Sequence record: SRR20825019_620
Strand: one strand, 5' to 3'
DNA: 51,006 bases
The translations under genes and the position numbers were made by a program. Numbering within the stretch: position 1 is the stretch's first letter; every line of letters begins with the position of its first letter. Of this stretch, positions 1 to 51,006 are shown piece by piece. The notes under the pieces are model-generated. The model was not told where the DNA came from. It worked only from the letters and a program-made list of their open reading frames with translations, and did not search any database.

Positions 1-187
1 AGCCTCAAATGAAGTCAGTTGTTGCTCAAGAAAGAGGTTGCGCAACGGTTACCCGTGTTATCTATCCTTTCCAATTACATCAAGACTTATTGGGAATCTT
101 TTTTCATTTTCCGGGTATAAGTCGATCATAAAAAAATTCCTCTTGTGTTTTTTAAAGTAATGTTCTTTCGTTTTTAGCAATTTGGTT

Positions 188-1255
188 TTATTTAGTAGAA
201 CTTCGACTGTACCATTCGTTTATGGTCTTTAAAGCGGGTTTTCCTTGAGGCGTGTAATCGTCATCCTTAACGCCACCAATTCCCCCACCATCGATGTCAA
301 GAAGGCGCCATTTCCAAAAGAAACCACCTTCCATCCAGTCTTCTTGCCAAATAGTTTCGAAAAAGGATTGATAGTAGACTTCCTGATTTCTCATATTGGG
401 TTTTACTTTGTCATAATCGCCCCATTTTCCAGAATTCGCGTGATCCATACTTCGCACGCCATACTCAGTAAATAAGATCGATTTATCCACCTTTTTAGAA
501 AACTCTCCCAAACTTTCTCCCAACTCATTCCATTTGGCCTTCAATTCTTTCAAAGTTGGCTCCTTTGACTTTGACATAGGGAAATATGCATCGATGCCTA
601 CGAAATCCAACTCGGACCAAAACGTCACCCGTTCATAATTGTCCCAATTTGCTGCGTAGGTTACTTTACCGCTATAGATTGCTCTCACTTCTTTAATCAA
701 TTTCCGCCAAAAATCAGGACGTTTAACTACCGAAATTCGGTATTCAGTTCCAATGCAAAAAAGCTCTACATTTTCCTGTGCAGCTATGTTAGCAAATTCA
801 AGAATGTACAATCTATATGATTCTTCCCAAATTTTCCATCGTTCTTCCGTTCCTGCATCAAACTTACCTGGCCATCCATCATCTACCACCCAAACGTGAG
901 GCTTAAGCATGACTTTAAAACCTGCCGATTTCGCCATGTGAATGCACTTTTTTGTCCCTTCAATGCTCTCCCCCCACCAATGTCCATCGTGATGATAGTT
1001 TACCTCAGAGCTTCCACTTGGCGTAACTGCATACGGAATCATCGAAAGCCATGATGCACCTGCGGTTTCTACTTGAATAATTTTTGTTGAATCGATCTCT
1101 CTGGATGGCATTTCTAGGTTTACACCAGCAATTTTATTCCCCGTCCAAGCAGATGACTCCACCACTTCATTTGGATCATTTTTTTGCTCATGATATCTCT
1201 CCTGACAAGAAATTAGCACTACGAACGTAATGAGAAGAATTGAACTATTTCGCAT
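188..1255 (-). CDS. Glycoside hydrolase family 113-like (beta-mannanase-like) TIM-barrel lipoprotein
   Basis: Lipobox LISC; family-type motifs GFKVMLKPHVW, IGTEY (putative acid/base), YAANWD, GIDAYFP, FTEYG (putative nucleophile), GGFFWKW. Confidence 0.8.
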   Translation of the reverse strand: MRNSSILLITFVVLISCQERYHEQKNDPNEVVESSAWTGNKIAGVNLEMPSREIDSTKIIQVETAGASWLSMIPYAVTPSGSSEVNYHHDGHWWGESIEGTKKCIHMAKSAGFKVMLKPHVWVVDDGWPGKFDAGTEERWKIWEESYRLYILEFANIAAQENVELFCIGTEYRISVVKRPDFWRKLIKEVRAIYSGKVTYAANWDNYERVTFWSELDFVGIDAYFPMSKSKEPTLKELKAKWNELGESLGEFSKKVDKSILFTEYGVRSMDHANSGKWGDYDKVKPNMRNQEVYYQSFFETIWQEDWMEGGFFWKWRLLDIDGGGIGGVKDDDYTPQGKPALKTINEWYSRSSTK

Positions 1256-1313
1256 GTTGAAAATTACAAAAAAATCGGCTGTTATCTATTGTGTGTCGCT
1301 TGATATCCCCCAC

Positions 1314-1344
1314 AAAAAAGCCCCATTCAGAATCTGAACAGGGC
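1314..1344 (-). terminator. Probable intrinsic terminator after the FKBP pair
   Basis: Minus strand GCCCTGTTCAG-ATT-CTGAATGGGGC followed by TTTTTT, about 24 nt after the stop at 1368. Confidence 0.7.
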
Positions 1345-1367
1345 CAATAATATGCTTATTTAATTTT

Positions 1368-2297
1368 CTAGAATCCTTGCGGAGCCTGTTGTGGCGCTGG
1401 AGCAATTGTTCCCGCTGCTCCAAAGTTGATCAACTCAATTTCGAAACAAAGTGGACCTTTGCTAGGACCGTATGCTTTTTCCGATGGAATGTACAATTTG
1501 TATTTCCCTCCTTTTTTCATCGCTGGGAAACCTTCAGTCCATCCAACGATTACTCCTTGTAAGCTAATTTTAAGTGGTTGTCCAGCATCTAATGAACTTT
1601 CCATTTTCTCACCGAGAGCATTCGTCAGCGTATAATGCGCTTCAACGTCACTCGTCGCTGTTGGACTTCCTCCAGTTCCTTTTTGAAGTGTCTCAAGGTA
1701 AATTCCAGTAGTTCCAATTTCTTTAGCTGCTGGATTGCTTTTTACTTTATCCCAAAAAACTTTTGCGTCTTCGTCCATTTTCTTGGTCATCTTAGCTTCT
1801 AAATCTGCGAAGAAAGTGTCCATTACTTTTTGTTGGTCGTCATTTGAAAGATTCACTGTGTCTTGGTCATACAAACCATGCTTAAATCCTTTCTTTACCA
1901 AATCAAGATTCAAACGACTTACTTCACCAAATTTTTCCATTTGAGAGTAAAGGCTATTTGCCGAAAGACGACCAATACATTTTGAACCTTCAACAATATA
2001 TGTTGTATCAAAATCCTGACCGTAAGGTCCGAAAAGACTCATCATAGTTTGTTGACAATCCGTTGGTTGATCGTTTGATAAATTAGATTCAAATCCTGCC
2101 AACAATTGCTCCTTATCCAATTTTTGGAATTTAGGATCATTACTGAGGATTGACTCAGCATTTTTCGCTCCGAAAGCATAAGATAGACGATCATTGAACT
2201 CATCAAGTTTCAATTTTTCTACCTCTTCTTCTTTTGGGGTACCATCTCCGCATGCAAATAACAACGCGAAAGGCGCAAGTAATAACAACTTTTTCAT
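1368..2297 (-). CDS. FKBP-type peptidyl-prolyl isomerase family lipoprotein (FkpA/Mip-like, divergent)
   Basis: Lipobox LFAC; N-domain motif DRLSYAFG; FKBP core VEAHY...VIVGWTEG...YIPSEKAYG; ATG overlaps the upstream stop (TAATG). Confidence 0.85.
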   Translation of the reverse strand: MKKLLLLAPFALLFACGDGTPKEEEVEKLKLDEFNDRLSYAFGAKNAESILSNDPKFQKLDKEQLLAGFESNLSNDQPTDCQQTMMSLFGPYGQDFDTTYIVEGSKCIGRLSANSLYSQMEKFGEVSRLNLDLVKKGFKHGLYDQDTVNLSNDDQQKVMDTFFADLEAKMTKKMDEDAKVFWDKVKSNPAAKEIGTTGIYLETLQKGTGGSPTATSDVEAHYTLTNALGEKMESSLDAGQPLKISLQGVIVGWTEGFPAMKKGGKYKLYIPSEKAYGPSKGPLCFEIELINFGAAGTIAPAPQQAPQGF

Positions 2298-2896
2298 TAA
2301 GCTACATCTATAAGTTCTACATCAAAAATTAACGCCATATATGGCTGAATCGGTCCTCCTGGGTGTGGTGTAGCTCCGTACGCCAACTCTTGAGGAATAT
2401 ATAATCGGTACTTCGATCCTTTGTTCATTAGCTGAAGTGCTTCAGTCCATCCTGGAATCACTTGATTCACTCCGAAAGTAGCAGGTTCTCCACGCTCTAC
2501 CGAAGAATCGAATACCATTCCATCGATAAGTGTTCCGTGGTAATGCACTGTAACTTGACTTGTTGGAGTTGGCATTTCACCTTCTCCCACTGTAAGCACT
2601 TCATATTGCAATCCTGAAGCCGTAGTTTGAACACCCGCTTTCGCTTTGTTCTCACTCAAAAATGCTTCTCCTGCCTCTTTATTAACTGCAAATTGTTTTT
2701 CACCTTGAAGTCTCAAAAAATTCTGGATAATTTGGTCTGCCTCTTGTGGCGCAAACTTCATTTCTCTACCTTCAAATACATCTTTAATTGCCTCGGTAAG
2801 AATCTCCGTAGATATTTCATCGAGATTTTGTTGCTTTAAGCTTCCTGCGATACTCATTCCTACACAGTAACTTACTGCTTTTAATTCTTCATTCAT
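2297..2896 (-). CDS. fklB: FKBP-type peptidyl-prolyl cis-trans isomerase (FklB-like)
   Basis: SYCVG N-domain, TASGLQYEVL, VTVHYHGTLIDGMVFDSS, VIPGWTEAL, LIFDVEL. Start moved to ATG 2896 because the ORF-track TTG at 2914 lies inside a TATCTTTG promoter element. Confidence 0.9.
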   Translation of the reverse strand: MNEELKAVSYCVGMSIAGSLKQQNLDEISTEILTEAIKDVFEGREMKFAPQEADQIIQNFLRLQGEKQFAVNKEAGEAFLSENKAKAGVQTTASGLQYEVLTVGEGEMPTPTSQVTVHYHGTLIDGMVFDSSVERGEPATFGVNQVIPGWTEALQLMNKGSKYRLYIPQELAYGATPHPGGPIQPYMALIFDVELIDVA

Positions 2897-2911
2897 TCTA
2901 TAAATTTTGGA

Positions 2912-2919
2912 CAAAGATA
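2912..2919 (-). promoter_or_regulatory. Bacteroidota sigma-A -7 element for the FKBP pair
   Basis: TATCTTTG on the minus strand is an exact TAnnTTTG match, 15 nt before ATG 2896. Confidence 0.6.
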
Positions 2920-2949
2920 GTTTAAAATAAATACGAATATCGGCTCACA

Positions 2950-4116
2950 CTATTTCATTCTCAATGCACCTTCCAGATCGTCCCAAATATCATCCACATG
3001 TTCAAGTCCGATAGACAATCGTACCAATCCATCCGAAATACCTACTTCAAGTCGCTCCGACGGACTCAATTTTGAGTGAGTTGTAGATGCAGGATGGGTT
3101 GCTATACTTCTTACATCACCCAAGTTGGCAGTCAATGAAATCATTTTCAAGCCATTTAGAAATGCGATTCCTGCTTCTAAACCACCCGCTAATTCCAAGG
3201 TCACAATTCCTCCACCGTAGCGCATTTGTTTCTTTGCAATCTCGAACTGTGGATGCGATTCTAGAAATGGATATTTTACCCAATTCACCGTTTCATTGGT
3301 TTCCAAGCGCTTCGCAATCTCCAAGGCATTGTTAGAGTGTCGTTCTAATCTTACATCCAACGTTTCTAACGACTTGGATAAAATCCATGCATTGAAAGGG
3401 CTCAATGCTGGGCCGCTATGCCGAGCGAAAGCTTTAATTTTATCGATAATTACTTGAGAGCCAAGAATTGCTCCACCAAGTGTTCTTCCTTGTCCATCAA
3501 TGTATTTCGTAGCAGAATGAATGCTAATATCTGCTCCCCATTTTAGCGGTTGTTGACTCAATGGAGTTGCAAAACAGTTGTCAACTACCAATAAAACATT
3601 GTGTTTTTTTGTGATTCGAGCGACGGCTTCCAAGTCCACAATATCTAATCCAGGATTGCTTGGAGTTTCCAAATACACGAACTTCGTTGATTTGGTGATT
3701 GCTTTTTCAAACCCTTCCAAATCATGGATTCCGACATACGAAGTGGAAATTTTCCATTTCGGGAGCACTTCTGTGAGAAGTTTGTGCGTTGATCCAAAAA
3801 CCGATCTTGACGACACGATGTGATCTCCAGATTCCAGTAATGTGGCAAAACACGTAAAAACGGCAGCCATTCCAGTAGCAGTTGCCCAACCAGCCTCTGC
3901 ACCTTCAAGAAGCGCTAGTTTTTCGTTGAACTCCTCTACATTTGGATTCGAATACCGTGAGTACTTATGTCCCTCTTTCTCCTCCGCAAACTGCGAGCGC
4001 ATATCTTCGGCATCGTCGAAAACGTAACTACTGGTTAAGTAAACAGGGACGGAATGTTCGCTATTCTCTGAACGTTCACTTTGAGTACGAATGGCTATTG
4101 TTTCTGGTCGCAACAT
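2950..4116 (-). CDS. metZ: PLP-dependent trans-sulfuration enzyme, O-succinylhomoserine sulfhydrylase-like
   Basis: YSRYSNP, ATGMAAV, ETPSNP, VVDNCFATP, HSATKYIDGQGR (PLP lysine, MetZ-type context), ANLGD, THPASTTH. Confidence 0.8.
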   Translation of the reverse strand: MLRPETIAIRTQSERSENSEHSVPVYLTSSYVFDDAEDMRSQFAEEKEGHKYSRYSNPNVEEFNEKLALLEGAEAGWATATGMAAVFTCFATLLESGDHIVSSRSVFGSTHKLLTEVLPKWKISTSYVGIHDLEGFEKAITKSTKFVYLETPSNPGLDIVDLEAVARITKKHNVLLVVDNCFATPLSQQPLKWGADISIHSATKYIDGQGRTLGGAILGSQVIIDKIKAFARHSGPALSPFNAWILSKSLETLDVRLERHSNNALEIAKRLETNETVNWVKYPFLESHPQFEIAKKQMRYGGGIVTLELAGGLEAGIAFLNGLKMISLTANLGDVRSIATHPASTTHSKLSPSERLEVGISDGLVRLSIGLEHVDDIWDDLEGALRMK

Positions 4117-4161
4117 ACATCTATTTTATATCACAATTCGGTCTTTTCTCCGAACAATGAA

Positions 4162-5424
4162 CTAATTATTCTTAAAATCATGTCCCGCGGGACGTTCAAA
4201 CAATCTCAATTCGAATTCGGAAATAATGGCAAAAATGTGGTCGAATAAATCGGCTTGTACCACTTCATACGATTCCCATTCTTTGTTCTTTGTAAAACAG
4301 TAGATTTCCAAAGGAACACCATGTTCAGTAGATTCTTTCTGACGCACCATTAGTGTCATTTGGGTATTTATTTCAGGGTTTCGTTGTAAGTAATATTGAA
4401 CATAGTTTCTGAAAAGCCCCAAATTCGTTTGACGTCGACCGTACACTTCCTTTTTACCAACAAATCCGTGTTCTTTGTTGTATTCTTCTATTTCACGTTG
4501 TCGTTTTACTATAAATGCTTTCAACGATGGAATTTCTTGAAGTTTTTCTAGCAATTCATCCGATGCAAATTTCACAGAATCTAAATGAATAAGAACAGAT
4601 CGTTTGATTCTTCTTCCTTCCGATTCTTCCATTCCCCGCCAGTTTTTGAACGAGTCGGAAATCAACGAATAGGTTGGAATTGTCGTAATTGTTTTGTCGA
4701 AATTTCGAACTTTCACTGTTGTGAGGTTAATTTCTTCGACATCTCCATCGGCACCGTATTTTTCCATTGTAACCCAATCTCCTATTCGAATCATGTCGTA
4801 GGATGCCATTTGAATGCTTCCAACGAATCCGAGGATTGTATCCCTAAAAATCAACAAAAGAATTGCTGAAATTGCTCCAAGAGAAGTGAGAAAGAAAACG
4901 GGGGTTTTGTTCGTTATCACTGATAAAATAACAATAATCATCACCCCAGAAATAATGATTTTAAGGATTTGAGTATACGACTGAACAGGTTTATCCTTAA
5001 ATGATTCTATGCTCCACAAAATATCTCGAAGCGCGTTGAATGATCTATTTACGATCACCATGCTAGCTAAAATAATGAGAACGAGCACCAATTTATTCGT
5101 GTAAGTGAGAAATACTGGGAAGTCATAAAACGAAATCGACATCATCGATTCCATGAACATAAGTGGAACCAGTAATGCCGCTCCTTTGAACACTTTATTA
5201 TGTACTAAATGGTCGTCCCATTTGGATTTAGATCTCAGTGCAATCACATGTACTACTTGCACAATTATATATCGAGAAGAGATCCAAACAACGAAAGCAG
5301 CAACAATTAAGGCAACAGTTAGACCTAGATTCCACCAATTTTTATCCGATTCCCAAGCCCCATTATCAAACACACCTTTGTGCATGTAATAGCTATGCAT
5401 CCACTCGATCACTTTTTCTTTCAT
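4162..5424 (-). CDS. MscS-family mechanosensitive channel, YbdG-like
   Basis: Several TM helices; LGAISAILLLIFRDTILGFVGSIQ, GDWVTMEKYGADGDV, NFDKTITTIPTY, FKNWRGM..SEGRRIKRS. Confidence 0.9.
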   Translation of the reverse strand: MKEKVIEWMHSYYMHKGVFDNGAWESDKNWWNLGLTVALIVAAFVVWISSRYIIVQVVHVIALRSKSKWDDHLVHNKVFKGAALLVPLMFMESMMSISFYDFPVFLTYTNKLVLVLIILASMVIVNRSFNALRDILWSIESFKDKPVQSYTQILKIIISGVMIIVILSVITNKTPVFFLTSLGAISAILLLIFRDTILGFVGSIQMASYDMIRIGDWVTMEKYGADGDVEEINLTTVKVRNFDKTITTIPTYSLISDSFKNWRGMEESEGRRIKRSVLIHLDSVKFASDELLEKLQEIPSLKAFIVKRQREIEEYNKEHGFVGKKEVYGRRQTNLGLFRNYVQYYLQRNPEINTQMTLMVRQKESTEHGVPLEIYCFTKNKEWESYEVVQADLFDHIFAIISEFELRLFERPAGHDFKNN

Positions 5425-5445
5425 TGCAATTTTCTAGTTTCTCTG

Positions 5446-5453
5446 CAAATTTA
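5446..5453 (-). promoter_or_regulatory. sigma-A -7 element upstream of the MscS gene
   Basis: TAAATTTG on the minus strand, 21 nt before ATG 5424. Confidence 0.55.
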
Positions 5454-5746
5454 GCCTATTAACCCGAGTTTGCTCCGTATTTTCGGGTCAGAATTCAATA
5501 ACATCTGGGTTTTCGAGTCGATTTTGTGAAATTTTGGCGTGCTGAATTCGGGCGGATCAGTAGAGTCAAGAATCCATTTTAGGAAGAGGGAAAACCATTT
5601 TCGCTTGAAGTAGAGCAACTCTAAATCGACGTGAATCTATACAGGAATCAAACTCAGCAAATTAAATCACAACGAACTGCCGAAATATATCATTTCTGAC
5701 AAATCTCTTTCCAGATTTTAATCGATTTAGTACATTCGAACGCTAC

Positions 5747-6304
5747 ATGAAAAAAAGACAACTTTACCTACTCGGGATGATTACACTCATCTTGTTTCCA
5801 ATTCCCACTTTTTTTGGACTTTGGTACTTCGAAGATATTTCTTGGGAAACGATTTTTGAATTTGAAAATTTCTCAGCTGTTCCAGTAGTTTATGGTCTGC
5901 AGTTTGGGATTGTTTACGCTTTCATTGCCCTCTTGGTAATGCGTGCCCGTATTTTTGATTCAATTCCCGTGAATATTGAAACTATGGTAAAAAACATGCG
6001 TTTGACAATTGTAGATTGCCTTTTTTTATCACTTTGTGCTGGTATTGGTGAAGAGTTATTATTCCGCTCGGGAGTTCAATTTTACTTAGGTCCGATTTTT
6101 ACCTCCGTACTTTTTGTAGCCATCCACGGATACTTGAGCATCGTTAAATGGAAGCAATCGCTTTACGGATTAACTGTACTCCCATTTATTATTCTCTTGA
6201 GTTACGGCTTTGACTTTTTTGGGTTGTGGTTCGCTATCGCAGCGCACACGGCGTATGACTTCGTGCTTTTTCTCTCAATGACTTCTCATAATCCTAGTGA
6301 ATAA
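5747..6304 (+). CDS. CPBP (CAAX/Abi) family intramembrane glutamic endopeptidase
   Basis: Motifs GIGEELLFR, FVAIH, AIAAHTAYD; multiple hydrophobic segments. Confidence 0.85.
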   Translation: MKKRQLYLLGMITLILFPIPTFFGLWYFEDISWETIFEFENFSAVPVVYGLQFGIVYAFIALLVMRARIFDSIPVNIETMVKNMRLTIVDCLFLSLCAGIGEELLFRSGVQFYLGPIFTSVLFVAIHGYLSIVKWKQSLYGLTVLPFIILLSYGFDFFGLWFAIAAHTAYDFVLFLSMTSHNPSE

Positions 6305-7061
6305 TTCTCAACCGATTCGCTTGAAGCACGTATAAACAAGCTGGCAAAGCAGTTGCGTTATCAATTTGAATCAACTCCAAGTAACGCAGATCACAAAATG
6401 ATTCAGGAACATCCAACAACGCTCCTGCTCCACTTAAATAAATTTCCTTGAGCTTCGCCAATTCACCCATAGTCTCAGGTAGACTTGTTAAATTATTCCG
6501 ATTCAAACGGATAAATCCTAAGGATTCGCAACTCCCTATTTCATCTGGCAAACTTTCCAATTGATTGAATTGTACATTCAGAACGACCAAGTTTTTGAGT
6601 TTTCCAATTTCTGGCGGAAGGTGTTTTAATTGATTAACGTTTATCCAAAGCTGTTCAAGACTTTCCAATTTCCCAATTTCAGGTGGTAATTCAACCAAAT
6701 CATTGTATTGCAAAGAGAGAATCTTCAGTTTTTTCAGTTCTCCAATTTCAGGAGGAAGGGTCGTTAAGTTGTTTCTTCCTAAATACAACGACTCCAATTG
6801 TGAAAGTTCACTAATTCTGGAAGGAATTGAATCGAGATTATTTTCAAAAAGTCTGAGGGTTTTGATTGTTGTATCTGAAAAAACAGACTCCGGTAATTCC
6901 GTCAGTCCTTGTTTCGAAAGATTCAGAACCGTTCCTTCTTTATTGCCTTTAAAATCCTTTATTGCTACACATCCCGAAAGACTAAAACAGAGCGAAATAC
7001 ACAAAATAAATAGGGAATTCAAGCTGAATTTTGAACTTATTTGCGGCGCTCCTTTTGACAT
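6294..7061 (-). CDS. Leucine-rich repeat protein, probable lipoprotein
   Basis: About seven 23-aa repeats LxxLxLxxNxLxxLPxEIGxL; hydrophobic N-terminus with LSGC lipobox. Confidence 0.85.
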   Translation of the reverse strand: MSKGAPQISSKFSLNSLFILCISLCFSLSGCVAIKDFKGNKEGTVLNLSKQGLTELPESVFSDTTIKTLRLFENNLDSIPSRISELSQLESLYLGRNNLTTLPPEIGELKKLKILSLQYNDLVELPPEIGKLESLEQLWINVNQLKHLPPEIGKLKNLVVLNVQFNQLESLPDEIGSCESLGFIRLNRNNLTSLPETMGELAKLKEIYLSGAGALLDVPESFCDLRYLELIQIDNATALPACLYVLQANRLRIIH

Positions 7062-7130
7062 GTGGACAAATTACTTAAAATAAGCTTAAACCGTCGTTTT
7101 AAAATTGCGTGTTTTTTTTTCACCAAGAAG

Positions 7131-7156
7131 GCAACTTTTTGTGTTTTTTTGCATCT
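7131..7156 (+). promoter_or_regulatory. Possible ECF sigma promoter GCAAC-N16-CATCT
   Basis: Bipartite motif with 16-nt spacer about 60 nt upstream of ATG 7218; resembles the generic ECF AAC/CGT pattern. Confidence 0.4.
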
Positions 7157-7217
7157 ATATACTAAACCTCCTGAACTGAGTCGGTTTTAATTTATAGCAA
7201 AAAGAAAATATAGAACT

Positions 7218-7565
7218 ATGAACTTATTAAAATCATTCGCATTAGCAATTTTCGCTTTTTCTGCGATTACCGTATCTGCTCAAACTTCTGTTCAAGAACA
7301 AGCTGCAGCAATTAGCCAGATAATGCAAGATGAATTAAGCTTAACTCCAAACCAAGCTGAAGAGGTAGGTGAACTTAACTTGAAAGTAGCAGAAAAAATT
7401 CAAGCTGTATATGAAAATCAAACACTATCTCCAGAACGAAAAGTGGAGTTTGTAGCTGGTAACATGCAAGATAAGCGCTCTGTACTTAGCACGATTTTAA
7501 CTCCAGATCAACTTGTAAGATATGATGAGTTGATTGCGGACGGGACTTTGAATACTCAAGAATAA
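7218..7565 (+). CDS. Small secreted helical protein of unknown function
   Basis: Signal peptide ending VSA-Q; MQDELSLTPNQ...ILTPDQLVRY resembles LTxxQ-type helical periplasmic proteins; followed by a terminator. Confidence 0.75.
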   Translation: MNLLKSFALAIFAFSAITVSAQTSVQEQAAAISQIMQDELSLTPNQAEEVGELNLKVAEKIQAVYENQTLSPERKVEFVAGNMQDKRSVLSTILTPDQLVRYDELIADGTLNTQE

Positions 7566-7588
7566 TCAACGAAACGCATTAAAAAATT

Positions 7589-7622
7589 AAATCCCGCTTT
7601 CTTTCGAGAGCGGGATTTTTTT
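7589..7622. terminator. Bidirectional intrinsic terminator
   Basis: AAATCCCGCTTTC-TTTC-GAGAGCGGGATTTTTTT with an upstream A-tract, between convergent genes. Confidence 0.85.
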
Positions 7623-8151
7623 ATTTCATTAAGTCGGCGAAGACCTTTTTAAACTTTTCTACTTTCGGCCTTACCACAGACTGGCAATAAGGATTCCCTG
7701 GATTATTCTCAAAGTAATTGTGATGATAATCCTCCGCCTTGAAAAACTTCTCTAACGGAACAATTTCTGTTACAATTGGTTTATCCCAAACCTTCTCGTT
7801 CGTAAGACGTTCCATATAATCTTCAGCGATTACCTTCTGCTCTTCGTCATGGTAAAATACAACCGATCGGTATTGCGTTCCGATATCATTTCCTTGACGG
7901 TTGAGTTGTGTTGGATCGTGAACAAACCAAAAAAGCTCTAGGAGTTTATCAAAAGATACTATTTCGTCATCGTATTCTATTCGCGCAACTTCTGCGTGAC
8001 CAGTATTTCCTTCACAAACTGCCTTGTAATTCGCTCTTTCTGGATCACCACCAGAATAACCGGCATAGACCGCCAAAACTCCATTTATATCCTTAAAACA
8101 TGCTTCGATGCACCAAAAGCACCCAGCACCCAATGTTGCTTCTTTCTTCAT
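7621..8151 (-). CDS. msrA: Peptide-methionine (S)-S-oxide reductase MsrA
   Basis: GAGCFWC active site, GHAEV, HDPTQLNRQGNDIGTQYRS, AEDYHHNY. Confidence 0.97.
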   Translation of the reverse strand: MKKEATLGAGCFWCIEACFKDINGVLAVYAGYSGGDPERANYKAVCEGNTGHAEVARIEYDDEIVSFDKLLELFWFVHDPTQLNRQGNDIGTQYRSVVFYHDEEQKVIAEDYMERLTNEKVWDKPIVTEIVPLEKFFKAEDYHHNYFENNPGNPYCQSVVRPKVEKFKKVFADLMK

Positions 8152-8163
8152 GCTGCAAATAAA

Positions 8164-8667
8164 CTAATCTTTTTTAAACTTCAATGACGCAGAATTGATA
8201 CAATAGCGCAACCCTGTTGGTTTTGGACCATCCTCAAACACGTGACCCAAGTGAGCATCACAACGTGTACAGATTACCTCTGCTCTGGTCATTCCATAAC
8301 TTTGATCTATTACTTCTCCCACGTTACTTGCAACAGCAGGCTCATAATAACTTGGCCAACCAGTTCCTGAATCGAATTTAGTTTTACTTGAAAACAACAA
8401 ATTATCACAACAAACACAGTGATAATTTCCTTTCTTCTTTGAATCCCAATATTCTCCAGAAAAAGCACTTTCCGTTCCTTTTTCACGTGTTACATAAAAT
8501 TGTTCTTCTGTTAGTTGAGCTTTCCACTCGGCTTCTGTCTTCACTATTTTTGTTGAATCATCAATAGCCGTTAATTTATCCGAACTTACAGAAACTGATT
8601 CATTTACATTCGAGCTGCAAGCTAACAAGCAAACTCCAATCGCGATACTCATTAATACGAACTTCAT
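8164..8667 (-). CDS. msrB: Peptide-methionine (R)-S-oxide reductase MsrB, probable lipoprotein
   Basis: [30 protein letters not shown], two CxxC Zn pairs. Start moved to ATG 8667, giving signal peptide [17 protein letters not shown]. Confidence 0.95.
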
Positions 8668-8691
8668 AATTATTTTCTTTTTATTCTGATT

Positions 8692-8718
8692 AGACGTAAA
8701 TCGAACTAATTTTGTACA
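8692..8718 (-). promoter_or_regulatory. Possible ECF sigma promoter of msrB-msrA (TGTACA-N16-CGTCT)
   Basis: Read directly on the minus strand; same geometry as the motif at 40029-40055. Confidence 0.45.
8707..8714 (+). promoter_or_regulatory. sigma-A -7 element of the MFS gene
   Basis: TAATTTTG, 4 nt before ATG 8719. Confidence 0.5.
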
Positions 8719-9885
8719 ATGCAACAAAAAAAGTATCCAAAAAACTTCTGGATAATGTGCTGGGCTCTCCTCGCATTTATGATTAGTTTCAATTTGTTTA
8801 TTCCCGAATTGAATACTATGATCACTTCTCTTGGAGGAGCTGATCTCAAAGGAATGAATTTCCTCTTGTTCTCATCCGCTGCGTTGATTTCACGACCAAT
8901 CTCGGGGAAACTTTCGGATACGATAGGAAGAATAAAAGTAATGTACATTGGACTTTTCATCGGTCTAATAGTTACGTTAATGTACCCTATTTGCGGAGTG
9001 CTATCTTTATTTCTTTTGTTGCGATTTTCTCATGGGTTTAGTGCTGGTTTTTTGCCTACGGGAGCAACCGCGCTTGTTACAGATCTCCTTCCTCCTGCAG
9101 GTCGAGGAGTAGCCATGGGAATTTGGGGAACATTCATTTCAGTTGGGTTTGGAGTTGGAAATTTCTTTTCTACATACATAACGCAAGCGATTGGCTTAAC
9201 TGGACTTTTCTTAGTCGCAGCGAGCTTTGCCGTTATTGCAGGTGTTTTATTGTCACTCCTTTCGGAAACTTTACCAAACCCACAGCGCTTTAAGCTTTCT
9301 CACTTAAAAGTTGGATTCAACGATATTTTGGAGCCAACTGTTCGACCTGCAGCCATTGTAATGTTCTGTTCTGCCACTTCAACGGGGGTTGTTTTTGTTA
9401 CAACACCTGATATTAGTGAGTACCTCGGAATAGAAAACAAAGGATGGTTCTTCCTCTTTTACATGTCCTCCACTATTCTCATTCGCTTGTTTGCAAGCAG
9501 TTGGTCGGATCGAATTGGGCGACGAAGAGTACTCATTTATGGACTTGCTTTCATGTTTTTAGGAATGATCACCGTTGGTTTTGCGCAAGAATGGATGATG
9601 TACACGCTGGGAGCAATTCTATTTGGCGTTTCAACAGGGATTTCAAGTCCTACAGTATTCGCATGGACGGCAGATTTATCTCCAGTTGCTCGAAGAGGCG
9701 TTGGGGCTGGAACCGTATTTATAGCCTTGGAGGGAGCGATTATTTTCGGTTCTGTAATTACCCTGACTTTTTACAACAGCACTCCGTCAACGATTCCTTT
9801 GGTATATTCCATTGCTGCACTTATATCCATTATTGGAATATTCTACCTCATTTGGCACATTCGTACGAAAGAATCAAAATTCTAG
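8719..9885 (+). CDS. Major facilitator superfamily transporter
   Basis: About 12 TM segments; motif A in both halves ([21 protein letters not shown]). Confidence 0.92.
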
Positions 9886-10662
9886 TTCATCATTGATTTT
9901 CAGGAAACGTCTGAGGTAATTGACTGCTAGATAAAATGGTCCTGTATCAATCAATGCCATTAACATTTTGAAGAAGTAACTGCTTAGGACAAACATGAGC
10001 AATTGAAAACCAATAGAAACTTCTGGTTGTAGCGGAAGTGCGTGAGCATAATAGTGAGTGATCAAAATAACGGCTACGGAATCTACTAATTGAGACGTAA
10101 GTGTAGAAAGATTATTTCGGAGCCATAATTTTTTACCTTTTGTCTTCTTTTTCAAATAATGAAAGACATGAACGTCAATAAACTGCGCTGTAATATATGC
10201 TACCATTGAAGCAGTTGTGGCGCCAAAGGTCAATTTTCTGATTTCATAGAACGCGTATCCGTAAGGAACATTTGCTTGATCTCCGTCCACAGTAATTGGC
10301 AGTGAACCGTTTACCAATTCAGGAGCTTCCAATGACCCACCGATCCAAAGAAAAAAGAGCACCCAGACGTTTAAAATCAATCCTATCCAAACGAGCATAT
10401 TCGCGCGCTTTCTCCCGTACAATTCAGACACTAAATCGGTACATAGAAATGTGATTGGATAAGGCAATACGCCAACAGCAAGCGAAAACCTAAACTGGCT
10501 ATCGTCCGAAATTCCAATCCAGCTAGACAAATCGATAAACCTCGAAATTCCAAGGATGTTGAGCATGGTTAACGATCCAAGAAAAATGCCTGCAAGCAGC
10601 AGAAACACCCATTCTCTTCTGCGTCTCGTTAATTGGTCTATATTTTCGGAGGAATACATCAT
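9874..10662 (-). CDS. Queuosine precursor transporter (YhhQ/VUT family)
   Basis: GVLPYPITFLCTDLVSELYGRKRA, ASMVAYITAQFIDV, LWLRNNLSTLTSQLVDS, ALIDT. Start moved to ATG 10662 to remove overlap with the divergent gene. Confidence 0.88.
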   Translation of the reverse strand: MMYSSENIDQLTRRRREWVFLLLAGIFLGSLTMLNILGISRFIDLSSWIGISDDSQFRFSLAVGVLPYPITFLCTDLVSELYGRKRANMLVWIGLILNVWVLFFLWIGGSLEAPELVNGSLPITVDGDQANVPYGYAFYEIRKLTFGATTASMVAYITAQFIDVHVFHYLKKKTKGKKLWLRNNLSTLTSQLVDSVAVILITHYYAHALPLQPEVSIGFQLLMFVLSSYFFKMLMALIDTGPFYLAVNYLRRFLKINDELEF

Positions 10663-10709
10663 TTTTTCGGAATACAAAATATTAACTATCTTCGGACAAA
10701 TCGTAGAAA

Positions 10710-11066
10710 GTGCCAAAAATAACTGAGGAACAACTTACAAAACTGTACTACTCCATCGGAGAAGTGGCTGATATGTTTGGCGTTAATGCTTCTTTGATTC
10801 GATTTTGGGAAAAGGAATTTTCAGCTCTTAAACCTAAGAAAAACAAAAAAGGAAATCGATTATTCACGCCAAAAGATGTTCTCACCATCGATCGAATCTA
10901 TGAATTGGTAAAAGAACAAGGTTTCACACTTGACGGAGCAAAAAAATCACTTCGTCTAAAAATCACTGAAACAGAAACAGTTGTCGAAACAGCTTCTAAT
11001 ACTGAAGTAATCTCAAAATTAGAATCCATTAAAGCTCGACTGCTAAAACTTCGAGATCGGTCCTAA
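10710..11066 (+). CDS. Short MerR-family HTH regulator (Bacteroidota type, no effector domain)
   Basis: KLYYSIGEVADMFGVNASLIRFWEKEF...GNRLFT...GFTLDGAK; GTG start. Confidence 0.9.
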   Translation: MPKITEEQLTKLYYSIGEVADMFGVNASLIRFWEKEFSALKPKKNKKGNRLFTPKDVLTIDRIYELVKEQGFTLDGAKKSLRLKITETETVVETASNTEVISKLESIKARLLKLRDRS

Positions 11067-12139
11067 TTCGGATTAATCTGTCTATGCTTGAAGTGCATAA
11101 AAATTTCCATTGCCTCACCCTCCGTCATTTCATTGTCGTAAGAACACACTCCAATTCCTTCCAGTAAACACGTTAAAATCTTTCCTGATTTGTTCTTCTT
11201 ATCGTTATTCAGATAAACAATCACTGATTTGATGTCTTCGTCGGAAAAAACTGGAAGTGGATAAAAAGCCAACAATGCTTCTTCAATCGATTTATATTCA
11301 ACGGATGAAAGAAGTCCTCGTTTAAAGGAAAGGTATGCTTCAAAAACCATCCCAACTGCTACTGCGTGACCGTGCGTAATTGGTTCCTCTTCCATCAAAT
11401 ATCCTTCAATAGCATGTCCAAATGTATGTCCGAAATTTAATTTCTTCCGAATATTCATTTCTTTTGGATCTTGCTCTACAATTTCTTTTTTCACTTGGAT
11501 GCACTCGATCAACAGGTCCAAATTTAGTTCTGTTGGATTCTCCATTTGCACCAAAACCTTCGTCCACAGATTTTTATCGTGAATTAAACCGTGTTTCAGC
11601 ATTTCAGCGTAGCCACTCAGCCATTCTTCTGGAGCAAGAGTTCCTAAAAAAATAGGATCAATGTACAACGCAATAGGCGTATTGAACAATCCAATTTGAT
11701 TCTTGTAGTGTCCTAAGTTGATTCCTGTTTTCCCGCCAATTGATGCGTCGACCATCGATAGTAAAGTGGTTGGAACATTGATAAACTGAATCCCTCTTTT
11801 GTAACACGATGCTATAAATCCACCGATGTCTGAAATGAGACCACCTCCCAAATTGATAATTAAGTCGTGTCGCGTAGTTTCATATTCCGTAAGTACCTCC
11901 CAAACGTGACCAGCGATTTGCAATTGCTTGTTTTCTTCACCCATAGGAAGTACAACAACTTCCGCCTCCGATAAGTCTTCAAAGCTCGTCAGCAAGTACT
12001 CTAAACAGTACTCTTGCGTGTTTTCGTCCACGATAATAAAGCACTTTGAATCACGAAATGGAATCAATTTTTCAGGGAAGGAGGACTCCAAAATGGAACC
12101 AACTTCAATAATATATCCGTCTGTATTGAGAAGATGCAT
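11063..12139 (-). CDS. aroB: 3-dehydroquinate synthase
   Basis: LGGGLISDIGGF, PTTLLSMVDASIGGKTGIN, AEMLKHG, LNFGHTFGHAIE, HGHAVAVG. Start moved to ATG 12139 because the ORF-track TTG lies in a TACTTTTG promoter element at 12158-12165. Confidence 0.95.
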   Translation of the reverse strand: MHLLNTDGYIIEVGSILESSFPEKLIPFRDSKCFIIVDENTQEYCLEYLLTSFEDLSEAEVVVLPMGEENKQLQIAGHVWEVLTEYETTRHDLIINLGGGLISDIGGFIASCYKRGIQFINVPTTLLSMVDASIGGKTGINLGHYKNQIGLFNTPIALYIDPIFLGTLAPEEWLSGYAEMLKHGLIHDKNLWTKVLVQMENPTELNLDLLIECIQVKKEIVEQDPKEMNIRKKLNFGHTFGHAIEGYLMEEEPITHGHAVAVGMVFEAYLSFKRGLLSSVEYKSIEEALLAFYPLPVFSDEDIKSVIVYLNNDKKNKSGKILTCLLEGIGVCSYDNEMTEGEAMEIFMHFKHRQINPN

Positions 12140-12157
12140 AAGTCTGTCTTTGTTCCA

Positions 12158-12213
12158 CAAAAGTAAATATTCGCATTAAGAGTCATAAGTTTTTTTATTT
12201 CAATGTATTTTTG
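12158..12213. promoter_or_regulatory. Divergent sigma-A -7 elements for aroB (minus, 12158-12165) and proline dehydrogenase (plus, 12206-12213)
   Basis: TACTTTTG and TATTTTTG, both exact TAnnTTTG matches. Confidence 0.6.
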
Positions 12214-12217
12214 CGCC

Positions 12218-13384
12218 ATGATTTCATTCGAAAACACTCAAATTGCCTTTCAAGGTAAATCCAATAAGGAGCTGAAAAGAGCTTACTGGTTGTTCAAAAT
12301 GGTGGGTAGTCCGTCATTTGTGAAATTCGGTAAATGGGCAACCAATCTTGCTTTGAAACTTCGACTTCCGATTAAAGGAATGATTAAAAAAACCATTTTT
12401 AGTCAATTCTGTGGTGGAGAATCCATTTCTGAATCCATTTCAACCTCCAAGCAATTGGCTGAGTACAACGTTAAGACCATTTTGGATTACAGTATTGAAG
12501 GAAAAACACTGGATATCGATTTTGAATCTACGGTGAATGAAATCATCGATACAATTAAGGAAGGAAAGAACAATAATCACATTCCGTTTGCTGTGTTTAA
12601 GGTGACGGGAATATGCTTGTTTGGAGTATTAGAAAGAGCGAATAAGGGAATTAACGATCTTTCCGCTGCGGATAAAGAAAAGTATGATCAAGTTGTAGAT
12701 AGAATCGATCAAATTTGTAAAGCCGCGTTTGAAAATGACGTTCCTGTGTTTATTGACGCAGAAGAATCGTGGATTCAGGATGGAATTGATCGTATTGCGG
12801 AAGAAATGATGGAGAAATACAATACGAAGCGAGCTATTGTGTACAACACGCTTCAGATGTACCGTCATGATCGTTTGGATTATTTTGAAAAGTGTATTGA
12901 AAAAGCACGAGCGGCTGGTTATCATTTGGGAGTGAAAATAGTTCGTGGGGCTTACATGGAAAAAGAACGAAATCGCGCAGTAGAAAAAGGCTATCCCTCG
13001 CCCATTCAGCCCGACAAAGCGGCGAGTGATAAAGATTTCAATGCAGCACTACTTATTGCTGTAGAGAATCTCGATTGTGTTGCCATTTGTGCGGGATCTC
13101 ACAATGAAGAAAGTGCGTTGATTCTCGTTAAAGCGATGCAAGAAAAGAATATCCGTTTTGATGACAATCGCGTTTATTTTGCTCAATTGCTTGGGATGAG
13201 CGATCATATTTCTTTCAACCTAGCCGATGCCAACTACAATGTCGCTAAATACGTTCCTTACGGTCCAGTGCAAGAAGTAATGCCTTATTTACTAAGAAGA
13301 GCAGACGAAAACACTTCCGTTGCTGGTCAAACAAGTCGAGAATTATCTCTTATAATGAAAGAACGCAAGCGAAGAAAATCTTAG
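12218..13384 (+). CDS. Monofunctional proline dehydrogenase
   Basis: QFCGGE, FIDAEESWIQ, NTLQMYR, KIVRGAYME, GSHNEES, QLLGMSD, KYVPYGP..MPYLLRRADEN; ATG 12218 preferred over 12203. Confidence 0.93.
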   Translation: MISFENTQIAFQGKSNKELKRAYWLFKMVGSPSFVKFGKWATNLALKLRLPIKGMIKKTIFSQFCGGESISESISTSKQLAEYNVKTILDYSIEGKTLDIDFESTVNEIIDTIKEGKNNNHIPFAVFKVTGICLFGVLERANKGINDLSAADKEKYDQVVDRIDQICKAAFENDVPVFIDAEESWIQDGIDRIAEEMMEKYNTKRAIVYNTLQMYRHDRLDYFEKCIEKARAAGYHLGVKIVRGAYMEKERNRAVEKGYPSPIQPDKAASDKDFNAALLIAVENLDCVAICAGSHNEESALILVKAMQEKNIRFDDNRVYFAQLLGMSDHISFNLADANYNVAKYVPYGPVQEVMPYLLRRADENTSVAGQTSRELSLIMKERKRRKS

Positions 13385-13417
13385 CCTGCGTCCATTCTTA
13401 AACGTTTTCTTTAACGA

Positions 13418-16021
13418 TTAGCGTAAAACGCTCACATGTCCATTGAATGTGTATCGTTTATCATTAAATATATCTCCACATTCTACGGTATAGATATACA
13501 TTCCTTCTTTCACTAGTTTTCCTTTGTACGTTCCGTCCCAGAATACTTCAGAATCGAAGCTTTCCCAAACCATTTCTCCCCATCTATCAAAAATTCTCAA
13601 GTGGAAATCTCCTACATCGATTCCATTAATATGGAACTCCCATGTTTGATTATGCTCGTCTCCATCTGGTGTAAATGCATTTGGAGCAAAGAACGTCAGG
13701 TCATTTAAGATACTTACGTACTTAAGAATTGAGTCTTGACATCCGTTAACATCCGTTATTTTCAACCAAACAGGGTAAGAACCTGGAGCGTCGAACGGAT
13801 AATGTACATGATTCACATTCTGAGAATTAGAAGTTGTCGGTACAGCGCTTGCCATTGACCATTCAAATAAAACGATTCCATCTGAACTCGCATTTACAAG
13901 ATTTACATTCGGTTCCAACATCGATACGTTGTTTGGATTCACATAGAAATTAGCAATTGGATTATTGTATGCTTGAATTAAATCTTCAAATGTATATTCA
14001 AACACACAACCATCTGTAGTGGTTACCATGATATAAACATCGTAAATACCTGGTTTTTGATAAGTATGTTCAAATGGAGCTAATCCAGCAAACGTTTCGA
14101 TGGAACCATCTCCGAAATCAATATAAGTTGTTGCAACAATTGATGAACCAGTTACATTCTCGAAATCCACTTGGTGAGGGAAACATCCAGAAGCAGTATC
14201 CACGATCAACATTGGGATTACATTTTCTGGTTCTCCAACATTAAACGTAATGTTCTCAGTACAACCGAATACATCGTTTACAGTGACTGTGTATGTTCCT
14301 GTGCACATTCCTGATCCATTTCCAAGTTGATCACCCGTAATTCCTGACCATGCGTATGTATATGGCGCAACTCCACCGTTAGGTGTAATTCCAACTTGAC
14401 CATCGCAAAAAGAGTAGCATGATGCATCTGTTACATTTGATGCTAATGTTAAAACAACTGGTTCAGTGATTGTAAATGTTTCTGTATCAGTACAACCTTC
14501 CACCGATGTTACTGTGATAGAATATGTTCCTGCTGGGAATCCACTCACGTTTGTTGGAGATGTTGCGGCAACTGCTGGTGCATTATCTACGGAGTATTCC
14601 ATATAATTGACTCCAGTCATATTAATAAATCCGTCGGAAAGTCCGTTACAGGTTACCGGCGTTGGCACCACAGATGCAATGTTGGTTACTATATGTGTTA
14701 CATCAACGTATGCAGTATCGGAACATGCAAGTGCGTCTGCAACATACATATAAAGTCCTGAAGGCATTGTTACTGGATCGTGTGGCATTGTTGTTGGCGC
14801 TCCACTTGGAAGAAACCAATTTCCTCCTGGATCAGCTGTTGGTCCAAGCAATGGAAATAAATCTTCTGCTGAACCATCTGCACAATAACCAACTACGGCA
14901 TCTACACCTGCGTTAGGCAATGGATTGATTGTTATCGTTTGAGTTCCCATCGCCGAATTATAGCACGATGAATCCGTAACTCCTGTGAGCACGTATATTC
15001 CGGGTGTACTTCCCAAGTTTATTGGAGAAGTTGTTCCTGTTGCGGACATTGCAGCTCCATCAAGTGTGTAATCTACTGTCCATCCAGAAATTCCTGTTAC
15101 TCCAACAGTAATATCACTCACTGGATCACCTGCACAATAAACGTCTCCGTTTAAAATATTTGTAGCCGTAGGCATAATCACGTTTATCGTGAATGTGCTA
15201 TCGCAAAAATTTACACCATCATCATAATATACAGTGATTGTAGTATCTGAAGTGATTGTCATTGTTTGAGAAGATGAATTAACTCCTGGGTTGTTACTCC
15301 ACCAATAATTTGCTCCAGGTCCACATACAAGCGGCGTAATAACTACGTTATCAATTCCCCAGTTGTCGCAGCATGTTCCTGAAGTTGGAGATTCTTGAAT
15401 CCATTGAAACATTGTACTTGTTGAAAATGCTCCTGGAGGAATATTCACAACAAATGTAGACCAAGTGGTATACGCTGTAATATTTCCTGGAGGTAAAATT
15501 CCACCACCTACAAATGGATTTGCTGCTAGCGTATATCCTCCTGGACTGTAGTATACTATTGTTATCCAAGTAACTCCACCATCCGTACTGTATTGTAGAC
15601 TTACACCCTCATCCTGCTCATCTGGACCTTCACAAGGAGCTGATCCACCTTGAACGGCATAGGCCATATCAAAACTAATTGATCCCCCACAGGAGACATC
15701 AAAACCGTTGGTTGTCATGGATGGATTTGCATTTGCAGCAGTCGACGCCCAATAATATGGTGTATTATTCGGTCCAGTTCCACAAGGCTGTCCAAAAGCA
15801 GCAACTCCTCCATTTTGCCAACCAGCTCCCGCTGTACCATTATCGAAGTTTGTCGACAACGAAGGAACAGAAGAGTACGCCAAAGCTGACATAGAAACAG
15901 TTCTTCCACAAGCAACACTTGTTGCAGAGAGTGAAATGTTAAATGTACACTGCGCTTGGATTCCACTGGAGAGCAGAACGAATAATAGAAAAGTTAAAAT
16001 TCTTGTAGTTAGTTTCTTCAT
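13418..16021 (-). CDS. T9SS type-B-CTD surface protein with Reelin-like N-domain, SprB-type repeats and PKD domains
   Basis: Signal peptide IQA-Q; YSTDGGVTW Asp-box; GGVAPYTYAW...GTYTVTVNDVFGC; DFGDG PKD motif; C-terminal FAPNAFTPDGDEHN...IFDRWGE...WDGTYKG...GHVSVLR. Confidence 0.9.
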   Translation of the reverse strand: MKKLTTRILTFLLFVLLSSGIQAQCTFNISLSATSVACGRTVSMSALAYSSVPSLSTNFDNGTAGAGWQNGGVAAFGQPCGTGPNNTPYYWASTAANANPSMTTNGFDVSCGGSISFDMAYAVQGGSAPCEGPDEQDEGVSLQYSTDGGVTWITIVYYSPGGYTLAANPFVGGGILPPGNITAYTTWSTFVVNIPPGAFSTSTMFQWIQESPTSGTCCDNWGIDNVVITPLVCGPGANYWWSNNPGVNSSSQTMTITSDTTITVYYDDGVNFCDSTFTINVIMPTATNILNGDVYCAGDPVSDITVGVTGISGWTVDYTLDGAAMSATGTTSPINLGSTPGIYVLTGVTDSSCYNSAMGTQTITINPLPNAGVDAVVGYCADGSAEDLFPLLGPTADPGGNWFLPSGAPTTMPHDPVTMPSGLYMYVADALACSDTAYVDVTHIVTNIASVVPTPVTCNGLSDGFINMTGVNYMEYSVDNAPAVAATSPTNVSGFPAGTYSITVTSVEGCTDTETFTITEPVVLTLASNVTDASCYSFCDGQVGITPNGGVAPYTYAWSGITGDQLGNGSGMCTGTYTVTVNDVFGCTENITFNVGEPENVIPMLIVDTASGCFPHQVDFENVTGSSIVATTYIDFGDGSIETFAGLAPFEHTYQKPGIYDVYIMVTTTDGCVFEYTFEDLIQAYNNPIANFYVNPNNVSMLEPNVNLVNASSDGIVLFEWSMASAVPTTSNSQNVNHVHYPFDAPGSYPVWLKITDVNGCQDSILKYVSILNDLTFFAPNAFTPDGDEHNQTWEFHINGIDVGDFHLRIFDRWGEMVWESFDSEVFWDGTYKGKLVKEGMYIYTVECGDIFNDKRYTFNGHVSVLR

Positions 16022-16025
16022 TTTT

Positions 16026-16232
16026 CTAATAATTAATTTTCATTTCAGTGTTAAATCTAGTTTCCATGAATGAACTAATTAATGACTTCACAGAACTATT
16101 TGATCGATCTTCTCTAAGGTTGACTTTTTTTTCCATTCGCTTTGATTGTGGACCCTCGCTTGCGTTAAACACGTGAGAAACCAAAATGAAAACGGGGCTA
16201 AAAAGCCTACTAGGATGAATCTCTTTCATCAT
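16026..16232 (-). CDS. Possible small ORF (68 aa) immediately upstream of the 867-aa T9SS cargo
   Basis: A-rich initiation region before ATG; stop 4 nt before the next ATG; promoter-like elements just upstream; no recognisable domain. Confidence 0.3.
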   Translation of the reverse strand: MMKEIHPSRLFSPVFILVSHVFNASEGPQSKRMEKKVNLREDRSNSSVKSLISSFMETRFNTEMKINY

Positions 16233-16339
16233 TTATTTATATTTTTTTAATAGTAGTTTCATAGGTTAAACACCAAATCTACGGATGGGTTGCCTATTTT
16301 CCACTTAAAATAACGTTAAAATTTGAACATAAATTTAAT

Positions 16340-16365
16340 AAAAAAAGCGGAACCCTTAGTCCCGC
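16340..16365 (-). terminator. Probable intrinsic terminator after the 1535-aa gene
   Basis: Minus strand GCGGGAC-TAAGG-GTTCCGC-TTTTTTT. Confidence 0.7.
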
Positions 16366-16389
16366 CTCAAAATAAGTGTTGAATATCAA

Positions 16390-19300
16390 CTATTTAAGCA
16401 AGTTAATATGCCCATGAACTACTCGCCTTTCATCGCTTGAAAGTGTTTTAAATTCAATTTTCCAAGTGTACGTTCCGTCTTGCATTAATTCACCTCCGTA
16501 TGTTCCGTTCCATCCTATTTCGGCATTGTGACTTTCGAAAAGAACTTCACCCCAACGATTAAAAATCAATAATGTATAATCAAAAGGATCAAATCCACTT
16601 GAAAATACGGGTTGGAAGGTTTCATTATAATGATCGCTGTCTGGAGTGAATGAATTTGGAACATAGAATATCACCTCTTCGTTTACCTGAATCGTTACAT
16701 ACGCAGTATCTGGACAACCCAAAGGCGAGTATGCTATCAATTCAACTAAATATGCTCCGGAAGTTTCGTCTGGAAATTCATGGCTTGGCGAAGTTTGTAC
16801 ACTTCCTCCTGTATTATCTCCAAAATCCCATAAATAGGAAGTTGCTCCAGTAGATGTGTTGGTGAAATCAATCAATGTACCGAAATTGTCCACTACAGTC
16901 GCTGATGGAGTGAATGATGCATTCGGATAAGCTTCTACATAGATGTAATCGGTATAAGTCGTACTATTCGAGCAACCATTGGCAGTAGTAACATTCAAAG
17001 TAACGTCATACAAACCAGCATTTAAAAAAGTCGTTGTCACTGAACCACAACCTGTAAGAATTGTTCCGTTGCTAAAAACCCATTCACAATCGACGAGACT
17101 TCCAGAAGTTGTGTTTGTAAAAGTTACGGTAAGAGGAGCGCATCCTGAGAGCACATTTCCAACAAAAGAAACATCTGGTATTGGTTCCACCGTTATTGTA
17201 ACATCATCGTCATCTTGACACCCATTCACATCGGTTCCAGTTACCGTATAAGTTTGCGTTGAGACTGTTACGAACGGTAAACCGTCTACTACCCCACTTG
17301 TCCAAGAATAACTAGAAGCTCCGCTGCCTGACAAGGTAATTACACTTCCTTCACAGACAGTAACGTCACTTCCTGCATTTACGATTGGCAACGGATAAAC
17401 AGTTACATCCACTTGATCTGTACTTGAGCAGCCATTTGCATCCGTTCCTGTAAGCGTATAGGTTGTAGTTCCAATCGGTGAATTAAACGGAACTCCGTCT
17501 GTAACTCCATTATTCCAACTTAACGTTGTCGCACCTGAACCGTTCAATGTAACAGGAATTCCACTACACATAAATTGATCAGGCCCAGCATCAATAACTG
17601 GAAGAGGATTAATTGTTACATCCACTTGATCTGTATTCTGACACCCATTAGCATCGGTTCCGGTTAAGGTGTACGTAATTGTTCCCACTGCCTGTTGAAA
17701 TGGAATCCCATCTGTCACGCCATTATCCCAAGCTAACGTTGCAGCACCAGAACCAGAAAGCGTAGTTAAAACACCATCGCATACTGTTTGGTTGGCTCCT
17801 GCATCAACTACTGGCAAAGGATTCACATTCAACGTAACGTTTGAAGTGCTATCACAACCACCTGGAAGCGGGAAGGTTTCAGAATAGACTCCCGCAGTTG
17901 ATTCAAGATTTCCATGAATCAGAATCGACTGTCCTTGACAAATGGTAACTGAACTGTTGTAGGTTGTTGAAGTTAATTCTGTCACTGTAAAAACAGCTGA
18001 AGTACCAGAACAACCGTTTGCGTCTGTTACAGTTACTGTTATTGGATTATCGAGATCAGTTACATCTGTTGTTGCTGTTAAATCTCCTGTACTCCAAGAA
18101 TAAGTGGTATAAGCGATTGTTGTTGACAACGTTGAAAAACTACCCGTACAATACGTTGAGGCGCCTGTAATTACCGGAGAAGGGTTCGGGTTAATTGTGA
18201 CAAGCGCAGTTCCTGTTCCAACGCATCCGTTTGCGTCTGTTCCTGTAACAGTGTAGGTAGTTGTAGCACTTGGGGTAAAAGCAACTCCATTTGTCACTCC
18301 GTTATTCCAAGTGTAGGAAACTGCTCCTGTTCCATTCAACGTAACAGCATCGCCGTCGCAAATAGTTTCATCATTCCCGTCTACCGTTGGTAAAGGATTA
18401 ATGGTCAAATTGAACGTTGAACTTGCAAAACAGATTGGATCAGGAGTAGTATAAGTAACGACATACGTACCTGGTGTAGACGCTGCAATGTTGATCACTC
18501 CCGTTACAGAATTGATCGACAATCCTGCAGTAGAACTAAACGTTCCTCCAGGATCCCCGGTGATTGTTGGAGTTGGATTTGCTGCGTTTGCACAATAATT
18601 TGTCTGTGGATAACTAAAAGATGCATCTTCGAGCCCTACGAATGTTCCAGTAATTGTAATTGAGCACCCGTTTCCATCGACTACGTCAAAGGAGTAAACA
18701 TCCCCATCTTGGAGTCCTCCTACGACTACTGTTCCATTGTTTGGTGCGGTTCCTGTATTCACTGTCGCCGTAACCGGAAGTACATTCTGAACCGTAAAAT
18801 TAGATCCATTCATGGCTGGAAGTCCGCCCGAAACTGTGGTTGAAACAGTTCCTGCTGTACAATCCTCTACACTCGTTTCGGTGATGTCAACCAAATACTG
18901 AACAGAAAAAATGGGCCCGACCTCATAGCAAGGAAGTGAAGTATTTACATAACTGTATGTGTTTCCAGAAATCGAATACATTGTGATCGGCATGAAATAC
19001 AATGTATTATTCACAGGAATTGATCCTCCGTTTGCAATTGCTTGGTTTACCCAGTAAAGATCATTGAAGTCACTAAAATTTGGTCCCGTAACGATAAATT
19101 CTAAGCAGGGATCATTCTCTATCGCATCAGCAGGGTTGGTATTTGGTACAAGCCCAAGTGTTGGTGGACACGAATAAATCAACCATGAAACACCTGGGTC
19201 GTAAACTGGTCCTGGAGGACTGAATACTTCTGCTGCAGCCGTCCAATCTCCATTTGATGTGAAATCAACTGTTTCGTCCCAACATAAAATAAAATCGTTT

Positions 19301-20997
19301 CCGTTTTGTGTTCCCGTAGTTGCGGTTGTGAATGTTCCAATATCGGCTGCACAATTGCAGGCTACGGGTGATGTTCCAGAAACAGAAAGCGTACACGCCA
19401 GATCGTCTGAGAAATAAACCGTAACTGTAAGCGGTGAACCATCGGCAGGAATCCCTGTTACCGTAAAATTATTCACTGCTCCGTCAACAAACGGTGGAAA
19501 AAATGTTTGGGTATATGTTCCTGAAGAATTGGTTACTTCAACGATAATGGTTCCTGTTCCAGGGTTACTGGAGTAAACAAAATCTCCTGTTACCTCAAAA
19601 ACACTTCCTGACATACATGGACTGACACTGGCATTTAGCGAACTAATAATACAACCAACGCACGGCGGGCCATCAACTACCACTATATCTATCACCTGCA
19701 CACAACCAAGATCATCCGTAACTGTAACAGTGTATGTTCCAGCAGCCAATCCTGTTAAAGTACTCACGCCTGGATTGTTGTTATCTGTTAGAAGAATAGC
19801 TCCTCCAGAATCCTCCCAAACATAATCGTATGGAGCTTGGCCACCTTGACCTTGAGCAGTTGCTTGTCCATTGGCATCTCCTTGACACACCGGTGCGGTA
19901 GATGTAATAAGTGGGGGATCACAGCAGATCACATAAGCGGTAAAGCTTGTTGATGCATCATCATTACAGCCATTGCTGGTCCAGTTACCTGATTCTCCAT
20001 CTCCCGAAGTATTAATTACAACGGAAAGATCAGCGCCTACAGCACATGGTCCAACTGTTAAATCGAAGCAAAACGTCCAGTTAAGCCCAGTTCCTGAGCA
20101 GTTATCTCCGTAATTATTCGCTGGATCTCCGTCTGGCGCGGGTGATCCAAATATATCGTAATCGTCATCAAAATAAAATCCTTGTCCCCAGTTTGCAGCA
20201 TTAACAACACCGATTCCCGCTGGGTAATAATCCCAATTCCCTCCACCAACTTGACATGTCGCTGCGGGTACTGGATTAGAAACTACGCCTGTCCAACCCG
20301 GACCGTAAGACAATTGTACTCCATGAAACCAATTTGTATTTTCTTGCTCCCACGCAGTTACCGTATAACAAAATGTAACTACTTGTCCAGGAGTGTACGC
20401 TCCGTTTACTGGTGTTGGTGAGGCGGTTAACGTACTTGTTCTCAAACAGTCATCACAATCAATATCATTATCGACGGCTATTGTGAAATTGTTGTCTGTC
20501 TGAGTGTCATTTGCTCCACTTATCTGAATGTAATACGTATTTCCAGGTATGATTTGGGTAACTGTCAAAAGTCCGTTTCCTGCTGCATTCAAAATAACAC
20601 ATCCACGTCCAGCAAGGTTATTACACGGTCCTTCCCAAAGTCCAAGTGACGCATTCGGAAAACCAGTTACATTAATATTAACCGTTGTTCCTGTCGCTAC
20701 GAATGAATACCAAGTATCGAGTGCTAACGAGGCCATACTTCCTCCTCCATTGCACGCAGTCATATACGAGTAAGGATTTTCAGCCACAGCGCCCACTGTT
20801 GATTGAGCTGTAAGCGTAACTGGTGCTCCATCTTGTAACCCCGTTAGTGTATTACATGCACCAGGTGTTGGCAGCGTTCCCATGCTTGTTGCGTTCGAAC
20901 AATCGTCGTTTGCAACTTGGGCGTTAATTACTCCTCCAATTAATGAAAACAGGCCTATGAGTAGAATCGCTTTATTTAGTTTAACCGACTTTCTCAT
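16390..20997 (-). CDS. Large T9SS type-B-CTD surface protein (adhesin-like) with Ig-like/PKD repeats
   Basis: Signal peptide INA-Q, ANDDCSNA N-terminal motif, SprB-like GGQAPYDYVW, repeated TYTxTGTDANGC modules, PKD WDFGD, C-terminal YVPNSFTPD...IFNRWGE...WNGTYGG...GHINLLK. Confidence 0.92.
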   Translation of the reverse strand: MRKSVKLNKAILLIGLFSLIGGVINAQVANDDCSNATSMGTLPTPGACNTLTGLQDGAPVTLTAQSTVGAVAENPYSYMTACNGGGSMASLALDTWYSFVATGTTVNINVTGFPNASLGLWEGPCNNLAGRGCVILNAAGNGLLTVTQIIPGNTYYIQISGANDTQTDNNFTIAVDNDIDCDDCLRTSTLTASPTPVNGAYTPGQVVTFCYTVTAWEQENTNWFHGVQLSYGPGWTGVVSNPVPAATCQVGGGNWDYYPAGIGVVNAANWGQGFYFDDDYDIFGSPAPDGDPANNYGDNCSGTGLNWTFCFDLTVGPCAVGADLSVVINTSGDGESGNWTSNGCNDDASTSFTAYVICCDPPLITSTAPVCQGDANGQATAQGQGGQAPYDYVWEDSGGAILLTDNNNPGVSTLTGLAAGTYTVTVTDDLGCVQVIDIVVVDGPPCVGCIISSLNASVSPCMSGSVFEVTGDFVYSSNPGTGTIIVEVTNSSGTYTQTFFPPFVDGAVNNFTVTGIPADGSPLTVTVYFSDDLACTLSVSGTSPVACNCAADIGTFTTATTGTQNGNDFILCWDETVDFTSNGDWTAAAEVFSPPGPVYDPGVSWLIYSCPPTLGLVPNTNPADAIENDPCLEFIVTGPNFSDFNDLYWVNQAIANGGSIPVNNTLYFMPITMYSISGNTYSYVNTSLPCYEVGPIFSVQYLVDITETSVEDCTAGTVSTTVSGGLPAMNGSNFTVQNVLPVTATVNTGTAPNNGTVVVGGLQDGDVYSFDVVDGNGCSITITGTFVGLEDASFSYPQTNYCANAANPTPTITGDPGGTFSSTAGLSINSVTGVINIAASTPGTYVVTYTTPDPICFASSTFNLTINPLPTVDGNDETICDGDAVTLNGTGAVSYTWNNGVTNGVAFTPSATTTYTVTGTDANGCVGTGTALVTINPNPSPVITGASTYCTGSFSTLSTTIAYTTYSWSTGDLTATTDVTDLDNPITVTVTDANGCSGTSAVFTVTELTSTTYNSSVTICQGQSILIHGNLESTAGVYSETFPLPGGCDSTSNVTLNVNPLPVVDAGANQTVCDGVLTTLSGSGAATLAWDNGVTDGIPFQQAVGTITYTLTGTDANGCQNTDQVDVTINPLPVIDAGPDQFMCSGIPVTLNGSGATTLSWNNGVTDGVPFNSPIGTTTYTLTGTDANGCSSTDQVDVTVYPLPIVNAGSDVTVCEGSVITLSGSGASSYSWTSGVVDGLPFVTVSTQTYTVTGTDVNGCQDDDDVTITVEPIPDVSFVGNVLSGCAPLTVTFTNTTSGSLVDCEWVFSNGTILTGCGSVTTTFLNAGLYDVTLNVTTANGCSNSTTYTDYIYVEAYPNASFTPSATVVDNFGTLIDFTNTSTGATSYLWDFGDNTGGSVQTSPSHEFPDETSGAYLVELIAYSPLGCPDTAYVTIQVNEEVIFYVPNSFTPDSDHYNETFQPVFSSGFDPFDYTLLIFNRWGEVLFESHNAEIGWNGTYGGELMQDGTYTWKIEFKTLSSDERRVVHGHINLLK
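17190..18400 (-). repeat. Intragenic ~70-aa Ig-like repeats (three tandem copies plus further diverged copies)
   Basis: Protein repeat NPLPxxDAGxxQxxCxG..TLxGSGA..WxNGVTDG..TYTLTGTDANGC; identical 21-mer GTTACATCCACTTGATCTGTA at 17402 and 17615 (213-nt period); boundaries approximate. Confidence 0.85.
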
Positions 20998-21344
20998 CTT
21001 TCTTGGGGATTAATTGTGGACGGTCGAACCTTTGTAGGAGTGCTTGCCGCTTGTCTCATAACGAGGTGCGTTCCTATGATTGAATAGGATTGTTCGACAA
21101 AAATAAACTCATCATTTTGCCCACAAGATCCGTTGGCGGGAAGAATATTAATTAATGCGCCGTCATCGAGAGTAATTTCCCTTGCTTTATTCTTGTAACT
21201 TCTATCACACCAGTCAATTGAACTAAAAACAAGCTCAATTTCTGCTTGAGAATAACTTGAACCTAGGTTTTCAATTTCGTAGCTTTGAGAAAAAACGGAA
21301 GCGTTAAGACATAAAAATGTCAGAATTATCAGTAAATGTTTCAT
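20994..21344 (-). CDS. Small secreted hypothetical protein
   Basis: Signal peptide VFS-Q; stop overlaps the next ATG (ATGA). Confidence 0.75.
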   Translation of the reverse strand: MKHLLIILTFLCLNASVFSQSYEIENLGSSYSQAEIELVFSSIDWCDRSYKNKAREITLDDGALINILPANGSCGQNDEFIFVEQSYSIIGTHLVMRQAASTPTKVRPSTINPQER

Positions 21345-21363
21345 TTGATTAGAATTAATTCAA

Positions 21364-21636
21364 CTATTTCTTATCACGTAAATCTGGAAGTTCAATTTCG
21401 CTTTCGGCTTCCTTTTCCTCCTTTTTTGCGGGAGGTAAAGTAGTTTTTGAAGCTCTTGGCTTTCGAACCTTGGATTCACTGATTTGACCTTGATTTGTTA
21501 CCGTTTCTGAAGTAACGGTGGAAGAATTTGTTGCTGAATTTTCTTGAGTTGGTGTTTTGCTTTCTAAAGTTTGAGCATTATAAGAAATGCACATAGCACA
21601 AGACGCCATTGTTAGTAGTAATCGCATAGCATTCAA
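21364..21636 (-). CDS. Small secreted low-complexity hypothetical protein
   Basis: Signal peptide YNA-Q; S/T/E/K-rich mature part; start may be the ATG at 21627. Confidence 0.65.
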   Translation of the reverse strand: MNAMRLLLTMASCAMCISYNAQTLESKTPTQENSATNSSTVTSETVTNQGQISESKVRKPRASKTTLPPAKKEEKEAESEIELPDLRDKK

Positions 21637-21733
21637 TTGGTTTAGTTGCCATAAGGCTGCAACAAATTACTAAATTATTGTCTAGCGTCAATAAAAAAAC
21701 CGTAAAAAAAGTGTTATGCCTGAGATAATCCGA

Positions 21734-22627
21734 TTAAGCTAGCCAGTCAATTCCCTTACTTAACATGGAAAGTGTTTGAGCTTCTTTGGAGTCAGGTTCT
21801 GGGACAAAATTGTACTCCCAATTCGCATCATTTGGTAAACTCATGAGAATGGATTCTGTTCTACCGCCGGAATACAATCCGAACTTGGTTCCACGATCGT
21901 GCACGAGATTAAACTCTACGTATCTTCCGCGTCTAAGGTTCATCCAAGACTTTTCTTCGGGCAACATGGGAATTTTTTTGCCCGCAATTACTTGTTCTTC
22001 GTAAAGACTTGCGAATGAATCCCCAAGTTCAATGCAAAAGTTGAGTAATTGCTCTTTGCTGATTTCTTCCGTTTCTTGCTGATGATCGAAGAAGATTCCT
22101 CCGATTCCGCGTGTTTCGTTTCTATGTGGAATAAAGAAATAATCATCTGCCCAATCTTTGAACTTCGCGTAAAATTCTGAATGGTATTTATCGCAGACAT
22201 TCTTTAATCTTTTATGAAATTTCTTTGCCAACTCGTTTGATACGTAGTGTGGAGTTAAATCAATTCCTCCTCCGAACCAATACGTACCTTCATCGGTTTC
22301 AAAATAGCGAACATTCATGTGGATAATCGGCAAATGCGCATTATTCGGATGCAACACAATTGAAACTCCTGTGGCAAAAAAATGGTTTCCTTTGATTTCA
22401 GTATTCTGCTTCATCATGGGAGTTACCTCTCCAAAGACTTCGGAAAAATTAATCCCACCTTTCTCGATGACATCTCCTCCTCGCAGAATTCGTGTTCTTC
22501 CTCCTCCTCCTTCTTCTCTTGACCAAAGATCTTCTTTGAAAGATTCTTTTCCGTCAATCAACTCAATTCGCTTACAAATTCGATCTTGCAAGCGTTGCAT
22601 TTCCTCAGAAATAAATTCTTTAGTCAT
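21734..22627 (-). CDS. hemF: Oxygen-dependent coproporphyrinogen III oxidase
   Basis: GGGGRTR, EKGGINFS, HMNVRYF, WFGGGIDLTP, RGIGGIFFD, RRGRYVEFNLVHDRGTKFGL, ESILMSLP. Confidence 0.97.
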   Translation of the reverse strand: MTKEFISEEMQRLQDRICKRIELIDGKESFKEDLWSREEGGGGRTRILRGGDVIEKGGINFSEVFGEVTPMMKQNTEIKGNHFFATGVSIVLHPNNAHLPIIHMNVRYFETDEGTYWFGGGIDLTPHYVSNELAKKFHKRLKNVCDKYHSEFYAKFKDWADDYFFIPHRNETRGIGGIFFDHQQETEEISKEQLLNFCIELGDSFASLYEEQVIAGKKIPMLPEEKSWMNLRRGRYVEFNLVHDRGTKFGLYSGGRTESILMSLPNDANWEYNFVPEPDSKEAQTLSMLSKGIDWLA

Positions 22628-24419
22628 TAATCGCCTCGCTATCTTTCATTTCATAATCTTCTTGACGAATCACGAAAATTCCAGAATTTACATATCCGTC
22701 TGCTGGAGAAACTTGTTCCATTTGAAAGCGAGTCATGACGCTATTTGGTGCTTTTCCTTGTAAGAAGAAAGTCGTACAGAAATAATTCACAACATCGTAA
22801 CCATGAACTGCCAATCTATTTAAGTCTGTTCGATACAATTCTCTGTATTTTCGATTCAGTTTAACCGTTGGCTCGGAGTAATAATCTAAGAAATTTGGAC
22901 TTGCGAAAGAGAAGTTGTACTTATTCTTGTACATATTACTGATATCCGTAAAGTTGATCCATTCCTTTGTTCCGTATACATACAAATTCTTTGGATTCGT
23001 CTTGTAAGCCACTTTATTTAGTGCATTCATGAATTTCATTGCCGTTTGACGATCGTTTGTAGGAATAACTAAGATCGTATTCACGCCACGTACAATCTCC
23101 GAAGAAAACGTCGACATCGTTGATTCAATCAATGTAACATTGTGTCTTCCTTTCAAGAATGCCGATTTGAACGATTCATAAAGCGGTAAATCAGCTTCTT
23201 TTTCTGGTTTAATCAACACAATTCGGTCGTTGGCATTTTTCACCAACATATATTCTGCCAGGCTTTCCATTAAATCTTCCGAAGATGGAACCGCTTGATA
23301 GACCAATCTATTACCGATTAATTTTTCACTTGGTAGTGCTGTAGGAACAACCATTCTGATTTTGTTCATTTTACAGAATTCAGCTACTTGATCAAAATTC
23401 TCATCGAAAAATGGTCCGATGATCAGGTCTGCATCCAAGGTCTTTGGGTCTTTTAAAATATTCGCTACCGTTGCCGAATCATTCTTTGTATCGAGTACAC
23501 GAACGGTCATTTTCAACCCTCTTTTCTCTAGACTATCCAAAGCGATCTTTGCTCCCATATAAAATCGAGTAGCTAAGTCAGTTATTTGTTTTGAAGCGTT
23601 TGCACCACCATCGAGTGAAAATGGCAACAACATTATCATCGTGTAATTTTCTTTTCTCTCAAAAACGATTGGCTCACTTCCATTTGGATCATATCCTGAC
23701 GGTACGGGCTTAATTTCCACTCTGTCGACGCGCTCTTGCTTGATTGGAATAATTAAAATTTGTCCTTCTTTAATAGCAGTGGATTTTAATCCGTTTACTG
23801 CCATAATTTCATCTACAGAAACCATGAATCGTTTTGAAACGCTGTACATTGTTTCATGCGACATTACAATATGACGAATTGTTGAATCGCTAAAAGAAAA
23901 GCTCACCTGCTCTACCGATCCATCTTTTTTCGTTACCGTATCCGTAATAAAAGGATTTGGAACGTTCGAGAATGGATTTTCAGCGACAGGAGTCACGTTA
24001 GAACCACTACTACTCGCGGGAACCTTAATTTCTTGTCCCTTTTTCAAACCATCTTTCAACTCTGGATTTAACGCAATAAGATCATCTACAGAAATCTCAA
24101 ACTTCTTAGAAAGTCCATAAAGCGTTTCATCCTTCTTCACTTTATATGTCTCCGTTGGAATTTTGGCAATAGATGCTTGCGTAACTGGAATAAGAACAAC
24201 TTGACCATTTCTGAGTCCGTTTTTCAACTCTGGATTCTGAGCTACGATCTCTTCAACACTTACGCCATAAGCTTGTTGTAAACCCCAAAGCGTATTTCCA
24301 GATTCCACTTTGTGCTCATAGTATTTCTTTCCGTTAACCTCTTTTACAGGAGTAATCCCTGGCTGAGCCCATCCAACACAGGCAAACCCTAAAAAAAGGA
24401 AGATCAATAGTTTGTTCAT
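22620..24419 (-). CDS. Periplasmic protein with three LysM domains and a C-terminal type-1 periplasmic-binding-protein-like domain
   Basis: Signal peptide GWA-Q; LysM motifs HKVESGNTLWG, YKVKKDETLYG, HIVMSHETMYS; LLPF...FYMGAKIALDSL...DLIIGPFF. Confidence 0.88.
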   Translation of the reverse strand: MNKLLIFLFLGFACVGWAQPGITPVKEVNGKKYYEHKVESGNTLWGLQQAYGVSVEEIVAQNPELKNGLRNGQVVLIPVTQASIAKIPTETYKVKKDETLYGLSKKFEISVDDLIALNPELKDGLKKGQEIKVPASSSGSNVTPVAENPFSNVPNPFITDTVTKKDGSVEQVSFSFSDSTIRHIVMSHETMYSVSKRFMVSVDEIMAVNGLKSTAIKEGQILIIPIKQERVDRVEIKPVPSGYDPNGSEPIVFERKENYTMIMLLPFSLDGGANASKQITDLATRFYMGAKIALDSLEKRGLKMTVRVLDTKNDSATVANILKDPKTLDADLIIGPFFDENFDQVAEFCKMNKIRMVVPTALPSEKLIGNRLVYQAVPSSEDLMESLAEYMLVKNANDRIVLIKPEKEADLPLYESFKSAFLKGRHNVTLIESTMSTFSSEIVRGVNTILVIPTNDRQTAMKFMNALNKVAYKTNPKNLYVYGTKEWINFTDISNMYKNKYNFSFASPNFLDYYSEPTVKLNRKYRELYRTDLNRLAVHGYDVVNYFCTTFFLQGKAPNSVMTRFQMEQVSPADGYVNSGIFVIRQEDYEMKDSEAIND

Positions 24420-24469
24420 AGAATAAATTTACGCAATAGATTTTACAATTCGTGTGCCATATTCGGCAA

Positions 24470-26002
24470 CTACTCCCATTCTATCGTTGCTGGCGGCTTC
24501 GAACTAATATCGTAAGTAACTCGGTTAATCCCTTTTACTTGATTAATTATTTTATTTGAAACTTTCGCTAAGAACTCATAAGGCAAATGACACCAATCGG
24601 CAGTCATTCCGTCTGTAGACGTTACCGCTCGCAATGCAACAGCGTTCTCATAAGTGCGTTCATCTCCCATTACTCCAACAGACTGAATTGGAAGGAATAT
24701 TGCTCCTGCTTGCCAAACGTCGTCGTACAATCCATCTTCTTTCAAGGTAGAGATGAAAATATGATCTACTTCTTGAAGAATTCTTACTTTTTCCGCTGTT
24801 ACGTCTCCCAAAATTCGAATTCCTAAACCTGGACCAGGGAACGGGTGACGACCTAAAATTCGCTCATCCATTTCCATTGATCGTCCTATTCTTCGAACTT
24901 CATCTTTAAATAACAATCGAAGTGGCTCAATTACCTTTAACTTCATATAGTCTGGAAGTCCACCAACATTGTGGTGAGATTTTATCGTTTGGCTTGGTCC
25001 ACCAGATACCGAAACAGATTCGATAACATCTGGGTAAATTGTACCCTGTCCAAGCCATTTTGCGTCTTCCACCAATTTTGATTCGTCATCGAAAACATCC
25101 ACGAATACTTTTCCAATCGCTTTTCTTTTCAACTCTGGATCTGTTAATCCACTTAAAGCATCGTAAAAGCGTTGACTTGCATCCACTCCTTTGACATTTA
25201 AGCCCATGTCTTTGTATGAATCTAGAACAGATGCGAACTCATTTTTTCTCAACAAGCCATTATCCACAAAAATGCAATGAAGGTTTGCTCCAATTGCTTT
25301 GTGAAGAAGTACCGCAGCTACTGAAGAATCTACTCCTCCAGAAAGTCCAAGAATTACTTTATCATTTCCAAGTTGATCTGCGAGACTTTTTACCGTTTCA
25401 TCTACAAACGAATCTGGTGTCCAATCTTGCGCGCATTTGCACACGTCAGCAATAAAGTTCTTTAACAAAACGATTCCTTCCAATGAATGATAAACTTCTG
25501 GATGGAATTGAATTCCAAACGTGTCTTCTCCTTCAATATGAAAACCAGCGATCGTAACATCTTTTGTACTCGCAATTATTTTATAATTATCTGGGACGTT
25601 TTTGATTGTATCTCCATGAGACATCCAAACTTGCGAACCAACAGACATTCCTTTCGTTAAAATATTCGATTCATCCACTGACGATAAATTCGCGCGGCCA
25701 TATTCTCTAATTGTTGAAGGCAATACCTCTCCGCCAAAATTATTCGCTAAGTACTGAGCACCAAAGCACACTCCTAACAAAGGGAATTTTCCCTTAATCG
25801 CAGATAAATCTGGTTTCGGTGCGTTCACATCAAGTGTTGAAAAAGGGCTTCCCGAAAGAATAACACCTTTCACGTTAGATCCAATTTCTGGACACTTATT
25901 CCAAGGATGGATTTCACAATAAACATTGAGCTCTCTCACTCGTCTTGCGATCAATTGAGTATATTGAGAACCGAAATCTAAAATCAAAATCATTTCATGC
26001 AT
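24470..26002 (-). CDS. guaA: GMP synthase (glutamine-hydrolysing)
   Basis: [74 protein letters not shown]. Confidence 0.99.
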
Positions 26003-26006
26003 GGCG

Positions 26007-26014
26007 CAAAAATA
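26007..26014 (-). promoter_or_regulatory. sigma-A -7 element of guaA
   Basis: TATTTTTG on the minus strand, 4 nt before ATG 26002. Confidence 0.6.
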
Positions 26015-26222
26015 CGATGAACGAACGATTTGAAGACCTCAACTTGAGATAATTTATCAACTTTTGGCTGAACAAAACTAAAATTGGCTGTTAGAAAAGA
26101 CATTTTGTCAGTTTAAACCCATTTGGAATGGTTTGTGACAAATTGCAACGAAACTACTCCATAAGAGAAGTTAGCGTGATTAGATTTATTACTTTTACAC
26201 CTCGTTTTTTAAACCTAGAATT

Positions 26223-29200
26223 TTGAGCATACTTAAGAAACTCTTCGGAGATAAATCAAAAAAAGATAGAAAAGAATATCAACCATCCATTGATGAATCA
26301 AATAGATTTGGTGCAGAGCTAATCAACATTAGTGATGACGACCTGCGTGCGAGAACTGCCAAGTTTAAGCAATTCATAAAGGAAGGAACTGCTGACCTAG
26401 AGAAGCAATTGGTTGAGTTGAATCGTAAAACAAACGACGGTTCTACCGCTGTTCAGGATAAAGAAGAACTATTTGAGCAAATTGACAAGCTTAAAAAGGA
26501 AATCGACGAGAAGATTGAAGAGCTCCTTGAAGTTATTCGTCCAGAAGCATTCGCCGTTGTTAAAGAAACAGCCAGAAGATGGAGTGAGAAAGGTGACCTA
26601 AAAGTTACGGCTCAAGATTTCGATAGAGAGTTGGCTACGCAAAAAGATGGAATTACCATAGACGGAGACACTGCAATTTGGCATAAAGACTGGACGGCAG
26701 CTGGTGGCGCAGTAACATGGAACATGGTTCACTACGATGTTCAATTGATGGGTGGTGCTGTATTGCACAAAGGAAATATTGCGGAGATGCAAACGGGAGA
26801 AGGAAAAACCCTCGTTGCAACACTTCCTGTTTACTTGAATGCTCTTTCAGGAAAAGGTGTTCACGTTGTTACCGTAAATGATTACTTGGCGAAACGTGAC
26901 TCCGAATGGATGGGACCACTTTACCAATTCCACGGACTATCTGTAGATTGTATCGACAAACACCGTCCGAACTCTGAAGAAAGACGTGCAGCATACAAGA
27001 AGGACATTATTTTTGGAACAAATAACGAGTTTGGATTTGATTACCTCCGTGACAACATGGCAGGAAGTCCAGATGATTTAGTTCAACAAAAACATAATTA
27101 CGCAATTATCGATGAGGTCGATTCTGTATTGATTGATGACGCAAGAACGCCGTTAATCATCTCAGGGCCAACTCCAAGAGGTGATCAACATGAGTTTTAT
27201 CAGTTGAAACCACGCGTTGAACAAATCGTTGAAGCTCAAAGAAAATATGTGAATCAATGTCTAGCAGAGGCAAAAAAATTGCTTATTGTTATTAATGGCG
27301 CGCCAGAAAACGGGCAAGATCCAAAAGCCATGCTTGAAGCAGGAGGAATTTCTTTACTTCGTGCTCATCGCGGACTTCCAAAAAATAAAGCATTAATCAA
27401 ATACCTTTCTGAACCTGGAATTAAGGCTCACTTGCAGAAAACTGAGAATTTCTACATGCAAGAGCAAGGAAAGAAAATGAAAATCATTGATAACGAATTA
27501 TTCTTCGTTATTGATGAAAAGAACAATACAATTGAACTTACAGGAAAAGGAATTGATCTAATCTCAGGAAATGATGAACGCGAGTTCTTCGTAATGCCAG
27601 ATATCGGAGCTGAGATTGCAGAATTGAAGTCTCAAAATCTTTCTCCAGATGATTTCGTTACTCAGAAGGATGCAATGATTCGCGATTACAGTATCAAATC
27701 TGAACGGATTCACTCTGTAAACCAATTATTGAAAGCATATACACTTTTCGAAAAAGAAGTTGAGTATGTTATCTTAGACGGTAAAGTGAAAATTGTTGAT
27801 GAGTCTACAGGTCGTATTATGGAAGGAAGACGTTATTCTGACGGACTCCACCAAGCGATTGAAGCGAAAGAAGATGTAAAAGTAGAGGCTGCAACACAAA
27901 CTTACGCTTCTATTACACTTCAAAATTATTTCAGAATGTACCACAAGTTGGCTGGTATGACTGGAACGGCGGAAACTGAAGCTAAAGAATTCTGGGACAT
28001 CTATAAATTAGACGTTGTTGTGATCCCGACGAATAGACCGATTCAACGTAAAGATTTGAACGATTTTGTTTTTAAAACAGGACGTGAAAAGTACACAGCT
28101 GTAATTGAAGAAATTGAGCGATTGGTTGGAGATAAGCGTCCGGTTCTTGTAGGAACAACAACCGTAGAGATTTCTGAGTTATTGAGCCGAATGCTTAAAA
28201 TGAAAGGAATCACTCACCAAGTATTGAACGCCAAGTACCACCAACGTGAGGCAGAAATTGTTGCTGAAGCAGGTAAACCAGGAGCGGTAACTATCGCAAC
28301 CAACATGGCTGGTCGTGGAACTGACATTAAACTTGGAGAAGGAGTTAAAGAAGCTGGAGGTCTTGCAATCGTTGGTACTGAGCGTCATGATTCACGTCGT
28401 GTTGACAGACAGCTTAGAGGTCGTTCAGGTCGACAAGGAGATCCAGGATCATCTCAATTCTTTGTTTCATTGGAAGATGATTTGATGCGTAAGTTTGGTT
28501 CTGAGCGAATTGCAAAGCTGATGGACCGAATGGGATTGAAAGAAGGCGAAGTCATTACGCACAGTATGGTTTCTAAGTCAATCGAGAGAGCGCAGAAAAA
28601 AGTAGAAGAGAATAACTTCGGAAGTCGTAAGCGTTTGCTTGAATACGATGATGTTATGAACGCTCAACGTAAGGCGATTTACAAGAAACGGAGAAATGCC
28701 TTGTTCGGAGATCGTTTGGACATCGACATCGATAATATGTTCTACGATGTTGCGGAGCACATTACAGTTAATAGAAACACGAAAGATTTCGCTGGGTTTG
28801 AAGAAGAATTAATTCGTACCCTCGGAATTGAGTCACCGATTAGTAAAGAAGAATATCCTTCTGCTGATGCGATTGACTTAACGAATAAAATTTACGAAAA
28901 CTTGCGTTCTTATTACGATCGTAAGACTTCTAAAATTGCGGAAAGAGCAATGCCTCAAATTAAGCATGTTCACGAAACAATGGCAGATAAATACAAGAAC
29001 ATTGTATTCCCATTGACAGATGGAACGCGTGAAATTCAATTGGTTGTTAACTTGGAAGATGCTTACAAAAGTGGTGGAACGATCATCACTAGAACTTTCG
29101 AGAAAAATATCATCTTAGGAATGATAGACAACGAATGGAAAGAGCATTTGAGAGAAATGGATGATCTTCGTTCTGCAGTACACAATGCGCAGTACGAGCA

Positions 29201-29555
29201 AAAAGATCCTCTTTTGGTCTACAAATTGGAGTCTTTCGAGTTGTTTAAATCGATGCTTTCACGTTTGAACAATGAGACAATGGATTTGTTAATGAAATTG
29301 GACATTCCACAAACTCAAGACATTCAATCTACGAATCAGAGTGCCGCGAGTCAGAACAATTATGCTAAGGGGCAAACAAATTCTGTTGAAGAACCAGAAA
29401 TTGCGGGTCGTGAAGGATATCAAGAAGCAATTGCAAACTCTGCACAACGTCCTGAGATCAAGAAACAACCAGTAGTTGCAGAAAAAACAGTAGGTCGAAA
29501 TGATCCATGTCCATGTGGAAGTGGAAAAAAATATAAGCAGTGTCACGGCAAATAA
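26223..29555 (+). CDS. secA: Preprotein translocase subunit SecA
   Basis: [66 protein letters not shown]-terminal [22 protein letters not shown] start. Confidence 0.99.
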
Positions 29556-29575
29556 GACATTGTTTTCAAAAAATC

Positions 29576-29613
29576 AAAAGCGGATGGTTCATTTTGAATC
29601 GTCCGCTTTTTTG
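29576..29613 (+). terminator. Intrinsic terminator after secA
   Basis: AAAAGCGGATGGTTC-ATTTT-GAATCGTCCGCTTTTTT. Confidence 0.9.
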
Positions 29614-29700
29614 TTTGCATCACCCGATAATCTCACACTTTTCAGAATAAAAAAGACAAAATAAGACAGAATATCAGCGATGATTTCGGATATTTGAAAG

Positions 29701-30465
29701 GTGAAAAATACACTCCAAAAAATTTCAGTAGTTGGGTATGGGAATGTTTCATCTCATTTAATTAAAGCATTCGAGGAACAAGGCATTATTGTTTCGGATC
29801 TCGTCGTAAGAAATAGAGAAAGTCTTAGTGAATCTTCTTTCAATGGAACGGTTCATACTTCTGCTTCTTCCCTTCCCGATAATCAAATGGTGCTTGTGTG
29901 TGTTCCTGACGACGCAATAAGCGAGGTGTTAAGCACTATTCCTCAAAGTTGCCCTGTTGCATACACTTCCGGGTCTGTGGATCTGAAATCACTTCCAACG
30001 AGGGAGAATTTAGGGGTCTTTTATCCACTTCAGACATTTTCCAAAAAAATCGATTTAAACATCTTTGAGGTTCCATTTTTTATCGAGGCGACAAATACAG
30101 ATTTCGGATCACAACTTTTCGATCTGGCATGGACGATTAGTAGAACAGTTACTTATGCCAATTCTGAAGACCGAAAAAAACTTCACCTTGCCGCTGTTTG
30201 GGTAAACAATTTCACCAATCATGTGAACCATATCGCATTCAACTATTTGGAAAAAAATGGGATGAGTTTCGATCACTTGCGTCCATTATTAAAAGAAACT
30301 GCACGTAAAATTTCAATTGAAACTCCTTACAACGCACAAACTGGACCCGCTCGACGAAATGACTCTCATGTGATTGAAGAACATTTATCGATCCTCACTG
30401 GAGATCGCAAAGAAATTTATCGCTTATTATCTAAAAGCATCAAAGACACATACACGAATGATTAG
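29701..30465 (+). CDS. Rossmann-like plus DUF2520 domain oxidoreductase (PanG-like ketopantoate reductase candidate)
   Basis: VVGYGNV, CVPDDAI, YTSGS, FYPLQTFSK, LHLAAV..NNFTNH, QTGPARRND; GTG start. Confidence 0.85.
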   Translation: MKNTLQKISVVGYGNVSSHLIKAFEEQGIIVSDLVVRNRESLSESSFNGTVHTSASSLPDNQMVLVCVPDDAISEVLSTIPQSCPVAYTSGSVDLKSLPTRENLGVFYPLQTFSKKIDLNIFEVPFFIEATNTDFGSQLFDLAWTISRTVTYANSEDRKKLHLAAVWVNNFTNHVNHIAFNYLEKNGMSFDHLRPLLKETARKISIETPYNAQTGPARRNDSHVIEEHLSILTGDRKEIYRLLSKSIKDTYTND

Positions 30466-30976
30466 CTACAAAGAAAAATTACCTAAAATCACCACTTTTA
30501 TTTTTGACGTCGATGGAGTCATGACCAATGGTGAAGTACTTTTATTCGCTGATGAATTTGTGCGTACGCTCAACTCCAAAGATGCTTACGCGCTTCAGTA
30601 TGCACATAAGAAAGGATACCGTGTTTTAGTGATCACTGGAGGTTCTTCCGAAAGACTAAAAGAACGTCTTCTCGGATTAGGAGTAGACGAAGTTTGTTTA
30701 CTATCTAAAAACAAACTAGCGGTTTATCAAACACTGAAGGAAAAGTATGGATTCACTGATGAAGAAAGTCTATACATGGGAGATGACATTCCAGATTACG
30801 AAGTGATGAAAGTTGTTGGAGTTTCTTGTTGTCCGCAAGATTCCGCTGTAGAAATTAAAGCAATTGTCGATTACCAATCTCCTTTAGCTGGTGGAAAGGC
30901 ATGTGTCCGCGATGTTATCGAACAAACGATGCGTGTTCAGGGAACTTGGTTCACAGAAGGAGCAATTGAATGGTAA
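30458..30976 (+). CDS. kdsC: HAD-IIIA phosphatase, KdsC (KDO 8-phosphate phosphatase) family
   Basis: FDVDGVMT, ITGG, YMGDDIPD, GGKACVRDVIE; ATG 30458 overlaps the upstream stop region. Confidence 0.85.
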   Translation: MISYKEKLPKITTFIFDVDGVMTNGEVLLFADEFVRTLNSKDAYALQYAHKKGYRVLVITGGSSERLKERLLGLGVDEVCLLSKNKLAVYQTLKEKYGFTDEESLYMGDDIPDYEVMKVVGVSCCPQDSAVEIKAIVDYQSPLAGGKACVRDVIEQTMRVQGTWFTEGAIEW

Positions 30977-31037
30977 TCACAACTAGGAACCTTCAGTAAT
31001 TTCTGAACATTTTTTGAGAGGGATCAGAATCTTCCGA

Positions 31038-32504
31038 CTAATGATTTATTACAATTTTTCTAGTTCTTGAACCTTCCCCGACTTCTGAAGTCAAATAATA
31101 CATTCCAGAGCTGAGGTGACTTACATCAATTGTTGATTGAGAGTAAAGCGTTTCAGAATAAACCACCTTTCCGATGCTCGTAGTAAGTGTAAGTCGAATG
31201 GGCTCTCCCAATGACGATTTCACTGTTAAAAGATCATTCACAGGATTAGGATAAATCACCAAACCATCTTCAATCACGTTTTCTCCAATGGAAACTAAAT
31301 TGTAAAATGTGTGCGGATAATTTCCATCTGGATAGGTATCATTCGGTCCAATTTTCGCGACAACGATATGGTTTACACCTTGAGTTCCTTCGCTACTTGT
31401 TTTTCCAACAAAAATAGCACCGCCATCGCTTGTAGGAATTACTTCACCACCTGTATCCGTTTTCGGAAAATTCAAATTTACTGCGTTTGCCTCCCATGCA
31501 AACATGTTTGAGTAACGTGAGATCGTAGCATCCTGCATTCCGTCAGGAAACGACCAATCATCAATGTAATCCGTTTCTAAAAACCAAGATGTTCCTGACC
31601 CGTAATGACAAAGACTAGTCATTTGTTGATTGAGAGAAAGCCCTCCTATGTATGAAAAATTGTGTGACCCATCAAAATTTAAGTCTACATAATATGGATC
31701 ATCATCAGAAGTCGAAGGACCATTCGCATAACCAACAGTCATTATTTGCACTCCAGGACGAATATCAATATCGTGTAAATAAGTGTTCCCAGGGTTTGGC
31801 ATTGTATCAGAAAACTCAATCACTCCATTTTCACGTATTCTGATAACCAATGCTTTGTTGTAGAGCGAATCAGGAACATAAGTTGTTCCCACCAAGAGAA
31901 AAACTGAATCCGTCAAAGGCGTCATTCCATGTAAATAATCATCGCCCAAATCAGTGCCAAGGGTTTTCGTCCAGAGCGTATCACCATCCTTGTCTGTCCG
32001 AACAATGAAAATATCTTGATTATCATTTGTAGGGGAAGCCGTTTCACCGATCATCATGACTCCAGTGTCTGGCATTATTGCAACATCCCAAACTCGATCC
32101 CATCCTTCACCTCCGTATGTTCTACTCCATAATTCATTCCCAGCCTCATCGGTTTTCACTAGGTAAAAATCGAAATCACCTCCACCGTAGGAATTACTAT
32201 ATCCTGCAATGTAAAATCCTACATTCTCTTTGTATAAAATTCGTCGACCACCTTCAGATTCAACACCACCATAATTGGTTGAGGAAAGGTAATTCCCCAT
32301 ACTATCTATTCTCAGCATAAACGCTTGAGAACTCGCTCCGTCGAATCCGCTTGATGAGCCCGTAATAGCATAACTGCTGTCAGGCAATTGAACAACGCCT
32401 TCTCCCGAATCGTCGCCATCGCTTGTGTAGAGATAAAAGAAATCAATTTGACCAATCACCCCTTGAGTGACGAATAAAAACAGTAAAAATCCTAAAATGC
32501 GCAT
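31038..32504 (-). CDS. T9SS type-A-CTD secreted protein with beta-propeller-like repeats
   Basis: Start moved to ATG 32504 (MRILGFLLFLFVTQGVIG-Q); repeats DFYLVKTDEAGNELWSRTYGG and DIFIVRTDKDGDTLWTKTLG; C-terminal IYPNPVND...IDVSHLSSGMYYL...KIVI. Confidence 0.9.
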   Translation of the reverse strand: MRILGFLLFLFVTQGVIGQIDFFYLYTSDGDDSGEGVVQLPDSSYAITGSSSGFDGASSQAFMLRIDSMGNYLSSTNYGGVESEGGRRILYKENVGFYIAGYSNSYGGGDFDFYLVKTDEAGNELWSRTYGGEGWDRVWDVAIMPDTGVMMIGETASPTNDNQDIFIVRTDKDGDTLWTKTLGTDLGDDYLHGMTPLTDSVFLLVGTTYVPDSLYNKALVIRIRENGVIEFSDTMPNPGNTYLHDIDIRPGVQIMTVGYANGPSTSDDDPYYVDLNFDGSHNFSYIGGLSLNQQMTSLCHYGSGTSWFLETDYIDDWSFPDGMQDATISRYSNMFAWEANAVNLNFPKTDTGGEVIPTSDGGAIFVGKTSSEGTQGVNHIVVAKIGPNDTYPDGNYPHTFYNLVSIGENVIEDGLVIYPNPVNDLLTVKSSLGEPIRLTLTTSIGKVVYSETLYSQSTIDVSHLSSGMYYLTSEVGEGSRTRKIVINH

Positions 32505-33715
32505 CTTAATCTTACATAAAGTGACTGTCCTCTCCCCTTTTTGGAAAGAGCACCATAAATATCCTCTGTTGCTATTCCAACAGAAATTTTGTTCCAATCT
32601 AAGCTAGAATAAACTCCACCTCGCAAATTAGTGAAACCGCCATATCCAACATTTGCACCAAAACTCAACCAATCGGTTGCTTTGAAATGAGCTCCTGCAT
32701 ACAAATATGGCACATAAATGAGCGTTGGAAACAATCGGATTCCGAAGAACGATTGCACCTTCTTATCTTTACTTCGATCCACGATTTTCCCTACTTGAAT
32801 AAATCCTGGTAACAAAAAAGTTCGTTTATCTAATGACGATGCGATTCCCAAAGTATCTAATATGTTCATACTATCACCAACTATTGCGTTCTCGCCAATT
32901 AGCTGATTCAGTTCAAAACCGCTATACGTAAATGTAGTATCTACTCTGTAGACTTTTTGTTTCTCGTATAAATGCGCTATTCCGATATTTCTAGCCTGAA
33001 ACTGAATGTATGCTATTTCACCTTCTTTAATGGAAATGGGCATTTTTATATCTACATCAATTCCTAATCCGAGGCCTTGGTTGAAATTACTCGAATTCGT
33101 AAATGCAAATTCACCGTCCATTAGCACAGTAATTGTATCCCCGTTAGCATCTTGAGCAACACTTCCTTTTCTAAGGCCACCAAAGCCGTAATTGCTGACA
33201 TTATATGCATTCAGGGTAACACTTGATTTAGACTTTCGGTCTATAAATCCAAATCCAATTTTCTGATAAATCGTATACCCCATATCGAGTCCTGACAATT
33301 CTGCCGTGTCTCCCAAATATCGCTCATTGCCATACATTGCCAGTCCATAAGTATCTTTAGAATACAATGCACCGCCAAAAGCAGAATATCCTGCTTTACC
33401 AATAATTCCCCAATCTCTATTCTTAAACAACTTGACGTTGTAGTTGCGGTATTCAATTTCCGCGTTTAGGAATCCTCCTGCACGATTAATCCCTTTGTGA
33501 TGATCAAACGACGCATCTTTTATTTCATCTGTGACATAACCGCCACGAATAAACTTGGAGACAAGTGAATTTTCCAACCCAGAAGTACTGTATTCTCCAT
33601 TTCCAGACACAATGATCTCCTGGGACCTTATTAAACTGTCATATTGAATCGGCAACAATTGAGAAAACCCACTATTCCCAATAAAACAAAGCGATAAAAC
33701 GAGTATTCTTTTCAT
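32492..33715 (-). CDS. Probable outer-membrane beta-barrel protein (DUF5723-like)
   Basis: Signal peptide GFS-Q from ATG 33715; alternating Gly/aromatic strands, GLGLGIDVD, terminal Phe; family assignment tentative. Confidence 0.6.
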   Translation of the reverse strand: MKRILVLSLCFIGNSGFSQLLPIQYDSLIRSQEIIVSGNGEYSTSGLENSLVSKFIRGGYVTDEIKDASFDHHKGINRAGGFLNAEIEYRNYNVKLFKNRDWGIIGKAGYSAFGGALYSKDTYGLAMYGNERYLGDTAELSGLDMGYTIYQKIGFGFIDRKSKSSVTLNAYNVSNYGFGGLRKGSVAQDANGDTITVLMDGEFAFTNSSNFNQGLGLGIDVDIKMPISIKEGEIAYIQFQARNIGIAHLYEKQKVYRVDTTFTYSGFELNQLIGENAIVGDSMNILDTLGIASSLDKRTFLLPGFIQVGKIVDRSKDKKVQSFFGIRLFPTLIYVPYLYAGAHFKATDWLSFGANVGYGGFTNLRGGVYSSLDWNKISVGIATEDIYGALSKKGRGQSLYVRLRCAF

Positions 33716-33733
33716 AGTCAACAATCTCATCAC

Positions 33734-35320
33734 TTAAAATCTATTTTCTGTTTTGAAACTCGCCTTTAGCTTCACTGCTAAGAAAGCTCCTGCGGGAATA
33801 CTCATTGGTTGATTAAGATTCGTTGTAACGTCCATTGAATCAAACTCCGATTGAATAATTACATACTTCACCTCATTCGTTTTTTCTAAGAGGGATTCTG
33901 GAAACACAAAATTCACTTCTGAATTCGACACATTTAAACTATGCTCTGCATTAAAAGTTCCAAACTGAGATGCGGTTAATGGAGAAGAGCCGTGCAAGGT
34001 TCCAACAATCTGTTTTTTTGCGTTGAGAAGAATTAATTTCATATCGGCTGAAAATGGAAATCCATTACTCGCCTTTAAAACTAAATTTCCGGAGACAATG
34101 TGTGTTTTTTTGGTGTTCTGTTCTAAACTTAAATCAAATGTATCTCTGACAACCAAATCGTTGAATCCAATTGTGAGTGGCATCGTTGCTCGAAGGTTTA
34201 CTTTCAACCTACTTTGTGGGTAAATCTCGTCCGTACCTCCCGATACATTCCCCCAAGGATTCAATTGTACCTTATAGCCTAACTTATATTTGTTCCCAAG
34301 GTTTTCTAAGAAATTCTCGACATTACTGTTTCCTTGATTGAATTCTATCGTTTTTACTGATGGCGTAAGAGTTGACCAACTTCCAACCGCTGGATTTATA
34401 TTGAATGTTGATCCCAACTGCGGATGAGTTAAATTGATTGTATTCCCAACAGTGTTCGTGCTAGAAACAGTTGTCAACAATCCATTAGCAGATACCTTAA
34501 CTCCATTCTCAAGCTCAAACTTAACCGTAGATGCTGGCAAATCAATCGTACCTGATTGAATTAGATTCATGATATCCAGATTTATATCGGTCGTATCTGA
34601 AATAATTCTATCTCCAAAATAGCCCTTTGCATAATTGACTTCTACATCACGAAGGGTCACTTTAATTTTTACGATGTCCGTATTACTTAAAACGACTGTT
34701 GGTCCAGCTGGATCTGATGTCACTTTAATATCAGCTCTAATCGTATTTCTCATTGCTCCATTCGCACCAGTGAGATCAAGTTTGAATCCAGTTAAATCAA
34801 CTGTTCTTGTTATCACTCCAGGGTTAGCATTACTTCCCGCAGCAGCCACATAAGTTTCGTCAAAAGCAACTCCTTGCTTTGAAACACCTGGCAAATCCAC
34901 ATTAAAAAACGCCTTTGTTCCAGCTGGGTTGCGCACTTCCACGTCGATAAACCCTTTCTTAAGAATCACTTCCTTTAGTTCAACATCTGCGATTGCTAGA
35001 TTAAAGTTCTCGGCTTCGTTGACAAAAGTATAACCAGGAGGCACATTAATAAATGCGAATGCGATCGAATAGTCCGTGGAAATTGTAGTGTCAGGAATTT
35101 GAACCAAATCATTAATATTTAGATCAAAAAGCGATCTTTTCAAATCCATGACATAGTAACCACCAGATGTTGTGAGTGTAGAATCGTTCATTAAATTCTC
35201 CAATGATAAGGTATCACTGATTAGTGGAGCGCTCCAATCTGAATTCCAAATGGTCGGCTCTTTCTTACAACTCCAGGCTGCAACTAATAAAATCGGGAGT
35301 AAATACTTTAGTTTTCGCAT
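33734..35320 (-). CDS. Beta-rich outer-membrane lipoprotein of unknown function
   Basis: Lipobox AWSC followed by KKEP; beta-strand-rich; directly upstream of the barrel gene. Confidence 0.8.
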   Translation of the reverse strand: MRKLKYLLPILLVAAWSCKKEPTIWNSDWSAPLISDTLSLENLMNDSTLTTSGGYYVMDLKRSLFDLNINDLVQIPDTTISTDYSIAFAFINVPPGYTFVNEAENFNLAIADVELKEVILKKGFIDVEVRNPAGTKAFFNVDLPGVSKQGVAFDETYVAAAGSNANPGVITRTVDLTGFKLDLTGANGAMRNTIRADIKVTSDPAGPTVVLSNTDIVKIKVTLRDVEVNYAKGYFGDRIISDTTDINLDIMNLIQSGTIDLPASTVKFELENGVKVSANGLLTTVSSTNTVGNTINLTHPQLGSTFNINPAVGSWSTLTPSVKTIEFNQGNSNVENFLENLGNKYKLGYKVQLNPWGNVSGGTDEIYPQSRLKVNLRATMPLTIGFNDLVVRDTFDLSLEQNTKKTHIVSGNLVLKASNGFPFSADMKLILLNAKKQIVGTLHGSSPLTASQFGTFNAEHSLNVSNSEVNFVFPESLLEKTNEVKYVIIQSEFDSMDVTTNLNQPMSIPAGAFLAVKLKASFKTENRF

Positions 35321-35356
35321 CGTAGTAAAGACGTATAATTTGTTAAAATGGTTGGG

Positions 35357-36568
35357 CTAAGCGCGCTCTATGATAGTTGCGTAACCTTGACCAACACCAA
35401 TACACATAGACACTAATGCATATCGTTTGTTCGTTTTCTGTAATTCCAACGCCGCCGTGTGTAAAATTCGTGCGCCTGTCATTCCAAGTGGATGTCCAAG
35501 TGCGATTGCTCCTCCATTTGGGTTAATCCGTGGATCGTTGTCTGCCAATCCCATTTTACGTGTACAAGCCAACACTTGCGCTGCAAATGCCTCATTCAAC
35601 TCAAGAATATCCATTTGATCTAATGTCAACCCTGTTCGTTGAAGTACCTTTTCTGAAGCATACACTGGTCCAATCCCCATAATTCTCGGTTCAACACCAG
35701 CTACAGCAGCTCCAACTATTCTAGCAAGCGGTTTCATATTGTGCTGCTTAACGGCATCTTCTGAAGCAACCAAAAGTGCTGCTGCACCATCATTCAGTCC
35801 TGAAGAATTTCCTGCAGTAACAGAACCACCTTCTCGCTTAAACGCGGGTCGTAACTTAGACAAACCTTCCGCCGTAGTTTCTCCGCGAACAAACTCATCC
35901 GTTTGAAATATTAAATCATCTTTTTTTCTTTGAGGAATTGCTACGGGAACAATTTCTTCAGCCAAACGACCCGATAAAATTGCGGCATTTGCCTTTTGTT
36001 GAGACCACGCAGCGAATTGATCTTGTGCTTCACGCTCAATTCCATATAATTCAACTAGGTTTTCAGCAGTATTCCCCATTCCATCAGTTCCGTAAAGCTC
36101 TTCCATTTTAGGATTGATGAAACGCCATCCAAACGACGAATCGAACATCTCTGAATCTCTTCCAAATGGAGTCGATGCTTTAGAAATCACCCAAGGTCCA
36201 CGTGTCATATTTTCAACACCTCCAGAAATATAAATATCCCCAGCTCCATCTTTAATTGCTCGCGCCGCATTAATCGTCGAAGCCATTCCTGAAGCACACA
36301 ATCGATTAACCGTTTCACCACCTACTTGCCATGGCAGTCCAGCCAATAAACCTGACATTCTCGCCACGTTTCTGTTGTCTTCACCAGCCTGATTAGCGCA
36401 TCCGAAAATAACATCTTCAATTAAAGTCGGATCAAACTGCCCGTTTCTCTTCAAAAGTTCTTTGATTACGTGAGCTCCCAAATCGTCTGTTCTAACTGGG
36501 GCCAACGTTCCACCAAAATTTCCTATCGCTGTGCGGATTCCATCCACAATAAATACATCCTTCGCCAT
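35357..36568 (-). CDS. pcaF: Thiolase, 3-oxoadipyl-CoA thiolase (PcaF/PaaJ) subfamily
   Basis: GCANQAGEDNRNVARM, NRLCASG, GWRFINP, NEAFAAQ, GHPLG, MCIGVGQG. Confidence 0.85.
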   Translation of the reverse strand: MAKDVFIVDGIRTAIGNFGGTLAPVRTDDLGAHVIKELLKRNGQFDPTLIEDVIFGCANQAGEDNRNVARMSGLLAGLPWQVGGETVNRLCASGMASTINAARAIKDGAGDIYISGGVENMTRGPWVISKASTPFGRDSEMFDSSFGWRFINPKMEELYGTDGMGNTAENLVELYGIEREAQDQFAAWSQQKANAAILSGRLAEEIVPVAIPQRKKDDLIFQTDEFVRGETTAEGLSKLRPAFKREGGSVTAGNSSGLNDGAAALLVASEDAVKQHNMKPLARIVGAAVAGVEPRIMGIGPVYASEKVLQRTGLTLDQMDILELNEAFAAQVLACTRKMGLADNDPRINPNGGAIALGHPLGMTGARILHTAALELQKTNKRYALVSMCIGVGQGYATIIERA

Positions 36569-36679
36569 AAATTACTATTGAATGCTAAAGTTAACATTTT
36601 TGACATTGTTGAAAACTTCTAACCTCATTCTAGGCACAAAGTTTGTAACTTAGAAATCCGAATTTTAAACCATCTTAGC

Positions 36680-37780
36680 GTGATACAACCAAAAACTCTA
36701 CTCGTTGCTCTGGCGACACTCATTTCGACTTCGTCGTTCTGTCAACTAGACGAACTGACCCCTGAAGAGAAAGCTTATCGAGACTCTATTAAAGCCCTAA
36801 ATCTCGAAAATCAGGCAATTGCAAGCAGTCAAGAAGCCTACAATCAAGGAATTGAATTATTCACTCAGAAGAAATTTACTGCTTCGATTGACAAATTCAG
36901 TGAATCCATTAAACATGACCCGAATTTCACAGCGGCCTATTACAACAAAGGAGTTGCGGAAAATGAGGCCGAAAGATATGAAGCAGCCGAAAAAACGCTT
37001 ACAAAACTCATTGAGCTAAAGCCTAGTTATTCAAAAGCGTATTTCCAAAGAGGAAAAGCCTATCAAGGATTGAATACTTATTTGAAAGCTGAGTTGGATT
37101 ACGAACAATCGATTAAACTTGATCCTTCAAATCCAAAAGCATACTACAATTTTGGTACGTTGCGCTTTCTTCAGCAAGATTATCTTGGTGCAATTAAGCA
37201 TTTTACCAAAACAATTGAACTGAATCCGAATGATGTAAACGCATTGAACGATAGAGGGTCATCTTACCGCATGCTCGGTGAATACTCGAAAGCAATTGTC
37301 GATTACGAAGCTGCAGTTAAGAAAAACCCAGAATTGGCATTTGTTCTTAACAATATCGGAACTACAAAATCAAAAATGAAAGATTATGCTGGCGCTTTGA
37401 ATGCATTCAATCGAGCTATTTCAATTGACTCAAAATTCCACCTAGCGTATAACAACCGTGGTGTAGTGCAATTGAATCAAGGTCGATTAGACGATGCTGT
37501 AAAAGATTTCACGAAGGCATTGGAAGTTAAACCAGATTATTCGCCAGCAGCATCCAACTTGAGTGGCGTTCATTTCAAACGCAAAGAATACGATAAAGCG
37601 TTGGAATTTGCGAACAAAGCTATAAAAATGGATCCTTCGAACGCTTCGGCCTATGTTAACCGAGGTAATGCAAAAGAAATGCTTCGCGATATGAATGGTG
37701 CATGCGAGGATTGGCATAAAGCCGCTGAACTTGGATCAGAAGCAGGTAAGAATTTTAATGCAGGGAATTGCGCGAACTAA
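36680..37780 (+). CDS. Secreted tetratricopeptide-repeat protein
   Basis: Signal peptide; about nine 34-aa repeats AYxNxG...A..DF.KAIE..P; GTG start. Confidence 0.92.
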   Translation: MIQPKTLLVALATLISTSSFCQLDELTPEEKAYRDSIKALNLENQAIASSQEAYNQGIELFTQKKFTASIDKFSESIKHDPNFTAAYYNKGVAENEAERYEAAEKTLTKLIELKPSYSKAYFQRGKAYQGLNTYLKAELDYEQSIKLDPSNPKAYYNFGTLRFLQQDYLGAIKHFTKTIELNPNDVNALNDRGSSYRMLGEYSKAIVDYEAAVKKNPELAFVLNNIGTTKSKMKDYAGALNAFNRAISIDSKFHLAYNNRGVVQLNQGRLDDAVKDFTKALEVKPDYSPAASNLSGVHFKRKEYDKALEFANKAIKMDPSNASAYVNRGNAKEMLRDMNGACEDWHKAAELGSEAGKNFNAGNCAN

Positions 37781-37790
37781 GAAAGAAATC

Positions 37791-39857
37791 ATGACAAAAT
37801 ACATACTTACATTAATACTATTCAGTGGAATTTCATTTGCTTTTTCGCAGAATGTAGATTTTAAATCATCAAATTTCAAAGATGATAAAGATGGACTTAA
37901 GAATGCAACCGATGCAATAAAAAAAGGAGATGATTTTTTTGCAATTGCCAACGAAGCGATCTTTCAGGTTCAAAACCCTGGTCTCAATTATGAGCTAGCG
38001 CTTACTGAGTTTATGAAAGCTCAAAAGTTCAATCCAAAAAATGCAGAATTAAACTTTAAAATTGGAGTTTGCTATGCCAATTCGCCTTACGCAGAAAAGT
38101 GTATTTCTTATATCAATGAAGCTTTCAAATTAGATCCAGCATGCGATCCTTTTATGAATTTCTATTATGGATACGCTCTTCAATTGGATGAGAAGTTCGA
38201 TGAGGCAGTTTCGGCATATTCAAAGTTCGAAAACGATTATAGAAAGGCTGATAATTTTAGCAAGTTCGTTTCGAAACGTAAAAAAGAATGCCAAGATGCG
38301 AAGAAAGCTCTTAGCGCGCCAATTCGTGCGTGGGTTGATAATATTTCTGAGCTAAATACGGAATTCAACGATTTCGCTCCTTCTGTTTCAACGGATGGAA
38401 GTGAACTTGTTTTGACGTCTGATCGCCCGAATAGTCACTCTCCAAATGCTGCAGGAAGTTATGACAAAGATATTTACTCGTCAACGCTTACAGATGGTAA
38501 ATGGGCAACATTGAAACCACTCAAAAATGTAAACACAAGTGCTGACGATGTATCAAACAATATTAGTTATGATGGAACAAAAATGTTACTACACAGAGAA
38601 GAAGATGGTCAAACAGACATTTTTGAAAGCAGATTAGTTGGCGCAGATTGGTCAGCAGCGGAAAAATTGCCCTTCCAAATCTCGTCGAAGAATTCAAATG
38701 AGGTGTACGCATCATATAGCGCGGACGGATGGAGTATTTACTTCGATCGCGACAATGCCACACGTTCTAACGGGTTTGAGGTAATGTATAGCAGTATGCA
38801 AAGTAAGATGCAGAAAAATTACATGGCTGCCCAAATGATTTCACCGGTGAATAGTAAATTCAACGAAGGACCAATTTATGTTCACTTGGATGGAGAAACG
38901 ATGTATATCGCATCTGAAGGAACTGGATCTTTGGGAGGATATGATATTTTCGTTTCTAAAAATGTCGGCGGAACATGGTCAACACCTGTAAATATGGGAT
39001 ATCCTATCAACACACCGTACGACGACTTCTTCTTCTCGGCAACTGCGAATGGTAAGTTTGCCTACATCGCGTCGAATAGAAAAGGTGGGAAAGGCGGTTA
39101 CGATATTTACAAAGTAACTTTCTGGGGAACTGAAAAGCAACCTGTATTGGCTACCGAAGATTATCTTTTAGCTTCAGTTGTAAATCCAATGAAAGACAAC
39201 ACGATTGAGTCTACAGTGGATGTGAACAAGAAATCATTTACCGTGTTTAAGGGAATCACCATTGATGCGATTTCTAGAAAACCAGTAGAAGCCGAAATTG
39301 AAATCACGGACAATTCCTCAGGAAAAGTTATCGAGACATTTACAACCAATAGTGCAACTGGTAAGTTTATTATCACCTTGGCTTCAGGGAAAAATTATGG
39401 AATTGCGGTAAAAGCAAATGGATACTTATTCCACTCAGAAAATTTCGATCTTCCAAAAGGAAGCGCCGATAACCTTGTCAATAAAGTGATTGAATTGAAA
39501 AATATTGCTGTTGGAAGCAAGATTGCTTTGAGAAATATTTTCTTCGATACCGGGAAATCGATTCTACGTTCAGAATCTAACGCCGAGCTGGATCGATTGG
39601 TTCAGTTACTGAAAGATGTCCCTGGATTAAAAGTGGAGATTTCAGGTCACACAGACAACACGGGTTCTGCGACATTGAACAATAGCTTATCGCAAGAAAG
39701 AGCACAAGCGGTTGTAACCTATTTAACAGGAAAAGGTATTTCTGCGAACAGAATGACTGCCAAAGGATATGGTTCCAGTTCTCCTATTGGTCCAAACACG
39801 ACTTCAGATGGACGTCAACAAAACAGAAGAACCGAGTTTGAGATAACAGCCAATTAA
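37791..39857 (+). CDS. OmpA-family protein with TPR, PD40 propeller and carboxypeptidase-regulatory-like domains (PorE-like architecture)
   Basis: Start moved to ATG 37791 (signal peptide AFS-Q); GGYDIF...NMGYPINTPYDD...GGYDIY; NIFFDTGK, EISGHTDNTG, LSQERAQAV, NRRTEF. Confidence 0.9.
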   Translation: MTKYILTLILFSGISFAFSQNVDFKSSNFKDDKDGLKNATDAIKKGDDFFAIANEAIFQVQNPGLNYELALTEFMKAQKFNPKNAELNFKIGVCYANSPYAEKCISYINEAFKLDPACDPFMNFYYGYALQLDEKFDEAVSAYSKFENDYRKADNFSKFVSKRKKECQDAKKALSAPIRAWVDNISELNTEFNDFAPSVSTDGSELVLTSDRPNSHSPNAAGSYDKDIYSSTLTDGKWATLKPLKNVNTSADDVSNNISYDGTKMLLHREEDGQTDIFESRLVGADWSAAEKLPFQISSKNSNEVYASYSADGWSIYFDRDNATRSNGFEVMYSSMQSKMQKNYMAAQMISPVNSKFNEGPIYVHLDGETMYIASEGTGSLGGYDIFVSKNVGGTWSTPVNMGYPINTPYDDFFFSATANGKFAYIASNRKGGKGGYDIYKVTFWGTEKQPVLATEDYLLASVVNPMKDNTIESTVDVNKKSFTVFKGITIDAISRKPVEAEIEITDNSSGKVIETFTTNSATGKFIITLASGKNYGIAVKANGYLFHSENFDLPKGSADNLVNKVIELKNIAVGSKIALRNIFFDTGKSILRSESNAELDRLVQLLKDVPGLKVEISGHTDNTGSATLNNSLSQERAQAVVTYLTGKGISANRMTAKGYGSSSPIGPNTTSDGRQQNRRTEFEITAN

Positions 39858-39897
39858 ACCTACTTATCGTATTTTTAGGAATGCGACGAAATTACTT

Positions 39898-39937
39898 TTA
39901 GGTTAGGAGTCAGTATATTACTGGCTCCTAAATCTAA
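39898..39937 (+). terminator. Strong hairpin after the OmpA gene (terminator or mRNA-stabilising)
   Basis: TTAGGAGTCAGTA-TAT-TACTGGCTCCTAA, extendable past one bulge; no clear U-tract. Confidence 0.5.
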
Positions 39938-40028
39938 CTTAACTAGCTATAAATAAACCAACTACTTCTTTTAGCTCACCTCATCACTACACTCCATCCA
40001 AGAATATTGCCGAAGTAAGATCGCAAAT

Positions 40029-40055
40029 TGTAAGATTCAACTACTCTTTTCGTCT
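40029..40055 (+). promoter_or_regulatory. Possible ECF sigma promoter TGTAAG-N16-CGTCT for the DUF2064-SusC-SusD operon
   Basis: Bipartite motif 24 nt before the TTG start; no exact TAnnTTTG noticed nearby. Confidence 0.5.
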
Positions 40056-40079
40056 CATACTCAAACTACTTTACTTGTT

Positions 40080-40766
40080 TTGAAAAATAACACGGCAATA
40101 CTGGTTTTTATTAGATCAGTGGACAGCGAAGTCACTGTAAAGCGTCTTCTCCCGAACGAGACTTCAAAGAATCGTTCGCTGTGGCAGTTATTGAACAATC
40201 GAGCCATTGAAACTGCGAAATCAACAGAGCTTCCGGTTATCGTTATTGATTCGAAAATTCAGCAAGGAAATACGTTTTCCGAACGATTTCACAATGCATT
40301 TCAGCAAGTGTTTAGTTTGGGCTACACGCACGTTATCTCTATCGGTAACGACACACCGAACTTATCCCGTGTACATCTAGATGAACTTACTGAAAAACTA
40401 TCCCGAACGGATGTCGTGATTGGAAAAACACAACGCGGATTTTATTCAGTCGGACTTTCCAAAAAAGCATTTCAAAAATTAAATTTCGAAACCCTTCACT
40501 GGAGAGAACGTACACTCTACGATTCAATTATTTCGCATTCGGTAAACCAAGAACTTTCCATTGAACAATTGGATGAGCAATTATTGGAATTAAATACATT
40601 CTATGATCTCTGTGAATTTCGGGCGCAAGCAAAAATAAACGGAATCAATTGTTCGTTTATTTCTCAATTCTTGCGCCGAGTATGGAATTCTATTCCACCC
40701 AATAAACTCCCTATTTTACATGTAAACCAAGAAGTTTATTTCAGAGGACCTCCAATCTACGCTTAG
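40080..40766 (+). CDS. Degenerate DUF2064/TIGR04282-like transferase-fold protein with C-terminal RGPP
   Basis: AILVFIR...KRL, QQGNTFSERFHNAF, VISIGNDTPNL, DVVIG...GFYSVGL, LHW; ends YFRGPPIYA*; TTG start. Confidence 0.75.
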   Translation: MKNNTAILVFIRSVDSEVTVKRLLPNETSKNRSLWQLLNNRAIETAKSTELPVIVIDSKIQQGNTFSERFHNAFQQVFSLGYTHVISIGNDTPNLSRVHLDELTEKLSRTDVVIGKTQRGFYSVGLSKKAFQKLNFETLHWRERTLYDSIISHSVNQELSIEQLDEQLLELNTFYDLCEFRAQAKINGINCSFISQFLRRVWNSIPPNKLPILHVNQEVYFRGPPIYA

Positions 40767-40811
40767 TAGAAACAAACAGATCCATTTATTGAAATAACCT
40801 TAATAAATTAC

Positions 40812-43800
40812 ATGAAAACACAACTACTAACGTTGATGGTCATTTTGTTGACCGTTGCATACAGTTGGTCCCAATCTACCGTTTCTGGGGTCATTGTAAA
40901 CATAGAAAACGAACCTGTCCAAGGAGTGAAGGTTCAAATTAAAAACACGAACACAGGAACATACAGTGATCAACTTGGGGTTTTTACCTTACAAGCGAAA
41001 TCATCCGATACTTTGGTGTTAAGCTCTCCGGAATTTCTGCGGAAAGAAGTCGCATTGACTTCCTATACATTTGGAACTTCCGAAAGACTATTAATCCTCT
41101 TCGAAAAAGAAATCAAGGACTACTCAGAAGTGGTAGTAACTGCCCTAGGATTAAAAAGAGATCGTCGTGATTTAGGTTACTCGGTACAAACAATTGACAC
41201 CAAAGAACTAAACGAGGTGCGCAACCCTAACCTGATTAATTCACTTGCGGGACGCATAGCTGGAGTCCAAACTACCAATGGTTCTTCTGGAGTTGGTTCT
41301 TCCTCGAGAATTGTCATTCGAGGCGAAACATCACTCTCTGGACAAAATCAACCGCTTTTTGTTGTCGACGGAGTTCCCGTAAGTAATGATTTCATTGCCA
41401 ACAACACAGAAAACTTGGAGAATGATTTTCAGGAAGTCGATTATGGAAATGGTGTAGGAGATTTTTCTTCGGATGACATTAAATCGATTACCGTATTGAA
41501 AGGTCCAGGAGCGGCAGCCCTTTATGGAGCGCGCGCAGCAAATGGCGTGGTTGTCATTGAAACAAAAGAAGGAAAAGCAACAAATGGTGTAGGTGTTACA
41601 TTCAACAGCAGTTTAACCTTTGATCAAATTGCCTTTCTTCCTGAATTCCAAAATAAATACGGGCAAGGCTCGGGAGGAGTTTTTTCTTACGAAGATGGTA
41701 TTGGCGGTGGAATCGGTGATGGTGGATTGGTCAGTTTTGGACCAGAATTCAACGGACAGCTCATTAACCAATACGACGGAATCTCTTATGATGCGCAAGG
41801 AAACCAAGTTCGGGGTGGAGATGTGATCGCTAGAAACGGAAATCCAATTACTCCTTCTGCATGGAATGCGAATCCTGACAATGTGCGAAGTTTCTTCCAA
41901 ACTGGAGTTACAAGTACTCAAAATATTGCGTTTAGTTCAGCTTCTGAAAAAGGAAACTTCAGATTGAGTTACGGGAGACTTGATAACTCGGGCACAATTC
42001 CCAATACCGATTATACGAGAAATACTGTAGCCTTAACGGCCAACAATCAGCTTTCTCAGAAATTAAAATTAAGAACTTATGTAAATGTCATTAACAGCTC
42101 AAGTAATCACCGCCCAGGACTTGGTTATGGAAGTGAAAACGCAATGTATTCGTTTTTATGGATGGGAAGACAAGTAAATCTTGAGAATGCGCAAGATTAC
42201 TGGCAAAATGGTCAGGAAGGATTCACGCAATTTAACTACAACACGCAATGGTTGGACAATCCATATTTTAATGTTTACGAGAACACAAACGCATTTAATA
42301 AAAACCGTTTACTCGGAAATACTTCATTAACCTATTCCATCAATGAGCATTTCGACGTGCGTGTGCGAACAGGAATTGATGCATACAACGATTTACGAAA
42401 GTCGAAACGCGCATTTAGCACGCAACGCTACAAAAATGGAGCGTACAGAGAAGACGAAGTAAGTTTCATCGAAATGAACACAGACCTTCTCGCTTCCTAC
42501 CGTGCATCCATTGGAGATCACATTGAATGGAACGCAGGATTGGGAGCCAATAACTTTTCCCAGCAAACACGTTACAAAAGTTTAGTAGCAGGGCAGCTTT
42601 CCGTTCCAGGAATTTACAACTTCGAGAATGCTAAAATTCCACTTAAAGCTTCTCAGTTTAATGCACAAAAACAGATTAACAGTGTATATGCACTAGCGGG
42701 ATTCAATTACAAACATTTTCTATTTTTTGATGCGACACTCCGCAACGATTGGTCTTCTACCCTTCCAGAAAGCAACAATTCATTCGCATATTATTCAACT
42801 TCAGCAGCATTTATCTTCTCTGAAGTACTCGATTTACCTGAATGGATGAGTTACTCCAAAGTCCGATTGAGCAGTTCAAGCGTTGGAAACGATACTGATC
42901 CTTTTCAGTTGAGAAACACGTATTCCTTTAATCAAAATTACGGTCAATATCCATTGCTAACCAACTCTAGCACATTGCTGAATGCCGATTTGAGACCAGA
43001 GCGAATCAATGCGTTAGAAGCTGGATTAGAAATGTACTTTTTCGATGATCGCTTTGGGTTTGACCTCACAGTATATCAAAATACTGCCAAAGATCAAATC
43101 ATCAGTGTTCCTGCATCAGCAGCGAGTGGATTCACCAACCGTGTAATTAACGGAGGGAAAATTCAAAGCAAAGGAATCGAGGTAACACTAAATGCAGATA
43201 TTATCAGAAAGAATAATGTTTCATGGAAATCGTTTGTGAACTTCTCGAAAGGTGCAAGTTACGTGCTTGAATTACCTGAGGGAATCGATCAATATACTAC
43301 AGGATACTCGCGCGTTTATTCTGGAACGGATAACACTGTTTTCTATATTGCGAATCCCGACGGAGGACGCATTGGCGATATGTACGGAACTGGTTTCAAG
43401 AAAACGGAGGATGGAAGAATTATTTATAATGCCAATGGCCTTCCAATTCGCGATTCTGAACTGAGATTGCTCGGAAACTACAACCCAGACTTCATTGTTG
43501 GGTTTGGAAATGAGTTAAAAATCAAAGCTATTTCAATTGGGTTCCTTTTCGATTGGAGACAAGGAGGAACAATTGTCTCTAGAACCAAAGCCATAGGATC
43601 TACTTCGGGTGTTTTACTTGAAACACTTGAAGGTCGTGAAGAAGGAATTGTTGGTGACGGGGTTGTAAATGTGGGAACCGAGGCGAATCCAGAATACGTA
43701 GAAAATACAAAAGTGATTTCGGCAGCCGACTATTACAATCAATTCTACAATAGAGCCAACGAGGAAAGCGCACTTTATGATGCCACGTATTTAAAGCTAC

Positions 43801-44027
43801 GTCAAATAAGCATTGGTTACAATTTCCCAGCGAAACTCATCTCCAAATGGAAAATTGAAGGACTAAAAGTGGGCTTTATCGCAACCAACCTCTTTACACT
43901 TTCCAAGATTCCTCATTTTGATCCAGAGTTAAGTGCTATGCAAGGAACAAGCACTGTTTACGGAGTTGAAGATCTTTCTTATCCTTCCTCTCGCACTTAT
44001 GGTTTCAATATTCAACTTACTTTTTAA
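40812..44027 (+). CDS. SusC/RagA family TonB-dependent outer-membrane transporter
   Basis: EVVVTALG, NLINSLAGRIAGVQ, IVIRGE, PLFVVDGVP, SITVLKGPGAAALYGARAANGVVVIETK, RNDWSSTL, C-terminal YPSSRTYGFNIQLTF. Confidence 0.97.
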   Translation: MKTQLLTLMVILLTVAYSWSQSTVSGVIVNIENEPVQGVKVQIKNTNTGTYSDQLGVFTLQAKSSDTLVLSSPEFLRKEVALTSYTFGTSERLLILFEKEIKDYSEVVVTALGLKRDRRDLGYSVQTIDTKELNEVRNPNLINSLAGRIAGVQTTNGSSGVGSSSRIVIRGETSLSGQNQPLFVVDGVPVSNDFIANNTENLENDFQEVDYGNGVGDFSSDDIKSITVLKGPGAAALYGARAANGVVVIETKEGKATNGVGVTFNSSLTFDQIAFLPEFQNKYGQGSGGVFSYEDGIGGGIGDGGLVSFGPEFNGQLINQYDGISYDAQGNQVRGGDVIARNGNPITPSAWNANPDNVRSFFQTGVTSTQNIAFSSASEKGNFRLSYGRLDNSGTIPNTDYTRNTVALTANNQLSQKLKLRTYVNVINSSSNHRPGLGYGSENAMYSFLWMGRQVNLENAQDYWQNGQEGFTQFNYNTQWLDNPYFNVYENTNAFNKNRLLGNTSLTYSINEHFDVRVRTGIDAYNDLRKSKRAFSTQRYKNGAYREDEVSFIEMNTDLLASYRASIGDHIEWNAGLGANNFSQQTRYKSLVAGQLSVPGIYNFENAKIPLKASQFNAQKQINSVYALAGFNYKHFLFFDATLRNDWSSTLPESNNSFAYYSTSAAFIFSEVLDLPEWMSYSKVRLSSSSVGNDTDPFQLRNTYSFNQNYGQYPLLTNSSTLLNADLRPERINALEAGLEMYFFDDRFGFDLTVYQNTAKDQIISVPASAASGFTNRVINGGKIQSKGIEVTLNADIIRKNNVSWKSFVNFSKGASYVLELPEGIDQYTTGYSRVYSGTDNTVFYIANPDGGRIGDMYGTGFKKTEDGRIIYNANGLPIRDSELRLLGNYNPDFIVGFGNELKIKAISIGFLFDWRQGGTIVSRTKAIGSTSGVLLETLEGREEGIVGDGVVNVGTEANPEYVENTKVISAADYYNQFYNRANEESALYDATYLKLRQISIGYNFPAKLISKWKIEGLKVGFIATNLFTLSKIPHFDPELSAMQGTSTVYGVEDLSYPSSRTYGFNIQLTF

Positions 44028-44037
44028 ACGCATCGTT

Positions 44038-45462
44038 ATGAAAAGAATACTCATTTTAAGTATCGCGATCACAGCTCTTACCTTCAGTGGATGTAAGAAG
44101 TTTGATCAGTCAAATATCAATGAAAATGCCCCAGAAACGGTAAATCCACAGTTTTTACTCTCCAATGTTCTGTGGCAAGCTTCGAACAATCAGGCATATT
44201 GGGGATGGCACGCAGGTAGTTTACTCGCTCAGCATTCCTCGAACCTGGAATTTTTGCCCGTAGATCGATATGATTTAGGAAATAATAGTGGACTTTGGGA
44301 TCAAACGTACCGACTTCTAAATGATCTCAAAAGTATTGAGGACTCCGAAGATGGTAATGATGCATACACCGCAGTCGCTTGGATTCTAAAAGCACATCAG
44401 ACATCCTTACTCACCGATCTTTGGACGAATGTTCCCTACTTCGATGCGTTGAAGGGACAATCAGAAGGAAATTTTTCACCATCCTTTGATTCGCAGGAAT
44501 CGATTTACATGAATGATAATGGAATTCTTGATTTACTTCGTCGTGCTGTGAGCCAATTGGAAAACACCAACGAAAGCATTAATGGAGACATTCTTTACAA
44601 AGGTGATCTTCAAAAATGGATTCGATTTGCGAACTCACTTCGCGTCCGTTACTTAGTGCGGATCAGTGGAAAAGTAAATGTATCGACAGAACTTCAATCC
44701 ATCGTTGATGCAGGAGAAATTTTTCAATCTGAAGCTGACGAGGCTGGAATTCCCTATTTGAGTTCTTCACCAAATCAATGGGTTATCTTTACTGAGCGTG
44801 AAGGAAGATATACAGATGTGCGAATGTCTACAACGGCTGAAAGTATCTTGACAGGTTTATCGGATCCGAGAATCGCAGTGTACTATAAACCAACGGTCAA
44901 TTCACAAGGTGGAACACTGGCATACACGGGAATTCCAAATGGATTAAGCAGAACCAATCAGTTGGCATACAATCTGAACGATGTCTCTCTAATGGGAAGC
45001 GTATTAAGAGATCAACCTGATGGAATTCAAGCGAATTTTATGACGTATGCGGACCTTCAATTTTGTTTAGCGGAGGCCGCTTCAAAAGGAATTATTTCAG
45101 GAACTGCTTCGACCTATTATTCCAACGGAATTAACGCAGCGTTTGCAACTTATGGCGTGAGTGTTCCTTCGGGTTATCTGCTAGATCCAAGTGTTGCCCT
45201 TAATGGTACAGATGATTTGAACCGAATTATGACGCAAAAATGGATCGCGAATTTTATGAATGGCTACGAAGCTTGGATTGATGCACGAAGAACAGGATTC
45301 CCAGCATTGCCAATTCCAACGGATAATTTAAATGGAAATGTATTTCCAGTCCGATACACGTATCCTACTACGGAACAAGCAGTAAATGGTGCAAACTACG
45401 CCATTGCTGTTGGTCAAATTGGTGGTGACAACTACAATAGCAAAGGCTGGTGGGAGCAATAA
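44038..45462 (+). CDS. SusD/RagB family nutrient-binding lipoprotein
   Basis: Start moved to ATG 44038 (lipobox FSGC); LTDLWTNVPYFDAL, KWIRFANSLRVR, IMTQKWIA, EAWIDARRTGFP, WWEQ. Confidence 0.95.
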   Translation: MKRILILSIAITALTFSGCKKFDQSNINENAPETVNPQFLLSNVLWQASNNQAYWGWHAGSLLAQHSSNLEFLPVDRYDLGNNSGLWDQTYRLLNDLKSIEDSEDGNDAYTAVAWILKAHQTSLLTDLWTNVPYFDALKGQSEGNFSPSFDSQESIYMNDNGILDLLRRAVSQLENTNESINGDILYKGDLQKWIRFANSLRVRYLVRISGKVNVSTELQSIVDAGEIFQSEADEAGIPYLSSSPNQWVIFTEREGRYTDVRMSTTAESILTGLSDPRIAVYYKPTVNSQGGTLAYTGIPNGLSRTNQLAYNLNDVSLMGSVLRDQPDGIQANFMTYADLQFCLAEAASKGIISGTASTYYSNGINAAFATYGVSVPSGYLLDPSVALNGTDDLNRIMTQKWIANFMNGYEAWIDARRTGFPALPIPTDNLNGNVFPVRYTYPTTEQAVNGANYAIAVGQIGGDNYNSKGWWEQ

Positions 45463-46820
45463 CATCCAATATTGATTTTTTGAAATGGACGCTGGTCATA
45501 GGATTCAGCGTCCTTCTTTTCATCTTCTCTCCGACCGCAAAAAACGAGGATGACTTCTACCGTGCGCAGCGAAAAGGAAAATCTCCAGGATTCTTCTTAC
45601 TCACAGGAAGCCTTGTCATTTCATGGGTGTTTGCAAAATCAATCACGAATGCCTCCGATCTTGGATTTAAGTATGGTTGGCTCGGAGGTTTAGCCTATGC
45701 GAGTTATTATTTATCTTTTATCGTCGCTGGAATCGTCATTTTTCGAATGCGGACGCGAGGAGGATTTCAAAGTATTCATGAATTCCTGCGTAGTCGATTT
45801 GGAAGAAAAGCCATCGTTCTTTTTTCGTTCATCATTGTTTTCCGTTTGTTCAATGAAATCTGGTCGAATACAATGGTTATCGGCGGGTATTTTGGTGAAG
45901 TAGGCTCCGCATCCTATTACGTTTCAATACTCGTTTTTACTGCACTTACCTTGGCATACACGCTCAAAGGTGGACTGAGAAGTTCCTTTTTTACGGACGC
46001 TATTCAACTGGTCTTATTCGGAGGATTACTCTCATTACTTCTCGCCCTATTTTATGGAACCGATCAAATCTTTTTTTCACAAGTTGGACATTCGGCACAT
46101 TTTGATTGGAACGATGGCTTGAATTTATTGCTTGTTGCCGTATTACAATCACTCAGTTATCCGTTTCACGATCCCGTAATGACCGATCGTGGATTTGTGA
46201 GTAATCCTCGTACAACCTTACGCAGTTTTATTACTGCTGGAATCGTAGGTGGAGTGCTCATTTTTCTGTTTAGTTGCCTCGGAATTTATGGTAAATTACT
46301 AGGAATGGAAGATGGAAAAATTCAAGTGATTAGTCAAACCCTTGGGCCAATAGCGCTGTTGGCAGTCAACTTTATTATGATTGTTTCTGCGGCATCGACT
46401 TTAGATTCTACTTTTTCATCTGTGAGTAAACTCGCTGTATTCGATTTGAATCTTGGAAAAGGAATTTCATTTGGACGAAAAGTAATGATTGGAGCAACCA
46501 TTTTGGGAACCATTCCGATTTTCTTTAATCCTGCCATACTATCTGCAACAACCGTCAGTGGCACGATGGTAATTGGGCTTACACCCGTCTTTCTTTTCTG
46601 GAAGATTCCTGCTCCTCCTCTCAGCTTTTACCTAAGTGTTTCTGCTGGAATGTTCGTAGGAATCATTTACGCGCTTGGATTTTTTCCAAAAAAGCTTGTT
46701 TTCACGAATGGTCCATACAATGATCTGCTAGCTGTGAATATCTTTGGAATAATTCTCTGCATTCTAAGCTACCTTATTCCGATGTTTGTTCTGCGATTAA
46801 AACCATCAAGTAATGAATGA
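45450..46820 (+). CDS. Sodium:solute symporter family transporter
   Basis: About 13 TM segments; SLVISWVFAKS, YGWLGGLAYA, SIHEFLRSRFG, YTLKGGLRSSFFTD, SAASTLDS; GTG start overlaps the susD end. Confidence 0.88.
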   Translation: MGAITSNIDFLKWTLVIGFSVLLFIFSPTAKNEDDFYRAQRKGKSPGFFLLTGSLVISWVFAKSITNASDLGFKYGWLGGLAYASYYLSFIVAGIVIFRMRTRGGFQSIHEFLRSRFGRKAIVLFSFIIVFRLFNEIWSNTMVIGGYFGEVGSASYYVSILVFTALTLAYTLKGGLRSSFFTDAIQLVLFGGLLSLLLALFYGTDQIFFSQVGHSAHFDWNDGLNLLLVAVLQSLSYPFHDPVMTDRGFVSNPRTTLRSFITAGIVGGVLIFLFSCLGIYGKLLGMEDGKIQVISQTLGPIALLAVNFIMIVSAASTLDSTFSSVSKLAVFDLNLGKGISFGRKVMIGATILGTIPIFFNPAILSATTVSGTMVIGLTPVFLFWKIPAPPLSFYLSVSAGMFVGIIYALGFFPKKLVFTNGPYNDLLAVNIFGIILCILSYLIPMFVLRLKPSSNE

Positions 46821-47625
46821 TTCTGACATCCTAATTTTTGGCGGCTCATATAGCAATTTAGAAGCAACAACTGCACTCATTTCCATAGTAGAAAAGCTTG
46901 AAATTCCAGCATCTCGAATCTTCTGTACGGGAGATGTTGTCGGCTATTGTGCTAATCCCGAAGAAACTGTTCAACTAGTTAAAAATTGGGAAATACAGAC
47001 CATTCTAGGAAATGTAGAAATTAATTTGCGCGATGGAGAAGAAGATTGTGGTTGTAACTTTGACGAAGGATCTCGCTGCGACACGTTTTCGCAACGTTGG
47101 TATCCGTATGCAAAAATTCATCTGAGTGAGAACTCAATTGATTGGATGAAGCAACTTCCTGAGATTATTCGCCAAGAAATCAACGGTAAAAAAGTCGTTA
47201 TGATTCATGGAGGAATTCCCAATGTATCTGAATTCATTTTTGCATCAACTCCTTGGGCGCGCAAGCAAGAACTCTTTGATTTTTTGGACGCAGATGTGAT
47301 TTTTTCAGGTCACTCTGGACTTCCATTTGTTCAAGAAAACAATGATAAGCTTTGGATCAACGCAGGTGTTATTGGAATGCCCGCAAACGATGGAACTCCT
47401 CGAACGTGGTTTGCTACGCTGAATCCACATACATGGAAAGCAACGATTCATTCTTTTGACTATCACCAAGAACTAGCTGCAACAAAAATGATTTCTGCCG
47501 ATCTTCCCTCCGAATATGCGCATACCTTGATAACTGGAATTTGGGATAATTGCGAAATTCTTCCTTCCGAAGAAACAATCGCTCAGGGAATTCGCATTCA
47601 AGAAGATCTTCACTGGGAAAAGTAG
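46813..47625 (+). CDS. Calcineurin-like metallophosphoesterase-fold protein (atypical ligands, CGC-x7-C motif)
   Basis: CTGDVVGY, LGNVE, IHGG, GHSG, NAGVIG in the expected order and spacing. Confidence 0.82.
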   Translation: MNDSDILIFGGSYSNLEATTALISIVEKLEIPASRIFCTGDVVGYCANPEETVQLVKNWEIQTILGNVEINLRDGEEDCGCNFDEGSRCDTFSQRWYPYAKIHLSENSIDWMKQLPEIIRQEINGKKVVMIHGGIPNVSEFIFASTPWARKQELFDFLDADVIFSGHSGLPFVQENNDKLWINAGVIGMPANDGTPRTWFATLNPHTWKATIHSFDYHQELAATKMISADLPSEYAHTLITGIWDNCEILPSEETIAQGIRIQEDLHWEK

Positions 47626-47650
47626 GACCTTTGTATTTGGTGCATTTATG

Positions 47651-47658
47651 TATTTTTG
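47651..47658 (+). promoter_or_regulatory. sigma-A -7 element of the FAD oxidoreductase gene
   Basis: TATTTTTG, 18 nt before ATG 47677. Confidence 0.55.
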
Positions 47659-47676
47659 ACGCTCAATACAAGAACT

Positions 47677-49071
47677 ATGTACACAGCGGTAGATCAAGAT
47701 GCAATCACCTATTTTCAATCCATTGTGGGTGAGCGATGTTTCACTGACCTTGATCAACTGACGCGCTACAGTAAGGATGAAACGGAGGATTTATCCATTT
47801 TGCCTGAAGTCGTTTTGAAACCAAACTCACCAGAAGAAATTTCTTCGATTCTCACGTATTGTAACACTCGAAAAATAGCTGTAACTCCATCTGGTGCACG
47901 AACTGGATTAAGCGGAGGAGCAATTCCTTTGTTTGGTGGTGTTGCACTTTCAATGGAAAACTTTAAGCGCATTTTATTCATTGATGAAAAAAATCACCAA
48001 GTCACCACAGAACCGGGAGTAATCACACAAGTGTTACAAGAAACGGTCCGAGAGAAAGGACTTTTCTACCCTCCAGATCCTGCAAGTAAAGGCAGTTGTT
48101 TTATTGGTGGAAATGTTTCTGAAAATTCTGGTGGACCAAAAGCGGTGAAATATGGAGTAACCAATGAATATGTTTTAAATCTTGAAGTTGTTTTACCGAC
48201 TGGAGAAATTATCTGGACAGGAGCAAATGTCCTCAAAAATGCGACTGGTTACAACCTTACTCAACTCATTACTGGCTCGGAAGGGACGCTTGGTGTGATC
48301 ACTAAAATTGTTCTGAAATTGATTCCGCATCCGACGCATGATTTATTATTGTTGGTTCCGTTTTTTAGCGCAAGAGAGGCTTGTGCTGCGGTTGGTGCAA
48401 TTTTCCAAGCTGGAATCACACCTAGCGGATTGGAATTCATGGAGCGCGATGCCTTACTTTGGGCGCAAGAGTTCACTGGTGATACTTCCGTGCATGTTGG
48501 AGAAAATCATGCTGCGCACTTATTAATTGAAGTTGATGGTTTTGACCCAGAAATTCTCATGAGCGATTGCGCGAAAATCACGGAAGTTTTGGAGCGTTTT
48601 GAAACGGATGAAATCCTTTTTGCGGAGTCGCAAGCACAAAAAGACGCACTTTGGAAACTCAGAAGAAGTGTTGGCGAAGCGGTAAAATCCAACTCAATTT
48701 ACAAGGAGGAAGATACGGTTGTTCCACGTTTCGAATTGCCCGTTTTATTAGATCACATAAAGCGAATTGGCGCAAATTACGGTTTCAAATCGGTATGTTA
48801 TGGTCACGCGGGTGATGGAAACTTGCATGTAAACATAATTAAGGGCGATTTAACCGATCAACAATGGAATGAAGAACTTCCTAAAGCGATTCGTGAGTTG
48901 TTTACAGAAGTCGTAAAGCTTGGCGGAACACTTTCTGGCGAACATGGAATTGGACTCGTTCAAAAACCGTACATGGACATTGCTTTCGGAGCGAAATCAT
49001 TGGAATTGATGCGTTCTATAAAGCATGTTTTTGATCCAAATGAGATTTTGAATCCAGGGAAGATTTTTTAG
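47677..49071 (+). CDS. FAD-linked oxidase, GlcD / D-2-hydroxyacid dehydrogenase family
   Basis: GARTGLSGGA, YPPDPAS, IGGNVSENSGG, GSEGTLGVIT, GHAGDGNLH, SGEHGIG, FDPNEILNPGKIF. Confidence 0.92.
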   Translation: MYTAVDQDAITYFQSIVGERCFTDLDQLTRYSKDETEDLSILPEVVLKPNSPEEISSILTYCNTRKIAVTPSGARTGLSGGAIPLFGGVALSMENFKRILFIDEKNHQVTTEPGVITQVLQETVREKGLFYPPDPASKGSCFIGGNVSENSGGPKAVKYGVTNEYVLNLEVVLPTGEIIWTGANVLKNATGYNLTQLITGSEGTLGVITKIVLKLIPHPTHDLLLLVPFFSAREACAAVGAIFQAGITPSGLEFMERDALLWAQEFTGDTSVHVGENHAAHLLIEVDGFDPEILMSDCAKITEVLERFETDEILFAESQAQKDALWKLRRSVGEAVKSNSIYKEEDTVVPRFELPVLLDHIKRIGANYGFKSVCYGHAGDGNLHVNIIKGDLTDQQWNEELPKAIRELFTEVVKLGGTLSGEHGIGLVQKPYMDIAFGAKSLELMRSIKHVFDPNEILNPGKIF

Positions 49072-49300
49072 GCATTCGGAGACACTACTGTCTTACAAAT
49101 GCATCCTAAAATTTGAGTCATAATATTCACTTAGTAATATGTCTATACCAAATGTTTCATCCCTATATCATCTAATTCATAAAGTTTGTGGAAACGAATT
49201 TTCCAGAATTCATGAGCTACATACTAACAGCGGACTCTAGAGATAGAGATCAAGAATATATCGTTTCATCTGATGTCAATACTTGAGGTTAATCAGACAA

Positions 49301-49335
49301 GGTGGAAGATATTACTTATTAAGCATTCTTCCACC
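49301..49335. terminator. Inverted repeat just downstream of the MerR gene, possible terminator
   Basis: GGTGGAAGA-N17-TCTTCCACC, perfect 9-bp arms. Confidence 0.4.
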
Positions 49336-49343
49336 ATATTTAA

Positions 49344-50114
49344 CTATTTCAGTTGTGAATTCACAAAATAGGTCATTGCCTTTGAAAGAAAGATGGCAAA
49401 ATCAGTTTGCACTTTTCCATCAATTTTAGTGAATCGTTCATCTGCGATATAAAGTTCACCAAGCCCTTTATAATCTCTCCATTGAGAGTTTGAAGAACCA
49501 TCAGTTCCCCAAAACTTTCTGATGTTTTTATAGTGTCTAGCTACTTCTAGCTGTACTTCTTTACTATCGGGCTCTTGATTAGAAATTTCAAATAATGTTT
49601 TGAATATTTCTTTTTGTTCACTTTTTAAAGCTTCAAGTTGTTCTTTAGTAAACTTCTTAAGATAGGTTTCACTTTTTTCTAATGCTTCCGCCCCATACTT
49701 TTTAACAGTTTCTTTGCGGTTTTTGGTCGCTTCTTCCTTTGTGAAACCATCATATAATTCATCATCTGTAATCATCTTTTTTTCTTTTAAGTTTAACATT
49801 GTTTTTTCAATGGTATTCAGCATTTCGGAAATTCTCTTCTGCTTTAAAACGAGTGCCTGTCGGTGACTTTCAAGCGCTTCTATTAAGTCAAATTCAGGGT
49901 CGTTTAAAATTTCTAGAATTTCTTTTAAAGGAAAGTCGAGTTCTTTGAAAAATAAAATTTGTTGAAGCTTCAACAATTCATTTTCTCCATACAATCTGTA
50001 CTTGGCCTCTGTACGTATTGCAGGTTTTAGTAATCCGATTTTATCATAATAATGCAAGGTTCGTACGCTTACACCTGCTATATTCGATAATCCTTTTGCT
50101 GTATATTTCTGCAT
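49344..50114 (-). CDS. MerR-family regulator with TipAS-like C-terminal domain (TipA/Mta type)
   Basis: GVSVRTLHYYDKIGLLKP...YRLY...LQQILFFKELDFPLKEI; C-terminal YKGLGELYIADERF...AIFLSKAMTYF. Confidence 0.92.
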   Translation of the reverse strand: MQKYTAKGLSNIAGVSVRTLHYYDKIGLLKPAIRTEAKYRLYGENELLKLQQILFFKELDFPLKEILEILNDPEFDLIEALESHRQALVLKQKRISEMLNTIEKTMLNLKEKKMITDDELYDGFTKEEATKNRKETVKKYGAEALEKSETYLKKFTKEQLEALKSEQKEIFKTLFEISNQEPDSKEVQLEVARHYKNIRKFWGTDGSSNSQWRDYKGLGELYIADERFTKIDGKVQTDFAIFLSKAMTYFVNSQLK

Positions 50115-50133
50115 TGAATAATTATTAATAATG

Positions 50134-50167
50134 CAAACTTATGGTGTGACGTTACGTTAGAGTCAAA
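50134..50167 (-). promoter_or_regulatory. MerR-type autoregulated promoter/operator
   Basis: Minus strand TTTG-N22-TAAGTTTG with near-perfect dyad TAACGT-A-ACGTCA (50147-50159) inside the spacer. Confidence 0.75.
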
Positions 50168-50250
50168 TTATTTTGCACCTTTTTTGTCTTTTATAGAATA
50201 TTTTTTCGAAAGGCTCTGAAATGTAATTGAATTTCAGCTTGTTTGTATTA

Positions 50251-50384
50251 GCCACAACGTTGTTACGTATGATTAGTGGCGTGTTTAGCATCCAATTTAT
50301 CAAATAAAAACCGAATAGAAAATCCGAGAGAATTTTCGTAAGCATGCGAGAACTAGCCATTAATTATTTACGGTGTTGCCACAC
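50251..50384 (-). repeat. attC-like imperfect palindromic element (~134 bp)
   Basis: Minus strand begins GTGTGGCAAC just after the ATPase stop and ends GTTGTGGC. The plus strand folds: CAACG/TGTTG, CGTA/TACG, TGATTAGTGGC/GCCATTAATTA, inner GAAAAT/ATTTTC. Confidence 0.6.
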
Positions 50385-50903
50385 GTTTTTATTCCGCAAT
50401 GGTTATTCCATCTTTCATTTCAATTTCGCTTGGTTTCTCAAACCAATTTTCCATAAAATCAAAATTTTCTCTGCTAACCTCAAACTCAAAGGTTTCTCCT
50501 TTTTCGGAATTCCGTTTCATTACTCTTTCCCAACGAGTTTCTTTTGAAATGTCCAAAAAATGAGTCTTCAGTTCATATCCATTCTTTTCCGCAAACTTTC
50601 TGAATTTGTCTCGATGCTCGAATTTTGAAAGCCCTAAGTCCAGTATAGAGTCAGTTTTTGCGTGTTCTAATTGCTTTACTAACTCCATTATCATTTCTTC
50701 CGATCTTTCAATTCTTTCTAAAAACCATTCCAATCCGTCGGTCGGTTTTTTATCAGCAAGAAATAGAATCTTATTCCACTTGTCAATCGAAAAGATTATT
50801 CCGTTATTTTTCCCTTTCAATTTCGCTGAATAAGTTGTTTTTCCAGAACCAGTATTTCCAACTATAAGATGAATCATTTATGATATTTTTTAATGTGTGG
50901 CAA
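50258..50903 (-). mobile_element. Putative integron-like single-gene cassette carrying the P-loop gene
   Basis: Gene flanked by perfect 10-bp inverted ends GTTGCCACAC (50375-50384) and GTGTGGCAAC (50895-50904) plus the attC-like hairpin; no integrase seen in the window. Confidence 0.5.
50389..50877 (-). CDS. Small P-loop NTPase / predicted kinase (AAA_33-like)
   Basis: IVGNTGSGKTT Walker A, FSIDKW, ILDLG, RWERVMKRN lid, FEKP. Confidence 0.85.
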   Translation of the reverse strand: MIHLIVGNTGSGKTTYSAKLKGKNNGIIFSIDKWNKILFLADKKPTDGLEWFLERIERSEEMIMELVKQLEHAKTDSILDLGLSKFEHRDKFRKFAEKNGYELKTHFLDISKETRWERVMKRNSEKGETFEFEVSRENFDFMENWFEKPSEIEMKDGITIAE

Positions 50904-51006
50904 CGACAAGGATTCGCAGTTAGCCCTTAATAAGTTAGTAGATAAAAATATACATTAGAAGTGTCTAAATCAAGAACCAAAATAGAAGAAGAAAAGAGAA
51001 TCTTTG

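Follow-up and report, generated by a model that had tools for sequence, protein, structure and literature searches.

Why does a protein of the uncharacterised DUF2064 family, encoded directly upstream of a SusC-type TonB-dependent receptor, end in the tetrapeptide RGPP? The question is raised by a 51,006-nt stretch of DNA (sequence record SRR20825019_620), the whole of which is termed the window below. RAPP and RGPP arrest peptides are known to monitor protein export and, in the case of CruR, copper, and SusC/SusD-type uptake loci are usually described as being under transcription-factor control. Since the stalling motif at the end of the leader is kept across many relatives, the gene is probably a translation-arrest switch for the downstream transporter genes. 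The interpretation favoured here, which is held with moderate confidence, is that of a CruR-like RAPP/RGPP arrest leader in which a cytosolic enzyme-fold domain (DUF2064, related to CofC and MobA) acts as the sensor.

The leader gene and its C-terminal motif

The window leader protein ends in ...NQEVYF-RGPP-IYA, and its stop codon, TAG at 40764–40766, is followed immediately by another in-frame TAG (Table 1). A sequence-only reading of this DNA had placed the RGPP codons at 40743–40754 and the gene end 45 nt before the susC ATG at 40812, and these coordinates are confirmed. Between the end of the upstream gene and the TTG start of the leader there are 222 nt. The leader product passes the Pfam cut-off for DUF2064 (PF09837; E=2.6e-14, 53.5 bits, cut-off 25.8) and remains below that of TIGR04282, the arsenosugar biosynthesis glycosyltransferase family (61.7 bits, cut-off 134). 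Apart from DUF2064, the Pfam search of the leader returned only a weak CofC match; DUF2946 was absent, and there is no CXXC.

Table 1. Coordinates of the leader, the intergenic region and the downstream genes in the window
Feature	Coordinates	Strand	Basis
Leader gene, long-form DUF2064, operon-first; TTG start, 228 aa	40080..40766	+	ORF; N-terminus alignable to homologues
Predicted globular nucleotidyltransferase-like (GT-A/MobA-like) fold, residues 1–202	40080..40685	+	AlphaFold2
Linker, residues 203–221, unconserved, predicted unstructured	40686..40742	+	Block pLDDT 61–73, without secondary structure
Leader coding segment, predicted pairing with SusC start region	40714..40748	+	MFE fold; not conserved at other loci
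RGPP core, AGA GGA CCT CCA, residues 222–225 of 228	40743..40754	+	Sequence
IYA codons and tandem stop TAG TAG	40755..40769	+	Sequence
Intergenic region, 45 nt, C-rich, G-poor (7 C, 3 G); candidate Rho entry site	40767..40811	+	Composition; Rho role putative
SusC/RagA-type TonB-dependent receptor, 1071 aa	40812..44027	+	TIGR04056, E=1.2e-172
SusD-like lipoprotein	44038..45462	+	SusD-like_2, E=1.7e-92
Sodium:solute-symporter-like inner-membrane transporter	45450..46820	+	SSF, E=1.1e-9
Metallophosphoesterase	46813..47625	+	Metallophos_2, E=2.5e-11

No sequence variant was seen in 40500–41000 among contigs of four sequencing runs, one of which is possibly the window's own source. Among the runs listed as containing this DNA, none is an RNA run. 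The Bacteroidetes −7 promoter box has the consensus TAnnTTTG. It has no match on the + strand of 39858–40811, and its 53 matches across the whole window are at the chance level (52.8 expected). A small ORF of the RAPP type ahead of secA is not present within the window.

The motif is not peculiar to this protein. A word-based search gave 12 homologues, nine of which are long forms (226–235 aa, 28–81% identity). RGPP is found 2–7 residues from the C-terminus in eight of the nine, in surroundings that cannot be aligned, and the ninth has KGSP. The three short canonical homologues (204 aa) have no tail. The check on orthologues called for by the sequence-only reading thus favours its proposal: R[AG]PP is kept down to ~28% identity, but the neighbouring tail is not.

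A profile built from ten long forms and run in a full HMMER scan matched 14,429 proteins at E<=1e-3, of which 1,420 reached E<=1e-30. Motifs were counted in the best 150 cluster representatives; as the profile contained the motif columns, a slight bias to motif bearers is possible in these counts. RGPP is present in 53 and RAPP in 38 (together 91 with R[AG]PP), (N)KGSP in 49, RGSP in three, RPPP in two, and RSPP and KAPP in one each; three have no motif, two of them being truncated. In every motif-bearing representative the motif lies 0–10 residues from the C-terminus. A second sample, of 401 Bacteroidota genomes, is independent of the motif-bearing profile and thereby removes the concern over bias. 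Matches at E<=1e-30 occur in 37 of these genomes (eight weaker matches were left out), and each of the 25 full-length long-form loci retrieved ends in one of the motifs (6 RGPP, 12 RAPP, 5 KGSP, 1 RGSP and 1 KAPP), as against none of five short-form loci. One locus, L011, is the same place as L001 of the first set and was counted once; with it dropped, R[AG]PP is found in 17 of 24 additional long-form loci. The long-form family amounts to at least 150 clusters at 50% identity and is present in 25 of the 401 sampled genomes.

Codons of the motif vary synonymously among loci (AGA/CGA; GGA/GGC/GGT; CCT/CCG; CCA/CCT/CCC). Selection therefore acts on the peptide, and a constraint on the motif at the RNA level was rejected. 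Chance occurrence was rejected also. The long ORFs of the window and of ten related loci add up to 50,139 aa, and the only nine occurrences of R[AG]PP among them are at DUF2064 C-termini.

Among the best 150 representatives the second position of the motif is G (53), A (38), P (2) or S (1), and nothing else. Mutagenesis of ApcA, ApdA and ApdP shows that Arg is irreplaceable and that the Pro in third place is unchangeable, except for a partly permissive Gly in ApdP; the Ala-to-Gly change in RAPP is fully permissive or gives stronger arrest, whereas Ser, Asp or Pro at this place retains arrest in part (Fujiwara et al., 2025; PMC12992588). By this analogy, the second-position residues of the family are those of the substitution spectrum that retains arrest in ApdA and ApdP. 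The same authors report that no other tetrapeptide is excluded from bacterial proteomes as strongly as RGPP, and that its arrest is the most robust (PMC12992588). In a tree built from domain columns only, at least 26 switches between RGPP and RAPP are needed and at least four between R[AG]PP and KGSP; KGSP forms mostly one clade (47 rows, support 97). Directly before the motif, 55 of 92 R[AG]PP members have Leu, and all 49 KGSP members have Asn.

Fold, spacer and catalytic motifs

An AlphaFold2 model of the window protein (148 sequences; mean pLDDT 91.7, pTM 0.85) predicts a nucleotidyltransferase-like fold that extends through a helix at residues 192–202. The last ~25 residues, RGPP included, are modelled as coil, with block pLDDT 61–73, and the tail of an NKGSP member modelled with its own clade looks likewise (residues 195–228, pLDDT 60–68). 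The best Foldseek match in the PDB is 3cgx (E=2.4e-12, TM 0.73), followed by the FbiD/CofC guanylyltransferases; 3cgx is also the sole PDB match of the sequence profile (E=4.5e-31). Strand 1 (E5–10, high pLDDT) forms the N-terminus in the model, which indicates that a signal peptide or membrane segment is absent, and the chain is predicted to be soluble.

A tail of ~40 residues between fold and motif, about the length of the ribosomal tunnel, had been proposed from the sequence. There is indeed a tail, but in the AlphaFold2 model the fold reaches to about residue 202, and the unstructured stretch before R222 has ~20 residues. With Pro224 at the peptidyl-transferase centre, a stretch of this length would place the final one or two helices inside the tunnel or close to it.

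It should be pointed out that the length of the region ahead of the motif is constant. From the first D of DxD to the R or K of the motif, the spacer has a median of 53–54 residues (sd 0.9–1.7, range 47–60; ~150 representatives), and it is made up of the linker 203–221 and the two helices before this linker. Its residues are barely conserved though its length is constant, which fits a ruler between the fold and the peptidyl-transferase centre. Work with engineered constructs describes spacer length as the variable that sets the folding force on an arrest peptide (10.1101/303784).

The catalytic motifs are a different matter. The long-form consensus (151 relatives) reads VLGPSxDGGxYLxGL ... LxDID, and at these sites the window protein has VIGKTQR-GFYSVGL ... 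LLELN. Both GP..DGG and DxD are therefore degenerate, and the loss of GPxxDGG and DxD that had been suspected from a remembered consensus is borne out for the window protein by the 151-sequence comparison. The wider view of a pseudo-enzyme does not extend to the family, as about two-thirds of R[AG]PP members retain DGG/DxD. Loss of one or the other is found in 32 of 149 full-length long forms, and the state changes at least 15 times on a FastTree tree. These losses are nearly exclusive to R[AG]PP members, where they number 29 of 92 (23 of 54 RGPP and 6 of 38 RAPP) vs one of 49 KGSP members. The raw Fisher value of p=1.9e-5 for this comparison comes down to just one or two phylogenetically independent contrasts and has no power, so that the expected co-occurrence of R[AG]PP with loss of DGG is apparent in the counts but is not established phylogenetically. 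Q61, G63, F66, D91, G120 and W141 are invariant in the long forms.

Operon content and the intergenic region

The R[AG]PP loci number 26, i.e. the window, eight loci from Flavobacteriaceae and 17 from the phylum sample. A co-oriented transporter gene lies directly downstream of the leader in all 26, at a distance of ~45–245 nt from leader to receptor. In 23 this is a TonB-dependent/SusC receptor (CarboxypepD_reg and Plug domains), and in three an ABC solute-binding protein. For the first set, the receptor of L001 is confirmed as SusC, and the seven others are assigned by length (1072–1094 aa) and N-terminal likeness. Most loci have the leader at the head of the operon: in 33 of 36 rows, the gene upstream is divergently oriented or separated by 89 nt or more. 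Thus the association of R[AG]PP with the operon head before a transporter, which the sequence-only reading expected, is found throughout as regards the transporter and in most loci as regards first position. Nine loci have other motifs; five of these are followed by a TonB-dependent receptor gene, and the other four by CMD and/or ArsS-type radical-SAM genes.

The gene order of the window recurs in L045, L053 and L059. Genes shared among the operons are a receptor with or without SusD; an ABC importer, or else a symporter-like protein of ~445 aa with a metallophosphoesterase; a nucleoside hydrolase or a PNP/UDP-type phosphorylase; and an APH-type kinase. One locus has CMD-ArsS ahead of SusC-SusD. 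The operon of L053, which is headed by an NKGSP gene, additionally encodes a canonical short DUF2064, a phosphorylase and a methyltransferase. By their family names, the shared genes suggest that the imported substrate is nucleoside-like or arsenosugar-like, and the operons appear to serve uptake and salvage of such a compound.

The intergenic regions after the leader are rich in C. The skew (C−G)/(C+G) has a median of 0.33 and is positive in 28 of 31 loci, vs a median of 0.0 in 23 co-directional control regions (Mann-Whitney p ~9e-4, from rows that are not independent). Four high-GC loci (L031–L034) have long intergenic regions and no excess of C over G. In Bordetella pertussis, copper perception by the nascent CruR chain relieves RAPP arrest, and Rho-dependent termination follows before the TonB-dependent transporter gene (Roy et al., 2022; PMC9426467). 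C-rich, G-poor intergenic regions match this Rho-dependent scheme by analogy.

At the RNA level, the minimum free energy (MFE) fold of 40700–40845 (−22.8 kcal/mol, z −2.9) is lower than that of any of 200 shuffled sequences. It predicts pairing of 40714–40725 with 40808–40819, in which the SusC AUG pairs with 40719–40725, and of 40736–40744 with 40789–40797, immediately behind and beneath an RGPP-stalled ribosome. Such a ribosome would partly cover the paired segment 40714–40748. Over 31 loci, the mean gain in accessibility of the start region due to a stalled-ribosome footprint is small, at +0.036 (p=0.055; p=0.22 vs a control footprint). No consensus RNA structure spanning both stall site and start codon was found in eight Cellulophaga/Maribacter loci. 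Each of these eight has a central hairpin that is individual to the locus. An AU-rich hairpin had been proposed over the susC initiation region (40784–40791/40801–40808). This can be drawn, with seven A-U pairs and one G-U pair, but it is outside the MFE fold of 40700–40845 and is not supported as a conserved structure.

A putative arrest switch, its alternatives and known systems

Any interpretation has to account for the NKGSP clade, whose motif has the same position and the same spacer as that of R[AG]PP members, often in the same place at the operon head. Going by the published mutagenesis, arrest of the RAPP kind would not be predicted for NKGSP. Two explanations can be considered: NKGSP stalls the ribosome as a new motif, or the C-terminal motif has a role in the finished protein, which R[AG]PP would serve too. 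Motifs restricted to Bacteroidota, K-x-N-S-P-stop and N-A-P-stop, have been reported to stall at the stop codon (Fujiwara et al., 2024; PMC10987492). A literature search on KGSP with ribosome stalling found nothing.

A role in the finished protein would mean that the C-terminal [RK]-[AG]-[PS]-P is, for example, a tethered peptide docking in the nucleotide site, a peptide that binds a partner, or a degron, with pausing a tolerated side effect and the gene that of an ordinary pathway enzyme or pseudo-enzyme. The NKGSP, RGSP and KAPP variants point this way, as they share position and spacer, and so do the intact catalytic-type motifs of 48 of 49 NKGSP members and the four of nine non-R[AG]PP loci that precede CMD/ArsS biosynthesis genes and not a transporter. 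A tether of constant length would suit intramolecular docking too. Against docking, AlphaFold2 leaves the tail free in both motif classes (block pLDDT 60–73), and the tail between fold and motif is unconserved. In addition, binding would hardly explain the use of the two strongest-stalling and most avoided tetrapeptides, with interchange of A and G only. The second, canonical short DUF2064 encoded in the L053 operon suggests, moreover, that the long form is not the pathway enzyme. Overall, such a role is unlikely to be the explanation. An arrest leader fits much better than a structural motif with the combination of G or A, and rarely S or P, at the second position, a tail of fixed length, the extreme C-terminus of a first gene and a transporter as neighbour.

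A constitutive, unregulated pause near the stop codon, which would set an expression ratio or protect the transcript from polarity while DUF2064 is merely encoded first and senses nothing, would have the same motif and position, agrees with the lack of a known ligand and with the apparently intact enzyme domain of most members, but is quite improbable, since a plain pause needs no strict length between fold and motif, and since the catalytic motifs were lost at least 15 times (FastTree), almost only in R[AG]PP lineages, while the fold-defining residues were kept. This pattern of catalytic loss with a preserved fold suggests that the domain is retained for something besides catalysis.

For the regulated arrest leader preferred here, we infer stalling, the direction of regulation, the part played by Rho and the existence of a ligand as follows. 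A ribosome on the leader would stall once Pro224 occupies the P site and Pro225 the A site. By analogy with ApdA and ApdP (PMC12992588), the expected register is CCT 40749–40751 in the P site and CCA 40752–40754 in the A site. At this point the domain core of ~170 residues would be outside the ribosome, and the last two helices and the 20-residue linker would be in or near the exit tunnel. The stalled ribosome on the last codons may keep the operon on, most likely by blocking access of Rho to the C-rich intergenic RNA, for which CruR is the precedent. In the window only, it may also open the pairing that hides the SusC start codon. Completion of the fold, perhaps aided by a bound cytosolic metabolite of the imported compound, would then pull on the chain and release the arrest, and the uptake genes would be turned off. 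With the core emerged, the last helices still inside and the spacer constant, a metabolite that stabilises the fold would be expected to shorten the arrest and shut off uptake.

Perhaps the whole can be looked at as a natural folding-force riboregulator, in which an enzyme-derived ligand-binding domain is held at a fixed distance from RAPP/RGPP, and metabolite-aided folding leads to release and to Rho-dependent shut-off of TonB-dependent or ABC uptake. Some lineages would be pure sensors devoid of catalysis, and NKGSP would be a new, perhaps Bacteroidota-specific, arrest sequence. This full scheme is put forward tentatively, as a possible but doubtful extension.

If the arrest switch is real, it adds a post-transcriptional layer of control to SusC/SusD-type uptake loci and gives a function to part of the uncharacterised DUF2064 family. 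What forces from outside the export pathways might release arrest is considered an open question in the field (PMC12992588). The DUF2064 long forms provide a concrete and widespread test case, as the sole plausible releasing force in this family is folding or ligand binding by a cytosolic domain.

The sequence-only reading considered the architecture to be undescribed, and this holds in part. Fujiwara et al. (2025) report that C-terminal RAPP/RGPP proteins of <300 aa are enriched upstream of TonB-dependent receptors and that almost all of the TonB-related leaders have signal sequences; their survey covered only proteins annotated as hypothetical, unknown or uncharacterized (PMC12992588). RAPP/RGPP leaders before such receptors are thus already published, but neither DUF2064 nor SusC is named in the main text of that paper. 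RAPP-like leaders from Flavobacteriales and Bacteroidales have been shown to arrest translation in vitro (Fujiwara et al., 2024; PMC10987492). Literature searches found no paper mentioning DUF2064; among the matches listed for TIGR04282, PF09837 or arsenosugar biosynthesis glycosyltransferase there is no title or abstract on arrest, and among those listed for arrest peptides with SusC, none on SusC-type loci or the DUF2064 family. The novelty therefore lies in a cytosolic enzyme-fold sensor placed before Bacteroidota uptake operons.

Among known systems, engineered arrest-peptide force sensors are similar in design, with a folding domain at a defined distance before an arrest motif and release when the linker length is right (10.1101/303784). 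They differ in being laboratory constructs; a natural regulator of this build was not found in the literature search. Canonical DUF2064/TIGR04282 proteins such as 3cgx share the fold (TM 0.73), the N-terminal and central motifs, and a genomic link to ArsS radical-SAM, CMD, methyltransferase and nucleoside-processing genes. The sampled canonical members (204–215 aa; P0010–12, L037–L040) have neither linker nor motif, and the window protein in turn does not reach the TIGR04282 cut-off and no longer has GP..DGG or DxD.

ApdA, ApdP, ApcA, SecM and the class described in PMC12992588 have the same core tetrapeptide near the C-terminus, with a variable region adjacent on the N-terminal side, and are located upstream of a regulated gene, TonB-dependent receptors being an enriched downstream class. 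Most of these are secretory or membrane proteins, and it is pulling by Sec or YidC that ends their arrest, in contrast to the window leader, the N-terminal part of which is a predicted folded cytosolic domain.

There is a close likeness to CruR (Bp2923, DUF2946, B. pertussis) and CutF-type leaders, which are also first in the operon, end in a conserved R-A/G-P-P and directly precede a TonB-dependent transporter. The C-rich, G-poor intergenic region at DUF2064 loci fits the scheme in which arrest keeps the operon on (PMC9426467). However, copper is sensed via CXXC in CruR, an exported small DUF2946 protein, whereas the window leader is a cytosolic protein of 228 aa with a nucleotidyltransferase fold, and the DUF2064 operons appear to concern the uptake of nucleoside-like or arsenosugar-like compounds rather than metals.

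A sister clade of the R[AG]PP leaders

The long-form DUF2064 proteins, with their C-terminal tail and motif, include a sister clade in which R[AG]PP is replaced by an invariant N-K-G-S-P. The clade comprises the homologue P0024 and 48 other representatives among the best 150 clusters of the profile search, and includes loci L002, L004, L014, L016, L019, L024 and L030. A phenylalanine or tyrosine directly precedes NKGSP in 36 of these 49 representatives. The spacer between DxD and the motif is 54 residues, the same as in R[AG]PP members, and DGG/DxD are intact. NKGSP leaders often occupy the same place as R[AG]PP leaders, ahead of a TonB-dependent receptor. A literature search found no pairing of KGSP with ribosome stalling.

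Locus L053 has a short canonical DUF2064 in addition to its long NKGSP form. The Aquimarina genome that is the source of L004 has two paralogues of the long form, plus a single short form of the family.

Leader-susC intergenic region

The leader-susC intergenic region (90–102 nt) contains a hairpin of 12–20 bp, particular to each locus, in L001, L003 and L005–L010. It is located mid-way, and its relative place is constant while its sequence differs between loci. These loci also share a conserved box, CAAC[CT]TTAT, approximately 20 nt upstream of the susC ATG.

Coordinates of features in the window and in the Aquimarina genome
Feature	Location	Sequence or domains
Tandem in-frame stops, leader gene end	window 40764-40769	TAG TAG
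Conserved box, window copy	window 40797-40805	AACCTTAAT
secA	window 26128-29555 (including sequence ahead of secA)	
Three large secreted proteins	window 13418-20997 and 31038-32597 (- strand)	type IX secretion C-terminal domains (CHU_C, Por_Secre_tail); PKD repeats
DUF2064-family genes, Aquimarina genome G002	contig C9, 92286-94197 and 429970-430650	

Other genes of the window

The window also carries secA. No RAPP-like or NSP-stop leader open reading frame was seen in the preceding 220 nt, where the sole small open reading frame (26128-26226) has the C-terminus ...RFLNLEF. The type IX secretion domains and PKD repeats of the three secreted proteins are consistent with a Flavobacteriia-like host.

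Gene content of leader-headed operons

Gene sets were compared for L041–L060 (e.g. L041, L042, L047, L050, L053 and L059) and window positions 45450-47625. Leader-headed operons have in common an importer of the ABC type or else a symporter-like protein plus a metallophosphoesterase. They further share an APH-type kinase and an enzyme that is either a nucleoside hydrolase or a phosphorylase of the PNP type; CMD, ArsS radical-SAM and methyltransferase genes are additionally present in some. The common gene set suggests that these operons import and salvage a nucleoside-like or arsenosugar-like compound.
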